DNA of 64,000 nucleotides. Origin: Acidobacteriota bacterium. Lineage in GTDB: Bacteria > Acidobacteriota > Vicinamibacteria > Marinacidobacterales > Marinacidobacteraceae. The notes under the pieces were generated by a model. It was not told the origin of the DNA, ran no database searches, and saw only the letters and a list, made by a program, of their open reading frames with translations. Numbering within the stretch: position 1 is the first letter of the stretch; every line of letters starts with the position of its first letter. The stretch is taken from positions 69,613 to 133,612 of the forward strand of contig JAJEAO010000114.1 of NCBI GenBank assembly GCA_022822745.1, written 5' to 3'. A program made the position numbers and the translations under genes. Positions 1 through 64,000 of this stretch are shown piece after piece.

Positions 1-1452
1 ATCCCGGCGGATGTGGATGTCTGGCTGGCCGCCCTGGACCGCTTCGGCACCCTCAGCTTCAGCGAGGCCGCGGCGCCGGCGCTGCGCATCGCCGAGGAGG
101 GGTATCACCTCTACAAGATGCAGAAGCAGATGATCGCGGACCACCGGGAGGGCATCCTCGCCTTTCCGTACAACCGGGACTTCTGGTTTCCGAACGGGGT
201 TGGCGAGGAGCGCCTGGGCGATCTCATGGTGAACGCCGACCTGGGACGGCTCATCCGCTACCTGATGGAAGCCGAGCAGCAGGCGCTGGCCGACGGAGGC
301 AGTCGTTCCGACGGCATCCGCGCCGCCCGGGACGCGTTCTATACGGGCGAGCCGGCCCGCGCCGTGGACCGTTTCTTCCGGGAGCACGGCGGCATCGTGC
401 GATACGAGGACCTGGCGGGATACGAGAGTCGCTGGGAGGAGCCGCTCCGGACCAGCTTCCACGGCTACGACGTCCACGCCGGCGCCGGATGGAGCCAGGG
501 GCCGCGCCTCATCCTGATGCTCAACATGCTGGAGAACTACGACCTCCGGCTCCTCGGCTACAACACCGCGGAGTACATCCACCTCGTCTCCCAGGGGATC
601 AACCTGGCGATGGCGGACGCCCATCGCTACGTGGGAGACCCGGACTTCGCGCCCGCTCCGGAAGGGCTCTACGAGAAGGCGTACGCTCGGGCGCGGATCC
701 CCCTGATCGACGAGGGGCGCGCGTTTCCGGACATGCCTCCGTGGGGCGACCCGGAGCGGATGGCGGCGGTGGCGGACGATGCTCCCGACAGCTTCGTGGC
801 GCCGACGGGAGATCCGATGACGACCGGCGCAACCGGGTCGGGCGCCCGCGGGGACGGCGTCCCCATGGCGGACACCTCCTCGCTGAATGTCATGGATGGT
901 GAGGGCAACCTGTTCTCGCTCACCGAGAGCGACGGACACACCGGAACGCCGATGATCCCGGGATGGGGGTTCGGGCTGGGCAACCGGATGGGACAGTTCA
1001 ACCTCGACCCCCGACTGGCGAACGTGATGGCGCCGGGCAAGCGTCCGCGCAACACGAACTCGCCGCTGCTGGTGATGAAGGACGGCGAGCCGTTCATGGG
1101 GCTTTCCACGCCCGGTGGCGACCAGCAGATGCAGATCCTGCTGCAGGTTCTTCTGAACGTCGTGGTCTGGGGGATGTCCCCGGAACAGGCGCTGGATCAG
1201 CCCCGCTTCGGCAGCTACAACTTTCCCCCGACCGGAAGCGAGGTGAACTCGAACCCCGCCGTGCTCTACCTCGAGGACCGGATCCCGGCGGCAACAGCCG
1301 ACGCGCTCCGCGCCCTGGGGCACGATGTCCGCTCGTGGGGTCTCTGGAACTGGCTCACGGGCGCGCCCACCGTGACGTGGCGCGACCCGGAGACCGGAGT
1401 CATGACCGCCGCGGGAGACGTGCGGCGGGAGACCGCTTCGCTGGGCTTCTGA
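1..1452 (+). CDS. ggt: gamma-glutamyltranspeptidase family protein, C-terminal part (5' end lies outside window)
   Basis: ORF 13..1452 is open back to nt 1 in the same frame. Translation shows the GGT small-subunit nucleophile region (...MADTSSLNVMDGEGNLFSLTESDG...) and a conserved C-terminal GGT block. Confidence 0.8.
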   Translation: MPADVDVWLAALDRFGTLSFSEAAAPALRIAEEGYHLYKMQKQMIADHREGILAFPYNRDFWFPNGVGEERLGDLMVNADLGRLIRYLMEAEQQALADGGSRSDGIRAARDAFYTGEPARAVDRFFREHGGIVRYEDLAGYESRWEEPLRTSFHGYDVHAGAGWSQGPRLILMLNMLENYDLRLLGYNTAEYIHLVSQGINLAMADAHRYVGDPDFAPAPEGLYEKAYARARIPLIDEGRAFPDMPPWGDPERMAAVADDAPDSFVAPTGDPMTTGATGSGARGDGVPMADTSSLNVMDGEGNLFSLTESDGHTGTPMIPGWGFGLGNRMGQFNLDPRLANVMAPGKRPRNTNSPLLVMKDGEPFMGLSTPGGDQQMQILLQVLLNVVVWGMSPEQALDQPRFGSYNFPPTGSEVNSNPAVLYLEDRIPAATADALRALGHDVRSWGLWNWLTGAPTVTWRDPETGVMTAAGDVRRETASLGF

Positions 1453-2124
1453 GCCCTTCGGATCCCGGCGGCGCGGGAGTCTCGGGCCGCTGCTCGTCGC
1501 CAGGGTGGCCTATGGTGAGGGGCCCCGCACCGGCGGGGAGAAGACAGGCCTGGTGATCGCGCTTCCGCAAGGCAGGGCCCGGGGTGGGCCCGCGCCGCTG
1601 GCTCGCCGGGGAGTCGCGATGACCTCGCTCGAAGAGTCGTTGTAGAGCTCGTGAGACTTCGGACGATGATCGAGTTCCGGGAGGAGGAGCGCGCGTATCA
1701 CCGTCGGCTGATCGTGCAATCGCTCGCGTGCGGTCTGCTCGGCGCAGGACTCACGCTGTTCGGTCAGTACGCAGTGGCTCAGCTCGGCGGCTGACCGACC
1801 CGAATCCGACCTGCGGCGCCCACGCACGCGGTCGGGGGCGTCCCTTCAGCCGACCGCGTTCCCCACGACGCAGTCCGGAAAACACCGGCCATCGCAGTCG
1901 GCCGCGTACAGCGGAAAGTTGATATCGGGAACGATCATCGCCTCGAGCCATCCCGGTGCATCTGCGCGACCAGCTCCTCGTCCTGGTTCAGCTTCACCGG
2001 GTCGATTCCCGGCAGCAGGCCACCGGGCGGCGCCTCGACCCGAAACCAGGGCCGCGCCGGCGCCTTTTGGCCCGTTGCCAGCCCTCGCCGGATCACGTCA
2101 TTCAGGACGGACTGGAACGGGCGT

Positions 2125-2226
2125 CCGGCAGACACGCCGGGCGGGGCCGCTACCGCGAGAACCGGCCCGGCGTTCCGGCTGACGCGCCGGGCAGGAGCCC
2201 CGGCCGGAGCCGGGACTCCCGCCCGG
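2125..2226. repeat. REP-like intergenic repeat, copy A (motif M1 gccgggcggggccgctaccgcgagaaccggcccggcg at 2135..2171)
   Basis: Near-identical copies of M1 occur at 44065..44101, 54966..55002 and 55015..55052. The element lies just 3' of the ybbP-like gene end, and the outer 7-nt arms gccgggc/gcccggc are inverted complements. Confidence 0.6.
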
Positions 2227-2231
2227 CACAA

Positions 2232-4790
2232 TCAGTCGGCGAGGACGCGGAGGGGCTTGCGGCGAAGGACGTCGGCGGCCGCGACCGCGCCCACCGCGGC
2301 GGCGCCCACGGCGGGCAGCACGACGGCGAACACGGCGATCAACGGCTCGGCCGCGAAGGGGAGCTGCATCACCCACCGGACCACGATCCACACCGTCCCG
2401 GCGGCGCCGATCGCGGCGGCCGCGCCGGCGATGGCCCCGATCGCCCCGTGCTCCAGGAGGGTCACCGCGACGACGCGAACGCTCCCGGCGCCGAAGACCC
2501 GGAGCACGGCGGTCTCCCGCCGGCGGGCGCCGATGTGGACCGCGATGGATCCGGCGAGGATCAGAAGACCGCCGAGCAGCGCGATCAGACCCACGACCCG
2601 AATCGCGAGCGCCACCGTGTCCGCCACCTGCTGCATCGTGTTCAGCACATCGCGCAGATCCACGACGGAGACGTTCGGGAACTCGCCGACGACCGCTCCC
2701 TGGAAGCGGGCCCGCTCCACGATGTCGTCGGGGCCGCGCACGAAGCCCGCGTAGCTTTTCGGGAAGTCCCGGACCGAGTCGGGATGGAACAGGAACGTGA
2801 AGCCGCCGTTCCGGGCGTTCCGCCACTCCACGTCGCGGATCGAGGTCACTCGCGCGTCGAGCGTCTCGCCGAGGATCTCGAACCGGATCACGTCGCCCAG
2901 CGCGAGCCCGTGGTCGTCGGTGAGCCAGTCCTCCACCGAGACCTCGATTCCCTCGGCGGGGCGATCGCCCCAGAACTCGCCCGCGATCAGGGTCTCGTTG
3001 TCCTCCATCGTCGCCCGGGAGCTCACGGTGTACTCGCGCCCGAGCCCGGCGCGGCGCACCGCCCGGCGGTCGGGATACTCGAACGTCGCCCCGAAGACGC
3101 CCTGGATGCGGGTCTGGAGCACCGGGATCAGGTTGATGTCGGGCGCGCCGCTCGCCGCGGAGCGCTCGCGCACTTCGGCGAGCTGGTCCTCCTGGATATC
3201 GAGGAAGAACAGATCGGGCGCCTCGCTGTCCTCCTGGAAGGCGAACTCGCGCTGCAGATTGCGCTCGATGCCGACCGCCGCGGTCACGAGGAAGACGCCG
3301 ACGCCGAGCGCCACGAGCACGACGCGCACCTGCGTCGCGCCCCGGAGCACCGTCCTGACGGCGTGGCGCACCGCGAAACTCCGGGCCCCCATGAGCGGTC
3401 CGAGGCTGCGGAGGAGGATGCCGCCGAGCACCCACAGGAGAACCGCCACCGCGACGAACCCCCCGGTCACCGCCAGCGTGATCAGCGCCGATCCGGACTG
3501 CCAGCCGGCGAAGCCGAAGAAGGCGACCGCCGCCGTGGCCGCGACGGCGGTCTCGGTTCGTCGGGTGCGGGACGAGGCGTCCTCATCCAGCAGGTCGCCG
3601 CTGCGCAGGAGGCCCAGCGGCCGCACCCGCCGGAGCGGCAGCAGCGGGAAGAGCGCCGACAGCAGGGACACCACGAGGCCGGTGAGCGCCCCCTGAAACG
3701 CGGCGAGCGGCGTCAGGCCGGCGGTGAACCGGACGCCGAAGCTGTCCACCGGCGGGATGAACAGGTGGAGCGCCACGGCCCCCACCGCGATCCCGAACGC
3801 CGACGCCAGCGCGGCGAGGACGAGCACCTGGATCAGGGCGGTCCAGAGGATGACGCCCGACGGGACGCCCAGGCACCGCTCGATCGCCGCGGACCGGAGC
3901 CCCTGCCGGGCGAAGGCCCGGGCTGCGCTGAAGACCCCGATGCCACCGAGGACGAGGATGACGAACCCGGCGAGGCTCAGGTAGTCCTCGGCGCGCTGGA
4001 TCCGCCGCGCCAGCCGGGCGCCGGTCTGCCGGTAGGTGCGAACCCGCACCGGCTGCTCCTCGAGCGCGACGCGCAGCGCCGACGCCAGCTCGGCGGCCTG
4101 TTCGTCGTCCCCGACCGCGAACAGGACCTCCCGGCGCCCGCGGCCCGCCACATCCACCAGCCCGGTGGCGCGGAGATCCTCGAGCCCGACGAGAACGCGG
4201 GGGCCGCGGGAGAAGAAATCCACGCCCGCGCCCGGCTCCCGCAGCAACTCGCCCCGCACCTCGAATCCCGCGCCGCCGAGGATCAGCTCGTCGCCGACTT
4301 CGAGGCCGAGCCGGGCGGCGAGCTCGGGACGCACGATCGCGCCGCCTCCGGCGAGGAGCTCCGACGCGAAGTTCAGACCACCTGCGAGTTCCATCTCGCC
4401 GTAGAGGGGGAAGGCTCCGTCCACGCCCTTCAGCTCGACCATGGCGGCGCGAAGCGGGTCGGCGGCCGAACGGGCGAGCGTGGCGATCTGCGCCGCCCGC
4501 GCCACTCCGGCGAGCGGATGAACGGAAGCGGCGTCGTCCATGGCCGCCTCGACCTCGGGCGTGAACCCCTCCGAGGTGGAGACGACGACATCGGCCGCCA
4601 TCAGGAAGCGGGACTCCGTCTCGAGCGCCTGGTGGAGGCTGTCGGCCGCGGAGCGCAGCACGACGATGGCCGCCACGCCGATTCCGACGGCGAGGAAGAA
4701 GACGGCGAGCCGCCGGATCGAGGATCGCAGCTCGCGCGCCGCCATCCGGAGCGCGAAGCCGACCGGCCGGAAGCCGGGCGGGGATGGCAT
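2232..4790 (-). CDS. ABC transporter permease with two FtsX-like domains (YbbP/LolE-MacB-type, 852 aa)
   Basis: Long hydrophobic ORF with FtsX/MacB-type permease architecture. Its start codon overlaps the stop of the upstream ABC ATPase (TGATG coupling at 4788..4792). Confidence 0.8.
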   Translation of the reverse strand: MPSPPGFRPVGFALRMAARELRSSIRRLAVFFLAVGIGVAAIVVLRSAADSLHQALETESRFLMAADVVVSTSEGFTPEVEAAMDDAASVHPLAGVARAAQIATLARSAADPLRAAMVELKGVDGAFPLYGEMELAGGLNFASELLAGGGAIVRPELAARLGLEVGDELILGGAGFEVRGELLREPGAGVDFFSRGPRVLVGLEDLRATGLVDVAGRGRREVLFAVGDDEQAAELASALRVALEEQPVRVRTYRQTGARLARRIQRAEDYLSLAGFVILVLGGIGVFSAARAFARQGLRSAAIERCLGVPSGVILWTALIQVLVLAALASAFGIAVGAVALHLFIPPVDSFGVRFTAGLTPLAAFQGALTGLVVSLLSALFPLLPLRRVRPLGLLRSGDLLDEDASSRTRRTETAVAATAAVAFFGFAGWQSGSALITLAVTGGFVAVAVLLWVLGGILLRSLGPLMGARSFAVRHAVRTVLRGATQVRVVLVALGVGVFLVTAAVGIERNLQREFAFQEDSEAPDLFFLDIQEDQLAEVRERSAASGAPDINLIPVLQTRIQGVFGATFEYPDRRAVRRAGLGREYTVSSRATMEDNETLIAGEFWGDRPAEGIEVSVEDWLTDDHGLALGDVIRFEILGETLDARVTSIRDVEWRNARNGGFTFLFHPDSVRDFPKSYAGFVRGPDDIVERARFQGAVVGEFPNVSVVDLRDVLNTMQQVADTVALAIRVVGLIALLGGLLILAGSIAVHIGARRRETAVLRVFGAGSVRVVAVTLLEHGAIGAIAGAAAAIGAAGTVWIVVRWVMQLPFAAEPLIAVFAVVLPAVGAAAVGAVAAADVLRRKPLRVLAD

Positions 4791-5542
4791 CAGACGCCGG
4801 CGAGCGCCGGTTCCGGCTCGGGCGCGACGGCGAGCGGGAGGGGCTCGGGAGGCGGCTCGTCGTGCAGACGGCCTCCGCGAAGGAGAAGGCGGCGGTCCGC
4901 CCGGGCGGCGAGGCTGGAATCGTGGGTCGCGACCAGGAGCGTGGCGCCGGTCCGGTCCCGCACGCCGACGAGCAGGTCGGCGATCCGCCCGCCGGTGTCC
5001 TCGTCGAGGTTGCCGGTGGGCTCGTCGGCGAGAACGACGGTGGGCTCGTTCGAGATCGCCCGCGCGATCGCCACGCGCTGCTGTTCGCCGCCGGACAGCT
5101 TCGACGGCAGGTGATGCGCCCGCTCGGCCAGCCCGAACGATTCGAGCAGCCGCCGCGCCCGGTCATGGGCATCCCGAAGACCCGCGATCTCGAGCGGAAC
5201 GCCGACGTTCTCCAGCGCGGTCAGGTTCGGCAGCAGGTGGAACGACTGGAACACGAACCCGAGGTGCTTCGCGCGGAAGCGGGCGAGCTGCTCCTCGTCG
5301 AGCGACCCGAGATCGGTTCCGGCGACCGAGACCGAACCCGCGGTCGGGGCGTCCAGCCCGGCGAGGAGCCCGAGCAGCGTGGACTTGCCGCTCCCGGACG
5401 GCCCCCGGACGCACACGATCTCGCCCGCCTCGGCCACCAGATCCAGATCCTGGAGGATCACGAGGGGGCGTCCCCCGCTCCGGACCGTCTTGCCCAGACC
5501 CTCCGCCCGGATCGCGGGCGACGCCCCGCTCGGCTCGTTCAT
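4790..5542 (-). CDS. ABC transporter ATP-binding protein (YbbA/LolD-like)
   Basis: Walker A GPSGSGKST, ABC signature LSGGEQQRVAIARA and Walker B VVLADEPTGNLD are present. The start was chosen at internal Met MNEPSGASP (5542) because the Arg/Gly-rich 150-aa N-extension of ORF 4790..5995 is a GC artefact. Start ATG overlaps the tesA-like stop. Confidence 0.85.
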   Translation of the reverse strand: MNEPSGASPAIRAEGLGKTVRSGGRPLVILQDLDLVAEAGEIVCVRGPSGSGKSTLLGLLAGLDAPTAGSVSVAGTDLGSLDEEQLARFRAKHLGFVFQSFHLLPNLTALENVGVPLEIAGLRDAHDRARRLLESFGLAERAHHLPSKLSGGEQQRVAIARAISNEPTVVLADEPTGNLDEDTGGRIADLLVGVRDRTGATLLVATHDSSLAARADRRLLLRGGRLHDEPPPEPLPLAVAPEPEPALAGV

Positions 5543-6357
5543 CGGCTCATTTCCCCTTCCGACGGCTCGGCGTCCGCCGCCTCCGGCCCTTCGGTAACGG
5601 CCGCCGCCCCACCGGGTTCCCCGAGGAGCGGTTCGAGACCCCGCCACACGGTCGCAGCGAGGCGGCGCGCGCCCTCGGGATTCGGGTGGGTGCGGTCCCG
5701 CTGGTTGAGCTCCGGCACGCCGGCCACGCCTTCGAGGATGTCCTCGACCAGCGCCACCCCGGACTGCGCCGCGACGTCCGGGAACACGGCGGCGAACGCC
5801 TCTTCGTAGTCGGGGCCCAGTTCCGGCGGCGAGGGCACGCCGGCGAGGAGCACCCGGAGGCCGCGGCGCTCCGCCTCCCCGATCATCGCGAGCAGGTTTT
5901 CCGCCATCGCGTCGGGCGGCGACCCCCGGAGCCCGTCGTTCCCGCCGAGCGCGAGGACGACGAGCCTGGCCTCTGGCTCCCGGTCGAGCACCCACGGCAG
6001 GCGCCGCAGCCCCCCGGCGGTCGTCTCCCCCGAGACCCCGGCGTTCACGACGCGGTAGGCATGCCCCTCGGCGTCGAGGCGCTCCTGGAGTCGGGCGGGC
6101 CAGGCCTCGGTGACGTCCACTCCGTAACCGGCAGTGAGGCTGTCGCCGAAGGCCACGATCGCGGGCCGGTCATCGGCCGTCGCCTCGGAGAGCGGAGGAG
6201 GCCGGACAGGCGCCGGCGCCGACTCCGGAGGCGGGACCTCCTCGGGCGCCGGATCACCGCAGGCGCCGAAGGACGCGAACAACCAGAACGCTGCCGCCGC
6301 GCCGCCGACCCGGCGAAGACGACGGGGCCGAGCCCGGACGGCTCGACACGGTGCCAT
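5539..6357 (-). CDS. tesA: SGNH/GDSL hydrolase, TesA-like arylesterase/lysophospholipase L1 with signal peptide
   Basis: GDSLTAGYG block (SGNH block I) followed by GGNDG. Gene order tesA-ybbA-ybbP mirrors the E. coli neighbourhood, but here all three are on one strand. Confidence 0.75.
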   Translation of the reverse strand: MAPCRAVRARPRRLRRVGGAAAAFWLFASFGACGDPAPEEVPPPESAPAPVRPPPLSEATADDRPAIVAFGDSLTAGYGVDVTEAWPARLQERLDAEGHAYRVVNAGVSGETTAGGLRRLPWVLDREPEARLVVLALGGNDGLRGSPPDAMAENLLAMIGEAERRGLRVLLAGVPSPPELGPDYEEAFAAVFPDVAAQSGVALVEDILEGVAGVPELNQRDRTHPNPEGARRLAATVWRGLEPLLGEPGGAAAVTEGPEAADAEPSEGEMSR

Positions 6358-6370
6358 GGCGCCCGGGGCC

Positions 6371-8959
6371 CTACTCGCCGACGAGGGCGTTGAAGAAGAG
6401 CTTGAAGGTGCCGTGCGTCTGCGCCCGGTGCTGGGCCCGGAACCCGATCATCACGATCTCGCCCTCGCCGTGCCGGACCGAGACCATCGCCGCCTTGTTC
6501 GCAATGGCTTCCTCGCCGAGCAGCCAGCCGCTTTGCAGCAGATCGCGGTCGCGGTAGGTGACGACCCGCCGGACATCGGAGCTGCGTCGGCCGGGCACGG
6601 TCTCGTACACCTGCCCGCCGGCCAGATAGGCGATCAGGGCGTCCTCGGGCATCCCGAAACCGAAGCGGCTCGATGTGTCCACCGAGACCCGGAGGGTCGA
6701 GCCGGGGGCCCAGAACTCGTTCCCCCACATTCCCGCCACCGCGTCGCGGACCGGGACGTCGAACTCGTCGAGGACGAGCTGCCCGGCCTGGGCGAAGGTG
6801 ACGAGCGTCCCGCCGGCGCGCGCGAAGGCGTCGAGCGCCTCGGCGCCCTCCCGGCCGAAGCCGCTGCGGAACTCGGGCGGCGTGCCCGCCGGATCCGGAC
6901 CCCGCCCGCCGCTCGCGGCGTCGGGCGAAGGCCCGAGCATCATCTCCTTCGAGTCCGCGGGCAGGATGATGACGTCCCAGCGCTCGTGGAGGTCACCGGT
7001 CAGGATCTCCTCGTCGAAGAGGCTCGTGTACTCGAAATCGAAGTCCTCGAGAAGCAGACGGGTCCAGCCCTCGTCCATGTTTCCGCCGTAGAAGCGCTGG
7101 TACATCCCGATCCGCCGCTGCGAGAGCGGCGTGGTCGCGGCGCCGGCGGGGGCTGCGGTGAAGGCGACGCCGGTGGCGGCCGCGACTTCGCGCAGCGTGG
7201 CCGGGTCGGTTCCCGCGGCCACCACGAAGTCGCCGGACTCGGCCCCCGCGGCGTCCGCCGTCACGCGGGACACCGAAGCGCCTGCGGCGAAGAGCCGGTT
7301 CACGGCGCGGAACGCGTCATTCAGAGCCCCGTCCACGAGGTAGCCATCCGGCGCCGAGCCCGCGACCTCTCCCGCGGGCATCTTGCGCTCGAGGACGACT
7401 TCGAGGTCCGCCCCGACCGGCGTCGAGGCCTCGTCCACCCGGACGCCCATGAACTCCGCGAGCACATCCCCCGACATGTCGTAGGGCCGGATCGGATCTC
7501 CGTCGGTGGTCCGGGTGTAGCTGTTGTCGGGATAGAACGTCCGCCCGAGCAGCCAGCGCACGACGCCCTGCTTCGGCTGCGCCATCGAGACCACGAAACT
7601 GCCCGGCCCGTACACCCGGCCCTCGTGGGTGAAGCCGCCCGGGGTCCGCTCCACGGTGATCCCCTGGAGCAGCAGCTTGTCCACCATCTTCCCGGCAGTC
7701 AGCGGATCGTGCTGGCTCGCCGGGACGATGTAGGCCTTCACCCTGCCCTCCGCGCCGCGGCGGGTCTGGCGACTCGCCTTCAGCCACGCGTTCCGCAGCA
7801 CGGTCTCGCGGTTCCGGGCGGCGATCTCGAGCGGCGAGAACGTGGCCGAGATCTGCCGATCCACGATGTCGCGAACCCGCCACCAGCCGCCCGGCCACGG
7901 GTTCGGGAAGGTCGTCTGCGCCTCGTACTCGGGGAGCTGGCGGGAGCCGCGGAGCTGATCCGGGTGAACGTAGAGCGGCGTGGCGAAGCGCGCGCTGGCG
8001 GACTCGGTGAGCATCCCGGCGATGTTGTGGAACGGGGTGATCCAGTGGAAGCCGAAATGGCCCCAGCCCGAATAGATCGCCGAGTTGACCGTTCCCTCGA
8101 AGCCCTCCTCCTCCATGCGGTAGGCCATGTGGGCGCCGTACCAGGACATCTCGCGCCAGACGATCGGGTCCGCTCCCGGGCGGATGGGCTCGGCGTAGGG
8201 GGGCAGGTAGATGCGCGCGGTGTAGGCGCCCATCTGGTGGTGGTCAATGAACCCCTGGGGGATCCAGTCGCGGAACAGGAACGATGCGACGTAGCGCGAC
8301 TCCACCGTGTTCTGCATGAAGGCGTCGCGGTTGTTGTCGTGCCCGATGTAGTGGTGGTAGAGGCCGGGCTGCTGCGCCGCTTCGTACTCGGTCCCCACCC
8401 AGCGGTCGTACCACTCGTTCACCAGGTCCACGCCGTCCGGGTTCATCGAGGGGACGAGGATCGAGATCGTGCTGTCGAGGATCTCGTGGATGCCGGGGTC
8501 GTCGCGGGTGGCGAACATCCAGACGATCTCGGCGGCCGACTGGCTGGCAGCGACCTCGTTGGCGTGGAGCGCGTAGCCCTGGAGGAAGACGACCTTCCCC
8601 TCCCGGATCGCCCGTTCGATTTCCTCCTCGGAATGGCCGCGCGGATCCTGGAGAACCGCGTTCATCCGCTGGTAGTCGTCGAGCCGGGACAGATTCTCCG
8701 GTGACGAGACGAACAGCACGAGGAACGGCCGTCCCAGGGTCGAGGACCCCATGTTGACGAGCCGGACCCGATCGCTCTCCTCGCCGATCCGCTCGTAGTA
8801 CTCGACCAGCTTCGGCCACTTGGCCAGCTTGCGATCCTCGCCCATCCGGTGCCCGAAGAACTCCTCCGGGGTCGGGATCTGCGCCATGGCCGGGAGGGCG
8901 AACAGCAGGGCGAGAGACGCGCAGAGAAGGGAGAGACGGCGAGCGGGGCGAAAGGTCAT
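6371..8959 (-). CDS. M14-family zinc carboxypeptidase with long C-terminal domain, secreted (863 aa)
   Basis: Signal peptide MTFRPARRLSLLCASLALLFALPAMAQ, then an M14 core (HANEVAAS...HHYIGHDNNRDAFM...GYALHANE-type motifs). Start chosen at internal Met 8959 because the upstream part of ORF 6371..9685 is Arg/Pro-rich artefact. Confidence 0.75.
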   Translation of the reverse strand: MTFRPARRLSLLCASLALLFALPAMAQIPTPEEFFGHRMGEDRKLAKWPKLVEYYERIGEESDRVRLVNMGSSTLGRPFLVLFVSSPENLSRLDDYQRMNAVLQDPRGHSEEEIERAIREGKVVFLQGYALHANEVAASQSAAEIVWMFATRDDPGIHEILDSTISILVPSMNPDGVDLVNEWYDRWVGTEYEAAQQPGLYHHYIGHDNNRDAFMQNTVESRYVASFLFRDWIPQGFIDHHQMGAYTARIYLPPYAEPIRPGADPIVWREMSWYGAHMAYRMEEEGFEGTVNSAIYSGWGHFGFHWITPFHNIAGMLTESASARFATPLYVHPDQLRGSRQLPEYEAQTTFPNPWPGGWWRVRDIVDRQISATFSPLEIAARNRETVLRNAWLKASRQTRRGAEGRVKAYIVPASQHDPLTAGKMVDKLLLQGITVERTPGGFTHEGRVYGPGSFVVSMAQPKQGVVRWLLGRTFYPDNSYTRTTDGDPIRPYDMSGDVLAEFMGVRVDEASTPVGADLEVVLERKMPAGEVAGSAPDGYLVDGALNDAFRAVNRLFAAGASVSRVTADAAGAESGDFVVAAGTDPATLREVAAATGVAFTAAPAGAATTPLSQRRIGMYQRFYGGNMDEGWTRLLLEDFDFEYTSLFDEEILTGDLHERWDVIILPADSKEMMLGPSPDAASGGRGPDPAGTPPEFRSGFGREGAEALDAFARAGGTLVTFAQAGQLVLDEFDVPVRDAVAGMWGNEFWAPGSTLRVSVDTSSRFGFGMPEDALIAYLAGGQVYETVPGRRSSDVRRVVTYRDRDLLQSGWLLGEEAIANKAAMVSVRHGEGEIVMIGFRAQHRAQTHGTFKLFFNALVGE

Positions 8960-9153
8960 GGCGGAGGCGGCGGCCCTCCCGGGCTCCTCGAGAGAAGACC
9001 CCCACCCACCCCGATCGCGAGAAAGGATAGCCCGGATTCCTCCCGCCGCCCGCAATCGGCGCGGGTGGATCGGGTCTCGATTCGACCGCCTGCCGCGGGA
9101 CGGCGCGGGCGCGGCGATTCGGACCGGCTGGCGCCGGATAAGATCCGCCGCCG

Positions 9154-9603
9154 ATGGACGCCCGGCCGGACCGCCCCCCGCGGACGGTCGTCTTCCTGTG
9201 CGTGGCGAACTCGGCGCGCAGCCAGCTCGCGGAGGCGGTGGCGAGGCCGATCGCTCCTCCGGGGGTTCGGGTGATGAGCGCGGGCTCGCAGCCCTGGCGG
9301 GTCCACCCGGTCGCGGTCCGGGTGCTCGCCGAGATCGGACTCGATGTCTCGGGCGCCCGCTCCAAGGGCACGGACGAGATCCCGATCGCGGAGGCAGACC
9401 TGGTCGTGACGCTGTGCGCCGAAGAGGTCTGCCCGGTCGTGCCGCCTTCGGTGCGGCGCCTCCACTGGCCGCTTCCCGATCCGGCGGCGGGATGGGGCGA
9501 GGAGGATCTGCTCCGGCGATTCCGGGCCACCCGCGACGAGCTGCGGACGCGGATCGCCGAGCTGTTCGAGCGGGAGTTCGCCCGCGACGCCCCGTCGGAG
9601 TGA
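9154..9603 (+). CDS. low-molecular-weight phosphotyrosine phosphatase / ArsC-family (thioredoxin-type arsenate reductase-like)
   Basis: P-loop CVANSARSQ (CX5R) at the N-terminus and conserved DLVVTLC...C block; 149 aa. Confidence 0.7.
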   Translation: MDARPDRPPRTVVFLCVANSARSQLAEAVARPIAPPGVRVMSAGSQPWRVHPVAVRVLAEIGLDVSGARSKGTDEIPIAEADLVVTLCAEEVCPVVPPSVRRLHWPLPDPAAGWGEEDLLRRFRATRDELRTRIAELFEREFARDAPSE

Positions 9604-9614
9604 TCTGACCCGGT

Positions 9615-11273
9615 TCAGCCGACGGCTGCGATCCGGGCCCGCTCCTCCAGCGCGATCCGGCGCGTCTCGTCCGGCGAAACGACATCGAACGCCACCTCGC
9701 TGCCGGGCAGCGCCTGCGCGAGACGATGGAGGTCGGGCTCGACGACGACGCCCAGCTTGGGGTATCCGCCGGTCACGCCCTGATCCGGACCCATGACGAT
9801 CGGCTGGCCCGACGCCGGAACCTGGACGGCGCCCGGGGGGCTCCCGTCCGAGACGATCTCGTCCCCGCCGGGAGTGTGGGTCAGACGCGGCCCTTCGAGC
9901 CGCACGCCCATCCGGTTCGAATCGCCCGAAACCCGAAAGCGGAGGTTCGGGAGCTCGGCGAGGCACTGCGGCGGAAAGCAGTCCTCCTGGGGTCCGAGGC
10001 TGATCCGGAGCCGCAGGGCGCCGCTCGCGGGCAGCCGGATGGCCTCCGGCAGATAGCGGTGCTCGCGCGCTCCCGGAGGCTCCGGGCCCACCGGGAGCCG
10101 GTCGCCGGCGCGCAGCCGTCGTCCTTCCAGGCCGCCGAGCCGGGCGAGACGATAGGTGGAGCGCGACCCGAGAACCGCGGGCGCCGCGATGCCTCCGGCG
10201 ACCGCCAGATAGGGCCGGAGCCCCGCCGGCGGGCCGGGAAACCGCAGCACGCTGCCCGCCGGCGCGCGGATGGAGGTTCCGAGCGGAACCCGCCACGGCG
10301 GTCGGCCGGGGAGCTGGAGAACGGCGCGGTGGTCGGCGCCTCCGAGAGCGAAGAGCGCTGCGCCCCGAAAGCGCAGAACCGGCCCCACGAGCGTCATCTC
10401 GAGCCCGGCGGCGGTGTCCGGGTTCCCCACCGCCCGGTTGGCGAGGCGCAACGAGACCGGGTCCGAGGCCCCGGAGCGCGGGACGGCAAGGTGGAGGTGG
10501 CCGAAGCGGCCCAGATCCTGGACGGTGGTCAGCAGCCCGCCCTTCTCGACTTCGATCCGGGTGTCGAAGTCGCCTGTCGGCGCGGGCGCAGGCCGGGTGG
10601 AATCGCTCTCGGGCAGCCGGGAGACCGGCGCGAAGCGGACCACATCCCCCGCGAGGTAGGGGGTGGGGGGTCTCCGGTCGAGATTCCAGAGAAGGCGGGG
10701 ATCCACCCGGCCGAGCACCCGCCACCCGGTCGGCGCCTCCCACGGATAGATCCCGACCTGACGGCGGGCCGTGATCAGCGATCCGGCGGGGACGCGGAGC
10801 CGGGGCGTGGCGCGCCGGGACACATCGAGGCGCGGATCCATCATCCCCATGTAGGCGAAGCCGGGGACGAACCCCATCGCGAGCACGCGGTAGTCCCGCC
10901 CGGCGTGAAGCCGGACCACTTCCTCGACCGGGAGTCCCGACCGCTCGGCGAGGAGCGGCAGATCCTCCCCGTCGTACACGCACGGGATCTCGATGCGCCG
11001 GCGGGGCGGAGGGGCTTCCGGGCTCGCGCGGCGAGCGAGTCGCAGAGCGTGTTTCCGGATGGCCTTCGGGTCGGCGGCCGGGTCGTGGAGAACCAGAACC
11101 GAGCGGTAGCTGGGCAGCGACTCCCGGTAGCCCTCGAACGGCTCCTCGTCGAGGAGCTGCGCCAGCGCCGTCGCCCGCGCGTTCAGTTCGAGAGAGATCC
11201 GATCGCCGAACTCGACGACGAAGGCCGACTCGCCGCCGCCGCGGATCCGGGGTTCGGAGGGGGTTCCGGCCAC
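9615..11273 (-). CDS. pxpBC: 5-oxoprolinase subunits B and C fused (PxpB-PxpC; KipI-KipA / allophanate hydrolase subunits 1+2)
   Basis: N-terminal half aligns with KipI/PxpB and C-terminal half with KipA/PxpC (...GMMDPRLDVSRRATPR... and ...VMGPDQGVTGGYPKLGVV...). It lies immediately upstream of pxpA on the same strand. Confidence 0.8.
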   Translation of the reverse strand: MAGTPSEPRIRGGGESAFVVEFGDRISLELNARATALAQLLDEEPFEGYRESLPSYRSVLVLHDPAADPKAIRKHALRLARRASPEAPPPRRRIEIPCVYDGEDLPLLAERSGLPVEEVVRLHAGRDYRVLAMGFVPGFAYMGMMDPRLDVSRRATPRLRVPAGSLITARRQVGIYPWEAPTGWRVLGRVDPRLLWNLDRRPPTPYLAGDVVRFAPVSRLPESDSTRPAPAPTGDFDTRIEVEKGGLLTTVQDLGRFGHLHLAVPRSGASDPVSLRLANRAVGNPDTAAGLEMTLVGPVLRFRGAALFALGGADHRAVLQLPGRPPWRVPLGTSIRAPAGSVLRFPGPPAGLRPYLAVAGGIAAPAVLGSRSTYRLARLGGLEGRRLRAGDRLPVGPEPPGAREHRYLPEAIRLPASGALRLRISLGPQEDCFPPQCLAELPNLRFRVSGDSNRMGVRLEGPRLTHTPGGDEIVSDGSPPGAVQVPASGQPIVMGPDQGVTGGYPKLGVVVEPDLHRLAQALPGSEVAFDVVSPDETRRIALEERARIAAVG

Positions 11274-11311
11274 GCCGCCGGGAGCGCTCTCGGGCGATGC
11301 GGGTGCGGCGG

Positions 11312-12067
11312 TCAGGTGAGCGGCGCCACCGTCACTCCCGCGTCTTCGAGGAGGCCGCGGACCAGGCGCGCGTTGCCGAGCGCGGCCGGGTTGTCCCCGT
11401 GGAGGCAGAGCGTCTCCGCGTCCAGCTCGACGCGGGATCCGTCGTGAGCCGTCACCGCGCCGGACGCGATCTCGACCGCCTGCGCCGCTGCCCTCTTCGG
11501 GTCGTGGATGACCGAGCCGGGGATGGCCCGCGACTGGAGCGTCCCGTCCGGGTTGTACACCCGGTCGGCGAACGCCTCGCCCGCGTAGCGGAGCCCGGCC
11601 TCGGCCGCCGCGGCCCGCATCGTGGACGAAGTGGCGAGTCCCATGAAGATGAGGTCGTCGCCGACGCGCGCGATGGCGCGGGCGATGGCCGACGCGAGAT
11701 CCGCATCCTTCACCGCCTGGTTGTAGAGCATCCCGTGGGGCTTCACGTGGACCAGCCGCCCGCCGCGGGAGCGGACGAAGGCGGCGAGCGCCCCCACCTG
11801 GTACACGACGTCGGCCTCGACCTCGTCCGGCGAGACCTCGATGAAGCGCCGCCCGAAGCCGCGCAGGTCGTGATGGCCGGGGTGCGCCCCCACGGAAACG
11901 CCGCGCTCCATCGCGAGCTGGACGGTGCGGTCCATGATGAGCGGATCCCCGGCGTGGAAGCCGCAGGCCACGTTCGCCGAAGAGACGATCTCGAGGATCT
12001 CCTCGTCACAGCCGAGGGAGTAGCTCCCGAAGCTCTCGCCCATGTCGCAGTTCAGATCAATGCGCAT
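11312..12067 (-). CDS. pxpA: 5-oxoprolinase subunit A (LamB/YcsF family)
   Basis: MRIDLNCDMGESFG...EIVSSANVACGFHAGDP... is the canonical LamB/YcsF N-terminus; 251 aa. Confidence 0.9.
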   Translation of the reverse strand: MRIDLNCDMGESFGSYSLGCDEEILEIVSSANVACGFHAGDPLIMDRTVQLAMERGVSVGAHPGHHDLRGFGRRFIEVSPDEVEADVVYQVGALAAFVRSRGGRLVHVKPHGMLYNQAVKDADLASAIARAIARVGDDLIFMGLATSSTMRAAAAEAGLRYAGEAFADRVYNPDGTLQSRAIPGSVIHDPKRAAAQAVEIASGAVTAHDGSRVELDAETLCLHGDNPAALGNARLVRGLLEDAGVTVAPLT

Positions 12068-12076
12068 GGCCCGATT

Positions 12077-12694
12077 CTATGGACGAATGGTGTTCGTGGC
12101 GCGGGAGTCGCCGATTCGAGCCCCGGCGCGGCAGTTCTCGTGGGTCACACCTTCGGGGCCAGCGTGGCGCTCGCGACCTCCGCGCCGCGCGGACACCACG
12201 CGCCGCGCCAGTCGCCGGACCACGCCCTGCAACCCCGTGGGGGAAGCCTCCGCGAACGGCTCGATCCCCGTGACCCGGGCGCTGCCGACGCGCGCTGCGT
12301 ATCGCAGCTCGCCGTTGCCACCGACGCTCAGATCGAGGGACCGGTCAGAAGACCAACGCCATTCCAGCAGGGCGTCTCCGTCAGGGTCGAAGGAAACGCG
12401 CGGCAGCCCCAGCACCGGCAGGAGCCGCCTGACGACCCTTTCCGCCCACGCAGCGGAGCGAGGATCGGCCGGAGCCGCTCCATGTCCGTCCCAGTCGTCC
12501 GCGGAGCACTCGCGAAGCGCTTCTCCCAGCACCTGTCGCACCACGCGCCGGAGCTGCGAGTCTGCCACAACCTCGCCTCTCGCCTCCCGCACGAAACCGT
12601 CACGGAAACACTCCGGGCGGGTCAACGGACGACCTCCCACACGTGCTCGCGGGTCATGGACGGGAATGATCCATTGGGCGCTGCCCTCATACAA
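12077..12694 (-). CDS. hypothetical protein (205 aa, no recognisable domain)
   Basis: Full-length ORF with balanced composition between pxpA and the Thx gene; start uncertain. Confidence 0.4.
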   Translation of the reverse strand: MYEGSAQWIIPVHDPRARVGGRPLTRPECFRDGFVREARGEVVADSQLRRVVRQVLGEALRECSADDWDGHGAAPADPRSAAWAERVVRRLLPVLGLPRVSFDPDGDALLEWRWSSDRSLDLSVGGNGELRYAARVGSARVTGIEPFAEASPTGLQGVVRRLARRVVSARRGGRERHAGPEGVTHENCRAGARIGDSRATNTIRP

Positions 12695-12753
12695 GCCTCC
12701 ACTCGAGTCGCGACGCCGTCATGGTGGAGTCCGCGACTCGTATCGGGCCCCGG

Positions 12754-12759
12754 TACAAT
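12754..12759 (+). promoter_or_regulatory. candidate -10 hexamer TACAAT for the Thx gene (possibly leaderless transcript)
   Basis: Perfectly AT-rich TACAAT in a 70%-GC background, ending 9 nt before the ATG at 12769. No convincing -35 or Shine-Dalgarno sequence. Confidence 0.25.
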
Positions 12760-12768
12760 GCCGGGATC

Positions 12769-12855
12769 ATGGGTAAAGGTGACCGGCGCACGAAGCGCGG
12801 CAAGATCTTCCAGGGCACAACCGGCAAGCGGCGGCCGAAGCGGCCGAAGAAGTAG
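12769..12855 (+). CDS. 30S ribosomal protein Thx (bTHX), 28 aa
   Basis: Translation MGKGDRRTKRGKIFQGTTGKRRPKRPKK closely resembles Thermus Thx ([25 protein letters not shown]). It is below the 60-aa ORF-track cut-off and was found by manual reading. Confidence 0.75.
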   Translation: MGKGDRRTKRGKIFQGTTGKRRPKRPKK

Positions 12856-12924
12856 CGCGCCGTCTCGGGACGCCCGGGGGAACTCGGCGGCTCCGGTTCG
12901 GAGGCTGAGGGCGGCGGCCCCGGC

Positions 12925-13839
12925 ATGAACGCCGGGTTCCTGCGCTACCTGGCGGCCAAGCGCACGGTGGATCGGCGTGCGCTGCACCCCGGTGTCGCTA
13001 GCCGCGCCACGGCGGCCGCGCGACGCCTCTCGGAGAGGCGAGGGCCGAGTCGCGCCGTGCGGGTTCTCGAAGTGGGGAGCGGCGCGGGGGGCGCGTTCCC
13101 GGTCTGGCTGGAGCTCCTCGCCCCCTGCCCCCGGATCGAGTTCGTCGCCACCGACGCGGACTCCGACCTCCTCGACGCCGGTCGGGATGCGGTGTCGCGC
13201 TGCGCCGTCGAGTGCGGCCTCGTGGTGGCGGCTTCCGGAACCCGGCGCGTCCGGCTGGAGGGACGGAACCCGGCGCGCCGAATCGAAGTCGTCTTCCGGA
13301 CTGCGAGCGTGCCGGGCGAAGCGGCGGCGGGCCGCTTCGACCTCCTGGTCGCGCAGTCGTTCTGGGACCTCCTGCCGCCGGGCGCCGCGATCGCCTACGC
13401 CCGTCGAGTGCTCGCTCCCGACGGATTGTTCTGTTCGACGCTGACCTTCGCGGGCGAGACGCGCTTCGAGCCGCCCCACGGGCTCGACGAGCCGATCCTC
13501 GCCTCGTACCACCGCAGCATGAGAGGCGACCGCGGCGGAGACCCGCGCGCCGGCGACCGCCTCGTCCGGGACTTCCGGGCGGCAGGGTCGGGGTTCCGGG
13601 TGCTCGCGGAGGGGCCCTCGGACTGGAGGGTGCTGCCGGTGGACCGCGGCTATCCGGGGGACGAGCGGTTCTTCCTCGAGACGATCCTCGGTTTCGTCGC
13701 GAAGGAGACCGGAGCAGACCCGGCCCTGCCCGGCCCCGTCCGGCGCGAATGGCTCACCGATCGCCGCCGCCAGCTCGACGAGGCCCGGCTCGCCTACCGG
13801 GCGCGGCAGAGGGATCTGTTGACCGAGCGGATCGGGTAG
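12925..13839 (+). CDS. class I SAM-dependent methyltransferase
   Basis: Motif I VLEVGSGAGG, with acidic post-I and motif II-like blocks; 304 aa. Confidence 0.7.
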   Translation: MNAGFLRYLAAKRTVDRRALHPGVASRATAAARRLSERRGPSRAVRVLEVGSGAGGAFPVWLELLAPCPRIEFVATDADSDLLDAGRDAVSRCAVECGLVVAASGTRRVRLEGRNPARRIEVVFRTASVPGEAAAGRFDLLVAQSFWDLLPPGAAIAYARRVLAPDGLFCSTLTFAGETRFEPPHGLDEPILASYHRSMRGDRGGDPRAGDRLVRDFRAAGSGFRVLAEGPSDWRVLPVDRGYPGDERFFLETILGFVAKETGADPALPGPVRREWLTDRRRQLDEARLAYRARQRDLLTERIG

Positions 13840-13899
13840 CGACGGGCCGGAGGAGACCGCCCCTTTCCGGAGTGGCGCCCCCGTCTCGCTGCCGGCGGG

Positions 13900-15054
13900 C
13901 TATCCCGACGCCGAGACGGAATCCGGCGTCCGCGTCGCGATGAGCCGGTCCAGCTCCGCGCGCAGCCGGTCGAGGATCCGGTCGTAGGGGAACGCTCCCA
14001 GCGCCTTTCGCCCCCGCTTCAGGTTCACGAACGCCGGACCGCACCAGAGCCCCAGATCGGCGTCGTCCGTTTCGCCCGGGCCGTTCACCCGGCAGCCCAT
14101 GACCGCGATCGTGATCGCGTGCCGCTCGGCGTAGCGCGTGATCTCGCGAACCTCCTCGGCGAGCTCGACGAACTGCTCGTTCTCGACCCGCGAGCACGAC
14201 GGACAGGAAATGATGTTCAGCCGGTCCTTCGGGAACTCGGGCACCGACCGGAACCGGCCGTTCGCGATGTCCCGGAGGATGTCGTGGCCGGCGACGACCT
14301 CCTCCGGCTTTCGGGGATTCGGAAGCGTCAGGGAGACCCGGATCGTGTCCCCGATCCCCCGGCTGAGGAGCTGTTCGAAGGCGATGCGGGTCTTGATGAT
14401 CCCCTCCGGCGGCAGCCCGGCCTCCGTCACGCCGAGGTGGAGCGGCACTTCGGGGAGTCGCTCGGCGAACTTCCGGTTCCCCTCGATGACCTTGGCCGGG
14501 TCGGAATCCTTCAGCGAGACCACGAACCGGGTGAAGCCGACCCGGTCGAGCAGCTCGCAGTGCTCGGCCGCCGAGGCCACCATCGCCCCCACCGGGTCGT
14601 CCCGGAACCGGTCTCCGTACGCCGGATCCACGGAGCCGCAGTTCACTCCGATCCGGATCGCGCAGTCGTTTTCCCCGGCCACATCGGCGAGGAAGGCGAC
14701 CTTGTCGGCCACCGGACGCGACTTCTCGTGGTGCCAGAGGTGGCCCGGGTTGTAGCGGACCTTGTCCACGTGCGGGGCGACCGGGGCGGCGAGGCGGTAG
14801 CTCTCCTGGAGATCCACCGAGAGGTTCGCCGTGGTCCGCTGCCGGATCTCGGCGAGAGCGTCCACCTCCTTCCGGCTGTCCACGGCGATCCGCACGATCC
14901 CGGCGCCCGCTTGCCGAAGGGCCTCTGCCTGGGTCGCAGTCGCTTCCACCTCGCGCGTCGGAGTCGCGCACATGCTCTGCACCACGACGGGATGTCCGCC
15001 GCCGACGACCACGCCGCCGACGGGAACCGCCCGCGTGGGGTTCCGCTCGATCAC
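13900..15054 (-). CDS. ispG: 4-hydroxy-3-methylbut-2-en-1-yl diphosphate synthase (flavodoxin) IspG/GcpE
   Basis: Strong IspG similarity throughout (...[10 protein letters not shown]..., ...[11 protein letters not shown]..., ...[12 protein letters not shown]...) with three Cys for the 4Fe-4S cluster. Confidence 0.9.
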
Positions 15055-15183
15055 ACCGGGAGGGTACTCGGCTGGAGGAGGACGGGGGCACGCTGCACTG
15101 CGGACGGCCGCGGTAGTCGTCGTCGCGGCCTGACGCCGGAGCCGTCGCGACGCGAGGAGCCTGTTCGAGGGCCCCCGGATCGC

Positions 15184-15402
15184 CTACGCCAGCCTCCAGA
15201 ACGGCCCGCGGAGTCCGGCCTCGTCGAGAAGGATCTGCTTCGCGGCGACTGAGGCGGGGCGCCAGCCGTCGTCGAAGCGCCCGGCGTACCACGGCGCACT
15301 GAGACGCCCGAGCACCTCGACCGGGACAAACGCGTCGGGTTCCGCGGCCCGGGGCTGCCGGCGCTCCCAGGCAGCCGCGGCGCCTCCCGACCGGAAGGCC
15401 AC
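15184..15402 (-). other. MerB-family C-terminal continuation, in the same reading frame as the upstream MerB-like CDS after a single in-frame TGA (15412..15414); GTG-initiated ORF
   Basis: Translation (...AAAAWERRQ...AFVPVEVLGRLS...) aligns with the MerB C-terminus (...AEDWASKHQ...AIVSVHEAFGLG...). Only TGA + 3 codons separate it from the upstream ORF. Confidence 0.4.
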
Positions 15403-15411
15403 GATGTTGGC

Positions 15412-15864
15412 TCAGGTGAAGTGGATGTCGTCCCAGAACCGCCGGGCGGGAACCGGGAACCGCACGACCGCCTCGGCCGGCCCGACGCGGCCAGCGCGCA
15501 CGGCGAGATCGAACGCTTCCCCGGTCCCCGGGCAGCGAGTCGGGGTGACGCCATCGGTCCCGAGGAGGAGCGGAATCGCCAGGGCGTCCCAGGCGCAGTT
15601 CGCCCAGTAGCTCCCGCTTGGCGTCTCCACCCGGAAGCCGGTGCGAGCCCCGGCGAACGGATGGGCCATGAGGACGCTGCCCGCCGAGTCGAGAACGAGG
15701 ACGTGAGCGGCGGCGAGGGACTCGAGCGCCCGGGTCACCCGTTCCAGCGGGACGCGGAGTCCGGCGGCGAGTTCGGACGGCGTCGGCGTCGCGCCCCGTT
15801 CACGGATGGCGCGGAACAGGCGGCCCCGCATCCGCCACGCGAAGTCCGAGGGGGTCGCGCTCAT
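15412..15864 (-). CDS. alkylmercury (organomercurial) lyase MerB-family protein, possibly truncated by premature TGA
   Basis: YWANCAWDALAIPLLLG matches the MerB C96/D99 block (YAWCALDTLIFPALIG), and RCPGTGEAF matches the C159 block (HCAATGAP). Start ATG overlaps the DoxX stop. Start chosen at internal Met 15864 of ORF 15412..16254. Confidence 0.6.
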   Translation of the reverse strand: MSATPSDFAWRMRGRLFRAIRERGATPTPSELAAGLRVPLERVTRALESLAAAHVLVLDSAGSVLMAHPFAGARTGFRVETPSGSYWANCAWDALAIPLLLGTDGVTPTRCPGTGEAFDLAVRAGRVGPAEAVVRFPVPARRFWDDIHFT

Positions 15865-16313
15865 CACCCTGGCGGGGATCCTGGGGAGCGGCGCCGCGCC
15901 AACCAGGCGTCGAGACTCCAGCGGTCGTCGCCGTGGAGCGCGAGCAGGAGGACGAGGAGCAGGGTGCGCGGGACCACGTGGGCGGAGAAATCGAAGAGCG
16001 GATCGAGAAGGAGATGCCCGAAGGTGACCAGGATCAGAACGCCGCCGAGGCCAGCGGCGGCAGGAAGCCGCCGCCAGCCGAGGAGCAGGAGCGCGCCGCC
16101 GCCGAGTTCCACGAACGGGACCGTTGTTCCCGCGATCCAGAGCGACCACGCCGGCAGGAGAGTGTCCGCGTAGGGCTCCACGAAGAGCGTCCGGGCGTGC
16201 TGCGTCGCCCCCAGCGAGAAGACCTTCCACCACCCGGCCGCGGCGAAGATCCATCCGAGTACGACCCGGACGACGAGCGCCGCCAGCGCCCGCGCGTCCT
16301 GTCGTGATCCCAT
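15864..16313 (-). CDS. DoxX-family integral membrane protein
   Basis: About 150 aa with hydrophobic helices typical of DoxX (PF07681-like ...VRVVLGWIFAAAGWWKV...). Its stop overlaps the MerB-like start by 1 nt. Confidence 0.65.
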   Translation of the reverse strand: MGSRQDARALAALVVRVVLGWIFAAAGWWKVFSLGATQHARTLFVEPYADTLLPAWSLWIAGTTVPFVELGGGALLLLGWRRLPAAAGLGGVLILVTFGHLLLDPLFDFSAHVVPRTLLLVLLLALHGDDRWSLDAWLARRRSPGSPPG

Positions 16314-16389
16314 CCGTCGGCAGCGGCGACGCTACCAGCCTGCGAACCTCGGATCGGAGCGGGTCCGTGCAGATCGTCGCGGACCCGGG

Positions 16390-17382
16390 TCAGAAACGGT
16401 AGGACACTCTCAGCGTCGCCGCGACGCCGCTCAGATCGATGGAGAAAGGATGTGCGGCGGCGACGAACAGACCGCCGATCGCTCGGTCGAGGATCCCGGC
16501 GAGTTCATCGAAGTCCGGCTCCTCTCCTGGATCGGAGGCGAAGTCGCTCTCGAAGAGCGCGCGGAAATCAGCGAAGCCGGACTCCGGGCCCTCGAACGTG
16601 GCCCGCCCGAAGCGGCTCCAACGAACCTTGACCCCGAGCGACAGCCTGTCGGTGAGGCGCACGTCGGCGCCCATCAGCACCTGAACGCCGGGCACCGAAT
16701 CCGTTCCCTCGAACTCGAACCCCTGCGAAGCGAAGGCGAGGCCGGGAAAGCCGATCTCTTCTGCCGCCAGAAGCCAGGACAGTCCCGGCGCGACAATGTC
16801 GTATTCGACTTCGGTCGTGGCCCAGCCACCGCCCACTCCGACCCACGGAGTCACGCGGGATCCCGTCTCGAAGTCGTAGTAGAGATTCAGGAAGAGCTGG
16901 CCGGTCTCCGTCTCGAGGCCGCCGATTCCGGCGCCAAGCCCCCCGAACAGGGCATCGAGCCCACCGATCCCCCGATGGCCCCGTCCGAAATGGCCCCGTC
17001 CGAAACCGCGACCGAACCCCGCGTGATCGGGGCCCTGACGCCCTTCCTCGCTGACGCGGCCCAGCATCTCTGCTTCCAGTCGCAGCGCCCCGAGGTCGTA
17101 GCCCACAGTCAACCCGGCAAGCGCCTCGCCGGGGCGATCCATGTGGCGGTCGTTCCAGAGCAGGCCGCCACCCGCCTCGAGGCCGATGACGAACCCTCGA
17201 CGGGCTCGATCCTCCTCGTCGGCCTCGCCGCCGGCGGCGCGAGCGTTTTCGTCATCGGCGGGAGAGGGGTTCCGTGGCTGCCCGGGATCCGCCGCGGCGG
17301 GCGCGATCCCGGCGAGGCAGGCGATCAGCCCCGCGAGGAGAAGGCGGGCGAGAGGCCCGAGGGGACGAGAGTTGTTCTTCAT
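16390..17382 (-). CDS. outer-membrane beta-barrel protein (porin/OmpA-like barrel) with signal peptide
   Basis: Start chosen at internal Met MKNNSRPLGPLARLLLAGLIACLAGIAPAAA (signal peptide) because the upstream 88 aa are Arg-rich artefact. Gly-rich loops, alternating amphipathic strands and a C-terminal ...LRVSYRF ending in Phe are typical of OM barrels. Confidence 0.6.
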   Translation of the reverse strand: MKNNSRPLGPLARLLLAGLIACLAGIAPAAADPGQPRNPSPADDENARAAGGEADEEDRARRGFVIGLEAGGGLLWNDRHMDRPGEALAGLTVGYDLGALRLEAEMLGRVSEEGRQGPDHAGFGRGFGRGHFGRGHRGIGGLDALFGGLGAGIGGLETETGQLFLNLYYDFETGSRVTPWVGVGGGWATTEVEYDIVAPGLSWLLAAEEIGFPGLAFASQGFEFEGTDSVPGVQVLMGADVRLTDRLSLGVKVRWSRFGRATFEGPESGFADFRALFESDFASDPGEEPDFDELAGILDRAIGGLFVAAAHPFSIDLSGVAATLRVSYRF

Positions 17383-17629
17383 GGCGCTGCGCCTCCGTGG
17401 CGCGGGGGAACCGGATCGGGGGATCCGGGAAGGAAAGTCGGTGCGCCCGCGCGGCATCCGGGGATCCGAGCGGCGCTGACGCGGCCCGAAGCGAGGACCG
17501 TGCCAACGACGAGGCCGCGTTCCGAGCGCACACCTGCGACACCTCCCGCGGGCCCGGCAACGCGAGACCGCGCCGCGTCTTCGGCCTCTCCGGTGTATCG
17601 TCAGCCTCCGCCTCTGCGGGAGCGCCACC

Positions 17630-18058
17630 GTGATCGAGTACGACAAGTTCCGGCGCTCGCTCGACCGCCTGGAGGAGCAGATCGCTCACTATCGGGGACT
17701 CGGTCCCTCGGCGCCCCGACTGACCCGGGAAGGCATCGCCGAGTCGGTGATCCGGCGTTTCGAGATCTGCTACGACCGCCTCTGCAAGGTGCTGCAGCGG
17801 CACCTGGTGGAAGCGCTCGGAATCCCTCATCCTCCCCACAGCCCGAATCCGATCCCGCGACTGGCTCACGAGAACGACCTCTTCGAGGCCCCCATCGAAC
17901 AGTGGATGCGTTACTCGCGCGCCCGGATCGCCACGCAGCGCGACGGCGACCGCGACCAGGCGCGCGCCGCACTGGACATCATTCCGGACTTCCTCGACGA
18001 CGCGATCACCCTGTACGAGACGATGACGAGAGAGCGATGGAATCTGCGCCAGCCATAG
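17630..18058 (+). CDS. HEPN-domain protein, HI0074-family nucleotidyltransferase substrate-binding protein (HEPN/MNT toxin-antitoxin component)
   Basis: 142 aa; sequence pattern (...RRFEICYDRLCKVLQRHL...) fits the HI0074/HEPN family. It overlaps the downstream MNT gene by 22 nt. Confidence 0.7.
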   Translation: MIEYDKFRRSLDRLEEQIAHYRGLGPSAPRLTREGIAESVIRRFEICYDRLCKVLQRHLVEALGIPHPPHSPNPIPRLAHENDLFEAPIEQWMRYSRARIATQRDGDRDQARAALDIIPDFLDDAITLYETMTRERWNLRQP

Positions 18059-18393
18059 ACATCACCCCTGCCGCCCGTCGGGTTGTCCTGGACCTCATCG
18101 CGAAGCACCTGCCGAACACCGAGGTCTGGCCCTACGGCTCGCGGGTCCGGGGAACTTCCACTCCGAAGTCCGACCTCGACCTCGTGGCCCTTGCGGAGCC
18201 CGACAGCGTCGCCGCCGTCGCCGAGCTTCGGGAGGCATTCGAGGAGAGTTTCCTCCCGTTCCGCGTGGACCTCTGGGTCTGGAAGGAGATCCCTGCGTCG
18301 TTCCGGCAGCAGGTCGCGATGCGCCACGCCGTGCTGGCGCACGGCGACGAATCGAACGAACGCGAAACACAGTCAACGGCAGACGCAGACTGA
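18037..18393 (+). CDS. minimal nucleotidyltransferase (MNT, HI0073-like) partner of HEPN protein
   Basis: GS-x9-12-DxD motif: WPYGSRVRGTSTPKSDLDLVAL; 118 aa. Start chosen at internal Met MESAPAID within the long artefactual ORF 16450..18393. Confidence 0.75.
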   Translation: MESAPAIDITPAARRVVLDLIAKHLPNTEVWPYGSRVRGTSTPKSDLDLVALAEPDSVAAVAELREAFEESFLPFRVDLWVWKEIPASFRQQVAMRHAVLAHGDESNERETQSTADAD

Positions 18394-18424
18394 CGGCACC
18401 CGACCCGCATTCCCGGAGGACGCC

Positions 18425-20533
18425 ATGACCGAACCTGAACCCGCCGCCAACCGCGCACTCGATCTCAAGAGCGACGAGGGTCTCCGCGAGGCCTGTCGCC
18501 GCGCCGAAGCAGCAATGGACCCGGAGCGGATCCGCACACTGGCCGACTACCTGAAGCGCGTCCACGACTTTCCCGCCGAGGAACGCTCCTCGCTGGGGTT
18601 CCACGAACTCATCTGGCTGGACGAAACCATCTGGAAGCCGAGACCTGGACATGCCCCCGGTATGGAAGAGATCCTCTCGAGTATCGAGTTCCGGCAGTGG
18701 TTCGCGGACCAGATCGAGGCGCCTCTCGCGGGGTCCGAACCGGCTCACTGGGAGCAGGAGTTCCAGCGCCTGTTTCGGGAAGTTCGCGAGTACAGCGGGG
18801 TCGGGAGGAAGTGGAAACCAAAGCTGGTCGTGCTACGGGGCCTGGCCGCGATCTTCCCGCGCCACCTGAGCGGGGTTGCCCGGACTGGCCACGCTGCAGC
18901 ACTGGCCCGGAAAATGGGGATTTCGACGACCTCGGGAACCGCCGGCACGCGCATCGCCGGCAGACTGGACAAGGTGCTCGGCCCAGTGGGCGACGAGGAC
19001 TGGAAGTCCATCGCAACGCGCATGGAGCTCTCGATCGCTCTCTGGCGGAAGTACGTCCGTGATCCGCGCTACTGGCTCCTCGCCCTCGGTGAGAAGTCGC
19101 ATCGGTGGAAGTCGTGCAAACAGACGGGAGTAGCCACTCTGGGTTGGGACGTCGCCGGTGACCTCAGAAAGTATGCGACAAGGGACGACATTCCGCTGAA
19201 GTCCAATAGCTCGTTGGCCTGCTGGCAATTCTCCCGCGAGATGCAGCCAGGGGACGTCATCTTCGTCAAGCTCGGATCGAGGAGTGTGCTCGGGCACGGC
19301 ATCATCCAGTCGAACTACCGCTTCGAGGGAGAACGTCCGGATCACCGCAACGTGCGCGACGTAGAGTGGCGTTCCGACATGGGGCCCGAGGGGGCGAGGG
19401 TGGACTTCGGTCCTACCGAGATCGAGCAGTTCCCCTTGAAGACCCTGACGAATATCACGAGCTACAGGTTGATACAGCAACAGATTCGGCGCGCCCTCGG
19501 TGTCCTCCCCGGGCCGACTCCTCCGGACCCCAAGCGGCTGATCACGCCGGAGGTTCCCTCGCTACTGACTGTGGTCGAGGCCTTCGAGCGGCTGCGTGAG
19601 GCAGAGGAGCCCCTCAGATTTCCCGCCGAGCTGGTGGAGACACTCCACACCGGGCTGTGGACGGACGAGAGGCGGCACTTTGCGGTGCTCACCGGACTCT
19701 CGGGCGCAGGCAAGACGCGGCTCGCGCTCGAATACGCCAGGACGATCACTGCGGGCGACAGGGACGCCACAGTGACGATCACGGTGCAGCCCGGATGGCA
19801 CGACCCGGCGCACCTCCTCGGCCATGTGAACCCGTTGAATGCGGAGGAGTACTTTCGGACGCCGTTCCTGAACCTGCTGCTCCGCGCGAGGGACCGCCCG
19901 GCGACGCCGCATGTCGCGATTCTCGACGAGATGAACCTCTCCCATGTCGAGCAGTACCTGGCGCCGGTCCTGAGCGCCATGGAGACCGGGGATGCGCTCG
20001 CGCTCCACGAGTCGGACGAGATCACGGATGTCCCGAAGGAGCTTCCCTACCCCTCGAATCTGGTCCTGATCGGAACCGTGAACATGGACGAGACGACGGT
20101 CGGCATCTCGGACAAGGTGCTGGACCGGGCGTTCACGCTGGAGTTCTGGGACATCGAAGTCGAGGAGTGGGCCGGCTGGGACGGATGCAGACTGAACGAC
20201 AAGGACCGGGAGGTCGTCCGAGGCGTCCTCGACGACCTGATGGCGGCGCTGAAACCGGCGCGGCTCCACTTCGGTTGGCGGGTGATCCGGGAGGTCGCGC
20301 GCTTCGTCGAGCGCTCGATCTCGGATGAGATCGCCCGCGACAAGGCGCTCGACCGGGTCGTGTATGCCAAGGTGCTGCCGAAGCTGCGGGGCGACGACTC
20401 CGAACGCTTCCGGACGGCGCTCAAGGCATGCCGGAAGGCCCTCGAGAAGCACGGGCTGATGAAGTGCCGGAGCAAGGTGAAGGAGATGAAGTCCGACCTC
20501 GACGAGACCGGCAGCGTCCGCTTCTGGCGGTAG
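18425..20533 (+). CDS. mcrB: McrB-family AAA+ GTPase (type IV restriction, 5-methylcytosine-type) with N-terminal unknown domain + EVE/PUA-like domain
   Basis: Walker A LTGLSGAGKTRLA, Walker B VAILDEMN, and the McrB-specific block LIGTVNMDETTVGISDKVLDRAF (cf. IIGTMNTADRSLAVVDYALRRRF). Residues about 246-355 (RYWLLALGEKSHRW...GDVIFVKLGSRSVLGHGIIQSNYRFEGE...VEW) match the EVE fold. GGAGGA sits 5 nt upstream of ATG 18425. The first 114 codons of ORF 18083.. are artefact. Confidence 0.8.
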   Translation: MTEPEPAANRALDLKSDEGLREACRRAEAAMDPERIRTLADYLKRVHDFPAEERSSLGFHELIWLDETIWKPRPGHAPGMEEILSSIEFRQWFADQIEAPLAGSEPAHWEQEFQRLFREVREYSGVGRKWKPKLVVLRGLAAIFPRHLSGVARTGHAAALARKMGISTTSGTAGTRIAGRLDKVLGPVGDEDWKSIATRMELSIALWRKYVRDPRYWLLALGEKSHRWKSCKQTGVATLGWDVAGDLRKYATRDDIPLKSNSSLACWQFSREMQPGDVIFVKLGSRSVLGHGIIQSNYRFEGERPDHRNVRDVEWRSDMGPEGARVDFGPTEIEQFPLKTLTNITSYRLIQQQIRRALGVLPGPTPPDPKRLITPEVPSLLTVVEAFERLREAEEPLRFPAELVETLHTGLWTDERRHFAVLTGLSGAGKTRLALEYARTITAGDRDATVTITVQPGWHDPAHLLGHVNPLNAEEYFRTPFLNLLLRARDRPATPHVAILDEMNLSHVEQYLAPVLSAMETGDALALHESDEITDVPKELPYPSNLVLIGTVNMDETTVGISDKVLDRAFTLEFWDIEVEEWAGWDGCRLNDKDREVVRGVLDDLMAALKPARLHFGWRVIREVARFVERSISDEIARDKALDRVVYAKVLPKLRGDDSERFRTALKACRKALEKHGLMKCRSKVKEMKSDLDETGSVRFWR

Positions 20534-20544
20534 GAGGCGCGAAC

Positions 20545-22149
20545 ATGGGCGCCGCCGACCTGGGGCTTCGGGTCGGCCCCGCGGGCGGAGAACTCCGGCC
20601 GCTGACCGGCGAAAAGCCCATCACCGGATTCACCGAGCTCCGTGCAGTCGGCTTCGAGGCACCTTCGGAACTCGAGGGCGACCTCTACGTGGACGACGTG
20701 AAGATGGAGCGAACCCACTCCAGCTGGACCTGGACACCGGGGTTCTACGCCGGCGAAGTCCGCTGCGAGTTCGTCTCCTGCCGCGGTCATTCGCTCGGGC
20801 GATACTGGCTCGATGTCAGTCCCGATCCTTCGAAGCTGGGTCGGGATCTCTTCCATCAGATGCTCGGCGAGATCGCGGATTTCCACCCCGGTCTCCTCGA
20901 AGGCGCCGGGCCGGCGCGCCACACCCTCGGTCCGCTTCGCCGCGATGCGAACCCGACGATCGAATTCGTCCGGCTGCGCCGCCGGACGGGCCGGATCCAA
21001 CGGGCGCTCGCCGAAATCCGGGCGCATCCCATCCGCGGCCTGCGGGACCGGCGCGATCTGGTCCCTCCGCGGCATATGCGGCGCGCCGACCACCGCACAG
21101 TGCGCCTGGCCCTGCGCCGCCGCGCGGCCCGCTCCCTCCTCCTGGACCGAGGATCGGCCAGCCCCGAGCGCGTCCGGTTCGACGTACCCTCGGTGGAACA
21201 CACGCTCGACGCCCCCGCGAACCGGGTGGCGCTGGCGATGCTCCTCGCGCTCATGAGGCGATGCCGGGAAGTCTCCGAGGGGCTCGCCGGGCGCGCGCCG
21301 GAGGATGCGAACCACCACGAGTCGCCCGACTCGGAGCGGAGCCACGAGCGGGCGCGGGCGGAGCGCTGGATCACGATTCTCGATTTGTTCCGGCGCGACC
21401 TCGATCTCATCCGGAGGAAGACGCCGTTCTCGGCCGTCCGCCGGCCGGGGCTCTCCGCCGCGGGGTTGAACGCGGTCTCGGCGCACCCGCTCTACGCCCG
21501 CTTCTACCGGCTGGCGTGGGAGGCCCTGCGCCGCGGTCTCGGTGACTCGCCGGAGGATCCACTGCCGCTGAGCCCAACCTGGGGCCTCTACGAACGCTGG
21601 TGTCTCGCCGCGGTGGCGCGCTGGCTGGGCCATTGGCGAACCGACCTCGGCGGGTGGAGGAAAGCACGGGGCGACCGCTGGCGCAGCCGTTCCGAGGACG
21701 GAGACCTCGACCTGACCCTGACGCTCCAGGCAGCCGCGCCCGGCCCCGACGAGAGTGTTAAAGGGCCGGGGGGCGGAGGACTGTGGTCCGTCTCGAAGCT
21801 GATGCAGCCAGATCTCGTGCTCGAATGGAGGCGCCGCGACGGACGCCGTGGATTCCTTGTCCTCGACGCAAAGTACCGCTCTGGAAGGGACAACATCCTG
21901 AAGGGGATGAAGGAGTCGGCACACGTTTATCAGGACGCCCTGCGGATGGGCGCCCGCCGTCCCGCCGCGACGCTGCTCCTCGTGCCTGACGCCTCCAACG
22001 TGCACTGGCTCGCCGAGGAGGAGTTCGTCCGCGAGCACCGGGTCGGGGCCATCCCGCTTCGCCCCGGGACCGATCCTCCCCCGTGGTTCGGCTCGTTCCT
22101 CGCCGACGCAGTGCGTCGCCACTCGACCCACCAGCACGGAAAGATGTGA
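20545..22149 (+). CDS. mcrC: McrC-family PD-(D/E)xK endonuclease subunit
   Basis: C-terminal nuclease core ...QPDLVLEWRRRDGRRGFLVLDAKYR (D...(D/E)xK). It lies directly downstream of mcrB with GGAGG 7 nt before ATG 20545. Confidence 0.7.
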   Translation: MGAADLGLRVGPAGGELRPLTGEKPITGFTELRAVGFEAPSELEGDLYVDDVKMERTHSSWTWTPGFYAGEVRCEFVSCRGHSLGRYWLDVSPDPSKLGRDLFHQMLGEIADFHPGLLEGAGPARHTLGPLRRDANPTIEFVRLRRRTGRIQRALAEIRAHPIRGLRDRRDLVPPRHMRRADHRTVRLALRRRAARSLLLDRGSASPERVRFDVPSVEHTLDAPANRVALAMLLALMRRCREVSEGLAGRAPEDANHHESPDSERSHERARAERWITILDLFRRDLDLIRRKTPFSAVRRPGLSAAGLNAVSAHPLYARFYRLAWEALRRGLGDSPEDPLPLSPTWGLYERWCLAAVARWLGHWRTDLGGWRKARGDRWRSRSEDGDLDLTLTLQAAAPGPDESVKGPGGGGLWSVSKLMQPDLVLEWRRRDGRRGFLVLDAKYRSGRDNILKGMKESAHVYQDALRMGARRPAATLLLVPDASNVHWLAEEEFVREHRVGAIPLRPGTDPPPWFGSFLADAVRRHSTHQHGKM

Positions 22150-22745
22150 TGTCAAGGTTCTCCGTGATTCCCGGAAATCTGGATGCCAGCGCCATGGAGG
22201 CGATCTCGCCCGCGGCGCTCGCCGCGTACGCGCGCAGGTTGGGTTGGCGCAAGATGGAGCCGTACGGAGACACATCGGATGTGTACGTCCATGACGCGAA
22301 ACCGGAGATCCTCATCCCCCGCACGCAGCGTCTCGCCGACTACGCACGGGTGGTGGCCGCACTCATCGAGGCCTTCGCCGACGAGACCGGCCACGACGTG
22401 TCTTCGGTCCATCGGATGCTCGCGGCAACCGACCCGGACGCGGTGTCCTCTGTGCTTCGGCCGGATGTGCGCCTTCGCGGCTTCGTCAACCGACTGAAGC
22501 GATCGGAAGAGGAGCGAACCGGCACGATCGGCCTGCGAACCATCGTGGACGGGCGGCATCGGTCGGTTCAGGTCGTGCTCCCGCAAGCGGACTACGAGCG
22601 CGCAGCGGAAGCGCACAAGGCGCGCGCCATGGTGGAGATGCGAGGCGACCTGGAACAGTTCGGCCAGCGCTGGCGCCTGCTGAACCCGCGGCTCACCGAC
22701 GTGATCCGGAGCGACGAAGCCGACGATCCGGCGGACGCCGCGTAG
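22149..22745 (+). CDS. hypothetical protein (198 aa), translationally coupled to mcrC (TGATG overlap); third gene of the McrBC-like operon
   Basis: ATG 22149..22151 overlaps the mcrC TGA 22147..22149. Soluble, acidic C-terminus, no recognisable motif. Confidence 0.55.
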   Translation: MSRFSVIPGNLDASAMEAISPAALAAYARRLGWRKMEPYGDTSDVYVHDAKPEILIPRTQRLADYARVVAALIEAFADETGHDVSSVHRMLAATDPDAVSSVLRPDVRLRGFVNRLKRSEEERTGTIGLRTIVDGRHRSVQVVLPQADYERAAEAHKARAMVEMRGDLEQFGQRWRLLNPRLTDVIRSDEADDPADAA

Positions 22746-22802
22746 GATTCCCCCGGCCGCCGGGTCCGCCGGCGGAGCGACCCGACTCCCGGAGGGGAAC
22801 CC

Positions 22803-23930
22803 ATGAAGTTCGAACCGTTCGTGATGGAGCGCTGCCTGTGCCGGTGGGAGAACACCGTGGACTGGAACATCTCCGAGAGTGGGGTCCATCCGATGACGCT
22901 CGCCGAGCTGGCGGGGGATGTGGACCTCGGTGACACGCTGCTCGGCTACACCCAGAGCAACGGGACGATCCCCCTCCGGGAGCGGATCGCGGCGCTCTAC
23001 CCCGGCTCGACCGTGGACCAGATCCTGGTGACGACCGGGACGGCCGAGGCCAACTTCCTCTCGGCGCTGACGACCCTGTCACCCGGCGACGAGGTCGTGG
23101 CGATGGTCCCGAACTACATGCAGCTCATCGGCGCCTGCCGTTCGCTGGGGGCGCGGGTCATCCCGTTCCCCCTGGTGGAAGCCGACGGCTGGCGGCCGGA
23201 TCTGGACGCCCTCGAGGCGGCGGTGAGCCCCCGGACCCGCATGATCGCGATCTGCAACCCGAACAACCCGAGCGGCGCGGTCCTCACCGAGGACGAAATG
23301 AACCGCATCGTGGAAGTCGCCGAGCGGTCCGGGGCATGGCTCCTCTCCGACGAGGTGTATCGCGGGGCCGAGGTCTCCGGCGAGGAGTGCCCCACCTTCT
23401 GGGGACGCACCTCGAAGATCCTGCTGAACGCCGGGCTGTCGAAGGCGTTCGGGTTGCCCGGACTCCGCGTCGGCTGGACGGTGACCACGGAGGCGAAAGC
23501 GACGGAGCTCTGGGGGCACCGGGACTACAGCAGCCTGGCGCTCAGCGCGATGTCCGACCGGCTCGCGCAGATCGCGCTGGACAAGCGTCCGCAGATCCTG
23601 GAGCGCACCCGGAGCATCATCCGACGGCAGCTCCCGATCGTGGAGCGCTGGATCGCGTCGCACGCAGGCCATCCGGTGCGGCTCCGCTGGACCCGGCCGC
23701 TCGCGGGCGCGATCGCGGCGGTGCGCTATGACCATCCGATCCGGTCCGAGGATCTCATCGAGCGCCTGCGGATCGAGCGGAGTCTGCTGGTCGTGCCCGC
23801 GCAGCACTTCGAGATGGACGGCTTCCTGCGGATCGGCTTCGGGGCGGAGCCGCACGTGCTGGAGACGGCTCTCTCGATCATCAGCGAGACGCTGGCCGAG
23901 GTGGCGCAGGAGACGGCCGTCGCGGCGTAG
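22803..23930 (+). CDS. pyridoxal-phosphate-dependent aminotransferase, class I/II
   Basis: PLP-lysine block LNAGLSKAFGLPGLRVGW plus the N-terminal aminotransferase fold; 375 aa. Confidence 0.8.
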   Translation: MKFEPFVMERCLCRWENTVDWNISESGVHPMTLAELAGDVDLGDTLLGYTQSNGTIPLRERIAALYPGSTVDQILVTTGTAEANFLSALTTLSPGDEVVAMVPNYMQLIGACRSLGARVIPFPLVEADGWRPDLDALEAAVSPRTRMIAICNPNNPSGAVLTEDEMNRIVEVAERSGAWLLSDEVYRGAEVSGEECPTFWGRTSKILLNAGLSKAFGLPGLRVGWTVTTEAKATELWGHRDYSSLALSAMSDRLAQIALDKRPQILERTRSIIRRQLPIVERWIASHAGHPVRLRWTRPLAGAIAAVRYDHPIRSEDLIERLRIERSLLVVPAQHFEMDGFLRIGFGAEPHVLETALSIISETLAEVAQETAVAA

Positions 23931-23940
23931 CCTGTGGAGC

Positions 23941-23958
23941 GCCGGACTCGAGTCCGGC
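23941..23958 (+). terminator. GC-rich perfect hairpin gccggac-tcga-gtccggc, 11 nt after the aminotransferase stop (no U-tract)
   Basis: Seen directly in the sequence; convergent gene arrangement with gltA. Confidence 0.3.
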
Positions 23959-23989
23959 ACGGGAAGACCTGCAGCGCCGGGGGTTGCGG

Positions 23990-24245
23990 AATTGCCGCAC
24001 CCCTACCGGGAGAACCGGTGGAGGGCGGCGCTTCATGGAGAGCGGCGTTCCATGGAGAAGCGGCGTTCCGTGGGCGCACCGGAGACGCGACGGCTGGAGT
24101 GGGACGCGGTGCCGCTCTGGAGAGCGGCGCTCCATAGCAGAGCGGCGCTCCATACACGCCGGTTGGATGGGGCGCGGTGCCGCTCTGGAGAGCGGCGCTC
24201 CATAGCGGAGCGGCGCTACACAGGAAGAGCGGCGCTACACAGGAG
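23990..24245. repeat. REP-like repeat array, copy B: two copies of motif M2 (gcggtgccgctctggagagcggcgctccata at 24106..24136 and 24174..24204) plus about 5 degenerate 16-19-nt half-units (gagcggcg[c/t]t[c/a]ca...)
   Basis: Tandem and interspersed sub-repeats were read directly. M2 also occurs at 54890..54920 and 61977..62007. Confidence 0.65.
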
Positions 24246-24247
24246 AG

Positions 24248-25558
24248 CTACGCGGGGACGGGGCGCTTGGCGGGGCCGAGGTAGATCTGCTTCGGGCGGG
24301 CGATCTTCTGCTCGCGGTCGCCGAGCATCTCGTCCCACTGGGCCAGCCAGCCGGACATGCGGGGCACCGCGAAGAGGACGGGGAACAGGCCGACCGGGAA
24401 GCCCAGCGCCTCGTAGATGATCCCGGAGTAGAAGTCCACGTTCGGGTAGAGCCGCCGTTTCACGAAGTACTCCTCGCCGAGCGCGATCCGCTCCAGTTCG
24501 AGCGCGATGTCGATCTTGGGGTTCTTCCCGGTGACCTCGAACACCTCGTAGGCCGTCCTCTTGATGATCCGGGCGCGCGGGTCGTAGCTCTTGTACACCC
24601 GGTGGCCGAACCCCATGAGCCGCCGCTCCCCGCGGCGCACCGAGTCCATGAAGGCGGGAATCCCCTCGATGGAGCCGATCTCGTCGAGCATCCGCAGCAC
24701 CGCCTCGTTCGCGCCCCCGTGGAGAGGGCCGTAGAGCGCGGCGGCCGCGGCGGCGGCCGAGGAGTAGGGGTCGGCGTGGGAGCTGCCCACGCCCCGCATC
24801 GCCGAGGTGGAGCAGTTCTGCTCATGGTCGGCGTGGAGAACGAACAGGACATCCATGGCCCGCTCCAGCACCGGATCCGGCTTGTAGCCCGATCCCTCGC
24901 CACCAAACACCATGTTCAGGAAGTTCGCCGGGAGGCTCAGATCCTCGCGGGGCGGGACGACCGAAAGGCCGCGGCCGTGGCGGTACGCCATCGCCGCCAG
25001 CGTCGGCGCGGCCGCGATCAGCCGCCGGACGTGCTCGGCCCGAACGGCGGGATCCGCGACCGCCTTGGACTCGGGGTGCATCGCGCCGAGGCCGGCGAGG
25101 AGGGCGATGAAGATGGCCATCGGGTGGCCATCGGCGCGGAACCCCTCCAGCATGCGCGGGAGCGGGTCGGGAACCCCGGCGCGGGCGGCGATTTCGGCCG
25201 CCCACACCCGGCTCTCGTCTGGGGTCGGCAGCTCGCCGTTCAGGATCAGCCAGGCGGTGTCGAGGTAGCTGGTCGTCCCCGCAAGCTCCTCGATCGGGTA
25301 GCCCCGGTACTCGAGGATCCCGCGGTCGCCGTCTATGTAGGTGATGCGGCTGATGCAGTTCGCCGTGTTCTTGAACGCCGGGTCGTAGGTCGCGAGCCCC
25401 GGATCGTCCTCGCCGGCGCGGACCTGCCCCAGCGCGGTGGCGCGGACCGTCCCGTGTTCGACGGGCAGCTCGTAGTCGTGGCCGGTCCTCGGATCGCTGA
25501 CGCGCAGCGAGAAGGAGCCGGGGAGTTCAGGGGTGTCGGATTCCGTGTTGACAGGCAA
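24248..25558 (-). CDS. gltA: citrate synthase (type II, GltA)
   Basis: Strong citrate synthase similarity including ...GFGHRVYKSYDPRA... and ...LHADHEQN...; 436 aa. Confidence 0.9.
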   Translation of the reverse strand: MPVNTESDTPELPGSFSLRVSDPRTGHDYELPVEHGTVRATALGQVRAGEDDPGLATYDPAFKNTANCISRITYIDGDRGILEYRGYPIEELAGTTSYLDTAWLILNGELPTPDESRVWAAEIAARAGVPDPLPRMLEGFRADGHPMAIFIALLAGLGAMHPESKAVADPAVRAEHVRRLIAAAPTLAAMAYRHGRGLSVVPPREDLSLPANFLNMVFGGEGSGYKPDPVLERAMDVLFVLHADHEQNCSTSAMRGVGSSHADPYSSAAAAAAALYGPLHGGANEAVLRMLDEIGSIEGIPAFMDSVRRGERRLMGFGHRVYKSYDPRARIIKRTAYEVFEVTGKNPKIDIALELERIALGEEYFVKRRLYPNVDFYSGIIYEALGFPVGLFPVLFAVPRMSGWLAQWDEMLGDREQKIARPKQIYLGPAKRPVPA

Positions 25559-25715
25559 AGCGCCTGAATTGTACGGAAATCGGGGCTCTTTCCCTATCGC
25601 CCATTGCCGCGGAGCGCTCCCTCGCCGCCGCGAGCGGCCGAGACCGCTGGCCCGTAGCCCGCGCGATCGGCGAACATTGCCGCTGCCGCACAGTCACCAC
25701 AGGAGGGCCTCGACG

Positions 25716-26876
25716 ATGGCGAGCCGGACGAGAACCTGCGAGGTCGCCATCGTGGGAGGAGGCGTCATGGGCGCTTCCATCGCCGCCCACCTCGCCGAGC
25801 GCCGGGTGGGGCGGGTCGTGGTCTTCGAACGCGAGGACGAACTGGGGACGGGTTCGACCTCCAAGGCGGCGGGGGGCGTGCGCCTCCAGTTCACGACCCG
25901 CGCCAACGTGGAGCTCTCGCGCTACAGCATCGAGGAGATCGGACGGTTCCGGGATCGGACCGGCGTGGACGCCGACTTCGACCGGTGCGGCTATCTCTTC
26001 CTGCTTGACTCGGAGGACGACCTCGAGCAGTTCGCCGAGACGGCGAAACTCCAGCGCGCCCTGGGCGCTCCCGTGGAGGTGATCTCCGTGGCCGAGGCGG
26101 AGCGGCGCCTGCCCGGGATCGAGACCGGGGACCTGGTCGGGGCGACCTTCTGCGCCGCGGATGGCGTCGCCACCCCGGCGGCGCTCGTCGCCGGGTACGC
26201 GGCGCTGGCGCGACGGGGCGGCGTCGAGCTGCGGCGCGGCGCCGAGGTCACGGCGGCGGCGGAACGCCCCGACGGCGGGTTCCGGTTCACCGCCGGGGGC
26301 GAGGCGTGGGAGTCGGAATGGCTCGTGAACGCGGCGGGTCCATGGGCTCGCGGCGTGGGCGCCCTGTTCGGTGTGGAGATCCCGGTGGAGCCGGTCCGCC
26401 GGCAGTTCTTCACGACGGAGCCGGTGAGTTTCCTGCCGGAGTCCATGCCGCTCACGATCGACTGGGGCACGGGGGTCTATCTCCACCGGCACAGCGGCGG
26501 CGTTCTGTGCGGCGCCGCCGACCCCGACGAGCCTCCGGGGTTCTCGCAGACGCCGGACCTCGACTTCCTCGGCGGGGTCTGGGAACGGGGCGCCCACCGC
26601 TACCCGCCACTCGCCGACGCCGCGCTGAAGACCCTGAACGCGGGGCTCTACGCCGTTTCGCCGGACCACAACGCGATCCTGGGGCCGGTCCCGGAGCTGC
26701 CCCGGTTCCTCGTGGCGGGCGGGTTCTCGGGCCACGGCATGCAGCACGCCCCCGCCGTGGGACGGGCTCTCTCCGAGGTCATCGCCGACGGGGAGTCCCG
26801 CACTCTCGACATCACGGCGTTCGCGATGGAGCGCTTCGCCACCGACCAGGCGGCCCCGGAGCGCCGGGTCATATGA
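25716..26876 (+). CDS. FAD-dependent oxidoreductase (DAO family; glycine/sarcosine-oxidase-like)
   Basis: N-terminal dinucleotide-binding motif VAIVGGGVMGASIAAHLA. Start chosen at internal Met 25716 because the upstream 61 codons of ORF 25533.. overlap the gltA promoter region. Confidence 0.75.
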   Translation: MASRTRTCEVAIVGGGVMGASIAAHLAERRVGRVVVFEREDELGTGSTSKAAGGVRLQFTTRANVELSRYSIEEIGRFRDRTGVDADFDRCGYLFLLDSEDDLEQFAETAKLQRALGAPVEVISVAEAERRLPGIETGDLVGATFCAADGVATPAALVAGYAALARRGGVELRRGAEVTAAAERPDGGFRFTAGGEAWESEWLVNAAGPWARGVGALFGVEIPVEPVRRQFFTTEPVSFLPESMPLTIDWGTGVYLHRHSGGVLCGAADPDEPPGFSQTPDLDFLGGVWERGAHRYPPLADAALKTLNAGLYAVSPDHNAILGPVPELPRFLVAGGFSGHGMQHAPAVGRALSEVIADGESRTLDITAFAMERFATDQAAPERRVI

Positions 26877-26947
26877 ACCCGGGCGCCCCGCCGAACGCTC
26901 GCCGGGCGCTCCGGCTGGTCAGGGCGTCGGGCCGGGACGCGTCCGGG

Positions 26948-27022
26948 TGGTGCGCGGTACAGGGTTCGAACCTGTGACTCCCTGCGTGTAAGGCAGGTGC
27001 TCTACCGCTGAGCTAACCGCGC
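26948..27022 (-). tRNA. tRNA-Val (anticodon TAC), CCA encoded
   Basis: Manual fold: acceptor GCGCGGT/ACCGCGC, D-arm GCTC-AGCGGTA-GAGC, anticodon arm CCTGC-CTTACAC-GCAGG, T-arm ACAGG-TTCGAAC-CCTGT, then ACCA. Confidence 0.9.
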
Positions 27023-27086
27023 TCCGGACGGGGGCATTGTCTCGCCGGCCGGAACCGGGCCGGCGAACGGGCCGTATGGAACGGTC

Positions 27087-28229
27087 ATGACGACACAACG
27101 GGCGCGGCGGCTCCTCCTCGGCGCCGCCATGGGAGGGGCCGCGGTGGCGGCGGCATTCGTCTTCGCGGCGACGCGGGGCCCCGAGGAGGGCGCGGAGGCG
27201 AAGGCCATCGCCGCGGAAGAAGCCGCCGCTCCGACGCCGGTGACGGTGGTGGAGGCTCGGCGCGGACCGGTGGCCGTTCAGGTGGCGACGACATCCTCGG
27301 TGGAGGCGGAGCGGACCGCGAAAGTGCTGTCGCAGACCTCCGGCGTGCTCACCGAAGTGCGGGTGCGCGAGGGGGATCAGGTCGCGGCCGGTCAGGTGCT
27401 CGCCCGGGTGGATCCGCGGGATCGCCAGCTCGCGCTCGAACAGGCCGAGCTCCGGCTCGCCCGCGCCGAAGCCGAGCTCTCGCGCCAGGCCCGCGCGTTC
27501 GAAGCCGACCTCGTCTCCGAGTACGACTTCGACAAGGCGAAGTTCGATCGCGATCTCGCCGCCTCCGAGCGCGAGACGGCCCGGCTCGAACTCGACCGCA
27601 CCGAGATCCGGGCGCCGTTCGCCGGACGGGTCACCGAAGTCCTCCTCGTCGCCGGGGCACACCTCGATCCGGCGCAGCAGCTTCTGACGCTGAGTGACTT
27701 CGACACGCTCGTCGTTCGGCTCTACCTGCCGGAGCGCGATGTCGTCGGCCTCGCCCCCGGGCAACGGGCGCGAGTGCGCCCCGAGTCCGAGGTCGGCGAG
27801 GCGCTTCCCGGCCGCATCCGCGAGATCAGCCCGGTCGTGGATCCGACGACCGGAACCGTCAAGGTGACCGTCGAGGTCCCCAGTCCTCGTCGCGCTCCGT
27901 CCGGCGCGGCGACGGTGCGGCCGGGGTCGTTCGCGCGCGTGGTGATCGAGACCGGACGCCGCGAGGACGCCGTCCTCGCCCCGAAGCGCGCCGTCATCCA
28001 GTCCGGCGGCGACGCCCACGTGTTCGTGGTCGAGGACGGGCGGGCAATCCGCCGCGCGGTCGCGCTGGGCGTCGAACTCGACGCTCCCGGCGGCGCGCTG
28101 GTCGAACTCGTCACCGGAGACGAGGACCGGATCCTCCCCGGCGCCCGGCTGGTCGTGGCGGGCATGGGTTCGCTGACCCCCGGCGACCCGGTCGAAGTCC
28201 TGAACCCGCCGACCCGACCCGCCGGCTGA
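27087..28229 (+). CDS. RND efflux periplasmic adaptor (membrane fusion protein, HlyD/AcrA family)
   Basis: N-terminal TM/signal, coiled-coil region and beta-barrel/MP domains typical of MFPs (...RVDPRDRQLALEQAELRLARAEAEL...); 380 aa. Confidence 0.8.
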   Translation: MTTQRARRLLLGAAMGGAAVAAAFVFAATRGPEEGAEAKAIAAEEAAAPTPVTVVEARRGPVAVQVATTSSVEAERTAKVLSQTSGVLTEVRVREGDQVAAGQVLARVDPRDRQLALEQAELRLARAEAELSRQARAFEADLVSEYDFDKAKFDRDLAASERETARLELDRTEIRAPFAGRVTEVLLVAGAHLDPAQQLLTLSDFDTLVVRLYLPERDVVGLAPGQRARVRPESEVGEALPGRIREISPVVDPTTGTVKVTVEVPSPRRAPSGAATVRPGSFARVVIETGRREDAVLAPKRAVIQSGGDAHVFVVEDGRAIRRAVALGVELDAPGGALVELVTGDEDRILPGARLVVAGMGSLTPGDPVEVLNPPTRPAG

Positions 28230-28320
28230 TCGCGCCCGTCAGCCCTTCCGCCAGCCACTCCGTCCGACCCGCCGACCGCCGCTTCGTCGGCCTGAAGTCC
28301 ATGCTCCGGGAGGTCTCCGC

Positions 28321-31300
28321 GTGAAATCCCTCATCGCCGGCTGCGTCCGTCGCCCGGTGAGCGTCGCCATGTTCACCGTGGCAGCCTGCGTGTTCGGCCT
28401 GGTGGCGCTCTCGCGCCTGCCGGTGAACCTGCTCCCCGAGATCTCCTACCCGACGCTCACGGTCGAGACCCGGATGCCGGGCGCCGCCCCGATCGAAGTC
28501 GAGACGCTCGTGACCCGTCCCATCGAGGAGGCGGCGTCGGTGACTCCCGGGCTCCGGCGGGTCACCTCCCGCTCGCGGGCCGGGGTCTCGGAGGTGACGC
28601 TCGAGTTCGTCTGGGACACGAACATGGACTTCGCCGGGCTCGATGTCCGGGAGAAGGTGGACTCCGTCGTTCTCCCGGAAGACGCCGAGCGGCCCCGGGT
28701 GCTTCGCTTCGACCCCTCCTCCGACGCGGTGCTCCGACTGGGGGTCTCGGGAGAGCTCCCGCTGTCGCGGCTGCGGGAGTGGACCGAAGAGGAGCTGAAG
28801 AAGGATCTCGACTCGGTCGAGGGAGTGGCGGCGGTCCGGATCGAGGGCGGACAGATCCGCGAGATCCAGGTGGACGTGGACCAGGGACGGCTGGTCGCCT
28901 ACGGGATCACGGTCGCCGAGGTCTCCGACGCCATCGCGGCGGCGAACGTGAACGCCGCCGGGGGGAGCGTCTTCGAGGACGAGGCCCGCTACCTGGTGCG
29001 GACGCTGAACGAGCTGGACACGCTCGACCGGATCGGAGCCACCATCGTGAAGGACGAGGAAGGGCGTCGGGTGCGGGTCCGGGACGTGGCCGAGGTGCGA
29101 TCCGGCTTCCGCGAGCAGGAAGTCATCCTCCGCAACGGCGACGACGAGGGCGTCGAGGTCCGGATCTTCAAGGAGGGCGACGCCAACACGGTCGCCGTCG
29201 CCGGGGCCGTCCGCGAGCGGTTGGACGCGGTCTCGGAGGAGGTGCCCGCGGGCGTCGCGCTCGCCGTGCTGTTCGACCAGTCCGGCTTCATCGAGGAGGC
29301 GATCTCGGAGGTCGTCACGAACGCCTGGCAGGGCGGGCTGCTCGCCATCCTCGTCATCGCGCTCTTCCTGCGCGAGCGGCGGGCGACGACCGTGGTTGCG
29401 CTCGCGATCCCGGTGTCGGTGGTCGCGACCTTCTTCGTGATGGAGCAGATGGGGCTCTCGCTGAACATCATGTCGCTCGGCGGGCTCGCGCTCGGGGTGG
29501 GGATGCTGCTCGACGACTCGATCGTCGTGCTGGAGGCGATCCACCGGCGGAAGGCCGCCGGAGAAGCGGCCCCCGGCGCCGCGGTGGCGGGCGCCGTGGA
29601 GGTCGCCGGACCGGTGGTCGCGTCCACGCTGACCACGGTGGCGGTCTTCCTGCCCATCGTGTTCGTGGAGGGCGTCGCCGGACAGCTCTTCCGGGATCAG
29701 GCGCTCACGGTCTCGATCTCGATCCTCGCCTCGCTCGGCTTCTCGCTGGCGCTGATCCCGGTCCTCGCGGCCCGCGGGGGCGCGGACCTCGCGGCGGCGC
29801 CGGCGGCGAACGATGTCCGGCCCGGACTCTTCGTGCGCCTGCTTCGGGGGTTCCGGATCGGCGTCCGCGGGATCGGCCGCGGACTCGCGTTCCCGTTCCG
29901 GCCCGTGCTCCGGGGCTTCGTCGCCGCCGAGACCGCTCTCTCCCGCGGCTACCCGCCGCTCCTCCGCGCCGCGCTCGCCCGGCCCGCGGCGGTCTTCCTG
30001 CTGGCCGCCGGGCTCCTCGGGGGTACCGCCTTCGTCGGCTGGCGGGGCGTGGGCGTCGAACTCATCCCCCAGCTCGCCCAGGGCGAGTTCCACTTCGACA
30101 TCCACCTTCCCGAGGGCTCGGCGGTCGGCGCCACCGATTCGGTCGCCACCGAGGTCGGGGCCGCCGCGGCTCGGCTTCCCGGCGTCCGGCGGGTCACGAC
30201 GGAGGCCGGCGCCGTCTCCGGCGGCGGCTTCGGCGGCGCCTCCGGCCGCGCCGAGCACCGAGGACGGATCTCGGTGACGATGGAAGCGCCGGACGACGAA
30301 GGCGCCGAGGCGGCGGCGATCGAAGCGGTGCGCTCCGCCCTCGCCTCCCGCCCCGGGCTCCGTTCCGAGTTCGGCCGCCCCTCGTACTTCAGCTTCCGCC
30401 AGCCCGTCGAGGTCGAGGTCTTCGCCGACGAGGCGGGCGCGCTCGAACCGGCGGCGCGGCGCGTCCGCGAGGCGGTCGCCGCGGTCCCGGGACTCGCCGA
30501 TGTGCGTTCCACCGCCGAGGCGGGGAGCCCGGAGATCCGGGTCCGGTTCGAGGCCGACCGGCTCGCCTCCATGGGCCTTTCGGTGGATCGGGCCTCGGAG
30601 GCTCTCCGCGCGAAGCTGCGCGGGCAGGTCGCCACCCGGCTCGACGAGGGCGACCGCCGCATCGAGGTCGTGGTCCGCGGGGGCGACGACCTGCGGACCC
30701 GGGCGACGGCGGTCCCCGAGCTCATCGTGCACGCCGAAGACGCCCGGCCGGTGCTCCTCCGGGCGCTCGGCGAGGCGGAGGTGGGACTCGGGCCCGCCGA
30801 GCTGCGGCGCGTCGGCCAGCGGCCCGCCGTCGTCATCTCGGGGAACCTGGAGGGGACCGATCTCGGCGCCGCCACCGAGGAGATCACGGCCCGGATCGCC
30901 GGCATCGGGCTGCCGCCGGGGGTGACGACCCGGTTCGCCGGACAGCGCGCGGAGATGGAACGGTCGTTCGCGAGCCTCGCCCTCGCCATCGGACTCGCCA
31001 TCTTCCTCGTGTACTTCGTCATGGCCAGCCAGTTCGAGTCGCTGCTCCACCCGTTCCTCATCCTGTTCACGATTCCGCTGGGCGCGATCGGGGTGATCTG
31101 GGCGCTCCTCGTGACCGGGTCGAACCTGAGCGTCATCGTGCTCATCGGGGTCGTGATGCTCGCCGGGATCGTCGTGAAGAACGCCATCGTGCTCGTGGAC
31201 TGCATCAACCGCCTCCGCCGCGAGGGGATGGAGAAGACCGAGGCCATCGTCGCCGCCGGACGGATCCGGCTGCGGCCGATCCTGATGACGACCCTGACCA

Positions 31301-31467
31301 CGATCCTGGGCCTCCTGCCCATGGCGCTCGGGCTGGGCGAGGGGGCCGAGATCCGCGGCCCGATGGCGGTCACGGTGATCGGCGGGCTCCTCGTCTCGAC
31401 GCTGCTGACGCTGGTCGTGATCCCCACCGCCTACCAGGTCGCCGATCGCAGGGAGTTCTCCGCGTGA
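28321..31467 (+). CDS. RND efflux transporter permease (AcrB/MdtB-like), copy 1, GTG start
   Basis: 1048 aa, 12-TM RND architecture, N-terminus MKSLIAGCVRRPVSVAMFTVAA... typical of AcrB family. Confidence 0.85.
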   Translation: MKSLIAGCVRRPVSVAMFTVAACVFGLVALSRLPVNLLPEISYPTLTVETRMPGAAPIEVETLVTRPIEEAASVTPGLRRVTSRSRAGVSEVTLEFVWDTNMDFAGLDVREKVDSVVLPEDAERPRVLRFDPSSDAVLRLGVSGELPLSRLREWTEEELKKDLDSVEGVAAVRIEGGQIREIQVDVDQGRLVAYGITVAEVSDAIAAANVNAAGGSVFEDEARYLVRTLNELDTLDRIGATIVKDEEGRRVRVRDVAEVRSGFREQEVILRNGDDEGVEVRIFKEGDANTVAVAGAVRERLDAVSEEVPAGVALAVLFDQSGFIEEAISEVVTNAWQGGLLAILVIALFLRERRATTVVALAIPVSVVATFFVMEQMGLSLNIMSLGGLALGVGMLLDDSIVVLEAIHRRKAAGEAAPGAAVAGAVEVAGPVVASTLTTVAVFLPIVFVEGVAGQLFRDQALTVSISILASLGFSLALIPVLAARGGADLAAAPAANDVRPGLFVRLLRGFRIGVRGIGRGLAFPFRPVLRGFVAAETALSRGYPPLLRAALARPAAVFLLAAGLLGGTAFVGWRGVGVELIPQLAQGEFHFDIHLPEGSAVGATDSVATEVGAAAARLPGVRRVTTEAGAVSGGGFGGASGRAEHRGRISVTMEAPDDEGAEAAAIEAVRSALASRPGLRSEFGRPSYFSFRQPVEVEVFADEAGALEPAARRVREAVAAVPGLADVRSTAEAGSPEIRVRFEADRLASMGLSVDRASEALRAKLRGQVATRLDEGDRRIEVVVRGGDDLRTRATAVPELIVHAEDARPVLLRALGEAEVGLGPAELRRVGQRPAVVISGNLEGTDLGAATEEITARIAGIGLPPGVTTRFAGQRAEMERSFASLALAIGLAIFLVYFVMASQFESLLHPFLILFTIPLGAIGVIWALLVTGSNLSVIVLIGVVMLAGIVVKNAIVLVDCINRLRREGMEKTEAIVAAGRIRLRPILMTTLTTILGLLPMALGLGEGAEIRGPMAVTVIGGLLVSTLLTLVVIPTAYQVADRREFSA

Positions 31468-34400
31468 GCCTGCCGCGCCTGGCCGTGAACCGGCCGGTCA
31501 CGACCGCCATGGTGCTCCTCAGCACACTGGTTCTCGGCGTCATCTCGTTCGGACGGATCCCGCTCGCGTTCCTGCCCGATGTGGACTTCCCCGGCGTCTT
31601 CGTGACCGTCCCCTACCAGAACGCGAGCCCGGCGCAGGTCGAGCGCGAGATCGTGCGGCCGCTCGAAGAAGCTCTCGCCACGATCCCGGGCGCCCGCCGG
31701 ATCCGCTCCACCGCGGAAGCCGACCAGGCGAGCCTGCAGCTCGAGTTCACCTGGGGCGAGAGCGTGGATGTGGCGCGGGCCAAGGTGTTCGAGGCGGTGG
31801 AGGACGCCCGTCCGGAGCTCCCGGACGATGTGCGCGAGATCCACGTGAACACGTTCTCCACGACGCAGATCCCGATCGTGGAGGCGCGCATCGCGGCGCC
31901 GGGGATGGATCTCTCGGCGAACTACGAGCGGCTCGACCGCCGGGTCGCCGACCCGATCCGGCGCATCCCCGGAGTGGCGCGGGTGGATCTGAACGGGGTC
32001 GAGCCGCGCGAAGTCCGGATCAACCTGCGCGCCGACCGGATCGCCGCCCATCGGGTGGACCTCGGCGATGTCGCCGACCGGGTGCAGAACATGAACCGCA
32101 ACCTCTCGCTGGGCCGGGTGCGGGCGGGAGCGGAGGTCACGCCGGTCCGCGGCTTCGGCGCCCTCTCGGAGATCTCGGAGATCGGATCGCTGCCCCTGAA
32201 CGACGCGGGGCTGACCGTCCGGGACGTCGCCGACGTGACCTGGCGGGAGCCGCCGATCCCCTACGGGAGGCGGCTGAACGACGACGCGGCGGTCGGCCTG
32301 ACGGTCTTCAAGTCGGCGGAAGCGAACACCGTCGAGGTCGCCCGGGCGGTCGTGGAGGAAATCGAGACCGGCATCGCCAGCGATCCCGCGCTCGCCGGAA
32401 TCACCCTGTTCGTCTGGGACGACCAGGCCGCCGAGATCACCGCCGGCCTCGCCGGGATCCGCACGGAAGGACTGCTCGGGGCGCTCCTCGCGATCCTCGT
32501 GCTCTTCCTGTTCCTGCGGCGGCTGGACTCCACGACGATCGTGAGCCTCACGATCCCGATGTCCATCATCGCGACCGCCACGATCCTCTACTTCGCCGGC
32601 AGGTCGCTGAACGTGCTCTCCATGATGGGCATGATGCTCGGGATCGGCCTCCTGGTGGATGACGCCATCGTGGTGCTCGAATCCGTCGTCCGCGAGCACG
32701 CCCGTGGGCTCCCGGCCCGGGTGGCGGCGGTCGTCGGGAGCCGGGCGGTCGCGGGCGCGGTGATCGCCTCGACCGTCACGACCGCGGTCGTGTTCCTGCC
32801 CACCGTGCTCGGGGGGAAGAACGAGATGTCCATCTGGCTGGGCGAGATCGGACTCGCGATCTCGCTCACGATCTTCTGTTCGCTGTTCATCTCGCTCACC
32901 CTGATCCCGCTGGTGAGCTCGCGCCTGCTGGCGCGCCGGCCGTCGGTCCCACCGGCGTGGACGGAGCGGCTCGGCGCCGCCTACCAGCGGGCTCTGCGGT
33001 TCACGCTGCGGCGCCGCTGGATCACGGCCGGGATCGCGGTCGCCTTCCTCGTGACCGCGATCCTCCCCTTCTTCCTCGGACTCTCCACCGCGATGTTCGC
33101 CGGGCTGAACCGGAACCGCATCTTCCTGACCTACGAATTCGCCGACTTCCACTACAAGGAGGACTCGGAGCCGGTGGTGATCGCGGTGGAGAGCGAGATC
33201 GCCGGGATCGCGGACCGGATCGGCGTGGACTCGGTGTACAGCTACTTCGGCGAGAACGAGGCCCAGACGGTGATTTCGCTGGGCGCCGAGCACATCTCCG
33301 ACGAGGAAGGGAAGGCGATCCGGGAGACGGTGCGGGAAGCGCTCCCGGCGCTGCCCGGCGTCCGGATCGTGTTCGGGGACGACGACCAGGAGACCGGCGG
33401 CGAGAGCCTGTTCTTCCGGGTCCGCTTCTACGGGGAGGATTCCGGTCGCTTCCCGGAGGTGCTCGACACGGCGGAGACGCGTCTGCGCGGCATCGAGGGC
33501 GTCACCGACATCCGGAGCCAGCAGGACGACGCCCGCCGGGAGGTCGTCGTGCGGCCCCGCGCCGAGGCGGCGGCGCGGGTCGGCATCACCCCGCGCGACC
33601 TCTCGGAGATCTTCGGCTTCAGCCTCGGCGGCCGGCCGCTCCGGCGGTTCCAGACCGCCGATCGCGAGACCGAGGTGCTGCTCACCATGTCGCAGCAGGA
33701 CATCTCGCGGGTCGAGGATCTGCGCGCGTTCACCCTGATCGGCGACGACGGCGCCCCGGTGCGCCTCGGCGACCTCGCCGACTTCGAGATCGTGGAGCGG
33801 CCCCGCGCCATCTCCCGGGTGGACCGGCGGGTGATGAGCACGCTCCGCGCCGCCTACGAGGGAGAGAACTGGGAGGCGACGCGCGAGACGATCGAGGCCG
33901 AGATGGACGCCCTCGCGCTCCCCGACGGGTTCACCTGGTCCTTCGGAGACCGGATCGCGCAGCAGGACCGGGATCTCCAGACGATGCTCCTGAACTACCT
34001 GCTGGCGCTCATGCTGATCTACATCGTCATGGCGGCGCAGTTCGAGTCGCTGATCCACCCGCTGGCGATCCTGATCTCGATTCCGTACGCGATCTGGGGA
34101 GCGGCGTGGGTGCTGCTCGCGACGAACAGCCCGTTCAACCTGATGGCGCAGATCGGGCTCCTGATCCTCATGGGGATCGTGGTGAAGAACGGGATCGTCC
34201 TGATCGACCACGTGAACCGGTTGCGCCGCGAAGGCATGGAGCGCACGGAGGCGCTGGTCACGGGCGGGCGGGACCGCCTCCGTCCCATCCTGATGACCGC
34301 GGCGGCGACGATGCTGGCGCTGGTCCCGATGGCCGTGGGGCGCACCGGGCTCGACGGGCTCTACTACTTCCCGCTGGCCCGGACGGTGATCGGCGGGCTG

Positions 34401-34544
34401 GCCGCCTCGACCGTCCTGACGCTGCTCATCCTCCCGTTCTTCTACACCCTGCTGGACGATCTGGCGACCGCGGCCCGCCGGGCGTGGCGCCGGGCGACGC
34501 CCCCCGCGCCGACGGTCCGGCCCCGGGAGGCGACAGCGGGCTGA
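31464..34544 (+). CDS. RND efflux transporter permease (AcrB/MdtC-like), copy 2, GTG start overlapping upstream stop (GTGA)
   Basis: 1026 aa; ...SLPRLAVNRPVTTAMVLLSTLVLG... RND N-terminus. It is encoded in the +2 frame of the giant composite ORF 28779..34544. Confidence 0.8.
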   Translation: MSLPRLAVNRPVTTAMVLLSTLVLGVISFGRIPLAFLPDVDFPGVFVTVPYQNASPAQVEREIVRPLEEALATIPGARRIRSTAEADQASLQLEFTWGESVDVARAKVFEAVEDARPELPDDVREIHVNTFSTTQIPIVEARIAAPGMDLSANYERLDRRVADPIRRIPGVARVDLNGVEPREVRINLRADRIAAHRVDLGDVADRVQNMNRNLSLGRVRAGAEVTPVRGFGALSEISEIGSLPLNDAGLTVRDVADVTWREPPIPYGRRLNDDAAVGLTVFKSAEANTVEVARAVVEEIETGIASDPALAGITLFVWDDQAAEITAGLAGIRTEGLLGALLAILVLFLFLRRLDSTTIVSLTIPMSIIATATILYFAGRSLNVLSMMGMMLGIGLLVDDAIVVLESVVREHARGLPARVAAVVGSRAVAGAVIASTVTTAVVFLPTVLGGKNEMSIWLGEIGLAISLTIFCSLFISLTLIPLVSSRLLARRPSVPPAWTERLGAAYQRALRFTLRRRWITAGIAVAFLVTAILPFFLGLSTAMFAGLNRNRIFLTYEFADFHYKEDSEPVVIAVESEIAGIADRIGVDSVYSYFGENEAQTVISLGAEHISDEEGKAIRETVREALPALPGVRIVFGDDDQETGGESLFFRVRFYGEDSGRFPEVLDTAETRLRGIEGVTDIRSQQDDARREVVVRPRAEAAARVGITPRDLSEIFGFSLGGRPLRRFQTADRETEVLLTMSQQDISRVEDLRAFTLIGDDGAPVRLGDLADFEIVERPRAISRVDRRVMSTLRAAYEGENWEATRETIEAEMDALALPDGFTWSFGDRIAQQDRDLQTMLLNYLLALMLIYIVMAAQFESLIHPLAILISIPYAIWGAAWVLLATNSPFNLMAQIGLLILMGIVVKNGIVLIDHVNRLRREGMERTEALVTGGRDRLRPILMTAAATMLALVPMAVGRTGLDGLYYFPLARTVIGGLAASTVLTLLILPFFYTLLDDLATAARRAWRRATPPAPTVRPREATAG

Positions 34545-34689
34545 CCTCCCGCGTCCGGCCACGGAACGCGAACGCCCCGCCGGACATCCCGCTGGTCTCG
34601 ACCGGGACACCGGATCGGACACGACAACTCCGATTCGTCATGGATCTCATTGATTTCCCTTATGATGTCCTGGACACTCTTGGGGACAG

Positions 34690-35904
34690 ATGCGAGGACG
34701 CGACAGGGGTCGGCAGTACCGGCGGACCCACCCGTGGATCCGGTTCGGGCTGAACCCCCGTGACGCCCCCGCCCGGGTCTGGCTCCTGCTCGGACAGGTG
34801 GCCGCCCGCGCCGAGTTGCTGGCCGAGGCGCTGATCCCCGAAAGCGAGTCCAGGAAGCTCCATCGGACCTTCCTGGTGAAGGGGGCGCGAGCCACCGCCG
34901 CGATCGAAGGGAACACGCTGACCGAGGCGGAGGTCGAGGAGCGCCGTCTCAAGCAGCGGAACCTGCCGCCGTCCCGGGCCTATCTCGGGGTCGAGGTGGA
35001 CAACGTGCTCGCGGCGTACAACCGGATCGCCGAGGAGGTTCTCGCCGGTGGCGCGGCGCGGCTGGACCGAGGCCGGATCGAGGACTGGAACCGACGGATC
35101 CTCGACGGCCTCGAGGGCCACATCGCCGAGGAGGCCGTTCCCGGCGTCGTCCGCTCCCATCCCGTCGTCACGGGCCGCTACCGCGGCGCCCCCGCCGAGG
35201 ACTGCGTCCGCCTGCTGGAGAGACTTGTCCACTGGCTGGAGAGGGACATCGAGGTTCCGGCGACCGCGCGCCGGGGCGACCGCATGGCGCTGGGCGTCCT
35301 CCGCGGCATCCTCGCCCACCTCTGGCTCGCCTGGATCCACCCCTTCGGCGACGGGAACGGCCGGGTCGCGCGTCTCGCGGAGCTGTTCTTCCTGCTGCGG
35401 GCCGGCCTGCCGACGCCCGCCTGCCACCTCCCGAGCAACCACTACTACCGGACCCGGGAGGAGTACTACCGCCAGCTCGATCGCTCCTCGCGGGCAGACC
35501 GCGGCCGGGGAGATCCATGGGGGTTCGTCCTCTACGCGCTCGAAGGACTGGTGGACGGACTCCGGGAGCAGGCATCGCTCGTGGAGCGGGAGCAGCGCAG
35601 GCTCGCCTGGCCCGGCTTCGTGCGCGACCGGATCGGCGGGCGTCCCGGCCCCGCGCGGGAACGGCGGACGAACCTGGCGCTCGTCCTCGGAGGCGCAGAG
35701 GCGCCGCTCACCCGAGCGGCTCTCCTCGATCACGCGCGTCTCGCCCGCGCCTACGCCCGGCGAACGGGCAAGACGCTCACCCGCGACCTGAACTGGCTGA
35801 TCGAGCGCGGCCTCGCGGAGCGTTCCGGGAACGGATTTCGCGCGCGCATCGAACGGCTGCAGGCGCTCCGGCCGCGGCAGGCTGGGGAGGAGGGATCGGC
35901 ATGA
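34690..35904 (+). CDS. Fic-family protein (adenylyltransferase/AMPylator fold)
   Basis: Canonical Fic motif HPFGDGNGRVAR (HxFx[D/E]GNGRxxR), and an N-terminal region with the SS-IEG-like ...TAAIEGNTLT...; 404 aa. A low-GC leader lies upstream. Confidence 0.8.
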   Translation: MRGRDRGRQYRRTHPWIRFGLNPRDAPARVWLLLGQVAARAELLAEALIPESESRKLHRTFLVKGARATAAIEGNTLTEAEVEERRLKQRNLPPSRAYLGVEVDNVLAAYNRIAEEVLAGGAARLDRGRIEDWNRRILDGLEGHIAEEAVPGVVRSHPVVTGRYRGAPAEDCVRLLERLVHWLERDIEVPATARRGDRMALGVLRGILAHLWLAWIHPFGDGNGRVARLAELFFLLRAGLPTPACHLPSNHYYRTREEYYRQLDRSSRADRGRGDPWGFVLYALEGLVDGLREQASLVEREQRRLAWPGFVRDRIGGRPGPARERRTNLALVLGGAEAPLTRAALLDHARLARAYARRTGKTLTRDLNWLIERGLAERSGNGFRARIERLQALRPRQAGEEGSA

Positions 35905-37157
35905 CCGGGACCGGGCCTCTCGAGCGGTTCCTCGAGACGCGGGACCGGACCCTGCGGCTGGTGGCGCCGCTGGCGGCGGAGGACTTCGTCGCAGCCGGCG
36001 GCGGCGACGCGAGTCCGGTCAAGTGGCATCTCGGGCACACGACCTGGTTCGTGGAGCGCTACTTCCTCGAGACCGGCGGGTTTCGCTGGCGGCGTCCCGC
36101 CCCCGAGTACGACGACCTGTTCGATCCCGGGCGCCGGGCCTTCCACCGGAATCGCGCCCGCTGGACCCGGCCGACCGTCGCCGAAGTGTTCGCCTACCGA
36201 CGCGCCGTGGAGGAAGCGGTCGGGAACGCCGCCGGCGCCGGCCTCGCGCCCGGACCGGAAGCGGCGCTCGATCTCGCCACGCGCCACGAGGCGCTCCACC
36301 AGGAGCTGATCCTCGCAGAGCTGAAGCACCTCCTGTGGCAGAACCCCCTGCGCCCCGCCTACCGCGAGCCGTGGGAGCGCCGGCGGCCGAAGACGAACCC
36401 GGCGCCGCTGCGGTTCATCCCGTTCCCCGGCGGCGAGGTCGGCATCGGCCACGACGGGCCGGGGTTCTCCTTCGCGAACGAGAGGCCGCGGCGCCGCCGG
36501 CTCCTCGCGCCCTTCCAGCTCGCCAACCGGCTGGCGACGAACGGCGAGTTCCTCGAGTTCATCGCGGAGGGCGGCTACCGGACGCGGACGCTCTGGCCGG
36601 CCGACGGCTGGGAAGCCCGCGAAGCCCGCGGATGGGAGGCGCCGCTCTACTGGGAGCGGGAGGGCGACGACTGGACGGAATTCACTCTCGAAGGGCGCCG
36701 GCCCCTCGATCCCGCCGCGCCGGTCGGGCACGCGAGCTGGTTCGAGGCGCAGGCCTTCGCCCGCTGGCGGGGTTGCCGGCTGCCGCGCGAGACGGAGTGG
36801 GAGAGCGCCGCGGCGCGGGCGGACGTCACCGAAGCCAACGTGCTGGAGACCGGCCGTCTCGCGCCGCTCCCGGCGCCGGGGGATCGGGCGGCGCCCGGAA
36901 GGAGGTCTCCCGCCCAGCTCTTCGGGGATCTGTGGGAATGGACCGGAAGCGCCCACCTCCCCTACCCCGGCTACCGGCCGGAGGCGCGGCTTCCGGGCGA
37001 TCCGACGACGCGCTTCCTCACCACGGGGCCGGTGGTTCGAGGCGGCTCCTGCCTGACCTCCGCGCTGCTGGTCCGGGCGACGACCCGCCACCACATCCCC
37101 GCCGGCGACCGGCGCCACGCCACCGGGATCCGTCTCGCCCGCGATCCGCGGGTCTGA
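35901..37157 (+). CDS. EgtB-like sulfoxide synthase family protein (DinB_2 N-domain + FGE-sulfatase C-domain)
   Basis: DinB-like HLGHTTWF and H-x3-H-x-E (RHEALHQELI) iron-ligand pattern, then the FGE-type C-terminus (...GDLWEWT...RGGSCLTS...ATGIRLARD). ATG overlaps the Fic stop (ATGA). Confidence 0.65.
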   Translation: MTGTGPLERFLETRDRTLRLVAPLAAEDFVAAGGGDASPVKWHLGHTTWFVERYFLETGGFRWRRPAPEYDDLFDPGRRAFHRNRARWTRPTVAEVFAYRRAVEEAVGNAAGAGLAPGPEAALDLATRHEALHQELILAELKHLLWQNPLRPAYREPWERRRPKTNPAPLRFIPFPGGEVGIGHDGPGFSFANERPRRRRLLAPFQLANRLATNGEFLEFIAEGGYRTRTLWPADGWEAREARGWEAPLYWEREGDDWTEFTLEGRRPLDPAAPVGHASWFEAQAFARWRGCRLPRETEWESAAARADVTEANVLETGRLAPLPAPGDRAAPGRRSPAQLFGDLWEWTGSAHLPYPGYRPEARLPGDPTTRFLTTGPVVRGGSCLTSALLVRATTRHHIPAGDRRHATGIRLARDPRV

Positions 37158-37186
37158 TCGCGGCGTCTCGCCGAAGCACCCGGGAG

Positions 37187-37263
37187 CTGGTCGGGACGGC
37201 CGGATTTGAACCGACGACCACTTGCACCCCAAGCAAGTGCGCTACCAGACTGCGCCACGTCCC
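37187..37263 (-). tRNA. tRNA-Pro (anticodon GGG), CCA encoded
   Basis: Manual fold: acceptor CGGGACG/CGTCCCG, D-arm GCGC-AGTCTGGTA-GCGC, anticodon arm CTTGC-TTGGGGT-GCAAG, T-arm GTCGG-TTCAAAT-CCGGC, then ACCA. Confidence 0.9.
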
Positions 37264-37322
37264 GACGGGCGTCGAAGAGAGGGCGGGATTCTACGCCGCC
37301 GCGGGAATCCGATGCGCCCGGG

Positions 37323-37835
37323 TCAGGGGAGCCCGAGCCGCTTGCGCTCCGGGCGGGAAGCGCTGCCCCGGGCGCCACCCTTCGCTCCCGCCGGACTCTT
37401 CGTCTTCGCTCCGACCCCGACGGCGGCCGGATCGAGCAGCGCCGCGAGCCCGGCGTCGGTGGCCTCCATGATGGCCAGCGCCTCCCGGACGCCGAGGAGG
37501 AGCGCTTCCGATCGGGGCGACGACGGCGGAGGGGGCGGGGGCGGCACCGGAAACGAGGACAGCTTGCCCCGGGCGCGCTTCTTCGCCGAGAGGCGGCGCA
37601 CCGCCCCGGCGGTCGTATAGCCCTCGTGGTGGAGGAGACGCTGGATCTCCCGCACCATCTCGATGTCCGCCCGGCGGTAGAGCCGCTGTCCGGCGTCGTT
37701 CTTCTTGGGGCTGAGCGTCGGGAACTCCATCTCCCAGTGCCGCAGCGTGTAGGGCTGCACCCCGGTGATCTCGCTCACTTCCCCGATGCGGAAGAAGAGC
37801 TTGTTCGGGATCTTGAGCGGAGGCTGAGTGCTCAT
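37323..37835 (-). CDS. MerR-family transcriptional regulator
   Basis: N-terminal HTH FRIGEVSEITGVQPYTLRHWEMEF; start chosen at internal Met MSTQPPL of ORF 37323..38465. Confidence 0.7.
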   Translation of the reverse strand: MSTQPPLKIPNKLFFRIGEVSEITGVQPYTLRHWEMEFPTLSPKKNDAGQRLYRRADIEMVREIQRLLHHEGYTTAGAVRRLSAKKRARGKLSSFPVPPPPPPPSSPRSEALLLGVREALAIMEATDAGLAALLDPAAVGVGAKTKSPAGAKGGARGSASRPERKRLGLP

Positions 37836-37930
37836 GCTGTCGGAGGACGGGGCCCGATGGGACGCCACCCGAGCCGAGCGCGGCGTCCGATCGCTTCGAG
37901 CCGCCTGAACCGGATGCGAAGGCGGCGGAG

Positions 37931-39352
37931 TCAGGAGTCTCCGCGCGGCGTCGCGATGCGGCCCGGGGCCGATTGTATGGCAGGGGCCGCCCTCCCCCGG
38001 CGACGCGACGGGCGGCGCCCCTCCACCGACAGGCGGATCGGAACGCCGGCGAAGCCGTAGCGGCGGCGCACCGCCCCGAGCAGGTATCGCGGGTAGGTGG
38101 GGAGCAGATCCTTGCGGCGACAGTTCACGAACACCCGGAAGCGCGGCGGCGAGACCGCAGCCTGGGTGCCGTAGAGGATCTTCACTTCGCGGCCGGTCCG
38201 GGAGCGCGGAGCGAATCGGGCGGCGGCCTCCGCGAGAAAGCGGTTCACCTCGGCGGTGGCGATCCGCCGCCCCCGCTCGGCGTGGACGCCGAGGGCCGCG
38301 TTCCAGATCGCGCCGACGCCCTGGCCGGTCTTCGCCGAGATGCGGCGGACCGGAGCGTGGGCGATGTGGCGCAGGGTCTCCCGGACTTCGAGCCGGACCT
38401 CGGCCCACCGCTCGGCGCGCGACGTCACCAGGTCCCAGCGGTTGGCCAGCACCACGACGCCGCAACCGGCGTCCTCGATCCGGCGGGCGATGGCCGCGTC
38501 GGAGGTCTTCGGTCCCTCGACCGCGTCCACCAGGAGCAGCGAGACATCGGCTCGCCGGATTGCCTTCCCGGCGAGCAGGACCGCCAGCGCATCGGCCTCC
38601 TCGAAGCCGCCGGAGACGCCCCGGCGGCGGGGGCCGCGCCGGATGCCCGCCGTGTCCACCAGGACGACCGGACGACCTTCCACGACGAGGCTCTCGTCCA
38701 CCGGGTCCCGGGTGGTGCCCGGGATGGAAGACACGAGCGATCGCTCGCCCCCGACGAGGCGGTTCAGGAGGGTGGACTTCCCGGCGTTCGCGCGACCCAC
38801 GATCGCGATCCGGACCGGGGACGCCGCGGCCTCCGGCGCCGGTTCGGGGCCGGTGGCGGCGAGGATTTCGCGCAGCGCGTCGAGGAGTTCGGAGACGCCG
38901 AGCCCGTGCTCGGCGGAGATCGGCACGGGCTCTCCGAACCCGAGGCCGTGGAAATCGCTGGCGGCGGCCTCCGGATCCGACTCGGCCTTGTTCACGACCA
39001 GGAGCACCGGCGGCTGGTTCCGCGCCCGGCGAAGGAGTTCCGCGAGGTGTTCATCCGCCGTCGTGAGCCCGGCGCGCCCGTCCACGAGGAACAGGATGGC
39101 GTCGGACCCGGTGGCGGCGGCCAGCGCCAGGGCGCGGACCTCGCGGGCGAACGCATGGGTGGCGTCGTCCGCGGTGACGCCCCCGGTGTCGTGGAGCAGG
39201 AAGGTCTCGCCGCGCCATTCCACCGGCTCCTTGCGCCCGTCCCGCGTCGAGCCGGGACGCGCATGGACGATCGCCGGACGCCCGCCCACCAGCCGGTTGA
39301 AGAGCGTGGACTTCCCGACGTTGGGGCGACCGAAGAGAGCGGCGCGCTTCAC
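37931..39352 (-). CDS. der: ribosome-biogenesis GTPase Der (EngA), two tandem GTPase domains + KH-like C-terminus
   Basis: Two G-domains with [12 protein letters not shown] / [13 protein letters not shown]1 motifs, DTGG/DTAG G3 and NKAE/NRWD G4 motifs. Confidence 0.9.
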
Positions 39353-39430
39353 TTGCTCGGGGCCGGGAGGGCCGGCGTCCCGTTGTCGAGGCCGGTGATC
39401 GCGGCGGCGGTCCCGGAGACGGGCGCGGCG

Positions 39431-39724
39431 TCACTCCCCGCCGGCGGCGCTCGAGGAAGGGATCGCCTTCAGACTGGCGCCGGGACGGAACCGCGCCACC
39501 CAGCCGGGCGGGATCGGGATCGGAGCCCCGGTGCGCGGGTTGCGCGCCATCCCGGTCTTCCGCGGCGTGACGAGGAATGTCCCGAAGCGGCGGATGACGA
39601 CCCGATTCCCGTCCACCATCGCATCGGCGACGGCGTGGAACACGGATTCGACCGCGAGACGGGCTTCGCCGCGGGTGAGTCCGGTGGCGGCGCAGGTGCG
39701 GGCAACGAGGTCGGCTTTCACCAT
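39431..39724 (-). CDS. HU/IHF-family DNA-binding protein
   Basis: [56 protein letters not shown]...[12 protein letters not shown] is canonical HU/IHF; 97 aa. It is the C-terminal end of artefactual ORF 39431..41434. Confidence 0.85.
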
Positions 39725-39790
39725 GTCGAAACGGGCGGGCATGTTACGCCAACGGCGACCCCTGCCGAACCATCGAAACTCCGTGCGAAG

Positions 39791-41077
39791 ATGATGCGTC
39801 CCACCGTGATGTCCGAGGAGCGCCCCCGGGGGCCGAAGATCGTGCTCGGCGTGACCGGTTGCATCGGGGCCTACAAGGCGCCCGAGGTCGTCCGGACGCT
39901 CCGGAAGCGCGGATTCCGAGTGCAGGTCATCCTGACCCGCGCCGCCCGGGAGTTCGTCACCCCGCTGGCGCTGGAGACGGTCTCGGGGGCGCCGGTGCTC
40001 TCCGGTCTCTTCGGCCCCGCCGGAGATGGAGGCCCGGGAGACATCCGCCACATCTCCCTCACCGAGGAGACGGATCTGCTCCTCGTGGCGCCGGCGACGG
40101 CGCACACGGTCGCCCGGATGGCCCTCGGTCTCGCCGACGACTTCCTCACCACGTTCCACCTCGCGGTCCGGGCGCCGGTGGTCGTCGCCCCGGCGATGAA
40201 CCCGAACATGCTGGAGCACCCGGCGACGAGGGCGCACCTCGAGACCCTCGCGGCGCGCGGCGTCACGGTCGTGGACCCCGGCGTCGGCGATCTCGCCTGC
40301 GGGTGGACCGGCCCCGGGCGGCTCCCCGAGCCGGAGATCCTCGCCAGTGCGGTCGAAGCGGCGCTGGCCCCGCCACCGGATCGGGATCTCGCCGGATACC
40401 GGGTCGTGGTCGCCGCCGGCCCGACGAGAGAGCCGCTGGATCCGGTGCGCTATCTCTCGAACCGGTCTTCGGGCCGCATGGGCGTCGCGCTCGCCCGAGC
40501 CGCCCGCGAGCGGGGCGCCGAGGTGACCCTGGTCCTCGGACCCACCGCCCTGGAATCTCCCGGGAACGTGCGCGAACAGCGCGTCGAGACCGCGCTCGAA
40601 ATGCGGGCCGCCGTGCTCGCCGCGGCCGACGCGGCCGACGCCTGCGTGATGGCGGCGGCGGTGAGCGACTTCCGGCCCCGGCGGGCCGCCGCCGCCAAGA
40701 TGAAGTCGGGCGGGTTCCGGGACCGGGGCGACGGAGCGGCGCTCCGCCTCGACCTGGAGCCCAATCCGGACATCCTCGCCGAGCTGGGGAGGCGGCGGCG
40801 ACCCGGCGGCCATCCCCGGGTCCTGGTCGGATTCGCGGCCGAGACCGAGGATCCGGCGCCCGAGGCGAAGCGGAAACTGGCCGCGAAGGGGTGCGACCTG
40901 ATCGTCGGCAACCGCGTCGGGCCGGGTCTCGTGTTCGGAAGCGACCGGACCGAGGCCGTGCTCGTCGAGGCGCGCGGAGACGGCCCGCCGCTCGTGACGC
41001 CCCGCCCGCCCGAATCGAAGCGGGATCTGGCCGACGCGGTGTGGTCGGCGGTGGCGCGACGGCTCCGGGGTTCGTGA
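39791..41077 (+). CDS. coaBC: bifunctional phosphopantothenoylcysteine decarboxylase / phosphopantothenate-cysteine ligase CoaBC (Dfp)
   Basis: N-terminal flavoprotein domain ([17 protein letters not shown]) and C-terminal CoaB domain (...[27 protein letters not shown]...); alternative start at 39809. Confidence 0.85.
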
Positions 41078-41090
41078 GCGGGGCGGCGTC

Positions 41091-41774
41091 TTGCCAGCAG
41101 ATCTGAGGGAGCAACGGCTGGCGCGGCTCCGCCTGCTGCGGTCGTTCACCTCCTTCGCCGCTCCCGCGCCGCGGCCGGAGGTCGCCGCGCTGGCCGCCAT
41201 CGAAGCGGAGCTCGACGGCTGCACCCGCTGCCGGCTCTCGGAGAAGCGCCAGACGATCGTGTTCGGCGTCGGCCGGCCCGACGCGGATCTCATGTTCATC
41301 GGAGAAGGTCCAGGCGCGGAAGAGGATCGGCGGGGCGAGCCGTTCGTGGGCCGCGCCGGGAAGCTCCTCGACCGCCTTCTCGACGATGTGCTCGGCATCC
41401 GCCGCGACGCGGTGTACATCGCGAACATCGTCAAGTGCCGACCGCCCGGGAACCGGAATCCGCAGGCGGACGAAGTGGCGACCTGTCTCCCGTTCCTGGA
41501 GCGTCAGATCGCCGCGGTGCAGCCGAAGGCGCTCTGCCTCCTCGGAGGCGTGGCTCTCACCGCGCTCTTCCCCGATGTGCGGGGGATCGGCGCCGAGCGC
41601 GGCAACGTGCGCACTTTCGCCGGAACCCCGGTCGTCCCGACCTACCACCCGGCGTACCTGCTGCGCCTCTCCGGCGCCGGAGGCGAGCGGCAGCGGGCGA
41701 GAGTGGCGGACGACCTGCGCCTCGCCTGGAAGTTCGTGGAGGAGACCGGGGCCGCCGCCCCGACCCGGCGGTGA
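41091..41774 (+). CDS. uracil-DNA glycosylase, family 4 (Fe-S type)
   Basis: CTRCRL Fe-S cysteines, GEGPG motif and ...ANIVKCRPP...; start codon uncertain (TTG at 41091). Confidence 0.8.
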
Positions 41775-44011
41775 GCGATCCGCCGCTCGTCGAGGTGGCG
41801 GTGGCGCGCCCGGCGCCGCGGACCTTCACCTACCGGACGCCGCCGGAGATGGTGGCGCCGGGGGAGACGACGCTGCCCCCGGGAGCGCGGGTGGAGGCGC
41901 CGCTCGGCCGATCCAGAGTGCGGGGCGTCGTCCTCGGGCCGGGGACTTTTTCCGGCGATGCCGGCGCGCTGAAGCCGCTTCTTTCACGACCGGAGGATCC
42001 GCTCCCCGCGCTGCCGGCGGATCTGCTGTCGCTCGGTCGCTGGGTGGCCGCCGAGACGGTCTGCTCCCTCGGGCTCGCGCTCGACGCCATGGCGCCGCCC
42101 GCAGGCTCCGCCTCCGCCCGGAAGCTGCTCTGCGCCCGGATCACCGCCGAAGGGATCGCCCGGCTCGCCGAGCCGGACGCGACCCCGGCGGCGGCGCGGC
42201 TGTCCGGGGATGACCGGCGGATCCTGACCCTGCTCGCGCTCTCGGAGGGCGCGGTGCCGCTGGTCCGCATCCGCGGGGAGCTGGAGCTTCCGCGGGGCCG
42301 CAGCTTCTCCCGACTGGCGCGCGAGAGCTTCCTCGACATCCGGCGGGAGTCCGCCGGGCTCGCGCCGCCGCCGGCGCCGAAGCAACGATCCGCGCCACCC
42401 GAGCTGAACCGGGAGCAGCGGACGGCCGCGGACGCGCTCCGGGCCGCCCTCGCGTCGCGGGAGTTCGGCGGGTTCCTGCTCCACGGCGTGACCGGGAGCG
42501 GCAAGACCGAGGTCTATCTGGACGCGGTGGCGGCGGCGCTGGATCAGGGCCGGAGCGCCCTGCTGCTCGTCCCCGAGATCGCGCTGACCCTCGAGATGGA
42601 GCGGCTGGTGCGGTCCCGATTCGGAACGCGGGTCGCGGTGTTCCACAGCGGCCTGACGGCGAAGCAGCGACGGGAGGCATTCTGGCGGGTCCGGAAGGGC
42701 GAGGCGCGGGTGGCTCTCGGGGCGCGCTCGGCGGTCTTCGCTCCGGTGCGTCAGCTCGGCCTCGTCGTGCTGGACGAGGAACACGACGCCGCCTACGGGC
42801 AGGACGAGGCGCCGCGCTACCACGCCCGCCGCGCGGCCTGGTTCCGGGCGCGCGCGGCCGGGGCAGTCCTGGTCCTCGGATCGGCGACGCCATCGCTCGA
42901 AGCGACGCGCGCGGCGCAGACCGGCGCGCTGCGCCGGCTCCGGCTGACCCGAAGGGTCGGGGGACGGCCGCTGGCCGCGGTGGAGCTCGTGGACATGCGG
43001 CCGGTCCTGCGCGAGCGGCGCGGACCCCGGCCGGCGGTGCTCTCTCCTCTCCTCGCCGCCGGGCTTCGGGAGGCGATCGCCGCCGGGCGCCAGGCGCTCG
43101 TCCTGCTGAACCGGAGGGGCTACCGGGCGCGGATCGTCTGCCTGCGGTGCGGGGAAGTCGCCTCCTGCGAGCGGTGCGCGCTGGCGCTCAGCCTCCACCG
43201 GCGCGGGCGTCTCGCGGTGTGCCACGGCTGCGGGCGCGGGACGCCGCCCCCCGGGTTCTGCCCCGGATGCGGGGGCGATGTGCTCCGGGCGGAAGGCGTC
43301 GGAACCGAGCGGCTCCAGGAAGCGGTGGCGGAGATTCTTCCCGACGCGAGGGTGGAGCGATTCGACCGCGACACGACCCGCGCCGCCGGTGAGCGGGCGC
43401 GGCTGCTCCGCGCCTTTCGCCGCGGCGAGATCGAGGTTCTGGTCGGAACCCAGATGATCGCCAAGGGCCTCGACTTCCCGGGGGTGGCGCTCGTCGGGGT
43501 CGTCGCCGCCGACGCCGGGCTCGGTTTTCCCGACTTCCGGGCGGCCGAACGGACGTTCCAGCTCCTGACCCAGGTCGCCGGTCGCGCCGGGAGGGGCGAG
43601 GTCGGCGGGCGGTCGGTGGTCCAGACGCTGAATCCGGAGCACTACGCGGTCCGAGCCGCCAGCGACCAGGACTACGCGGCGTTCGCGCAGACCGAGATGG
43701 AGCTGCGGGAACGGCTGGGCTACCCGCCGTTCGCGCGTCTCACCTTCGTGACCACCACAGCGCCGACGCCGCCGCTGGCGGAGCGCGAAGGGCGCGAGCT
43801 GGCGGAGTTCCTTCTCGAACGGCTCGCGCCGCGCGGAGTCGAGGTTCTCGGGCCCGCTCCCGCGCCGCCGGGCCCGGGGAAGGCGATCCACCGGCGCCAG
43901 ATCCTCCTCCGGGCGCCGCCGGCTCGGCAGCGGATCGTGCGGCGGTGGCTCCACCGGCTGCTCGGGGATCCCGTGCTCGCCCGCCGCACCGCGATCCACG
44001 CCGACCCGTAG
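41771..44011 (+). CDS. priA: primosomal protein N' (replication restart helicase PriA)
   Basis: Walker A LHGVTGSGKTEVY, Cys-rich zinc-binding insert (CLRCGEVASCERC...CHGCG...CPGCG), and helicase C-terminal motifs. GTG start overlaps the UDG stop. Confidence 0.85.
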   Translation: MSDPPLVEVAVARPAPRTFTYRTPPEMVAPGETTLPPGARVEAPLGRSRVRGVVLGPGTFSGDAGALKPLLSRPEDPLPALPADLLSLGRWVAAETVCSLGLALDAMAPPAGSASARKLLCARITAEGIARLAEPDATPAAARLSGDDRRILTLLALSEGAVPLVRIRGELELPRGRSFSRLARESFLDIRRESAGLAPPPAPKQRSAPPELNREQRTAADALRAALASREFGGFLLHGVTGSGKTEVYLDAVAAALDQGRSALLLVPEIALTLEMERLVRSRFGTRVAVFHSGLTAKQRREAFWRVRKGEARVALGARSAVFAPVRQLGLVVLDEEHDAAYGQDEAPRYHARRAAWFRARAAGAVLVLGSATPSLEATRAAQTGALRRLRLTRRVGGRPLAAVELVDMRPVLRERRGPRPAVLSPLLAAGLREAIAAGRQALVLLNRRGYRARIVCLRCGEVASCERCALALSLHRRGRLAVCHGCGRGTPPPGFCPGCGGDVLRAEGVGTERLQEAVAEILPDARVERFDRDTTRAAGERARLLRAFRRGEIEVLVGTQMIAKGLDFPGVALVGVVAADAGLGFPDFRAAERTFQLLTQVAGRAGRGEVGGRSVVQTLNPEHYAVRAASDQDYAAFAQTEMELRERLGYPPFARLTFVTTTAPTPPLAEREGRELAEFLLERLAPRGVEVLGPAPAPPGPGKAIHRRQILLRAPPARQRIVRRWLHRLLGDPVLARRTAIHADP

Positions 44012-44029
44012 TCGGGAGCGTCATGCGAA

Positions 44030-44172
44030 CCGCTCCGGCAATGTCCCGGCGCCGGCGCTCCCGTGCCGGGCGGGGCCGCTACCGCGAGAACCGGCCCGGC
44101 GCGCCGGCAATGTCCCGGCGCCGGCGTTCCCGTGCCGGGCAGGAGCCCGGCGTTCCGGCGGGCACTCCATAC
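44030..44172. repeat. REP-like intergenic repeat, copy C: direct repeat ggcaatgtcccggcgccggcg[c/t]tcccgtgccgggc (44037..44071 and 44104..44138) flanking motif M1 (44065..44101), ending cactccata
   Basis: Read directly; it shares M1 with copies A and D and the 'tccata' end with M2 copies. Confidence 0.6.
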
Positions 44173-44183
44173 TTGCGGCCGTC

Positions 44184-45194
44184 TTGCCCCGCGCGCGCCC
44201 CGAACCCGCTCCGCCGGGCGGAGCTCCCATCGCGGCGCCGGGCTGGAGGGACGCGCGCGCCGCCGCCGCCCGGCTCCGGGAGATCTTCCCACCCAGCCCC
44301 CTCGTTCGGGCCGGCGCCGGCCTCGGCTCCCACCTCCTGCTGAAGGCGGACAGCCTGCTGCCCACCCGGTCCTTCAAGGTGCGGGGGATCTGGAACGCGG
44401 TCTCCCGGCTCGACGACGACGCCGTCGCGCCCGGACTCTCGACGGTGAGCGCCGGGAACACCGCGCTCGCACTCGCGTGGGCGGCGGCGAGGCGCGGCGT
44501 CACCGCCCGCTCGCTGCTTCCCGACACCGCGCCCGCATCCAAGGTCGAGGGCTTCCGGGCCGCCGGCGGCATCCCGCGCCTCGTCCCCGTTCCGGAGCTC
44601 TTCCGCTTTCTCGCCGAACGCGAGTGGGAGCGCGAGCCGTGGGCCTTCATCCACCCCTGGATCGAGCCCGCCGTCCATCGCGGCCACGCCAGTCTCGCGG
44701 TCGAACTCCTCGAAGCCGCCCCCGACCTCGAGTCCGTGTTCATCCCGGTCGGCGGCGGAGGGCTCCTCACCGGGGTCGCCGGCGCGCTGAAGGACCGCCG
44801 CCCCGGGATCCGCGTCTTCGCGGTCGAGCCCGACGGCTGCTGCGCCCTCGCCGCGAGCCTCGAGGCCGGCTACGCGGCGAAAGCCCCGTGCTCCACGGTC
44901 TGCGACGGCGTGGCGGTCCCGTGGCTCTCGGCGGAGCTGTACCCCGCACTCTCCGATCTGGTGGACGAGACCGTGCTCGTCCCGGACCGGGAAACGCTCC
45001 GGGTCGCCCACCGGATCGAGCAGCTCCACGGACTTCGGGTGGAGCCGTCGGGGGCGCTGGCGACCGCCGGGGCGCTCCGGATCCCCGCCCGCCGCCGCGG
45101 ACTCGCCGCCGCACTCCTCACCGGCGACAACGCCCCGGCGAAGAAGCCGCCGGACGCCGGGGAGCCCCGCGTATCATCGGCCCGGGGATCCTGA
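44184..45194 (+). CDS. PLP-dependent threonine/serine dehydratase-like enzyme (tryptophan-synthase beta superfamily)
   Basis: PLP-lysine motif SFKVRG and glycine-rich loop GGGGL. Start uncertain because the TTG at 44184 abuts repeat C. Confidence 0.7.
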   Translation: MPRARPEPAPPGGAPIAAPGWRDARAAAARLREIFPPSPLVRAGAGLGSHLLLKADSLLPTRSFKVRGIWNAVSRLDDDAVAPGLSTVSAGNTALALAWAAARRGVTARSLLPDTAPASKVEGFRAAGGIPRLVPVPELFRFLAEREWEREPWAFIHPWIEPAVHRGHASLAVELLEAAPDLESVFIPVGGGGLLTGVAGALKDRRPGIRVFAVEPDGCCALAASLEAGYAAKAPCSTVCDGVAVPWLSAELYPALSDLVDETVLVPDRETLRVAHRIEQLHGLRVEPSGALATAGALRIPARRRGLAAALLTGDNAPAKKPPDAGEPRVSSARGS

Positions 45195-45217
45195 CCGCTC
45201 CTCCGGAGGTCATCCGC

Positions 45218-48200
45218 ATGCGTCGTTCTTCGCTCCTGGCCGCGACCGCGTCTCTCTTCGGGGCTCTCTTCGGGGCCCTCCTCGGCGCGGGGCTGTCGCT
45301 CGCGCAGGAAGGGGGCCGCACCGACGATTCCGGCTGGGACACCACCCTCGCGCGGGGCAATGCCTACGACCTCGTGTTCGAGACCTCGGAGGGCACCTGG
45401 ATGTCCCTCGATGTCTCCCCGGACGGATCCACGCTCGTCTTCGACCTTCTGGGGCACATCTACCGCCTGCCGGTGGAGGGGGGTCGGGCCGAATCCCTCA
45501 CCCAGGACAGCGGCGCGGCGGTGAACTACCACCCGCGGTTCTCGCCCGACGGCGCCGCGATCGCGTTCGTCTCGGACCGGGGCGGGCAGTCGAACCTGTG
45601 GCTGATGGACGGGGACGGCGGCAACCCGCGGCCGGTCCACGAGGATCCCGACTCCCGGGTCACCTCCCCGGCGTGGATGCCCGACGGGCGCGGGATCGTC
45701 GCCCGCCGATCCACCGTGGCGCCGGGCGCGCGCTCCTCCGGGCTCTTCCTGTTCCACCCCGAGGGCGGCAGCGGCGTCGAGCTGGTGGGGTCCGGCTTCT
45801 CCCGCGCCGACTGGCCGGCGCCGTCGGACCACGGAACGCTCTACTTCCAATTCGCTCCGTCCTCCGAACGCGACCTCCTCCGGGGCTCGATGCAGATCCG
45901 GGAACTGGATCTCGCCACCGGCGAGGTGCTGGACGTGACCGAGGGGCAGGCGCAGCAGCAGTACCAGGGCTCGAGCGGGAGCGCCATCGCCCCGGAGCCC
46001 TCCCCGGACGGGCGCTGGCTGGCGTTCGCCCGGCGCATCCCGGGGGGGACGATCTCGTGGAAGGGCCACCGCTACGGGCCGCGGAACGCCCTCTTCCTGC
46101 GGGATCTCCGGACCGGGGCGGAGCGGCTGGTGGCCGACCCGATCGAGATGGACGCGGCGGAGGGGATGAAGACCGAGCGGTCACTGCCCGGCTACGCCTG
46201 GGCGCCGGACAGCAGGTCGCTGTTCCTGACTCGCGGCGGGAGGATCGTCCGGGTGGACGTTGAGACGGGCGCCGCAACCGGGATCCCGTTCACCGCCGAG
46301 GTGCGGCGAAGGGTCTCCGAGCAGGCGCGGGCCGAAGTCGACATCGCCGGCGAGACCTTCCGGGCGCGCATGATCCGGTGGCCGACCGTGGCCCCCGACG
46401 GTTCGGCAGCCGTCTTCCACGCGGCGGGCCGGCTCTACCGGATGGATCTTCCCGACGGACGGCCAGAGCGGCTGATCCCGGGAAACGAACCGACGTACGA
46501 GCTCTCGCCCGCCTGGTCGCCCGACGGCGCGTGGATCGCCTACGCGACCTGGGATGACACGACCGGGCACGTGTGGAAGGTTCCGGCGGAAGGGGGCGAG
46601 CCGGTCCGGCTGACGACGACCTCCTCCGAGTACATCCACCCGGCGTGGACGCCGGACGGAGCCGCGGTCGTCGTCGCCCGGGGCACGGGCGCGCCCGCCC
46701 GGGGCCGATCGTGGTCGCAGAACCTGCGCTACGACCTGGTTCGCGTCCCGGCGGCGGGCGAGGCGGGAGGGGATCTCCAGATCGTCACCCGGACGCTCCG
46801 GCCGTTCAACGCCGGGCGGCCCCTCATGCCGCGGCGGCAGATCGTGGCGCCCTCGTTCGGGCCGGAGGGACGGCTGTTCTTCCCCGAGCAGACGAGTCGG
46901 GAGAGGAACGGACGGCGGGAAGACGTGACGAAACTGGTCTCGGTGCGCATGGACGGCTCCGACCGGCGGGTCCACCTCACCTTCCCGTGGGCGGACGAGG
47001 CCGCGCCGTCGCCGGACGGACGCCATGTCGCGTTCTCCGAGGGGGACAACGTGTACGTCACGGCGCTGCCGTGGCCCGGAACCGGCGCCGAACCGCCTCA
47101 CATCACCCGCCGCCGGGCGTCGCTGCCGGTGACGACGATCACGACCGACGGCGGCCTGTTCCCCCGCTGGACTCCGGACGGCCTGCTCCACCTCGGCAGC
47201 GGACCGCGGATCAGCACCTGGGATCCGGGAAGCGGCGAGACGGTCCACCACGAAGTGCGTCTCGACCTTCCCCGCGACCGGCCCCGCGCGGGCGGAGCGG
47301 CGCTTCTCGTCGGGGGCCGGATCGTGACGCTGGGCCCGATGGGGACCATCGAGCGGGGCAACCTGCGCATCGAGAACGGCCGGATCACCTGCGTCGGCGA
47401 ATGCCCGACGAGCTCCGGGGACCACGAGCTGGACGTCTCCGGCAAGACCCTGATCCCGGGGCTCATCGACATGCACGCCCACCACCACCGCGATCACACC
47501 GGGATCCTGCCGCGGCGGAACTGGGAGGCCGCGGTCTATCTCGCCTACGGGATCACGACGACGCTGGACAACTCGCAGTGGTCGCAGAACGTGTTCTCCG
47601 CCGCCGAGCTCGTCGAGGCAGGCGAGATGGTCGGGCCCCGCATGTTCAGCACCGGGGATCCGATGTACAACGGGGACGGGTCGCGTCAGAACGAGATCAC
47701 CAGCTTCGAGGACGCCCGGGACAACATCGAGCGGCTGACCTCGTGGGGCGCCACCGCGATCAAGTCCTACATGCAGCCGCGGCGGGACCAGCGGCAGTGG
47801 ATCGCCGACATCTCCCGCGAGCGCAAGCTGATGCTCACCGGCGAGGGGGGCAGCCTCGTTTACAACATCGGGCTCATCCTCGACGGCCAGACGGCGTGGG
47901 AGCACCCGCTGACCTATGTGCCGCTCTACGAGGACGCGGCGAAGTTCTTCGGTCGGACGAAGACGGTCTATTCGATCACCTTCGTCGTGGGCGGTCCGTC
48001 GGCGTGGAACGAGGAGTTCTTCTGGCAGGAGACCGCGAACTGGAGGGATCCCAAGCAGCAGCGCTGGCTGCCGTGGCGGATGCTGGTTCCGCACACCCGG
48101 ACGCGCCCGCTGCGCGAGGAGACCGACTACAGCTTCCCGCTGCTCGCGCAGGGCCTCGCCGACATCGTGGCGGAGGGGGGCTCGGGCGCCATCGGCTCGC

Positions 48201-48565
48201 ACGGACAGCACCACGGACTCGGATCGCACTGGGAGGTGTGGATGGCGGCTTCCGCGATGACGCCGGAGGAAGCGCTCGATCTCGCCGCGCGGCAGGGGGC
48301 GGCGTTCCTCGGGCTCGAGCACGAGCTGGGCACGCTCGAGACCGGGAAGCTCGCGGACCTGGTCGTCCTCGACCGGAACCCGCTGGAGGACATCCGCGCC
48401 ACGACCGCCATTCGCCTGGTGGCCAAGGACGGCCGGATCCACGACGGGGACACCCTCGACGAACTGTGGCCGGAGTCGAAGCCCTACGGGGGCTATCCGT
48501 GGCTGGACGAGGACATGCTCCGCGACGACGTGCGCCCCATCCGGCCTTCGAGAGAACGAGAATGA
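45218..48565 (+). CDS. secreted TolB-like WD40/beta-propeller repeats fused to C-terminal amidohydrolase domain (1115 aa)
   Basis: Signal peptide MRRSSLLAATASLFGALFGALLGAGLSLAQE, repeated ...SPDG...A(F/Y)...-type propeller blades, and a C-terminal metal-dependent hydrolase region (LIPGLIDMHAHHH...). GGAGG lies 10 nt upstream. Confidence 0.75.
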   Translation: MRRSSLLAATASLFGALFGALLGAGLSLAQEGGRTDDSGWDTTLARGNAYDLVFETSEGTWMSLDVSPDGSTLVFDLLGHIYRLPVEGGRAESLTQDSGAAVNYHPRFSPDGAAIAFVSDRGGQSNLWLMDGDGGNPRPVHEDPDSRVTSPAWMPDGRGIVARRSTVAPGARSSGLFLFHPEGGSGVELVGSGFSRADWPAPSDHGTLYFQFAPSSERDLLRGSMQIRELDLATGEVLDVTEGQAQQQYQGSSGSAIAPEPSPDGRWLAFARRIPGGTISWKGHRYGPRNALFLRDLRTGAERLVADPIEMDAAEGMKTERSLPGYAWAPDSRSLFLTRGGRIVRVDVETGAATGIPFTAEVRRRVSEQARAEVDIAGETFRARMIRWPTVAPDGSAAVFHAAGRLYRMDLPDGRPERLIPGNEPTYELSPAWSPDGAWIAYATWDDTTGHVWKVPAEGGEPVRLTTTSSEYIHPAWTPDGAAVVVARGTGAPARGRSWSQNLRYDLVRVPAAGEAGGDLQIVTRTLRPFNAGRPLMPRRQIVAPSFGPEGRLFFPEQTSRERNGRREDVTKLVSVRMDGSDRRVHLTFPWADEAAPSPDGRHVAFSEGDNVYVTALPWPGTGAEPPHITRRRASLPVTTITTDGGLFPRWTPDGLLHLGSGPRISTWDPGSGETVHHEVRLDLPRDRPRAGGAALLVGGRIVTLGPMGTIERGNLRIENGRITCVGECPTSSGDHELDVSGKTLIPGLIDMHAHHHRDHTGILPRRNWEAAVYLAYGITTTLDNSQWSQNVFSAAELVEAGEMVGPRMFSTGDPMYNGDGSRQNEITSFEDARDNIERLTSWGATAIKSYMQPRRDQRQWIADISRERKLMLTGEGGSLVYNIGLILDGQTAWEHPLTYVPLYEDAAKFFGRTKTVYSITFVVGGPSAWNEEFFWQETANWRDPKQQRWLPWRMLVPHTRTRPLREETDYSFPLLAQGLADIVAEGGSGAIGSHGQHHGLGSHWEVWMAASAMTPEEALDLAARQGAAFLGLEHELGTLETGKLADLVVLDRNPLEDIRATTAIRLVAKDGRIHDGDTLDELWPESKPYGGYPWLDEDMLRDDVRPIRPSRERE

Positions 48566-49158
48566 GGTCTGGAGCCATGCTGAGACAACTACACATCCGA
48601 GACCTGCTGTGCGGGAACGTCGGCGACACTTTCGTCTATGACTGGGGGCCGGTAGAGAAGCACTCGGCGGAGCGCGGTCTGAACCTTGAGGGCTTTCTGG
48701 TGATGCCGATTGCCGACCGGCTCCACCGCAAGAAGCTTCGGTCCCCCGTCCTCTTCTGGTACGCCCCCCTTATGCCCGCCAGCTTTGTCGTCACAGTTAC
48801 CTGCCGTCGTGCTGTCGATTTCATGGATCCTCTCCACGGCCTGCCGGGATACCGGGCCTTCGGCAGCGATCTGGTGCCACCAATCGCCCGTCCGTTCCTC
48901 TACTGGACCGGTAGGGACGTGATTCGAACGCATCCCAGACTGGCTGGAGGAAATGAGTCTCCGTATCTCGTGGACGACTTCGCAAACGGGTTCGGGCTCA
49001 CGTCTGGAGAAGTAAGTAAGGAGTGGTACGAATCGGTTCGTCAGAACCCTGCGGATCACTTCGAGTACGCCGCGGTTCCACAGGTGCCCGACGAGTTCCG
49101 TGTCTGGAAGAACCGACGGGTAAAACTCTTCCACGCGGTCTGCATCATCCCGTCCTGA
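48562..49158 (+). CDS. hypothetical protein (198 aa) in a lower-GC (about 57-58%) segment
   Basis: ATG overlaps the stop of the upstream gene (ATGA). Codon usage is visibly AT-richer than its neighbours; no recognisable domain. Confidence 0.5.
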   Translation: MRSGAMLRQLHIRDLLCGNVGDTFVYDWGPVEKHSAERGLNLEGFLVMPIADRLHRKKLRSPVLFWYAPLMPASFVVTVTCRRAVDFMDPLHGLPGYRAFGSDLVPPIARPFLYWTGRDVIRTHPRLAGGNESPYLVDDFANGFGLTSGEVSKEWYESVRQNPADHFEYAAVPQVPDEFRVWKNRRVKLFHAVCIIPS

Positions 49159-49267
49159 CTTGGCCGGATGGTTGGCACCGCAACGTTCCCACACCGTCCG
49201 TGTGCGCACTTGGCGCTGGGCCGACTCCACGAGTCACCTGGCGTAGGGGAGTGAGACGACCCCGGCC

Positions 49268-49381
49268 ATGAGTGGATTCCCAGTAGCGGCTTGGGTACTG
49301 TTGATTGTGGCGGTGGTGCCGGGGATGATGCTCGCGCTCTGGAACGCCGCCCGCGGCCGGCTCGCCTCCCGTCGTGGCTGA
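49268..49381 (+). CDS. small membrane peptide (37 aa) upstream of and overlapping the solute symporter start
   Basis: MSGFPVAAWVLLIVAVVPGMMLALWNAARGRLASRRG is a single TM helix. The arrangement is analogous to small membrane proteins found upstream of sodium:solute symporter genes (yhdT-panF in E. coli; ActP-like SSF transporters commonly have an upstream DUF485 gene). Confidence 0.35.
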   Translation: MSGFPVAAWVLLIVAVVPGMMLALWNAARGRLASRRG

Positions 49382-50906
49382 GAACTGGCCCCTCTGGGCG
49401 GTTCTGATCGGCTACCTGTCGATCCTGTTCGGGCTGGCCATCTGGAGCTCGCGGAGCACGCGCGACCTCGCCGGCTACTACCTCGCCGGCCGGAAGCTCC
49501 CGGCGGCGGTCGTCGGATTCTCGGCCGCGAGCACCGGAGAGAGCGCGTGGCTGCTGCTCGGGCTGACCGGGATGGGCTACCTGCTCGGAGTGAACGCGCT
49601 GTGGATCGTGTTCGGCGAGGTGCTCGCCACTGCGGTCGCCTGGACCTTCATCGGTCCCCGGTTCAAGGCGCTCGCCGACCGCTACCGCGCCATCACGGTC
49701 GCCGACTGGATGGAGAAGCGGTTCGGCGACCGGCGGCAGATCCTTCGCATCACCGGTTCCGTCGTCATCCTGGTCATGGCGGGCACCTACATGGCCGCCC
49801 AGCTCACCGGCTCCGGGAAGACCTTCGAGTCCTTCCTCGGGATCCCCTACGAGGCCGGCGTCCTGCTGGGCGCGGTCGTCATCCTGTTCTACACCAGCTT
49901 CGGCGGCCTCAAGGCGGTCGCGTGGAGCGATCTCATCCAGGCCACGCTCATGGCGGCGGCCCTGGTGGCGCTCCCGCTGGTGGCGATCCGCGAGATCGGA
50001 GGCCTCTCCGTCCTCGCCGAGCGCCTCGCCGCCGCCGACCCCGGCCTCCTTCGGCCGCTCGGAACCTCCGGCGCCAGCGCGAGGGGATTCGCCGATGTGG
50101 CCAGCCACATGGGCGTCGGGCTCGCTTTCCTCGGCGCTCCGCAGCTCCTCGTCCGGTTCATGGCCTCCCGGGACCGGCGGACGCTGTCCGACGGGGGGGT
50201 CATGGCGGCCCTCGTGATCATCCTGTTCGACCTCGGCGCCGTGCTCACCGGGATGGCGGGGCGGGTGCTCTACCCGCAGATCGCCGATCCGGAAGGGATC
50301 CTCCCGCTGCTCGCTTCCGACCTGATGCCCCCGGTGATCACCGGGCTGTTCCTGACCGCGGTGCTGGCCGCGATCATGTCCACCGCGGACTCGGTCCTGC
50401 TGCTCGCGTCCTCCGCGGTCGTCCGCGACTTCTTCGAGAAGCTGCTCGGCCCTCGCCACCGGAACCCTCTCGCGCCCGGACTCTCCGGCGCCGTGGCGCG
50501 ACTCGCCGCCGATGGCCGGCGGCTGGCTCGCTTCGGCAAGGCGGTCACGCTGGTCCTCGGGATCATCGGCATCGGCGTGGCGCTGCCCGAGGTCCGGGTC
50601 ATCTTCTTCTTCGTGCTGTTCTCGTGGTCCGGTCTCGGATGCGCGTTCGCGCCGGTGGCCATCCTCGGCATCTTCTGGAGGCGCATGACGCTGCCGGGGG
50701 CGGTCGCCGGGATGATCGCCGGATTCGGAACCTCGGTGGTGTGGTACCTGTGGGGCAAGCCGGCGTTCCACGATCTCTACGAGATGGTCGTGGGGTTCGC
50801 GGCGGGATTCCTCGCGGCGATCGTCGTGAGCCTGCTGACCCGGCCCGATCCCGAGGGAGCGCGGCAGGTGGACTACGCGGCCGAGTGGGCGCGCCGCCGG
50901 TCGTGA
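49374..50906 (+). CDS. sodium:solute symporter family (SSF) transporter
   Basis: About 13-TM protein with SSF signature regions (...GGLKAVAWSDLIQA..., ...MSTADSVLL...); GTG start. Confidence 0.8.
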   Translation: MAENWPLWAVLIGYLSILFGLAIWSSRSTRDLAGYYLAGRKLPAAVVGFSAASTGESAWLLLGLTGMGYLLGVNALWIVFGEVLATAVAWTFIGPRFKALADRYRAITVADWMEKRFGDRRQILRITGSVVILVMAGTYMAAQLTGSGKTFESFLGIPYEAGVLLGAVVILFYTSFGGLKAVAWSDLIQATLMAAALVALPLVAIREIGGLSVLAERLAAADPGLLRPLGTSGASARGFADVASHMGVGLAFLGAPQLLVRFMASRDRRTLSDGGVMAALVIILFDLGAVLTGMAGRVLYPQIADPEGILPLLASDLMPPVITGLFLTAVLAAIMSTADSVLLLASSAVVRDFFEKLLGPRHRNPLAPGLSGAVARLAADGRRLARFGKAVTLVLGIIGIGVALPEVRVIFFFVLFSWSGLGCAFAPVAILGIFWRRMTLPGAVAGMIAGFGTSVVWYLWGKPAFHDLYEMVVGFAAGFLAAIVVSLLTRPDPEGARQVDYAAEWARRRS

Positions 50907-51721
50907 CCGCGTGGGCGCGGCTTCTGGCCGCCGTCCCGCTCCTCGCGTGGAGCTGGAGCTGCGCCGCGGATGGCCCCACGAGCCCCGACGCGCCCGGCGA
51001 CGGGGGCGCCGGGAGGATCGTCCGGGTCGAAGTCCTCTCGCAGCCGGCGGCGCGCGACACCTACCTGGTCGGCGAGGAAGTGCGGCTCGGGGCCTGGGTG
51101 GGCGGCGCCAGCGCCGTGGCGTGGGAGGGGTCGGTCTGGCTGGTGTTCGACCTCGGGCTCGCCAGCGAACCCGCCGAGCTGGTCGCGGCCGAGGCGGAGC
51201 GGCTCGAGTTCGCCTACCGGGTGCGGCGGGGCGACTACGACGGCGACGGGATCTCGGCGCCGGAGGCAGAGCTGCGGTTCGGGCCGGGGGCCTCGCTCAC
51301 CTCGGACGGAGCGGCCCTGGACCCGGCGGTTCCCGCCCTCGAAACGCAGCCGGAACACCGGGTGTACGGAAGGCGCGAACCGGGGGAAACGGTGGTGTTC
51401 ACCGCGGCGACCGAACAGCTCCCGGCCCCTCTCGCGGCGAACGAGCAGCCGGTGGGCTGCCGGGACCGGGAAGTGGTGGAGGACCTCGTCGGCGCCGTGC
51501 TCGGCGGAGATCTCGCCTCCGCCGCCGCCCGCTACACCGCCGCCTTCGCCGCGCGGGAGTGCGCGGAACTCGTCTCGGGCGAGGAAGCGATCTTCCTCTC
51601 GGCCGCCGTGGTTGAACAGGACGCGGAGATCGTGGACCTCGTTCTCGCCTACGGGCCCGCCCGGGTCGCGGGCGGCGTGGAGACGGCGAACTGGTGGACC
51701 CTCGCCGACTTCGTCGAGTGA
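50903..51721 (+). CDS. hypothetical secreted protein/lipoprotein (272 aa)
   Basis: GTG start overlapping the symporter stop (GTGA); N-terminal hydrophobic segment ...LLAAVPLLAWSWSCAADG...; no known domain. Confidence 0.45.
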   Translation: MTAWARLLAAVPLLAWSWSCAADGPTSPDAPGDGGAGRIVRVEVLSQPAARDTYLVGEEVRLGAWVGGASAVAWEGSVWLVFDLGLASEPAELVAAEAERLEFAYRVRRGDYDGDGISAPEAELRFGPGASLTSDGAALDPAVPALETQPEHRVYGRREPGETVVFTAATEQLPAPLAANEQPVGCRDREVVEDLVGAVLGGDLASAAARYTAAFAARECAELVSGEEAIFLSAAVVEQDAEIVDLVLAYGPARVAGGVETANWWTLADFVE

Positions 51722-51760
51722 ATCCCGGCGACCCGTGAGCACCACCGCCGATCCAGCACC

Positions 51761-52150
51761 ATGCAGGATGATCCGGACCGGCGAGGGGGAGGAGGAATGC
51801 GAGGAACGGAACAGGCGGAGGAAGCGAAGGCGGAAGCTGTCGAGACGGGGGATACCGAGTCCTCGCCGGAGGGCGGCCACACCTGCCAGGACACCGGATC
51901 TCCGGCAGACCATCCTGTTGCTATGGTCCCGAGCATGAGTCCGGTCGTCGTCGCCATCGCCACCGTGGGGGTCGCACTCCTCGGGACCATCATTCCGTTC
52001 GGAACCTCCATCGTCGGAAGCCAGCGGGCGATCCACTCCGAAGTCGCCGCCGTCCGGTCCGACCTCCACGCCCTCGGGAAGAGGGTCGCCCGTATCGAGG
52101 GGGCCATGCCCTTCCTCGCAGCCGCGAAGCAGAACCAGCCCGACCGATAG
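51761..52150 (+). CDS. hypothetical small membrane protein (start uncertain)
   Basis: One TM helix (MSPVVVAIATVGVALLGTIIPFG) followed by an amphipathic C-terminus; alternative starts are internal. Confidence 0.3.
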   Translation: MQDDPDRRGGGGMRGTEQAEEAKAEAVETGDTESSPEGGHTCQDTGSPADHPVAMVPSMSPVVVAIATVGVALLGTIIPFGTSIVGSQRAIHSEVAAVRSDLHALGKRVARIEGAMPFLAAAKQNQPDR

Positions 52151-52184
52151 AACCTCCCCCGCCCAGGATCAGCTTTCAGACTGA

Positions 52185-52208
52185 GACACCGACCAGCGGA
52201 ACGGTGTC
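52185..52208. terminator. 7-bp stem hairpin (gacaccg-accagcggaa-cggtgtc) between convergent genes
   Basis: Read directly; it lies between the stop at 52150 (+) and the stop at 52214 (-), and has no clear U-tract. Confidence 0.3.
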
Positions 52209-52213
52209 CTGAC

Positions 52214-53134
52214 TTACTGGATTTCGGCCGTCGGGTAGCAGCCGTCCGCGTCGCAGGTCAGGACCGAGTCGGCGGGACAGCTCGGTCCGACGACCGCGAA
52301 AACGAGCCTCGCGTCCGCCTCCGGCGGCGGCGCCGGCTCCTCCCCCTCGGGAGGCTCCTCCGGGGGCGGGACGAGCAGCGCCGTCAGGTAGTCCGCGCTC
52401 GGCCAGGTGATGCCCATCCGGTGCCGGTAGGCCGGCCCGTCCGTCTCGATCCGCCAGTCGCGGATGCCGAAGCCGGCCACCGAGTAGGGCTCTCGCGCGC
52501 CCGGGATGAACTCCAGATACGGACCGCGGAGTTCGAATGTCGTGTCCCGCCCGGGGCCGGTCAGATCCAGCGTGAGCGTCGTGCCCAGAGTGTGGAGCGA
52601 TTCTTCCTGCGGCCTCGGCTCGCGTTCCACGCCCGTCCCCCGAAGGACGACGCCGTCGCACGGGCGGTAGGGAGTATCGGCGACGGCAACCTCGACGGGA
52701 GGCCCGAAGTCGGTCCTGACCACCCCCGTCTCGGAAGGCACGAACTCGAACTGGAGGATCTCCTCGCCCTCGGCGAAGTTCTGGTCGGGGGAAGAGACGA
52801 CCGTCAGGACGGCCTCACCGGAGATGTCCTCGCCGGGCGACAGCGGGACCGCGGTCCCGGCCACTTCGACATCTTCCGGGAGTTCTCCCCCGCCCGCGAG
52901 CCGGATCTCCAGCACGAACGGACGGTGGAGGCCAGTGACCCGGTACTCGAAACCGATCTCCACGCCCTCTCCCTCCGCGAGGTCGGCGCGCTCCGCCTGG
53001 AACGAGGCGGAGAGCTCCGCCGGAGGCGGAGGCGGCGGCACAACGGGCGCTGGCCCGGCCGAATCGCCTTCGCAGCCCGACAGCGCCGCCAGGCCCGCCG
53101 CAACGGCGGCGAGGCCGAGACGGGAGGGGTTCAC
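52214..53134 (-). CDS. hypothetical lipoprotein (306 aa), co-transcribed with upstream metalloprotease
   Basis: GTG start overlaps the metalloprotease stop (GTGA at 53131..53134). Lipobox LAALSGC, Pro-rich linker, then a beta-rich domain. Confidence 0.5.
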   Translation of the reverse strand: MNPSRLGLAAVAAGLAALSGCEGDSAGPAPVVPPPPPPAELSASFQAERADLAEGEGVEIGFEYRVTGLHRPFVLEIRLAGGGELPEDVEVAGTAVPLSPGEDISGEAVLTVVSSPDQNFAEGEEILQFEFVPSETGVVRTDFGPPVEVAVADTPYRPCDGVVLRGTGVEREPRPQEESLHTLGTTLTLDLTGPGRDTTFELRGPYLEFIPGAREPYSVAGFGIRDWRIETDGPAYRHRMGITWPSADYLTALLVPPPEEPPEGEEPAPPPEADARLVFAVVGPSCPADSVLTCDADGCYPTAEIQ

Positions 53135-54213
53135 CCGGGTTCCTCCGGCAGGCGCACCGCGGAACCCCGACCTTCGCGGAGCGCGATCGGCGGCGCCCGG
53201 GTGGAGGCGCCAAGAGACACGCTCAGGGGGGCGAGCAGGTAGCGGTCCTCGGCCCCGTGCAGCACCGCCCCGGCGTCGAGCAGCGACCCGTGGGCCGAAG
53301 TCTCCATCATCGGGCCGGCGGCGAGCAGGTAGTCGCCCGGGGCGAGTCCCTCGAAGCGGTATCGGCCCTGTTCGTCGGTGAACACGCTGACCGAGTCCCC
53401 GAGGCGGCCGTCCTCGCCGATGCGAGCCGCCACCAGCCGGACGAACCGCGCGGCTGTCCCACCGAAGGTGACCTCCCCCTCGATCCCCCCGTGGCGGAAC
53501 CCGCGAGCGGGCCGGAGCAGCGAGCCGCCGATGATGTCGTCGTGGGTCAGACGGGGGTCGTGGTCGTGGCCGTAGGCCATCTTGGGATCCTGCGGCCAGA
53601 CCGCTCCCGCTTCCGGCGGAAAGAGGGCCGAGTCCCAGGTCGGGAACATCGCCGAGTGCGCCAGGCCGAGGCAATGACCGAGTTCATGGACGAGCGCCGA
53701 CTGCCTCTGCCGCCCGAAGAAGATGAAGTGGCCCGGACTGAAGCTGATGTCGCACTCGAGGATCTCGCCGCCTTCGATGTACACCGCGGCGTAGGAGGCG
53801 GGCACGTCGAGAACGTGGGGACGGATGGCGTTGATGTGATCGCGCGCCCGGGGCAGGTTCACGCGCATGCCGGACACCCGCCAGCGGATGTCCGCGGTGG
53901 GAACATCGGACCACGCTTCGAGCGCCGCGCGCACATGGGGCAGGACATCGCTCGCGCTCTCGAACGGCGACTCGTAGGTCTCGCCCCGCCACTCGAAGGA
54001 GTCCGTCCACTCGGGAGCCTCGGAAAGAACCCACGACAGCGTCTGCGAGGGGCCCCAGACCGAGGGGGACCACGGGGCCGCATTCTCCGAGACCGGGGCG
54101 AGCGAGTCGTCGATCGTCCCGCCGAAGAAGCGGTAACCGCTCGCCGGCCCGGCGAGAAGCGACAGGGCGAAGAGGCTGAAGAGAAAGCGGCGCAGCCGGG
54201 GAGTCGGGGTCAT
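53131..54213 (-). CDS. secreted zinc metalloprotease, metzincin (matrixin/M10-like) with C-terminal CarboxypepD_reg-like domain
   Basis: Signal peptide MTPTPRLRRFLFSLFALSLLAGPASG and the zinc motif HELGHCLGLAHS (HExxHxxGxxH). Start chosen at internal Met 54213 of ORF 53131..54318. Confidence 0.75.
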   Translation of the reverse strand: MTPTPRLRRFLFSLFALSLLAGPASGYRFFGGTIDDSLAPVSENAAPWSPSVWGPSQTLSWVLSEAPEWTDSFEWRGETYESPFESASDVLPHVRAALEAWSDVPTADIRWRVSGMRVNLPRARDHINAIRPHVLDVPASYAAVYIEGGEILECDISFSPGHFIFFGRQRQSALVHELGHCLGLAHSAMFPTWDSALFPPEAGAVWPQDPKMAYGHDHDPRLTHDDIIGGSLLRPARGFRHGGIEGEVTFGGTAARFVRLVAARIGEDGRLGDSVSVFTDEQGRYRFEGLAPGDYLLAAGPMMETSAHGSLLDAGAVLHGAEDRYLLAPLSVSLGASTRAPPIALREGRGSAVRLPEEPG

Positions 54214-54316
54214 GCAGCGGGGTCGCCGGAGGCCGCGGACGCCGGCCGGCCGGCCAAGCCTATTCGAGGACGGATACCCTGTTCGGTCCGTGAGCCCGCC
54301 GCTGTGTTGCCGACCC

Positions 54317-54796
54317 ATGACGCCGGCGGACTGGGATGTGGTCCGGCAGATCTACATCGAGGGCATCGGAACCGGACACGCGACCTTCGAGACGGAGCCC
54401 CCGGCGTGGGACGACTGGGACATCGCTCGCAGCCCGGAGTGCCGGCTGGTGGCGGAGACGGGAGATCGCGTCGTCGGTTTCGCCGCGCTCACCCGCGTCT
54501 CCCCGCGCCCGGTCTATCGGGGCGTCCAGGACGCGATGCTCTACGTGGCGGCCCACGCCCGCGGCGCGGGCGTGGGATCGGAACTGCTCGCCCGGCTCGT
54601 CGAGGCGTCGGAGGCCGCGGGGATCTGGACGCTCGAGGCCCACATCTTCCCGGAGAACGCAGCCTCGGTGCGCACCTTCGCGAACGCCGGTTTCCGGGTC
54701 GTCGGGGTCCAGGAACGGGTGGGGCGGTTCCGGGACGGGCGGTGGCGCGATGTGCTCGTCATGGAGCGCCGCAGTCAGGTCGTCGGCGTGGACTGA
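54317..54796 (+). CDS. GNAT-family N-acetyltransferase (phosphinothricin-acetyltransferase-like)
   Basis: About 159 aa with acetyl-CoA-binding motif region ...RGAGVGSELLARLVE...; start chosen at internal Met MTPADWDVV of ORF 54212..54796. Confidence 0.7.
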   Translation: MTPADWDVVRQIYIEGIGTGHATFETEPPAWDDWDIARSPECRLVAETGDRVVGFAALTRVSPRPVYRGVQDAMLYVAAHARGAGVGSELLARLVEASEAAGIWTLEAHIFPENAASVRTFANAGFRVVGVQERVGRFRDGRWRDVLVMERRSQVVGVD

Positions 54797-54885
54797 CTCC
54801 ACCGCGCCGAGGCGCCCCGATTCTCCGGGCCCGTTCTCCCGGTAGGGGTTCTCCAGAGCGGCAAATTCCGACTACAGCCAGGTTC

Positions 54886-55080
54886 CATTGCGGTGCCGGT
54901 CTGGAGACCGGCGTTCCATACAGGCCCCTGCCGGGAGAACCGGCGGAGGCCGGCAGTCCATGCGTGCCGGGCAGGGCCGCTACCGCGAGAACCAGCCCGG
55001 CGCGCCGGCAATGTGCCGGGCGGGGCCGCTACCGCGAGAACCGGCGCCGGCGCGCCGGCAAGCAACATGGAGCGGCGCTC
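54886..55080. repeat. REP-like intergenic repeat, copy D: one M2 unit (54890..54920) followed by two tandem M1 units (54966..55002 and 55015..55052)
   Basis: Read directly; it lies between convergent GNAT and 3-hydroxyacyl-CoA dehydrogenase genes. Confidence 0.65.
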
Positions 55081-55108
55081 CGGGAGCGGCGGTCGTTACG
55101 GTCCCGCT

Positions 55109-56410
55109 TCACGGTCCGGCGTTCTCCGGCTCGTCGCGCCGGTCCGGAGGCGGGCGCTCCAGGGCGGCGGTCCAGAGCGGGCCGCCGCGCGACCGCGGGA
55201 AGCCGTAGCCGGCGACCCAGATCAGGTCCACGTGGGACGGGTGACGGGCGATCCCCTCCTCCACGATCCGGCGCCCCTCGCTGGCCAGCGCGCCGAGAGT
55301 CCGGTCGAGGATCTCGGCCTGGCCCACCGCGCGACGGGAGACGCCCCGGGCAGCAGACTCCGCCTCGACGAGGGCGGCGACCTCGGGGTCCGGATGGGCG
55401 GCGCGGGACGGCGCGTGGTAGCGGTAGAAGCCCGCGCCGGTCTTCTGCCCGAGGCGACCGAGCTCGACCAGCCGATCGGCGAGCGTCGCCGGCGGCTTCG
55501 GCTCGCCGCGCCGAACCGCCTCCTCCACCTGCCTCCGGCGGACGGCGTGGCCGATGTCGAGCCCGGCGAGGTCCGCCACCTCGTACGGGCCCATCCGGAA
55601 GCCGAACGCCCGCATCGCGTCGTCCACCCGCTCCGGCAGGGCGCCCTCGAGCAGGAGCTCTTCGGCGGCCGCGCGGTAGGCGTAGAGCATCCGATTCCCC
55701 ACGAAGCCGTCGCACACCCCCACCGGGACCGGCGTCTTGCCGAGCCGGGCGCCGAGAGCCAGGGTGGCGGCGAGCGTTCGGAGCGCGGTCCGCGCGCCCA
55801 CGACGACCTCGAGGAGCGGCATCACGTGGGCCGGACTGAAGAAGTGGGCGCCGATGACGCTCTCCGGGCGGCTGGAGGCGGCGGCGATGCAGTCCACGTC
55901 GAGACTGGAGGTGTTCGTCGCCAGGACCGCGCTCGCCGGCGCCGCCGCTCCGAGAGACCGGAAGATCCGCTGCTTGAGCTCGAGGTCCTCGAACACCGCC
56001 TCGACCACGAAGTCGCGCTCGGCGGCCGCCTCGAGCGAGGGAACGCGCCGGACGCGGGCGCGGCGCGCCTCCGCCTCGGCCCGATCGAACCGGCCCCGAG
56101 CGACGGCCCGACCCAGACTGCCCGCGAGCGCCGATTCGCCGCCCTCCCACGCCGCGTCGGAGGGCTCGAACACGGCGACCGGGATGCCCGCCGCGGCGAA
56201 CGCGAGCGAGATCCCGCGACCCATCGTCCCGAATCCGATGATCCCGACCGTCCTCGTCTCGGGAACCTCGACCCCTGCCGGAAGGCGGGCGGCGTCTTCG
56301 GCGGCGCGACGCAGATGCGCCTCGGCGGCCCGCGCCTGCTCTGCGGTCGGAGGAGCGAAGCGGGTCACGGGCGCGGATCCTACCGACGGACCGAACCCGT
56401 CAGGGGCCAC
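55109..56410 (-). CDS. 3-hydroxyacyl-CoA dehydrogenase (NAD-binding + C-terminal domains)
   Basis: Rossmann motif VGIIGFGTMGRGIS and ...SLDVDCIAAASSRPESVIGAHFFSPAHVMPLLEVV..., characteristic of HADH/FadB-C. True start may be the internal GTG near 56368. Confidence 0.75.
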   Translation of the reverse strand: MAPDGFGPSVGSAPVTRFAPPTAEQARAAEAHLRRAAEDAARLPAGVEVPETRTVGIIGFGTMGRGISLAFAAAGIPVAVFEPSDAAWEGGESALAGSLGRAVARGRFDRAEAEARRARVRRVPSLEAAAERDFVVEAVFEDLELKQRIFRSLGAAAPASAVLATNTSSLDVDCIAAASSRPESVIGAHFFSPAHVMPLLEVVVGARTALRTLAATLALGARLGKTPVPVGVCDGFVGNRMLYAYRAAAEELLLEGALPERVDDAMRAFGFRMGPYEVADLAGLDIGHAVRRRQVEEAVRRGEPKPPATLADRLVELGRLGQKTGAGFYRYHAPSRAAHPDPEVAALVEAESAARGVSRRAVGQAEILDRTLGALASEGRRIVEEGIARHPSHVDLIWVAGYGFPRSRGGPLWTAALERPPPDRRDEPENAGP

Positions 56411-56442
56411 AATTGGCGCTGGCCCGGAGGTTCAACCGACCC

Positions 56443-56931
56443 ATGAAGAAATCCCTCTCGATCGCAGCGACGCTGCTGTTCGTTCTCCTGGCGTTCGGCG
56501 CCGGATGGATCGCCTCGGGGATCGGGGTGGGGCGCCGGGCGCCGGCGGCGTCGCTGGAGGCGCGCGAGGCCGCCTTCATCGAGAGCATGCGCAACGTCGT
56601 CCTCGAAGGGGAGTTCACGGTCGAGTGGCCGGAGCCCCGGCCGGGCCGGCGCGCCGACCGCTACGAGATCGAGTCGGTGGAGAAGCTGGACGGCAACCGG
56701 TGGCGCTTCAACGCCCGCATCGTGTACGGGAGCGTGGACGTGACCGCGCCGGTCGTCGTGCCCCTCGAGTGGGCGGGAGACTTCCCGGTGGTCGTCCTGA
56801 AGGACGCGGCGCTTCCCGGGGTCGGCGAGGAGTTCGGGGCGGTGGTCGCGTTCGATGGCGACCGCTACGCCGGCACCTGGGACCACGGCGAGGTCGGCGG
56901 GTTCATGTTCGGTCGCATCGCGCCCCGGTAG
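56443..56931 (+). CDS. hypothetical membrane-anchored/secreted protein (162 aa)
   Basis: MKKSLSIAATLLFVLLAFGAGWIASG signal-anchor; GGAGG lies 12 nt upstream; no known domain. Confidence 0.45.
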   Translation: MKKSLSIAATLLFVLLAFGAGWIASGIGVGRRAPAASLEAREAAFIESMRNVVLEGEFTVEWPEPRPGRRADRYEIESVEKLDGNRWRFNARIVYGSVDVTAPVVVPLEWAGDFPVVVLKDAALPGVGEEFGAVVAFDGDRYAGTWDHGEVGGFMFGRIAPR

Positions 56932-56935
56932 CCCT

Positions 56936-57664
56936 TCACCGCTTCGCGGCGAGGATGGCGGCGCGGCGACGGATGACCCCGGGCGAGAACCACGAGTCCA
57001 GAAAGCCCCGCCGCTTCGCCTCCCGCCCGGCGGAGGCGCGGGCGGCCGCGGCGGCGCGCAGCTCCCGCTTCGTGTGGGCGTAGGCGCTCCGGGGGAGGGC
57101 GCCGAGTTCGGCCGCGAGGGCGGTGGCGCGGGCGAGAATCTCGTCGGCGGGCGCGAGTTCGTGGAGGAAACCGTTCTCCACCGCCTCCGCCGGCCCGGTC
57201 AGCGCCCCCTGCAGGAGGATCCGGGGGCGACGGCGCCGGGGAATCGCGGAGCGCAGGATCTCGAACCCCATCGCCGGGAAGGTGACGCCGAGCGAGACCT
57301 CGGAGACCCCGACGCGGTAGCGGCCCTCCGCGCCGATCCGGAAGTCGCAGGCGGCGGCGAACAGCGCGCCTCCCGCCACCGCGTGTCCGTTCACGGCGGC
57401 GACCGTCGGGGCCGGAAACAGGAACAGATCCCGGAGCACCGCCTCGAAACGGTCCACGAAGTCCCCCATCGCCGCGCGGTCCTCGGGGAGGCCGCCGAGA
57501 TCGAGTCCGGCCGAGAAGAATCGCCCGGACCCGGTCAGCACGAGGGCCGCGTTCTCCTGCATCGCCCGCTCCAGCCCGGAGGCGACGAAGTCGAGGAACG
57601 CGGGACCGATCGCGTTCGCCGGCCCGTGATCGAGCTCGAGAACCAGCGCCCCGGAAGCGGTCAT
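56936..57664 (-). CDS. enoyl-CoA hydratase/isomerase family protein
   Basis: Crotonase fold blocks ...TVAAVNGHAVAGGALFAAACDFRI...; 242 aa. It lies downstream of the peroxiredoxin gene on the same strand. Confidence 0.8.
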   Translation of the reverse strand: MTASGALVLELDHGPANAIGPAFLDFVASGLERAMQENAALVLTGSGRFFSAGLDLGGLPEDRAAMGDFVDRFEAVLRDLFLFPAPTVAAVNGHAVAGGALFAAACDFRIGAEGRYRVGVSEVSLGVTFPAMGFEILRSAIPRRRRPRILLQGALTGPAEAVENGFLHELAPADEILARATALAAELGALPRSAYAHTKRELRAAAAARASAGREAKRRGFLDSWFSPGVIRRRAAILAAKR

Positions 57665-57706
57665 CGGGCCGGATCCGGGGCGCCGCGTCGGGAATCTATC
57701 GGGAAC

Positions 57707-58324
57707 CTACTCGAGCGATTCGAGGGCTTCGAGGAGCGGGGCGTAGTCCTCCACGATCTGGTAGTCGTAGTTCACGTAGCGGAGGACGCCCTCCCGATCC
57801 ACGACGAAGGTCGCGCGGGAGGCGTAGCGGGCTCCGTTGATCTCGATCGGCTCGACGCCGTAGGCGTCCACGACCTGGCTGTCCCGGTCGGAGAGGAGCA
57901 CCAGCGGAGGCAGTTCGCCATCGGCTGCCTGCGGGCGGCCGCCCTTGTCGGCGGAGAAGCTCTCCAGCCAGTTCCACTGCGAGAACGGGGAGTCCACACT
58001 GATGCCGAAGACCATCGCGCCTGCATCCAGAAACTTCTGGATGTCGTCCCGGTAGGACGAAAACTGGCGGGTTCAACCACCGGTCCAATCGGCCACGTAG
58101 AACGCGAGCACGATGTTCTTCTCGCCGATCACATCGTGGAGCGAGATCTGCGTCGCTCCGGGACGCTCGCCGGCGGTGGAAGCGAGGGGATTCGGGAAGG
58201 CGGGAGCGCGGTCCCCCACCTTCAGGGGACCGTCCTGGGCCGCCGCGGGAGCGGGAGAGCCGGCCGCCAGGACGACGACGCCGAGGAGCGGCGCGAGCCA
58301 GCGCAGCGGGGAGGGGCGCTTCAT
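57707..58324 (-). CDS. periplasmic peroxiredoxin (BCP/PrxQ-like, AhpC-TSA/Redoxin fold) with in-frame TGA (58073..58075) at the peroxidatic-Cys position; candidate selenoprotein (alternatively a nonsense-disrupted gene)
   Basis: ORFs 58073..58408 and 57707..58015 are in the same frame with only one stop between them. Joined translation reads ...NIVLAFYVADWTGG[TGA]TRQFSSYRDDIQKFLDAGAMVFGISVDSPFSQWNW..., i.e. the Prx T-x-x-C motif with TGA at C. Signal peptide MKRPSPLRWLAPLLGVVVLAAG. GGAGG lies 10 nt before ATG 58324. Confidence 0.6.
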
Positions 58325-58521
58325 GGGACAACCTCCGGGAGGAAACGGGATCCGGACCCTGGGCGGGTTCCGGTGACGAATGATGGCCGGTTTCGCCGGG
58401 GCGGGCAACCGGGACCGGGCGGACGGGAGAGGGACGCCGCGGGGGGAGCGCGGGCGGTGCTATTCTGATTCTTTGCCCGCTGGCGCGGCGGGCGACCCGC
58501 CTGAGAGAGGTTGATGCATCC

Positions 58522-58998
58522 GTGACCCTGACGTTCCGTTCACGGCTCGAGGCGGAGGTGCGGGCTCTCGAAGAGGAGCTCCATCTCCGCCTTCCCAAGC
58601 AGATCAAGGAGGCTCGCGAGCACGGCGACCTCTCGGAGAACGCGGAGTACGAAGCCGCGAAGGAGCGGCAGGGCTATGTGGCCGCCCGGCTGGCGCAGCT
58701 CAAGGAGCGGCTCGGGGCGCTCTCCATGCTGAACCTCGACAACATCCCGAACGATCGGGTCTCCCTCGGCAGCACGGTGCGGGTGCTCGACCTCGATACC
58801 GACGAGGAGCAGACCTACGAGCTCGTGCTGAGCGAGGACGCGGATGCGTCCGTGGGCAAGGTCTCGACCGGCTCGCCCATCGGACGGGCCCTCATGGGAT
58901 CGCGGGTGGGCGACGAGGTGAGCGTCCGGACCCCGAAGGGAGAACGCGAGCTGGAGGTTCTCGCCCTGAAGACGATCCACGAGCGGGGCTCCGCGTGA
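58522..58998 (+). CDS. greA: transcription elongation factor GreA
   Basis: N-terminal coiled-coil (...LEEELHLRLPKQIKEAREHGDLSENAEYEAAKERQGYVAARLAQLKERL) and C-terminal FKBP-like domain; GTG start. Confidence 0.85.
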   Translation: MTLTFRSRLEAEVRALEEELHLRLPKQIKEAREHGDLSENAEYEAAKERQGYVAARLAQLKERLGALSMLNLDNIPNDRVSLGSTVRVLDLDTDEEQTYELVLSEDADASVGKVSTGSPIGRALMGSRVGDEVSVRTPKGERELEVLALKTIHERGSA

Positions 58999-60356
58999 CC
59001 GCCTGGCCCGGACGCGCCGCGGCGCGGCTGGCGGCGGCCGCCGCGCTCGCGCTCGCCGGGCCCACCGTCCTCTCCGGGGAAGCCGCCGCGGCCGAGGTCT
59101 ATCAGGTGGATGTGGTGGACATCATCCACGCCGTCTCGGCCGAGCGCATCGTTTCCACGATCGACGCGGCGGCCGAAGCCGAGGCCTCGCTGGTGCTCGT
59201 GCGGCTGGATACGCCGGGCGGGCTCGACACCTCGATGCGGGAGATCATCGAAGCGATCCTGAACAGCCCGGTTCCGGTGGCGGTCTTCGTGGGGCCGTCG
59301 GGCTCGCGAGCGGCCTCCGCCGGCTACCTGATCACGCTCGCCGCCGATGTTTCCGGCATGGCGCCGGGGACGAACATGGGGGCGGCGACCCCGGTGTCCA
59401 CCGGCGGCGAGATGCCGGAGACGCTGAGCCGCAAGGTCGAGTCGGACGCGGCCGCCTACCTCCGATCGATCGCCGAGCGCCGCGGCCGGGACATCGAGCT
59501 CGCCGAGCAGGGCGTGACCGAGGCGAGGAGCTGGACGGCTTCCGAAGCGCTGGAGGACGGCCTGATCGACCTGGTCGCGGACGATGCGCCCGCCTTCCTC
59601 GAAGCCCTCGACGGCCGCACCGTGCGGCGGATCGACGGCGAGGAGGTCGTGCTCTCCACCCTCGGGGCAGCCGTCGTCGAGACCGAGCTGACCTGGCGCG
59701 ACCGGATCCTCTCTGTGATCGCCAACCCCAGCCTCGCGATCCTGCTCGGCATGATCGGACTTCTCGGGCTCTATCTCGAGTTCTCCAACCCGGGGCTCCT
59801 GATCCCGGGCATCCTCGGGCTCGTCGCTCTCCTGCTCGCCGGATTCGGGCTGAACCTCCTGCCGGTCAGCGTGCTCGGCGTCGCCCTCCTGCTCGTCGGG
59901 ATCGGCCTCATCACCGCGGAGGCGCTGACGCCCTCGTTCGGCGCGATGGGGGTCTCCGGCGCGGCGGCGCTCCTCGTGGGACTACTCTTCTTCTACGAGG
60001 AGCAATCGCTGCCCACCCCCGCCCTCAACCTGAACCTCGGTCTCGTGATCCCCACCGTCATCGCGTTCGCCGCGCTCGTGTTCTTCCTGGGACAGATGGT
60101 GCTGCGCTCGCAGCGGACCCCCGCGGTCAGCGGGCGCGAAGGGCTCATCGGACAGGTCGCGACCGCGCACCGCGATTTCGCGCCGGGCGGCGCCGGCACG
60201 GTCTTCGTTCACGGCGAGTACTGGAACGCCGTCGCCGCGGATCCGGTGCGCGAGGGGGACCGGGTCCGGATTCTCGATCTCGAGGGGCTCACGCTGACGG
60301 TGGGCGCCCCGCTCAACGCCCCGGGCATCTCGCCCGATTCGAACCAAGGAGCCTGA
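58995..60356 (+). CDS. NfeD-family membrane-bound ClpP-class serine protease
   Basis: N-terminal ClpP-like domain (...LDTPGGLDTSMREI...), central TM helices and a C-terminal OB-fold. GTG start overlaps the greA stop. Confidence 0.75.
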   Translation: MTAWPGRAAARLAAAAALALAGPTVLSGEAAAAEVYQVDVVDIIHAVSAERIVSTIDAAAEAEASLVLVRLDTPGGLDTSMREIIEAILNSPVPVAVFVGPSGSRAASAGYLITLAADVSGMAPGTNMGAATPVSTGGEMPETLSRKVESDAAAYLRSIAERRGRDIELAEQGVTEARSWTASEALEDGLIDLVADDAPAFLEALDGRTVRRIDGEEVVLSTLGAAVVETELTWRDRILSVIANPSLAILLGMIGLLGLYLEFSNPGLLIPGILGLVALLLAGFGLNLLPVSVLGVALLLVGIGLITAEALTPSFGAMGVSGAAALLVGLLFFYEEQSLPTPALNLNLGLVIPTVIAFAALVFFLGQMVLRSQRTPAVSGREGLIGQVATAHRDFAPGGAGTVFVHGEYWNAVAADPVREGDRVRILDLEGLTLTVGAPLNAPGISPDSNQGA

Positions 60357-60362
60357 CGAACG

Positions 60363-61151
60363 ATGTTCGGACTTCCCCTCGGCACGCTGCTGGCGATCGC
60401 CTTCCTCGCGATCTTTCTCCTGAACTGGATCAAGATCCTGAACGAGTTCGAACGGGGCGTGGTGTTCCGGTTCGGCAAGTTGCTGCCGCAGCCCAAGGGC
60501 CCCGGCCTGGTGCTGGTGTTCTCCCCGATCGATCGGATGGTGCGCGTCAGCCTGCGCCTGGTGGCGTTCGACGTGCCCCCGCAGGACATCATCACGCGGG
60601 ACAACGTCTCGGTGAAGGTGAACGCCGTCGTCTTCTACCGGGTCGTGAACGCGAAGAACGCGATCCTCGAGGTCGAGAACTTCCAGTACGCCACGTCGCA
60701 GCTCGCGCAGACCACGCTGCGGAGCGTCCTGGGGCAGGTGGAGCTGGATGACCTCCTCTCCCAGCGCGACCGGCTCAATGTGCGGCTGCAGGGGATCCTC
60801 GACAAGCAGACCGACCCCTGGGGGATCAAGGTGGCCTCGGTGGAGGTCAAGCACGTGGATCTCCCGAGCGAGATGCAGCGGGCGCTGGCGCGACAGGCGG
60901 AAGCCGAGCGGGAGAAGCGGGCCAAGGTGATCCACGCCGAGGGAGAACTGCAGGCGTCGAAGCAGCTCTCGGAGGCGGCCGAGGTCGTGGGCAGGCACCC
61001 CCTGGGCGCCCAGCTCCGCTATCTGCAGACCCTGACCGAGATCGCGTCCGAGAAGAACTCGACGATCATCTTCCCGCTGCCGCTGGACCTCGTGAAGCCG
61101 TTCGTCTCGGTGATGGAGAAGCTCGGGGGCGGCAGCTCGAAGGACGCCTGA
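60363..61151 (+). CDS. SPFH/band-7 (stomatin-like) protein
   Basis: N-terminal TM followed by the SPFH domain (...VVFRFGKLL...[21 protein letters not shown]...) and a coiled coil; a canonical NfeD-stomatin operon partner. Confidence 0.85.
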
Positions 61152-61163
61152 CGCCCGGGGTGC

Positions 61164-61211
61164 GGAGGACGCTTCCGGTTGTTCAAGCAGAACTTGAACT
61201 CCGGAGCGTCC
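61164..61211. promoter_or_regulatory. nested palindrome ggaggacgcttccgg-ttGTTCAAGcagaaCTTGAACt-ccggagcgtcc between SPFH stop and SPOR-gene start
   Basis: Inner perfect 7-nt inverted repeat GTTCAAG/CTTGAAC (61181..61199) is nested in an outer imperfect 11-nt inverted repeat. It could be a terminator-like hairpin or an operator. Confidence 0.3.
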
Positions 61212-61269
61212 GTTCTGCTAGGCTGAACGCCACCGGCGCGGGTCGCGCCCGGTCCACGGAGGGTCAGCC

Positions 61270-61917
61270 ATGAGTTCCTACGACGATCAGGATCACTACG
61301 ACATCCAGTTCAGCACCCGGCAGCTCGCGCTGCTGTTCGGGCTGCTCGTGGTGATCGTCGGCGGCGTGTTCGTCGGCGGGATCGTGATCGGCCGGAACAT
61401 GTCCCACGAGGCGCGGGAGGTCATCGCCGCGCGGCGGTCGGGCGGACCGATCGTCCCGCCCCCTCCCGCGCCCTCTCCGGTGGACGCCGTCGAGGAACCC
61501 GCGACGTCGGCGCCGCCGGAGACCCGCGTCAACCCTCCGATCGTGGCCGCGCCCGAGCCGACCCCGACTCCGGCGCCGACCCGACCGAGCCCGAGGGCCG
61601 AGACTTCGGTTGCCGAAGCGGAACCCGCCTCGCCTCCGCCACCGGCGGCGACCCCGCCGGCTTCGACGCCGGCGCCAACCGCTCCGACCGCCTCCGAAGG
61701 CCAGTTCACGATCCAGGTCGCCGCTTTCCGCGACCGGGCCGCCGCCGAGAGTCTGCTCGCGCGCATCGGCGAGCTGGGACTCGAGGGCTACCTCGAGGGC
61801 ACTCCCGCCGGCATCTTCCGGGTCCGGGTCGGCCGCTTCGCGACGCGCGAGGAGGCCCGGCGAGTGGCTGCCCGGCTCGAAGCCGAGCAGCTCGCCGCGC
61901 TCGTCACGAGCCGCTGA
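61270..61917 (+). CDS. SPOR-domain protein (cell-division/peptidoglycan-binding), single N-terminal TM, Pro/Ala-rich linker
   Basis: C-terminal SPOR domain ...QFTIQVAAFRDRAAAESLLARIGELGLEGYLEGTPAGIFRVRVGRFATREEARRVAARLE... Confidence 0.75.
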   Translation: MSSYDDQDHYDIQFSTRQLALLFGLLVVIVGGVFVGGIVIGRNMSHEAREVIAARRSGGPIVPPPPAPSPVDAVEEPATSAPPETRVNPPIVAAPEPTPTPAPTRPSPRAETSVAEAEPASPPPPAATPPASTPAPTAPTASEGQFTIQVAAFRDRAAAESLLARIGELGLEGYLEGTPAGIFRVRVGRFATREEARRVAARLEAEQLAALVTSR

Positions 61918-61976
61918 GAACCGGCCCCGTCAACGCCTCGCCTCCGCCCGAAGCGGCAATCCGGTCCCGGGGAGTT

Positions 61977-62007
61977 GCGGCGCCGGTCTGGAGACCGGCG
62001 CTCCATA
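61977..62007. repeat. REP-like repeat, copy E (single M2 unit gcggcgccggtctggagaccggcgctccata)
   Basis: Perfect 9-nt inverted repeat cgccggtct-gg-agaccggcg; it lies between the SPOR gene and prfB. Confidence 0.6.
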
Positions 62008-62126
62008 CCACTCGCCCCCGCCAGGCCCGGCCATCCGATCCCGGGGAGCCCTCGGGCGTCCATCGGGGTTAGCATCCCGTGCGCAAACGGGGCGGGCGAG
62101 ACGGGCCAGTCAGGGAGAACGAGATC

Positions 62127-63258
62127 GTGAAGCACGAACTCCTGGAGCGATTCCAGGCGCTGACGCCCCGGATCGGGGTCGTCCGGGGGTTTCTTTGACC
62201 CGGACGGACTGGCGAAGGAGATCGCGGAACTCGACGACCGACTGACCGACGCCTCGGTCTGGTCCGCCTCCGGCGACGGCCAGAGGCTCTCGCGCCGCCG
62301 GGCCGCGCTGGCGGCGGAGCGCTCCCGCGGCGCCGACTTCGAGGAGGTTCTCGAGGAAGTCGAGACCCTGGTGGAATGGGCGCGCGAGGGTGAATCCGTG
62401 GAAGAGGATCTCGCCGAACATCTGAAGCGGCTGGAAGCGGCGCTGGCCGACCTGGAGCTTCGTCAGCTCTTCGCCGGAGAGCACGACACGGAGGACGCGA
62501 TCCTCACGATCAACCCGGGCGCCGGGGGGACCGACGCCCAGGACTGGGCGGGCATGCTGCTCTCCATGTACATCCGGTGGGCGCGCAGCCACGGCTTCGA
62601 CGTCCGGTTGCTCGACGAGCAGCCCGGGGACGAAGCCGGAATCAAGAGCGCGACGCTCGAGGTCCGTGGCGACCACGCCTACGGTCGGCTTCGGGTGGAG
62701 TCCGGCGTCCACCGCCTCGTGCGCATGTCGCCGTTCGACACCCAGCACCGAAGGCACACCTCCTTCGCTTCCGTCGCGGCGTTTCCCGACCTCGACGACC
62801 GGATCGAGATCGAGGTGGACGAGAACGACCTGCGGATCGACACCTTCCGGGCGAGCGGCAAGGGCGGACAGCATGTGAACGTGACCGACTCCGCGGTGCG
62901 CATCACCCATCTCCCGACGGGCCTGGTCGTGTCGTGCCAGAACGAGCGGTCGCAGCACCGCAACCGCGACAGCGCGATGAAGGTGCTGCGCGCGCGGCTC
63001 TACGACCGCGCGGTCCAGGAGGCCAAGGCCCGCGAGGAGGCGGCCAAGGAGGGCCTCGGGGAGAACACCTTCGGGAACCAGATGCGGTCCTACGTGTTCC
63101 AGCCCTACCGGATGGTCAAGGACCACCGAACGAACCACCAGGTCGGTGACGTGGACCGGGTCATGGGGGGCGACCTCGACGGCTTCATCGAGGCCGGGCT
63201 CGTCCTCTCGGGCGGGACCCGGCGGGGACCGGAGAGAGCGGCCGAGCCCGGAGCGTAG
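62127..63258 (+). CDS. prfB: peptide chain release factor 2 with programmed +1 ribosomal frameshift at CTT-TGA-C (62193..62199)
   Basis: GTG 62127 is followed by 23 codons ending ...GGG TTT CTT TGA C with an upstream SD-like GGGGG, the classical prfB autoregulatory site. The +1 frame continues into ORF 62371..63258, which carries SPF and GGQ motifs (...RASGKGGQHVNVTDSAVRITH...). Confidence 0.85.
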
Positions 63259-63357
63259 GGAGCGCCCGCCGGGATCCGGCCCGCATCGCGCGGCGCGCCC
63301 GCCGGTATGCTTTCCCGCCGGGGCCGGGCCCGAGTCCGGCGCGCCCGCTTGCCCATC

Positions 63358-64000
63358 GTGACGGAACCCCTGCGACGGACCCCGCTCCACGCGCTGCACC
63401 GAGAACTCGGCGGCCGGATGACGCCGTTCGGCGGGTGGGACATGCCGGTGCAGTTCGCGGGCGTCGTGTCGGAACACCTCGCCGTGCGGAAGCGGGCCGG
63501 GCTCTTCGATGTGAGCCACATGGGCGAGTTCCGGTTCGAGGGACCGAAAGCGGCCGGCCTGCTGCAGCGGCTGACTCCGAACAACGTCGCGGCGCTGCGG
63601 ACGGGGCGCGCTCACTACTCGGCGCTCACGACCGACTCCGGCGGCATCGTGGACGACCTCGTGGTGTACCGCCGCGGGGCCGACGAGTTCCTCGTTGTGG
63701 TCAACGCCGCGAACACCGCGAAGGATCTGGCGTGGATCCGCGAGCGCGGCGGGGCAGACGCGTCGTGTCTCGTCGACGTGAGCGAGGAGACGGCGCTGCT
63801 CGCTCTCCAGGGGCCGCGGGCCCAGGCGATCCTCCAGCCGCTGGTTCCGGCAAACCTTCGGAAGGTGCGCTATTACCGCTTCGCCGACACCGAGATCTGC
63901 GGCGTGTCCGGCACGGTGGCGCGGATGGGCTACACCGGAGAGGACGGGTTCGAGATCATGCTCCCGGCCGAGGCGGCGGAGGAAGTGGCTCGCGGGATCC
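63358..64000 (+). CDS. gcvT: glycine cleavage system T protein (aminomethyltransferase), N-terminal part (3' end outside window)
   Basis: Translation VTEPLRRTPLHALHRELGGRMTPFGGWDMPVQFAGVVSEHLAVRKRAGLFDVSHMGEF... is the canonical GcvT N-terminus. GTG start assumed; the ORF runs off the window end. Confidence 0.8.
   Translation, partial: MTEPLRRTPLHALHRELGGRMTPFGGWDMPVQFAGVVSEHLAVRKRAGLFDVSHMGEFRFEGPKAAGLLQRLTPNNVAALRTGRAHYSALTTDSGGIVDDLVVYRRGADEFLVVVNAANTAKDLAWIRERGGADASCLVDVSEETALLALQGPRAQAILQPLVPANLRKVRYYRFADTEICGVSGTVARMGYTGEDGFEIMLPAEAAEEVARGI

Follow-up and report, generated by a model that had tools for sequence, protein, structure and literature searches.

Previous reports describe a MerB-like selenoprotein, SaoL (NF040728), whose C-U motif places selenocysteine (Sec) where MerB has Cys159 (Haft & Gwadz, bioRxiv 10.1101/2022.07.06.499078; J Bacteriol 2023). 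The hosts of SaoL are strictly anaerobic bacteria, in which the gene is part of an SAO locus of nine genes (Haft & Gwadz, bioRxiv 10.1101/2022.07.06.499078). The supplement of Peng et al. 2016 (ISME J) contains an entry 'Organic mercuric lyase MerB2' among its selenoprotein families, and a 2026 inventory (PMC13188914) has SaoL (CU) as its sole entry for this fold. GOS 2008, which reviews cite for a MerB-like selenoprotein, makes no mention of one in its text or in the supplements that were searched. The locus presented here appears to belong to a different form of the protein, in which the candidate Sec follows a threonine (T-U). Neither the T-U form nor Gemmatimonadota, Acidobacteriota or DoxX is mentioned in the SaoL reports, in PMC13188914 or in the supplement of Peng et al. 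Sec at the Cys159 position of the MerB fold is thus known already; what is new here, as far as sequence comparison can tell, is the T-U subfamily with its motif, its host range and its genomic context.

The window (the whole 64-kb stretch of DNA that was analysed) encodes a DoxX-family membrane protein and, downstream of it on the same strand, a MerB-like protein whose frame is interrupted by a TGA at codon 151. The features of the locus are the following.

16313..15864, minus strand: gene for a DoxX-family membrane protein (149 aa; Pfam DoxX 34.9 bits, E=2.4e-8).
15864..15184, minus strand: gene for the putative MerB-superfamily selenoprotein at full length (226 codons including Sec151; stop TAG at 15186..15184).
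15586..15597, minus strand: codons for Cys90-Ala-Trp-Asp93 (NCAWDA), in which Cys90 and Asp93 match MerB Cys96 and Asp99 in the PDB alignment.
15412..15414, minus strand: UGA codon 151, probably read as Sec, at the position of MerB catalytic Cys159.
15383..15398, minus strand: core of the SECIS-like hairpin (CCUUCC, GGUC loop at 15392..15389, GGGAGG).
15187..15411, minus strand: the 75 C-terminal codons after the proposed Sec151 (ANIVAFRS...WYAGR...GLRGPFWRLA), with codon conservation and alignment to the C-terminus of a Cys-form homologue (P0083).

The stop codon of the DoxX gene (TGA, 15866..15864) and the start codon of the MerB-like gene (ATG, 15864..15862) share one base in the sequence UGAUG on the minus strand, and the translational coupling of the two genes proposed in the first-pass annotation is upheld. 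Beyond the in-frame TGA (15414..15412, minus strand) the MerB-like frame stays open for 75 more codons and ends at the TAG at 15186..15184, with the read-through translation MSATPSDF...NCAWDAL...RCPGTGEAF...FWDDIHFT-TGA-ANIVAFRSGG...WYAGRFDDGW...GLRGPFWRLA. The neighbours of the gene encode DoxX, IspG, an outer-membrane-like protein and a nucleotidyltransferase-binding protein. No mer genes (merR, merT, merP, merA) were found in the window, in agreement with the earlier remark that a mer operon context is missing.

Similarity to MerB extends across the TGA, as had been claimed. With the N-terminal 150 amino acids alone, Pfam MerB (PF03243) was matched at 51.1 bits over profile positions 2-81 of 126, and upon read-through the score rose to 79.2 bits (cut-off 27), with positions 2-125 of 126 covered. 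In a phmmer alignment to the crystallised MerB, the TGA falls on catalytic Cys159 (hftUanivafrs versus sf-C159-C160-hvhffas), and NCAWDA falls on Cys96/Asp99, which are Cys90 and Asp93 in the window protein; residues C90, A91, W92 and D93 are invariant in the homologue alignment. The first-pass annotation had assigned NCAWDAL to C96/D99 and RCPGTGEAF to C159. The former assignment holds, and the latter has to be given up, since RCPGTGEAF matches MerB SHCAATGAPV, the region of the non-catalytic Cys117. Contrary to what had been supposed, the short ORF does not contain all three catalytic residues: it lacks one of them because the equivalent of Cys159 is the UGA codon itself.

The window protein stayed below the NCBIfam cut-offs for MerB (NF033555 and NF009710: 41.4 and 45.1 bits, cut-offs 200 and 193) and for SaoL (NF040728: 21.4 bits, cut-off 140), and represents, to judge from its sequence, a separate branch within the PF03243 superfamily. 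Its fold was assessed by proxy. The AF2 model of P0083, a Cys-form homologue (~40% identical; pLDDT 96.6), had MerB2 and MerB as its sole significant PDB matches in Foldseek (TM ~0.55-0.6), and the N-terminal domain of the model bore a weak resemblance to winged-helix proteins. Through this model the window protein is predicted to adopt the MerB fold. Compared with MerB of E. coli plasmid R831b (PDB 3F0P, 3F2G; MerB2 5C17), the protein would thus have in common the fold, as modelled for the Cys form, a winged-helix-like N-terminal domain and the positions of Cys96, Asp99 and Cys159. It differs from it in the low identity (~20%), in the proposed Sec in place of Cys159, in the lack of Cys160, and in the absence of merR, merT, merP and merA nearby.

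A scan of species-representative genomes (one genome per species) gave 514 loci with a relative of the MerB-like gene. The best 80 of these were retrieved and, together with the window, make up the 81 sequences considered below. At the codon corresponding to 15412..15414, all of the best 80 of the 514 loci have TGA, and TAA, TAG or a sense codon was never encountered in them; the motif before the UGA is [FY]-T in all 81 sequences. The frame after the TGA runs for 71-90 codons in the best 80 loci and ends in mixed terminators (TAG, TGA, TAA). Most of these loci belong to Longimicrobiales and further Gemmatimonadota, and the remaining hosts comprise Acidobacteriota, NC10, Chloroflexota, Actinobacteriota, an Archangium (Myxococcota) and a Desulfatibacillum MAG. 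The closest relative (L001) lies on a Vicinamibacteria MAG chromosome, and the order outer-membrane-like protein, DoxX, MerB-like protein, IspG is common to both.

The protein databases present the same feature in another form. Among the best 120 protein matches (97% to ~40% identity), 119 end at ...FWDDIGFT or close variants; these have ~150 residues and cover 55-66% of the read-through query. Public entries stop at the TGA, for example as an 'organomercurial lyase' of 150-163 aa. P0083 is the single full-length match among the 120, with Cys at the site (...FWDDIVFT-C-GNIHGFRSD...WYAGR...FWRL). An exhaustive profile-free search of 1.84 billion cluster representatives, with the Cys form as the query, returned 860 relatives; among the best 150 of these, 72 have Cys at the column in question, 58 end just before it, and four are C-terminal fragments. 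Cys and Sec forms are intermixed in a rough neighbour-joining tree, with at least 10 switches between them, a number that should be interpreted with caution given the low resolution of the tree. Finally, in the codon alignment downstream of the UGA (80 sequences), the conserved residues W15, G39, L50, W54, Y55, R58, W63, G79, L80, G82, F84 and W85 show a diversity near zero at codon positions 1 and 2 and of 0.4-0.7 at position 3. Such a codon pattern is the expected signature of translated sequence under purifying selection.

The comparison with SaoL reveals similarities as well as differences. Both proteins belong to the MerB (PF03243) superfamily, with Sec, here as proposed, at the Cys159 position and with the equivalents of Cys96 and Asp99 retained; in both cases database entries are routinely truncated at the UGA, no mer operon is present, and a role other than resistance is suspected. 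However, the motif here is F-T-U ([FY]-T-U in 81 of 81 sequences), whereas SaoL has C-U, and ~75 residues follow the Sec position here as compared with ~50 in SaoL. The hosts differ too: SaoL occurs in strictly anaerobic Firmicutes, spirochaetes and Deltaproteobacteria, in contrast to the Gemmatimonadota (Longimicrobiales, Gemmatimonadales), Acidobacteriota, NC10, Chloroflexota, Actinobacteriota and Myxococcota MAGs found here. Moreover, the window does not contain the SAO neighbourhood (ABC transporter, SaoE, SaoC); the T-U gene is accompanied by DoxX in one clade and otherwise stands alone.

A hairpin occupies a fixed place after the UGA in the 81 sequences. The stem begins 13 nt past the UGA; numbered from the U of that codon (+1), CCUUCC is at +17..+22, the loop at +23..+26 and GGAAGG at +27..+32. 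In the window the 3' side of this stem reads GGGAGG, and the predicted stem reaches about 15410..15367. All six base pairs can form in 56 of the 81 sequences and five of six in another 24, and the loop is GGUC in 78 of 81. Since the core stem is almost invariant, covariation is confined to one or two pairs: pair 26-41 is C-G in 38 distinct sequences and U-A in 15, and pair 28-39 varies between U-A and U-G. The hairpin is encoded by the codons A/L-F-R-S-E in general and A-F-R-S-G-G in the window, and because it overlaps the conserved codons F-R-S-E its conservation is partly at the protein level. Synonymous choice within these codons is nevertheless restricted, which carries more weight than the covariation. 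Every one of the 81 sequences uses CGG for the Arg, although in the rest of these genes CGG accounts for 36% of Arg codons; at the next codon, each of the 78 sequences that encode Ser uses UCG, whose share of Ser codons in the rest of the genes is 38%; and third-position diversity is 0.00-0.07 in the hairpin codons versus 0.4-0.7 elsewhere. Cys-form loci served as controls (n=7). Many of them encode F-R-S/T/D at the same place, and the hairpin is absent from all seven: 2-5 of the 6 pairs can form, Arg is mostly CGC, and one has the GGUC loop.

The first-pass annotation had found no hairpin inside the SECIS window; the conserved element at +17..+32 overturns that statement. The structure it had pointed to instead, ggcugcc...ggcagcc about 45 nt downstream, proved specific to the window and is not kept in relatives, and we reject it as a SECIS candidate. 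An Rfam E-value scan of 15300..15460 gave no relevant family, and at the gathering threshold the whole window gave tRNAs only. The folding of the window hairpin (z = -0.6) is unexceptional for GC-rich sequence, and the case for the hairpin is comparative, not thermodynamic. In the SECIS of E. coli fdhF the GGUC apical loop lies at +22..+25, and G23 and U24 contact SelB. The present hairpin resembles that element in lying just 3' of the UGA inside the coding sequence and in its GGUC apical loop. It differs in having a shorter conserved stem (5-6 bp) without an evident bulged U, and in a loop (+23..+26) placed one nucleotide further out.

Four observations thus support a reading of the TGA at 15414..15412 as a selenocysteine codon, namely the TGA in all of the best 80 loci, the selection on the downstream frame, the Cys of homologues at this column and the conserved SECIS-type hairpin. 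Because of these we put the probability of this reading at roughly 0.9. The figure is confined to the recoding as such; the dependence on SelB, the chemistry, the substrate and the role of DoxX are matters that we infer. Of the three alternatives left side by side in the first-pass annotation (a second recoding event, a nonsense mutation and a sequencing error), recoding stands, and the same four observations speak against the other two.

The interpretation that comes closest to Sec insertion is read-through independent of a SECIS, in which a near-cognate or suppressor tRNA (Trp, Cys, Arg or Gly), and not Sec-tRNA, would decode the UGA. Our view of the Sec machinery is limited to the 64-kb window and the locus flanks, which gives this interpretation what footing it has. 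However, UGA is the main stop codon and RF2 is encoded; the UGA sits on a catalytic Cys site with widespread Cys/UGA interchange, which is a hallmark of Sec; and the GGUC-loop hairpin at a fixed distance is conserved in UGA forms only. We therefore judge such read-through to be very unlikely.

Still less probable, in our opinion, is a split protein, in which translation would stop at the UGA, a second start at the GTG at 15402 would yield the C-terminal 72 aa, and the two parts would reassemble. A GTG four codons past the TGA is present in the window and in many relatives, and the four C-terminal fragments in the databases are called as ORFs of their own. Yet in several relatives the ~13 codons past the TGA contain no in-frame ATG, GTG or TTG, and the intervening residues are conserved in them all the same, as exemplified by L025 (AAC AAC ATC CTC GCC TTC CGG...). 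There is, moreover, no conserved Shine-Dalgarno-like spacing, the stop is always TGA and lies exactly on the Cys column of the homologues, and the hairpin is confined to the UGA forms.

A recent nonsense mutation, which would leave a pseudogene or a truncated protein of 150 aa only, accords with gene callers and public annotations, which end the protein at the TGA. It is hardly compatible with the same TGA in all of the best 80 loci, across several phyla and down to ~38% protein identity, or with a downstream frame that is intact and under purifying selection, and the truncated product would have lost both the counterpart of Cys159 and the final third of the MerB fold; we give this explanation almost no weight. 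A false stop created by sequencing or assembly error has nothing specific in its favor beyond the window being a single sequence, and can be dismissed, as the identical feature occurs in independent assemblies, namely in long-read complete MAG chromosomes, in short-read MAGs and in Logan contigs, including one that is 97% identical.

The selenocysteine reading has to be seen against the use of UGA in the rest of the window. TGA terminates 23 of the 35 confident genes of the window and TAG the other 12; prfB (RF2) is also encoded there, and its classical frameshift site (CUU UGA C) lies at 62193..62199. In the source genome UGA serves as an ordinary stop codon. Neither selA, selB, selD nor a tRNA-Sec was found within the 64-kb window or the locus flanks, a result that is uninformative for a stretch of 64 kb, and SelA, SelB and SelD domains were found in none of the ~40 ORFs of the window. 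A scan for in-frame stops based on GC3 was too crude, missing even the MerB-like site. An apparent in-frame TAG run at 31.4-34.7 kb was discarded because the frame in question lies antisense to an RND transporter gene. A second Sec candidate is as follows.

58408..57707, minus strand: gene for a secreted Prx/Bcp-like protein, with TGA at 58075..58073 on the position of the peroxidatic Cys.

This candidate reads FYVADWTGG-U-TRQ where homologues have ...G-C-T..., and a hairpin lies 12 nt past its UGA (folding z = -2.9). The homologue search returned Cys-containing relatives alone and no close orthologues. Together, the MerB-like and Prx/Bcp-like candidates suggest that the source organism uses selenocysteine.

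We next consider the partner gene and the possible function. Of the 37 closest loci, 24 have a homologous DoxX gene upstream of the MerB-like gene and in the same orientation, and in 16 of these the two are directly adjacent; DoxX was not found at more distant Sec-form loci, nor at the Cys-form loci examined. The DoxX coupling is real but clade-specific. Clustering of the neighbours in the best 80 loci gave no universally conserved partner and much noise from antisense ORFs, and conserved neighbours other than DoxX were not found in the related loci.

Mechanistically, Sec151 would replace the catalytic Cys159 and, together with Cys90 and Asp93, form a Cys-Asp-Sec active site. By analogy with E. 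coli fdhF, the hairpin would direct the recoding by being bound by SelB carrying Sec-tRNA(Sec). The resulting Cys90-Asp93-Sec151 site could then bind a soft metal or, like MerB, cleave a carbon-metal(loid) bond; alternatively it could cycle as a selenenylsulfide, and the co-translated DoxX might conceivably anchor or re-reduce the MerB-like selenoprotein. The product is most likely an enzyme that handles soft metals or organometal(loid)s, for example a carbon-metal bond lyase, or else a selenol/thiol redox enzyme, and it probably does not have the classical role of MerB in mercury resistance. A more far-reaching proposal combines three elements: that the T-U clade is a mer-independent organometal(loid) lyase with a Cys-Asp-Sec site and, in one clade, a DoxX partner; that Gemmatimonadota and Acidobacteriota of aerobic soil, marine and sponge-associated habit carry it widely; and that it could be one of the enzymes behind the degradation of methylmercury or other organometals in the environment outside mer systems. 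As a joint reading we consider this speculative and on the whole unlikely.

In summary, the gene is entered in hundreds of genomes and in many metagenomic clusters as a 150-aa 'organomercurial lyase' devoid of a catalytic residue, and the correct product would be a selenoprotein of 220-230 aa. A second lineage, taxonomically and ecologically far from the anaerobe-restricted SaoL, would thereby have Sec in place of Cys159, the metal-contacting residue of the MerB fold. A Cys-Asp-Sec site in the absence of MerA raises the question of which organometal(loid) or redox chemistry it may serve, and of how a metal tightly bound by selenium would be released. The DoxX partner may offer a lead toward the chemistry of the MerB-like selenoprotein.

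The window may hold a second selenoprotein gene besides the proposed MerB-like one, and it also contains a release factor gene with a frameshift site and a hairpin near the MerB-like UGA:

57707..58408, minus strand: signal-peptide-bearing Prx/Bcp-like (AhpC/TSA) gene, in-frame TGA at 58073..58075
about 62128..63258, plus strand: release factor 2 gene (prfB), programmed +1 frameshift site at 62193..62199
15340..15375, minus strand: strong hairpin ggcugcc...ggcagcc, pointed out by the first-pass annotation

The Prx/Bcp-like gene is a second selenoprotein candidate of the window: its in-frame TGA falls exactly at the position of the peroxidatic Cys (FYVADWTGG-U-TRQF), and a 7-bp hairpin starts 12 nt past the UGA (folding z = -2.9). 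Homologues of the protein carry Cys at the equivalent position, the top one at 39% identity; close orthologues were not found in the homologue search.

The first-pass annotation had referred to the MerB-like UGA as possibly a second recoding event, and the other event meant may be the +1 frameshift of prfB. The site is the classical CTT TGA C, with a GGGGG Shine-Dalgarno-like run before it, and in the downstream frame the Pfam PCRF match begins only from profile position 64. The hairpin ggcugcc...ggcagcc was rejected as a component of the conserved recoding signal of the MerB-like gene, and is placed outside it, because it is unique to the window and the equivalent segment varies in all 80 related loci (the best 80 of 514 found).

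Two further regions of the window encode transporters and metabolic enzymes:

27087..34544, plus strand: HlyD-type membrane fusion protein gene, then two tandem RND (AcrB-like) transporter genes
28321..31467, plus strand: first RND gene
about 31470..34544, plus strand: second RND gene
9615..12067, minus strand: LamB/YcsF and fused carboxyltransferase (CT_C_D + CT_A_B) domain genes

ORF lists hide the second RND gene behind a spurious, frame-merging extension in the upstream direction (28779..34544), and the antisense frame of the gene displays a misleading series of in-frame TAGs. The arrangement of the metabolic genes resembles that of 5-oxoprolinase (pxpA, pxpBC), to which they may correspond; they are adjoined by the gene of a 1,104-aa M14 carboxypeptidase-domain protein, and represent ordinary metabolism with no relation to the MerB-like selenoprotein finding.

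Among the related loci closest to the window, 22 from Longimicrobiales (L002-L034) carry, on the same strand and ~0.3 kb 3' of the MerB-like gene, a gene for a secreted protein of ~1,120 aa, which by eye looks like a repeat/propeller protein; this gene is absent from the window. In the window, the upstream side of the operon is bordered by:

16390..17646, minus strand: Gly-rich ORF (330-418 aa), signal-peptide-like start, directly upstream of DoxX
17630..20533, plus strand: nucleotidyltransferase substrate-binding (HEPN-like) protein gene, then an 816-aa ORF

The Gly-rich ORF is without a Pfam match, and its only conserved (68% identity), syntenic counterpart lies in the Vicinamibacteria MAG (L001). 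The 816-aa ORF contains a Walker-A motif (GLSGAGKT) and gave zero Pfam matches at E<=1e-5; together with the HEPN-like gene it may form a defence or toxin-antitoxin-type island adjoining the operon.

Follow-up and report, generated by a model that had tools for sequence, protein, structure and literature searches.

The five-gene locus described here is likely an old, vertically inherited defence island that is eroding at a fixed chromosomal site, in which the core is McrBC, the flanking genes are relics and the fifth gene is not a subunit of McrBC. The locus lies at positions 17630-22745 of the window, by which we mean the whole 64-kb stretch of DNA that was analysed. The first-pass annotation had described five tightly packed co-directional genes with a 22-nt overlap between HEPN and MNT, and checking of the ORF positions reproduced both the coordinates and the overlap. 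The genes, the McrB domains and the deletion scars are as follows.

17630..18058, + strand: HEPN protein (HepT / HI0074-type), 142 aa; PF08780 at 3.3e-13
18037..18393, + strand: MNT (MntA-type minimal nucleotidyltransferase), 118 aa; NTP_transf_2 at 2.5e-10, MntA_antitoxin at 4.5e-12
18425..20533, + strand: McrB-like protein, 702 aa; AAA_5; PADLOC PDC-M26A at 6.5e-38
18425..19060, + strand: McrB N-terminal all-helical domain, DUF8426 in newer Pfam, aa 1-212
19061..19480, + strand: McrB beta-rich insert, presumed reader, aa ~213-350; 'YWLLALG...GWD...GDVIFVK...GHG'
19556..20533, + strand: McrB AAA+ GTPase domain; Walker A GLSGAGKT, Walker B ILDEMN, signature N-M-D-E
20545..22149, + strand: McrC-like nuclease, 534 aa; DUF2357 and PD-(D/E)xK
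22093..22160, + strand: deletion scar 1, 68 bp that replace ~570 bp of the relative L001 (BLASTN and junction sequences)
22149..22745, + strand: gene 5, PDC-M02B remnant, 198 aa
~22445-22457, + strand: internal deletion scar of gene 5, in frame, in the middle of M02B

The island and its McrBC core

The 5.1-kb segment has a GC content of 0.672 versus 0.7155 for the window, the minimum among all 5.1-kb sliding windows, and its GC3 is also reduced (0.79-0.84 in the island genes versus 0.91-0.94 in ispG, the aminotransferase gene, gltA and DAO), which confirms the low GC originally noted. It is bordered by an outer-membrane-protein gene and ispG on one side and by the aminotransferase and citrate synthase genes on the other. 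The designation of the locus as a defence island is likewise supported. In it, a HEPN/MNT pair lies directly upstream of a McrB/McrC pair.

The E. coli McrB structures 6hz4, 6ut6 and 7vsr align to the McrB of the window at 3e-4, with GLSGAGKT, ILDEMN and VNMDET all inside the alignment, which identifies the AAA+ GTPase; these GTPase motifs are invariant in 12 homologues. Judged by its sequence, the McrB signature is an NxD(E) variant. The NxD branch of McrB has been described (Bell et al., eLife 2024, PMC11090510), and the NxD(E) variant has no characterised member (PMC11090510). As in E. coli McrBC, the GTPase carries Walker A and B motifs and a McrB signature region, variable putative reader modules precede it, and a McrC with DUF2357 and PD-(D/E)xK domains is encoded immediately 3' of McrB. 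In contrast to E. coli, the signature is N-M-D-E instead of NTAD, and the N-terminus consists of DUF8426 and a beta-rich insert rather than the DUF3578-type reader.

The beta-rich insert matches PADLOC PDC-S02 over aa 217-317 at 3.5e-8 and is mobile within the McrB family, being missing from the syntenic orthologue P0281. It is the region that had been labelled EVE. The McrB/McrC pair of the proposed McrB(EVE)-McrC module stands, but the EVE label could not be confirmed: Pfam EVE gave no match even at E<=10 with 7 family members searched, and the domain had no sequence match in Pfam or the PDB and none in the PDB by profile. In the AlphaFold2 model of McrB aa 1-410, aa 213-384 have a pLDDT below 50, too low for fold comparison; the probable cause is that no more than 3 of the 13 sequences in the alignment have this domain there.

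A weak resemblance of the helical domain at the N-terminus to DNA glycosylases of the HhH-GPD type is treated here as a lead only. Sequence searches of DUF8426 against the PDB and Pfam returned nothing meaningful, and our literature search found no paper that mentions it. Among eight DUF8426 members, no invariant Asp or Lys was seen, which leads us to predict a non-catalytic reader. The domain may descend from HhH-GPD glycosylases and read modified or damaged bases by flipping them out. If so, DUF8426 would be a Type IV specificity module of an undescribed kind, within a McrB branch that has no characterised member.

The mcrC gene starts 11 nt downstream of mcrB, and its place after mcrB is conserved across all relatives. 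Its product reaches 23.3 bits for PF09823 (DUF2357; Pfam cut-off 23.3) and 22.8 bits for PF04411 (PDDEXK_7; cut-off 22.1), and contains the nuclease motif QPDLVLEW...LVLDAKYR (D...DAK). McrBC is the only system of the locus that looks intact from its motifs, and would represent a Type IV restriction enzyme of the McrBC type. If it works as E. coli McrBC does, foreign DNA that carries modifications would be bound by the reader modules and McrB would assemble into hexamers; GTP hydrolysis would be stimulated by McrC, and translocation would end with McrC cutting the DNA.

Gene 5 and the deletions that shaped it

Gene 5 had been taken for an unknown third member of the McrBC operon. We found it to be an internally deleted, partner-less PDC-M02B, a family already in PADLOC: of the 30 PDC-M02B profiles that hit it, the strongest does so at 2e-42, and only profile positions 12-100 and 292-377 are covered. 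It is thus not a full-length, three-domain M02B of ~380 aa. It has no counterpart of the central ~190 residues (~95-285 in the modelled homologue), and its N-terminal alpha/beta domain (aa 1-~99) runs straight into the C-terminal OB fold (aa ~104-190). The C-terminal domain of M02B was modelled confidently as an OB fold; a Foldseek search of the M02B model against the PDB gave nothing below 1e-2, the best matches being again OB folds, and sequence searches of M02B against the PDB and Pfam gave nothing meaningful. PDC-M02 is a phage-defence candidate of PADLOC, derived from guilt-by-embedding (Payne et al., bioRxiv 10.1101/2024.01.29.577857). Our literature search found no paper mentioning PDC-M02.

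A word-indexed search with gene 5 alone returned two matches, and an exhaustive homologue search yielded 872 M02B representatives, nearly all of ~380 aa. Short forms account for ~0.5% of them. Reduction to the N-terminal domain plus the OB fold also happened, each time independently, in no fewer than three further lineages (P0003, P0034 and P0110); the P0003 form has a Type III res-like gene (weakly matched, at 8.8e-7) on one side and a mod gene of Type III on the other, without M02A. An assembly artefact was considered as the source of the deletion and rejected, as ENA and Logan assemblies, made independently, contain this 198-aa gene as well. The ORF is intact in at least four independent samples.

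The PDC-M02 candidate system pairs M02A, a DUF4365 protein, with the ~380-aa M02B. Gene 5 resembles the second of these, and a syntenic relative carries the A-B pair in the same place; unlike that pair, the window has no M02A, as an iterated profile search of all ORFs in the 64 kb found no homologue, and its M02B lacks residues ~95-285. In the relative, L001, mcrC is followed by M02A (DUF4365, C-terminally truncated; a 121-aa ORF matching PDC-M02A at 1.6e-38) and then by a 379-aa M02B, which covers profile positions 1-377 of 380 at 3e-110 once one homopolymer frameshift is repaired. This frameshift, located within a CCCCTTTT run, could stem from misassembly.

BLASTN comparison with L001 showed that the window lacks exactly L001 positions 9087-9654 and 9940-10510. 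The losses at the first scar comprise the mcrC 3' end, the complete DUF4365 / PDC-M02A gene and a spacer. This deletion fused the start of gene 5 to the stop of mcrC and so created their overlap, which explains the apparent translational coupling. The overlap of the gene-5 ATG with the mcrC TGA (GTGATGTCA), initially reported as TGATG, is present in the window but is not conserved: in the closest relative, L089, the position of the mcrC stop reads CGA and mcrC extends 19 nt into gene 5. We propose that the DUF4365 nuclease gene M02A was deleted and that M02B lost its whole middle domain in frame, which would have left the 198-aa gene. Across the four syntenic relatives, a decay series runs from a truncated M02A with a frameshifted M02B, through the state of the window, to two genomes with nothing; in these two (L084 and L091), HEPN-MNT-McrB-McrC is followed by the aminotransferase gene and no M02 genes are present.

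Between the window and L089, which has the same short form, gene 5 differs by 15 nonsynonymous and 5 synonymous substitutions (omega 1.04), compared with 3 and 28 in the adjacent aminotransferase gene (omega 0.035). The binomial probability against an omega of 0.25 is 0.004, and the value near 1 comes from 20 substitutions, with which an omega of ~0.4 stays compatible (P = 0.07). Relative to L001, the N and C parts of gene 5 show an omega of 0.21-0.27; most of the branch separating the window from L001 is probably older than the deletion. Most likely, gene 5 is a still-open but functionless relic, and at best an orphan nucleic-acid-binding protein.

The HEPN/MNT pair and the Type I R-M operons of other genomes

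The pair proposed as a HEPN/MNT toxin-antitoxin is present, with the HEPN (PF08780) adjoining the minimal nucleotidyltransferase (NTP_transf_2, MntA), but the catalytic histidine of the toxin is not. In an alignment of 36 homologues and three syntenic orthologues, the Rx4-6H motif of the relatives reads R-I-D-T-[ST]-H-D; in the window the histidine is replaced by arginine (RIATQRD vs RIDTTHD), so that RNase toxicity is doubtful. The loss is identical in three samples of the species (the window and two more), and the histidine is retained in L001, L084 and L091. From its motif, the HEPN toxin of the window is probably dead. The lost histidine is no proof of a useless protein. The G-S...D-L-D motif of MNT is intact. 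The pair resembles the HepT/MntA type VII toxin-antitoxin of Shewanella (SO_3166/SO_3165) in that a PF08780 HEPN overlaps an MNT with G-S...DxD, but differs in that HEPN comes first and lacks the Rx4-6H histidine, and in that MNT is fused to HsdS in most relatives. In characterised systems, HepT is reportedly neutralised by MntA through AMPylation (Songailiene et al. 2020).

The HEPN and MNT proteins of the window are 50-61% identical to those encoded inside Type I R-M operons, and MNT matches the N-terminus of the PADLOC Specificity_I model PDLC03138 at 1.7e-15. The same setting was found for M02A-M02B in a survey of 81 M02B loci from other genomes, where the usual arrangement is hsdM-HEPN-MNT::hsdS-M02A-M02B-hsdR. 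M02A lies directly upstream of M02B in 66 of the 81 loci; HsdS occurs in 46, HsdR in 45, HsdM in 37, and HEPN together with MNT in 33-34. The gene between MNT and M02A is HsdS, to which MNT is usually fused in the M02-bearing Type I operons, and the gene after M02B is HsdR. McrBC adjoins M02B in 1/81 loci, which is a syntenic relative. The upstream HEPN/MNT and the downstream PDC-M02 would thus be relics of accessory modules that ride together in Type I R-M operons elsewhere.

As a working analogy only, PrrC in the EcoprrI Type I R-M operon is an effector nested between hsd genes that guards the R-M system, and M02A-M02B likewise lies between hsdS and hsdR; the two have no sequence relationship. 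No homologue of hsdM, hsdS or hsdR was found in the 64-kb window by iterated profile search of all ORFs, so that a guard logic of the PrrC type cannot operate here. The M02A of the relatives also shares a DUF4365 PD-(D/E)xK-type domain with DREN, the effector of the short-Argonaute system SPARDA, but is standalone, without an APAZ fusion or Argonaute partner, and is missing from the window. The DUF4365 literature that we found concerns SPARDA and Argonaute systems, not the M02A-M02B pair.

Competing explanations and significance

The first-pass annotation had viewed the five genes as one new co-functioning defence system, made up of a toxin-antitoxin, McrBC and a dedicated third gene. The tight co-directional packing with overlaps is in keeping with this view, as is the HEPN-MNT-McrBC linkage, which four related genomes preserve at this chromosomal site. 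This linkage is nevertheless limited to one site in a single lineage, HEPN/MNT being missing with the three McrBC homologues that are more distant (L085, L092 and L093), and the five-gene cassette is not conserved, as two of the syntenic genomes retain HEPN-MNT-McrBC without gene 5. Given in addition that gene 5 belongs, in truncated form, to another candidate system made of two genes, that the HEPN active site is mutated, and that the closest relatives of both flanking modules are found in Type I R-M operons, we consider a single coherent system very improbable. Gene 5 being truncated and partner-less and HEPN having lost its histidine, the locus is instead a mosaic of one intact system and the relics of two others. 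Equally little can be said for a recent horizontal acquisition, by which the low GC would be a foreign signature and the relatives would differ by independent insertions rather than by decay. The GC and GC3 of the island below those of its flanks and the divergence of McrC between the window and L089, well above that of the flanks, could be read in this way; but site, gene order and GC dip are common to four genomes, and dS relative to L001 is similar in the island (0.62-0.87) and the flanks (0.50-0.64), which, together with the shared dip, supports vertical inheritance. No att-like direct repeats, integrase or adjacent tRNA bounding the island were found, and the indel boundaries lie inside genes (the 3' end of mcrC and the middle of M02B), which fits deletions, not insertions. 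Recent acquisition was therefore rejected.

A more serious alternative, though still an unlikely one, is that the short M02B is a functional, streamlined accessory, coupled to mcrC translation and working with whichever restriction system hosts it, here McrBC; it might then bind single-stranded nucleic acid as a sensor or adaptor. In its favour, an unbroken ORF that overlaps mcrC is seen in every sample of the species as well as in the closest relative, the same domain deletion occurred independently in three lineages, the OB fold that is left at the C-terminus was modelled with confidence, and the place of the P0003 form next to Type III genes without a DUF4365 partner could mean that the short form has a use of its own. 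Against this, gene 5 evolves at an omega of ~1 while its neighbours are constrained, two syntenic genomes keep McrBC without it, and the geometry of the overlap differs even in the closest relative. Moreover, the share of short forms is as expected of sporadic in-frame decay products, and high-GC DNA keeps ORFs open by chance. We give a similarly low chance to the proposition that either DUF8426 is an HhH-GPD-derived reader or the short M02B is a nucleic-acid-binding plug-in, of a Type IV system here and a Type III system in L002.

An eroding island around an intact McrBC thus remains our preferred reading, and its significance is mainly corrective: what looked like a new subunit of McrBC is a fragment, in decay, of a candidate system already catalogued. 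As overlap and tight packing can arise by deletion, they are weak evidence for shared function. The analysis also provides a first domain description of M02B and flags an uncharacterised N-terminal domain of McrB with a weak resemblance to the glycosylase fold. Type I R-M operons of many uncultured lineages carry PDC-M02 (a DUF4365 nuclease and an OB-fold protein) together with HEPN/MNT, and these leads bear on the accessory "guard" modules of restriction systems.

Gene content of the island and its McrBC core

The first-pass annotation had described five co-directional, packed or overlapping genes, which was borne out by the ORF listing and translation. The names HEPN, MNT, McrB and McrC were likewise confirmed by profile searches (Pfam, PADLOC). 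The genes are as follows.

17630-18058, plus strand: HEPN (ORF listing and translation; PF08780, 3.3e-13)
18037-18393, plus strand: MNT, overlapping HEPN by 22 nt (NTP_transf_2, 2.5e-10; MntA, 4.5e-12)
18425-20533, plus strand: McrB-like protein, 702 aa (AAA_5; PADLOC PDC-M26A, 6.5e-38)
20545-22149, plus strand: McrC-like protein, 534 aa (DUF2357 and PDDEXK_7, both at Pfam gathering scores)
22149-22745, plus strand: gene 5, 198 aa, its ATG overlapping the mcrC TGA

As reported, the island lies below background GC (0.672 vs 0.7155 for the window), the lowest value of any 5.1-kb stretch in the 64 kb, and its GC3 is reduced (0.79-0.84, compared with 0.91-0.94 in the adjoining housekeeping genes). 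Given the ORFs, the profile matches and the GC/GC3 dip, the observation is therefore real.

The GTPase domain of McrB aligns with the E. coli McrB structure (3e-4), and its Walker A (GLSGAGKT) and Walker B (ILDEMN) motifs fall in register. In the gap-free HMMER alignment, the signature motif is N-M-D-E (window 20087-20107, VNMDETT), whereas E. coli McrB has NTAD. This motif fits the NxD(E) variant of a large McrB branch described as having no characterised member (Bell et al., PMC11090510). The helical N-terminal domain is common to the McrB family and is DUF8426 in newer Pfam. No sequence-level support was found for its likeness to HhH-GPD glycosylases, and a comparison of eight members showed no invariant Asp or Lys; a glycosylase-like domain is a lead, not a finding. 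The EVE label also found no backing in profile searches. The beta-rich reader module (window 19061-19480, aa ~213-350) changes position within the family (window, P0274, P0281, P0285): it is internal in the McrB of the window, L001 and L084, absent from the syntenic orthologue P0281, and at the extreme N-terminus in the 912-aa P0274 type. In the 912-aa relatives, a winged-helix-like insert takes the internal position.

Gene 5 and the syntenic relatives

No match to gene 5 was found in Pfam or NCBIfam. It matches PADLOC PDC-M02B (2e-42) in two separate pieces only, aa 12-100 aligning with profile positions 12-100 and aa 104-189 with positions 292-377 of 380. An exhaustive HMMER search gave 872 cluster representatives, nearly all of which are 370-390 aa long and profile-matched in the same two pieces. 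Together, the two-piece match and the family length identify gene 5 as an M02B family member without the central ~190 residues. In the predicted structure of the full-length member P0163 (mean pLDDT 86.5), two alpha/beta domains, one N-terminal (aa 1-98) and one in the middle, precede a C-terminal barrel of five strands with a single helix. An independent short M02B of 185 aa (L002:10001-10558), N-plus-OB in form and without a DUF4365 partner, has a Type III mod gene on one side and a Type III res-like gene (weak match) on the other; a PDC-M07A-type ABC ATPase lies upstream.

The island is bordered by ispG, MerB, DoxX and an OMP gene to one side and by the aminotransferase, citrate synthase and DAO genes to the other. 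The window and four other genomes have these flanks in common, and these syntenic relatives show a decay series. In L001, HEPN-MNT-McrB-McrC is followed by a 121-aa DUF4365 ORF, which matches PDC-M02A (1.6e-38) and ends early at ~122 of 167 profile positions, and then by a 379-aa M02B. The latter is broken by a single frameshift in a CCCCTTTT run (L001:9885-9900); after repair it covers profile positions 1-377 of 380 (3e-110). The run is a homopolymer in a long-read-style assembly, and the frameshift may stem from a sequencing error rather than a real pseudogene lesion. Exactly two L001 blocks are missing from the window, namely 9087-9654 (mcrC 3' end, M02A and spacer) and 9940-10510 (middle of M02B). 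The first deletion altered the McrC C-terminus and set the gene 5 start onto the mcrC stop. The closest relative, L089, has the same 198-aa form of gene 5 and reads CGA at the mcrC stop, so the TGATG overlap, previously proposed as a coupling feature, is not conserved. In L084 and L091, HEPN-MNT-McrB-McrC is followed directly by the aminotransferase, gene 5 being absent.

In gene 5, the window and L089 are separated by 15 nonsynonymous and 5 synonymous substitutions (omega 1.04); in the adjacent aminotransferase the numbers are 3 and 28 (omega 0.035). This proportion (15/20) is unlikely at an omega of 0.25 (P = 0.004) but not at 0.43 (P = 0.07).

Synonymous divergence from L001 is similar for island and flanks, the orthologous islands have the same GC dip, and the island is bounded by neither repeats nor an integrase nor a neighbouring tRNA. 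On this evidence it is old and vertically inherited rather than a recent acquisition. McrC is a short-range exception: window 20545-22149 and L089:422-2032 share 81.5% identity (dS 0.30), compared with 99.2% (dS 0.10) for the neighbouring aminotransferase and a dS of 0.03 for gene 5. This mosaic divergence may reflect recombination or diversifying selection acting on McrC. Two minus-strand tRNA genes, tRNA-Val(TAC) at 26948-27022 and tRNA-Pro(GGG) at 37188-37264, are not beside the island. A palindromic, REP-like repeat of ~53 nt occurs three to four times (window 24018-24253) in the gap that separates the aminotransferase gene from the citrate synthase gene; L001 has a 32-nt core of it at the corresponding position (12045-12076).

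Usual setting of the M02A-M02B pair

Scanning a single genome for each species gave 80 M02B loci; these and L001 were surveyed by iterated profile searches of six-frame ORFs. M02A lies immediately upstream of M02B in 66/81 loci. HsdS (46), HsdR (45) and HsdM (37), identities backed by Pfam and PADLOC, are frequent, and a same-strand HEPN and MNT pair is found upstream in 33-34; the commonest full arrangement is hsdM-HEPN-MNT-hsdS-M02A-M02B-hsdR. McrB and McrC occur in L001 only, and this single locus, with the PDC-M02B match, argues against gene 5 as an unknown McrBC operon gene. PADLOC PDC systems are candidates, defined by embedding in BREX, DISARM or Type I R-M (bioRxiv 10.1101/2024.01.29.577857). 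The pair also stands alone, for instance on a Gluconobacter conjugative plasmid, annotated as 'DUF4365 domain-containing protein' and 'hypothetical protein'.

The HEPN and MNT of the window share 50-61% identity with those embedded in Type I R-M operons. Taken with the locus survey, this identity places the nearest relatives of both flanking modules within a single kind of Type I operon. The 64-kb window itself has no homologue of hsd genes or of M02A, and McrBC occupies the place of hsdS in this lineage. M02B may pair with alternative partners, because in some loci M02A is replaced directly upstream by a DUF1828/DUF1829 protein (L053:7190-7975; PDC-M24B, 6.5e-96) or a 1078-aa DEAD-box helicase (L026:4753-7986; PDC-M23B).

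The HEPN/MNT pair and a probably eroding island

The Rx4-6H motif has an established role in HEPN RNases. Three syntenic relatives and most HEPNs of Type I R-M loci carry R-I-D-T-[ST]-H-D; in the window HEPN, as in two other samples of this species, the motif is R-I-A-T-Q-R-D and there is no histidine close by. From this role of the motif, the HEPN RNase is probably inactive, although the pair is present and MNT keeps G-S...D-L-D. The proposed HEPN/MNT-McrBC linkage holds in four syntenic relatives, but the pair was not found at three more distant McrBC loci (L085, L092, L093); the linkage is thus confined to this lineage and this site.

The best-supported reading, which we consider probable, is an eroding defence island, in which an NxD-type McrBC would form the intact core, flanked by HEPN/MNT, whose toxin is mutated, and by a cut-down, partner-less PDC-M02 relic. 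A single new five-gene system, as first suggested, is not supported. In the main rival reading, the short N-plus-OB form of M02B would have its own function. Short forms did arise independently elsewhere, one of them between Type III res-like and mod genes, which speaks in its favour; we nevertheless regard it as rather unlikely and favour erosion.

MNT is a standalone gene in the window, whereas in 30 Type I loci it shares one uninterrupted frame with HsdS (including L024:5798-7501, L018:6269-7939 and L058:5885-7501). Through this shared frame the HEPN antidote is physically joined to the R-M complex.

Follow-up and report, generated by a model that had tools for sequence, protein, structure and literature searches.

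A putative McrBC-type restriction system of the NxD signature-motif branch with a helical N-domain and a cassette-like EVE-type reader

In a contig of an Acidobacteriota bacterium, we find a two-gene locus that is best explained as a Type IV, modification-dependent restriction system of the McrBC type that belongs to the NxD signature-motif branch, a reading that we hold to be reasonably probable. By analogy, such a system would probably cut DNA carrying modified bases. The observations underlying this reading are the domain folds and motifs of the encoded proteins, their conserved partnership in an operon, and a reader domain that is present or absent in the manner of a cassette. The features of the locus are collected in Table 1, where positions refer to the window, i.e. 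the whole stretch of 64,000 nucleotides that was analysed.

Table 1. Features of the McrBC-type locus and its immediate surroundings
Feature	Position (nt)	Strand	Remarks
HEPN (NTase_sub_bind) and MNT nucleotidyltransferase genes	17630..18393 (HEPN 17630-18058; MNT 18037-18393)	+	Pfam; toxin-antitoxin pair directly upstream, context only
McrB-like AAA+ NTPase gene, 702 aa	18425..20533	+	order: N-domain, EVE-like domain, linker, AAA+ module
Clade-specific all-alpha N-domain, aa 1-212	18425..19060	+	
EVE/YTH-superfamily PUA-like beta-barrel domain (Pfam DUF8426), aa 214-358	19064..19498	+	
AAA+ module, aa ~393-702	19601..20533	+	Pfam AAA_5 and AAA_22; alignment to E. coli McrB
Walker A GLSGAGKT, aa 424-431	19694-19717	+	aligns with E. 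coli McrB motif
Walker B VAILDEMN, aa 497-504	19913-19936	+	aligns with E. coli McrB motif
Signature N-M-D-E, N553 to E556	20081-20092	+	motif coordinates in AAA+ module
McrC-like partner gene, 534 aa	20545..22149	+	beta-rich conserved N-terminal ~100 aa, DUF2357, PD-(D/E)xK nuclease
Partner nuclease motifs	PD 21805-21825; DAK 21862-21879	+	PD...DAK intact
Third co-directional gene, 198 aa	22149..22745	+	PADLOC PDC-M02B relative

The ORF of the McrB-like protein is intact, running from an ATG at 18425 to a stop at 20533, with GGAGGA 6-11 nt 5' of the start codon. The catalogued protein P0001, which occurs on four metagenomic contigs, is identical to it; full-length homologues are found at 62% identity, and orthologues of the locus keep the motifs at 62-74% identity over their full length. 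Matches to known families mark the motor as McrB-like, at low scores: Pfam AAA_5 barely reaches its threshold (22.3 bits against a cut-off of 22), NCBIfam McrB gives 14 bits, far under its cut-off of 637, and the only PDB sequences matched by the motor are McrB structures, with those of E. coli at E=8e-4 (20.8 bits over 186 aa, aa 393-578). Together with the gene for a DUF2357 and PD-(D/E)xK protein directly downstream, the AAA_5 and E. coli McrB matches bear out the first-pass annotation in naming the protein an McrB homologue, as far as McrB-likeness goes. The motor itself is not of the classical kind. In an ungapped alignment to the N-T-A-D of E. coli McrB, the canonical NxxD signature is not found; N-M-D-E has a Glu at the position of the Asp, and an Asp one residue earlier. 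This N-M-D-E is strictly conserved across the clade, and an NxD usually followed by E or D is the pattern of the NxD branch described by Bell et al. (2024, eLife, PMC11090510). Moreover, the segment from Walker A to Walker B is 45% identical to the CoCoNuT Type I-A CnuB TBC54486.1 (105 aa, 76.6 bits), and the sensor segment is near-identical in the two proteins ('IGxVNMDETT..S.KVLDRA'). By pairwise score the motor is thus nearer to this CnuB (76.6 bits over 105 aa) than to E. coli McrB (20.8 bits over 186 aa). Based on this identity to CnuB, the motor would be placed with the NxD McrB branch; judged by sequence, it belongs with that branch of McrB GTPases, and not with classical McrB. Since non-CoCoNuT NxD systems were left to a later paper (Bell et al. 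2024, PMC11090510), the NxD sub-clade to which the McrB-like protein belongs is not described in the literature consulted.

The overall plan resembles that of E. coli K-12 McrBC: the operon consists of two genes, of which that of the McrB-like AAA+ subunit (with Walker A and B, and an asparagine sensor) comes first, an N-terminal reader is fused to the motor, and the partner combines DUF2357 with a PD-(D/E)xK nuclease. However, the reader is not DUF3578/MrcB_N, the signature reads N-M-D-E instead of NxxD (N-T-A-D), and sequence similarity is very low, as the scores above attest. The system described here also has the additional 212-aa helical N-domain, and its partner an extra conserved, beta-rich N-terminal region. 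The motor shares with CnuB and other NxD McrBs (PMC11090510) an NxD followed by E, yet none of the coiled-coil, cold-shock, Hsp70 or FtsB-like fusions of CoCoNuTs is present; the McrC nuclease is intact and has no tandem extra nucleases, and what the protein carries instead is an N-domain that is globular and helical, together with an EVE-like cassette. We therefore rejected membership of the CoCoNuTs, in view of the absence of coiled coils, coiled-coil insertions and extra nucleases; the nearby HEPN is of the toxin-antitoxin type, paired with MNT, and is not conserved across loci.

Between the N-domain and the motor lies the domain that would give the protein its specificity. The peptides quoted in the first-pass annotation are found in the McrB-like protein, with residue numbers about 31 too high: 'RYWLLALG' corresponds to aa 215-222 (nt 19067-19090) and 'VEW' to aa 313-315. 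As a consequence, the beta-barrel spans about aa 214-358 and the domain preceding it about 212 aa, rather than 245. Based on the structural model, we assign the middle domain, and with it DUF8426, to the EVE/YTH (PUA-like) fold with high confidence; the match to EVE/YTH folds in the structure comparison is direct. The proposal of an EVE/PUA-like reader therefore holds at the level of structure, and by structure alone, as profile searches do not support it. Pfam EVE (PF01878) has no match in the McrB-like protein even at E<=1, and PDB sequences searched with profiles of the domain returned nothing relevant. In hhalign, only a local match of 37 columns to true EVE segments was obtained (P=3e-4, probability 38%), so that the tie to EVE in sequence is marginal. 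Pfam DUF8426 (PF28530) has a precomputed match on P0001, and its matches are confined to homologues with the 'YWL...GD...VEW' block. Within the domain, W217 (position 8 of alignment A4) is invariant, and at least 90% of the sequences share W228, F269, Y298 and W315. The absence of a DUF3578-type reader is confirmed, with no match of Pfam MrcB_N/DUF3578 (PF12102) in the protein at E<=1. By analogy, the most reasonable reading is that the domain would be a base-specificity module unlike that of E. coli McrB. It should be noted that readers of 5mC in DNA and readers of m6A in RNA resemble the modelled EVE-like fold to the same degree.

How widespread is this reader? DUF8426, for which representatives were searched exhaustively with the EVE-like domain, has 5,775 representative clusters, and an McrB-type AAA_5 module is present in 59 of the 65 sampled. 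The domain occurs overwhelmingly in McrB proteins, often in tandem or adjoining Pfam EVE or MrcB_N, and is found as well as the N-terminal part of the single-gene PADLOC defence candidate PDC-S02. Moreover, among the EVE architectures of defence systems, EVE-McrB is the commonest (Bell et al. 2020, PMC7641849), which means that the architecture is not in itself unusual, contrary to the first-pass annotation. EVE-McrB and YTH-McrB fusions (PMC7641849; archaeal McrB N-domains 6n0s and 6p0g) likewise carry a PUA-like reader of EVE/YTH fold N-terminal to an McrB-type motor, and the fold match to them is direct. DUF8426 is nonetheless a separate sequence family, missed by Pfam EVE and often found beside a true EVE domain in one protein, and the reader lies here inside the protein, preceded by another domain and followed by the motor. 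Single-chain, modification-dependent restriction enzymes of the PUA/EVE-nuclease kind (e.g. VcaM4I EVE-HNH; PADLOC candidate PDC-S02) differ in that the effector of the present system is a separate, AAA+-driven McrC-like nuclease, not one fused to the reader.

The EVE-like module is a block of ~160 aa, and orthologues at the same syntenic chromosomal locus are without exactly that block; within the gene, it is the part with the lowest GC. Only 10 of the 120 retrieved homologues carry it. The 548-aa orthologues, consisting of N-domain and AAA+ module only, retain the McrC-like partner and look intact, while 912-aa relatives have the block at the extreme N-terminus, and Pseudomonas-type relatives of ~750 aa have an insert of ~200 aa. 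Both the EVE-like cassette and this Pseudomonas-type insert would be exchangeable specificity add-ons in our reading.

In contrast to the cassette, the N-domain is found in 113 of the 120 homologues, with or without the EVE-like block. It is modelled as a compact globule of 11 helices. The description of this region as devoid of recognisable motifs stands, shorter as it is than supposed: its profiles have no PDB sequence match, and no member has a Pfam match at E<=10. In an alignment of 27 sequences, only W64 and P145 are invariant, and neither a helix-hairpin-helix (HhH) GxG hairpin nor a catalytic Asp or Lys is conserved. Foldseek returned nothing significant (best E=0.28, TM-score <=0.32), with HhH-GPD glycosylases accounting for 12 of the top 50 weak matches. 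The N-domain is similar to such glycosylases (Ogg2/Tm1821, EndoIII, AlkA/Mag) in its size (~210 aa), its all-helical build and these recurrent weak matches, but shares with them no sequence similarity, and the likeness in Foldseek is not significant. The 'GVGRK' at aa 126-130 was considered as an EndoIII-type HhH hairpin and rejected; it is conserved in no homologue, and is hence judged a coincidence. A 326-aa protein (P0272) that could have been a standalone N-domain turned out to be an McrB-like gene truncated by an IS element. So what would be the role of this domain? Throughout the clade, it would most likely serve as a second, constitutive module for nucleic-acid binding or regulation. 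A bolder idea, to which we give a modest chance, is that it descends from an HhH-GPD glycosylase, is catalytically dead and reads bases by flipping them, which would make the sub-branch a 'dual-reader' Type IV family.

The gene of the McrC-like partner has an RBS and an ATG, and starts 12 nt past the stop codon of the McrB-like gene. Its Pfam scores lie around the cut-offs, at 23.1 bits for DUF2357 (cut-off 23.3) and 22.5 bits for PDDEXK_7 (cut-off 22.1). A partner of this kind was present in all six loci that were examined, which range from Acidobacteriota-like MAGs to Pseudomonas, and PD...DAK is conserved in it. The 198-aa third gene is probably not part of the system: of the PDC-M02B profiles, which have ~380 positions, it matches just the two ends; no more than its C-terminal 90 aa are seen again at locus L004, where a 265-aa ORF has them at 74% identity; and it is absent at loci L005 and L008. 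The HEPN-MNT pair is also upstream at L004 and L008, and not at L005, L007 and L009. PADLOC recognised no complete known system at the locus. Membership of PDC-M26 was rejected, as only the AAA core matches PDC-M26A (positions 334-433 of a 724-position profile, E=6.5e-38) and the partner has no PADLOC match. The locus lies in a low-GC islet beside the HEPN-MNT pair and a defence-candidate remnant, within DNA of 70% GC. Scans for tRNAs and Rfam families yielded no more than two ordinary tRNAs, distant from the locus.

The mechanism that we propose is modelled throughout on E. coli McrBC and on readers of the EVE, YTH and SRA type. Nucleic acid would be bound by the N-terminal modules of the McrB-like subunit, and the modified base, possibly a methylated or hydroxymethylated cytosine or a methyladenine, would be flipped out and held in the pocket of the DUF8426 domain with its EVE/YTH fold. 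The AAA+ module is predicted to form a ring that hydrolyses NTP once engaged by the DUF2357 domain of the partner, whose PD-(D/E)xK nuclease would then cut the DNA. Against this explanation count the marginal tie of the domain to EVE in sequence, the AAA_5 score at its threshold and the NCBIfam McrB score far below its cut-off, and the lack of a complete known system by PADLOC.

We must however take into account that RNA, and not DNA, might be sensed or cut. In that case, the YTH-like barrel would recognise m6A or another methylated base of RNA, and instead of restricting incoming DNA the system would give an abortive or translational response. RNA reading has been predicted for the related CoCoNuT systems (Bell et al. 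2024, PMC11090510), with which the motor shares the NxD branch, and directly upstream there is a gene of the HEPN family with the same orientation. Nevertheless, the McrC nuclease of RNA-targeting CoCoNuTs is typically inactivated or missing (Bell et al. 2024, PMC11090510), whereas the DNA-nuclease motif of the partner is intact in six of six loci. Coiled coil, cold-shock domain and SmpB-like domain are all absent, the HEPN is of the HI0074/NTase_sub_bind type with an MNT antitoxin and is missing from three of the six related loci, and the DUF8426 family adjoins DNA-reading MrcB_N domains in canonical McrBs. Taken together, we consider RNA as the target quite improbable.

An alternative within the restriction framework is that the helical N-domain, possibly as a dead base flipper of the HhH-GPD type, is the real target-recognition module, the EVE-like cassette being an accessory that widens or tunes specificity, or even dispensable. 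Its near-ubiquity, set against a reader block in 10 homologues, the apparent intactness of the 548-aa orthologues and the glycosylases among the weak structural matches would all fit this. However, these matches fall short of significance, no Pfam or PDB sequence match is obtained, the GxG hairpin, Asp and Lys are not conserved beside the invariant W64 and P145, and a role in oligomerisation, regulation or phage-protein sensing is equally possible for the domain, so that we regard this alternative as unlikely. Finally, the locus may no longer have a function and be no more than a remnant, inactive or in decay, considering that the third gene resembles an internally deleted PDC-M02B relative and that one family member elsewhere is truncated beside an IS element. 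Both main ORFs, however, have their full length, proper RBS and spacing, and every catalytic motif in intact form, and the full-length orthologues conserve the motifs as well, which leaves decay very improbable.

If the locus is indeed an NxD-branch restriction system, it adds little to the general principle, as the combination of an EVE-type reader with an McrB motor is common and already described. Less ordinary are the motor of the little-studied and biochemically uncharacterised NxD type (PMC11090510), the undescribed helical N-domain and the cassette-like EVE block. The locus provides a tractable system of the NxD branch, being compact and free of coiled coils, with its nuclease intact and only two genes, and DUF8426 is a large and unstudied family of putative readers. 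The N-domain is of interest for its possible link to DNA glycosylases: if true, a constitutive sensor derived from a glycosylase would be joined by second readers of a plug-in kind, such as the DUF8426 cassette or the ~200-aa Pseudomonas insert, and the pair of loci with and without the cassette would constitute a natural experiment in specificity switching. With natural orthologues that have or lack the reader cassette at one chromosomal site, the contribution of each module can be tested cleanly. It is by Type IV restriction systems that bacteria determine the modified DNAs of phages and plasmids to be rejected, and tools for the detection of DNA modifications can be drawn from the reader domains of these systems.

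On comparison with 120 homologues, the McrB-like protein divides into three blocks: an N-domain (aa 1-212), a middle block (aa ~214-358) and an AAA+ motor (aa ~393-702). Its plus-strand reading frame has a formal TTG start at 18083 and its stop codon ends at 20533; the ATG at 18425, with GGAGGA 6-11 nt 5' of it, is the plausible start of the gene and gives 702 aa. Four metagenomic contigs, including one of 180 kb, encode an identical protein (P0001). A local Pfam scan of the protein returned nothing beyond general AAA models, at aa 416-556 (AAA_22, and AAA_5 with 22.3 bits where the cut-off is 22), with no match to EVE or to MrcB_N/DUF3578, and its sole PDB sequence matches were McrB motor domains (E. 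coli McrB, E=8e-4, aa 393-578, 20.8 bits). Walker A (GLSGAGKT), Walker B (VAILDEMN) and the sensor asparagine align with E. coli McrB.

In the precomputed annotation, PF28530 (DUF8426) falls on exactly those homologues that have the middle block. Run exhaustively against 1.84 billion representative proteins, the middle-block profile had 5,775 matches at E<=1e-3, 2,164 of them at E<=1e-10. Among 65 sampled top matches, 59 carry a canonical McrB AAA_5 module, 10 an additional Pfam EVE domain and 3 MrcB_N, while tandem duplication or triplication of the block occurs in 16 of 148 top matches. PDC-S02, a single-gene candidate of PADLOC, has DUF8426 at its N-terminus as well; in RefSeq, plasmid proteins bearing the domain have no more specific name than ‘AAA family ATPase’ or ‘DUF3578 domain-containing protein’, and we found no mention of DUF8426 in the literature. 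The first-pass annotation had proposed an EVE/PUA-like fold here, quoting peptides that are indeed present in the protein but numbered ~31 residues too far along (‘RYWLLALG’ is aa 215-222, ‘VEW’ aa 313-315). Profile searches give this proposal little: neither Pfam nor the PDB profile searches, which came back empty, link the block to EVE, and hhalign, given 36 true EVE segments that belong to the same set of McrB proteins, yielded only a 37-column match (P=3e-4, probability 38%), centred on a ‘GD-hhh...G-G-h-V’ hairpin. It is fold comparison that bears the proposal out, with scores of 11.3 for PH1033 (1wmm_A; presumably an EVE-family protein), 9.4-10.2 for YTH domains (YTHDC1, YTHDC2, Mmi1, MRB1, CPSF30, YTHDF1, CPSF4), 10.1 for the EVE-HNH restriction enzyme VcaM4I, 8.1 for THYN1 with bound 5mC DNA, 7.2 for ASCH, and 6.2 and 5.8 for the McrB N-domains of Staphylothermus marinus and Thermococcus gammatolerans. 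By this comparison, the middle block is an EVE/YTH-fold domain and the proposed fold is right, although the profile searches that the first-pass annotation suggested as a check would not have borne it out. To call the architecture unusual on that account was an overstatement, since EVE-McrB, which occurs in nearly 300 genera, is the commonest EVE architecture among defence systems (Bell et al. 2020, PMC7641849), and a census of ~34,000 McrBC systems took this as its basis (Bell et al. 2024, PMC11090510).

The block also varies between relatives. Aligned with P0001, P0002 and P0003, the homologues P0010 and P0011, ~65% identical overall to the window protein, are without one contiguous block corresponding to its aa ~213-375. 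At the same chromosomal site in locus L008 (HEPN-MNT upstream; aminotransferase, citrate synthase and DAO oxidoreductase downstream), the McrB-like gene encodes only 548 aa. The order N-domain, middle block, AAA+ is seen in the window protein and two proteins 62% identical to it, and proteins of ~548 aa have the N-domain joined to AAA+. In relatives of 912 aa from the same lineage, the middle block lies at the extreme N-terminus, followed by the N-domain, a ~200-aa insert and AAA+, and proteins of ~750 aa from Pseudomonas and Stenotrophomonas, named ‘McrB family protein’, have N-domain, insert and AAA+. Within the McrB-like gene, which has 64.9% G+C against a window mean of 71.6%, the middle block is lowest at 60.7%; the low-GC dip spans the entire 17.6-22.7 kb stretch. 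Whether by insertion or by loss, the EVE-like block is an exchangeable module. The ~200-aa insert (P0058, P0013, P0004 etc.; aa ~230-440 in P0058) occupies the same slot as the EVE-like cassette of the window protein. It has no Pfam match, conserves the motifs ‘LNPLPA.RR..G...GG ... LT.RGE..LE.GD ... RILG.D ... NPGW ... LT..G..WA.RI.W.P’, and by eye resembles tandem winged-helix domains.

Of the 120 homologues retrieved, 113 have the N-domain; outside the clade, none of 148 DUF8426-bearing representatives does. Neither the single sequence nor a 27-sequence profile matched Pfam or PDB sequences. Its AF2 model is a compact bundle of ~11 helices (pLDDT 90.5), for which Foldseek gave no significant match (best E=0.28); HhH-GPD glycosylases (Mag2, MutY, MUTYH, OGG1, MjaOgg, EndoIII) made up 12 of the top 50 weak matches. 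Two methods point to the HhH-GPD superfamily, which is suggestive and falls short of proof. Across the aligned family, neither a GxG hairpin nor an Asp or Lys is conserved; W64 and P145 are the sole invariant residues, and near-invariance extends to L14, L20, F59, P132, R138, T149, G186, R199, L202 and L206. If derived from a glycosylase, the domain would be non-catalytic.

The signature motif of the motor, N553-M-D-E556, is invariant in the five closest aligned homologues and at least 90% conserved over 74 family sequences, whereas canonical DUF8426-McrB proteins have N-T-A-D. In a major McrB branch, NxxD is shortened to NxD, with E or D as the usual next residue, and none of its members has been characterised (Bell et al. 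2024, PMC11090510). CnuB of a Type I-A CoCoNuT from that branch (TBC54486.1, Supplementary file 3 of the same study) aligns with the window protein at 45% identity across the 105 residues that link Walker A and Walker B (76.6 bits, against just 20.8 bits for E. coli McrB), and the segment ‘IGxVNMDETT..S.KVLDRA’ is common to both. Counted from N553, the conserved D and F further downstream lie at the same distance as in E. coli McrB, so that NxxE plus one additional D is another possible reading of the motif. Judged by its sequence, this is an NxD-type motor. A CoCoNuT proper was rejected, as coiled coil, cold-shock domain, inactivated nuclease and extra nucleases are all missing; with every hallmark absent, this would be an NxD-branch system outside the CoCoNuTs, a group left for future work by Bell et al. 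2024 (PMC11090510).

In all six loci examined, including Pseudomonas locus L007, an McrC-like partner follows the McrB-like gene. For the partner in the window, Pfam gives DUF2357 just below its cut-off (23.1 against 23.3 bits) and PDDEXK_7 just above (22.5 against 22.1), and the nuclease core ‘PD...x~15...(L/I/A)DAKYR...ESAH.Y’ is kept across six aligned partners. Outside DUF2357, the N-terminal ~100 aa conserve ‘W.W.PGFYAGEV...LDVSP’ in six loci and are probably beta-rich; they may represent the Ig-like beta-sandwich of NxD-branch McrC homologues, in which such a domain has been reported (Bell et al. 2024, PMC11090510). In L007 (Pseudomonas sp., CP072913.1), the clade member adjoins a Macro-domain protein gene, and an 882-aa N6_Mtase/Eco57I-like gene lies nearby on the opposite strand; the latter fits the methyltransferase association noted for non-CoCoNuT NxD systems (Bell et al. 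2024, PMC11090510). Locus L010 is a disrupted copy of the system: its family member P0272 is broken off just past Walker A, an IS (DDE_Tnp_1) adjoins on the opposite strand, and split DUF2357 and PDDEXK_7 ORFs follow downstream.

Features of the McrB-like locus and of related loci
Feature	Position	Strand	Remarks
Variable defence islet	~13.9-26.9 kb		ispG/gcpE, merB and doxX on one side; aminotransferase and citrate synthase on the other
330-aa product, annotated in L001	16390-17646	-	Gly-rich repeats; C-terminal beta-strand-like pattern ending ‘YRF’
HEPN-MNT toxin-antitoxin pair	17630-18393	+	HEPN (NTase_sub_bind/HI0074-type), 142 aa; MNT nucleotidyltransferase, 118 aa
McrC-like partner	ATG at 20545	+	12 nt past McrB-like stop; GGAGG RBS; 534 aa
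Partner N-terminal region	20545-20850	+	~100 aa
198-aa gene	22149-22745	+	overlaps McrC-like stop
L004, 121-aa DUF4365 ORF and 265-aa ORF	11736-13374		position equivalent to 198-aa gene
L007, clade member and neighbourhood	9891-13866		Pseudomonas sp.
L010, P0272	6001-7793		326 aa

The HEPN and MNT genes overlap by 22 nt and end 31 nt ahead of the McrB-like start; L004 and L008 also have the pair ahead of the orthologous gene, and L005, L007 and L009 lack it there. The 198-aa product matches the ~380-position PADLOC PDC-M02B profiles at its N- and C-terminal ends only (E=3e-42), and the last 90 aa of the 265-aa ORF in L004 are 74% identical to it; these genes resemble remnants of a single PDC-M02B-like defence gene, each decayed in its own way. 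Across related genomes (L004, L005, L008) the McrB-like variant in the islet is one of 548 aa or of 702 aa, and extra genes may or may not accompany it; in L005 the 912-aa variant lies on the opposite side of the aminotransferase, adjoining a SIR2_2 gene. The 330-aa gene is kept at the same position in L004 and L008, and its product, without a Pfam match, may be an outer-membrane beta-barrel protein.

Folds, motifs, a conserved operon and modularity were all observed, and the best-supported reading of the locus is a Type IV, modification-dependent restriction system. By analogy with E. coli McrBC and with EVE, YTH and SRA readers, a modified base would be recognised by the EVE/YTH-fold reader, perhaps together with the N-domain; the NxD-type AAA+ ring would hydrolyse NTP upon engagement by the partner's DUF2357 domain, and the DNA would then be cut by its PD-(D/E)xK nuclease. 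Because the nuclease is intact and RNA-linked domains are absent, we favour DNA over RNA as the target. Numbering aside, the first-pass annotation was essentially correct in what it observed and partly right in how it interpreted it. What is new relative to the published descriptions that we found is the combination of an NxD-branch motor with a clade-specific helical N-domain, possibly of glycosylase-like fold, and a DUF8426 reader that behaves as a cassette at an orthologous locus.
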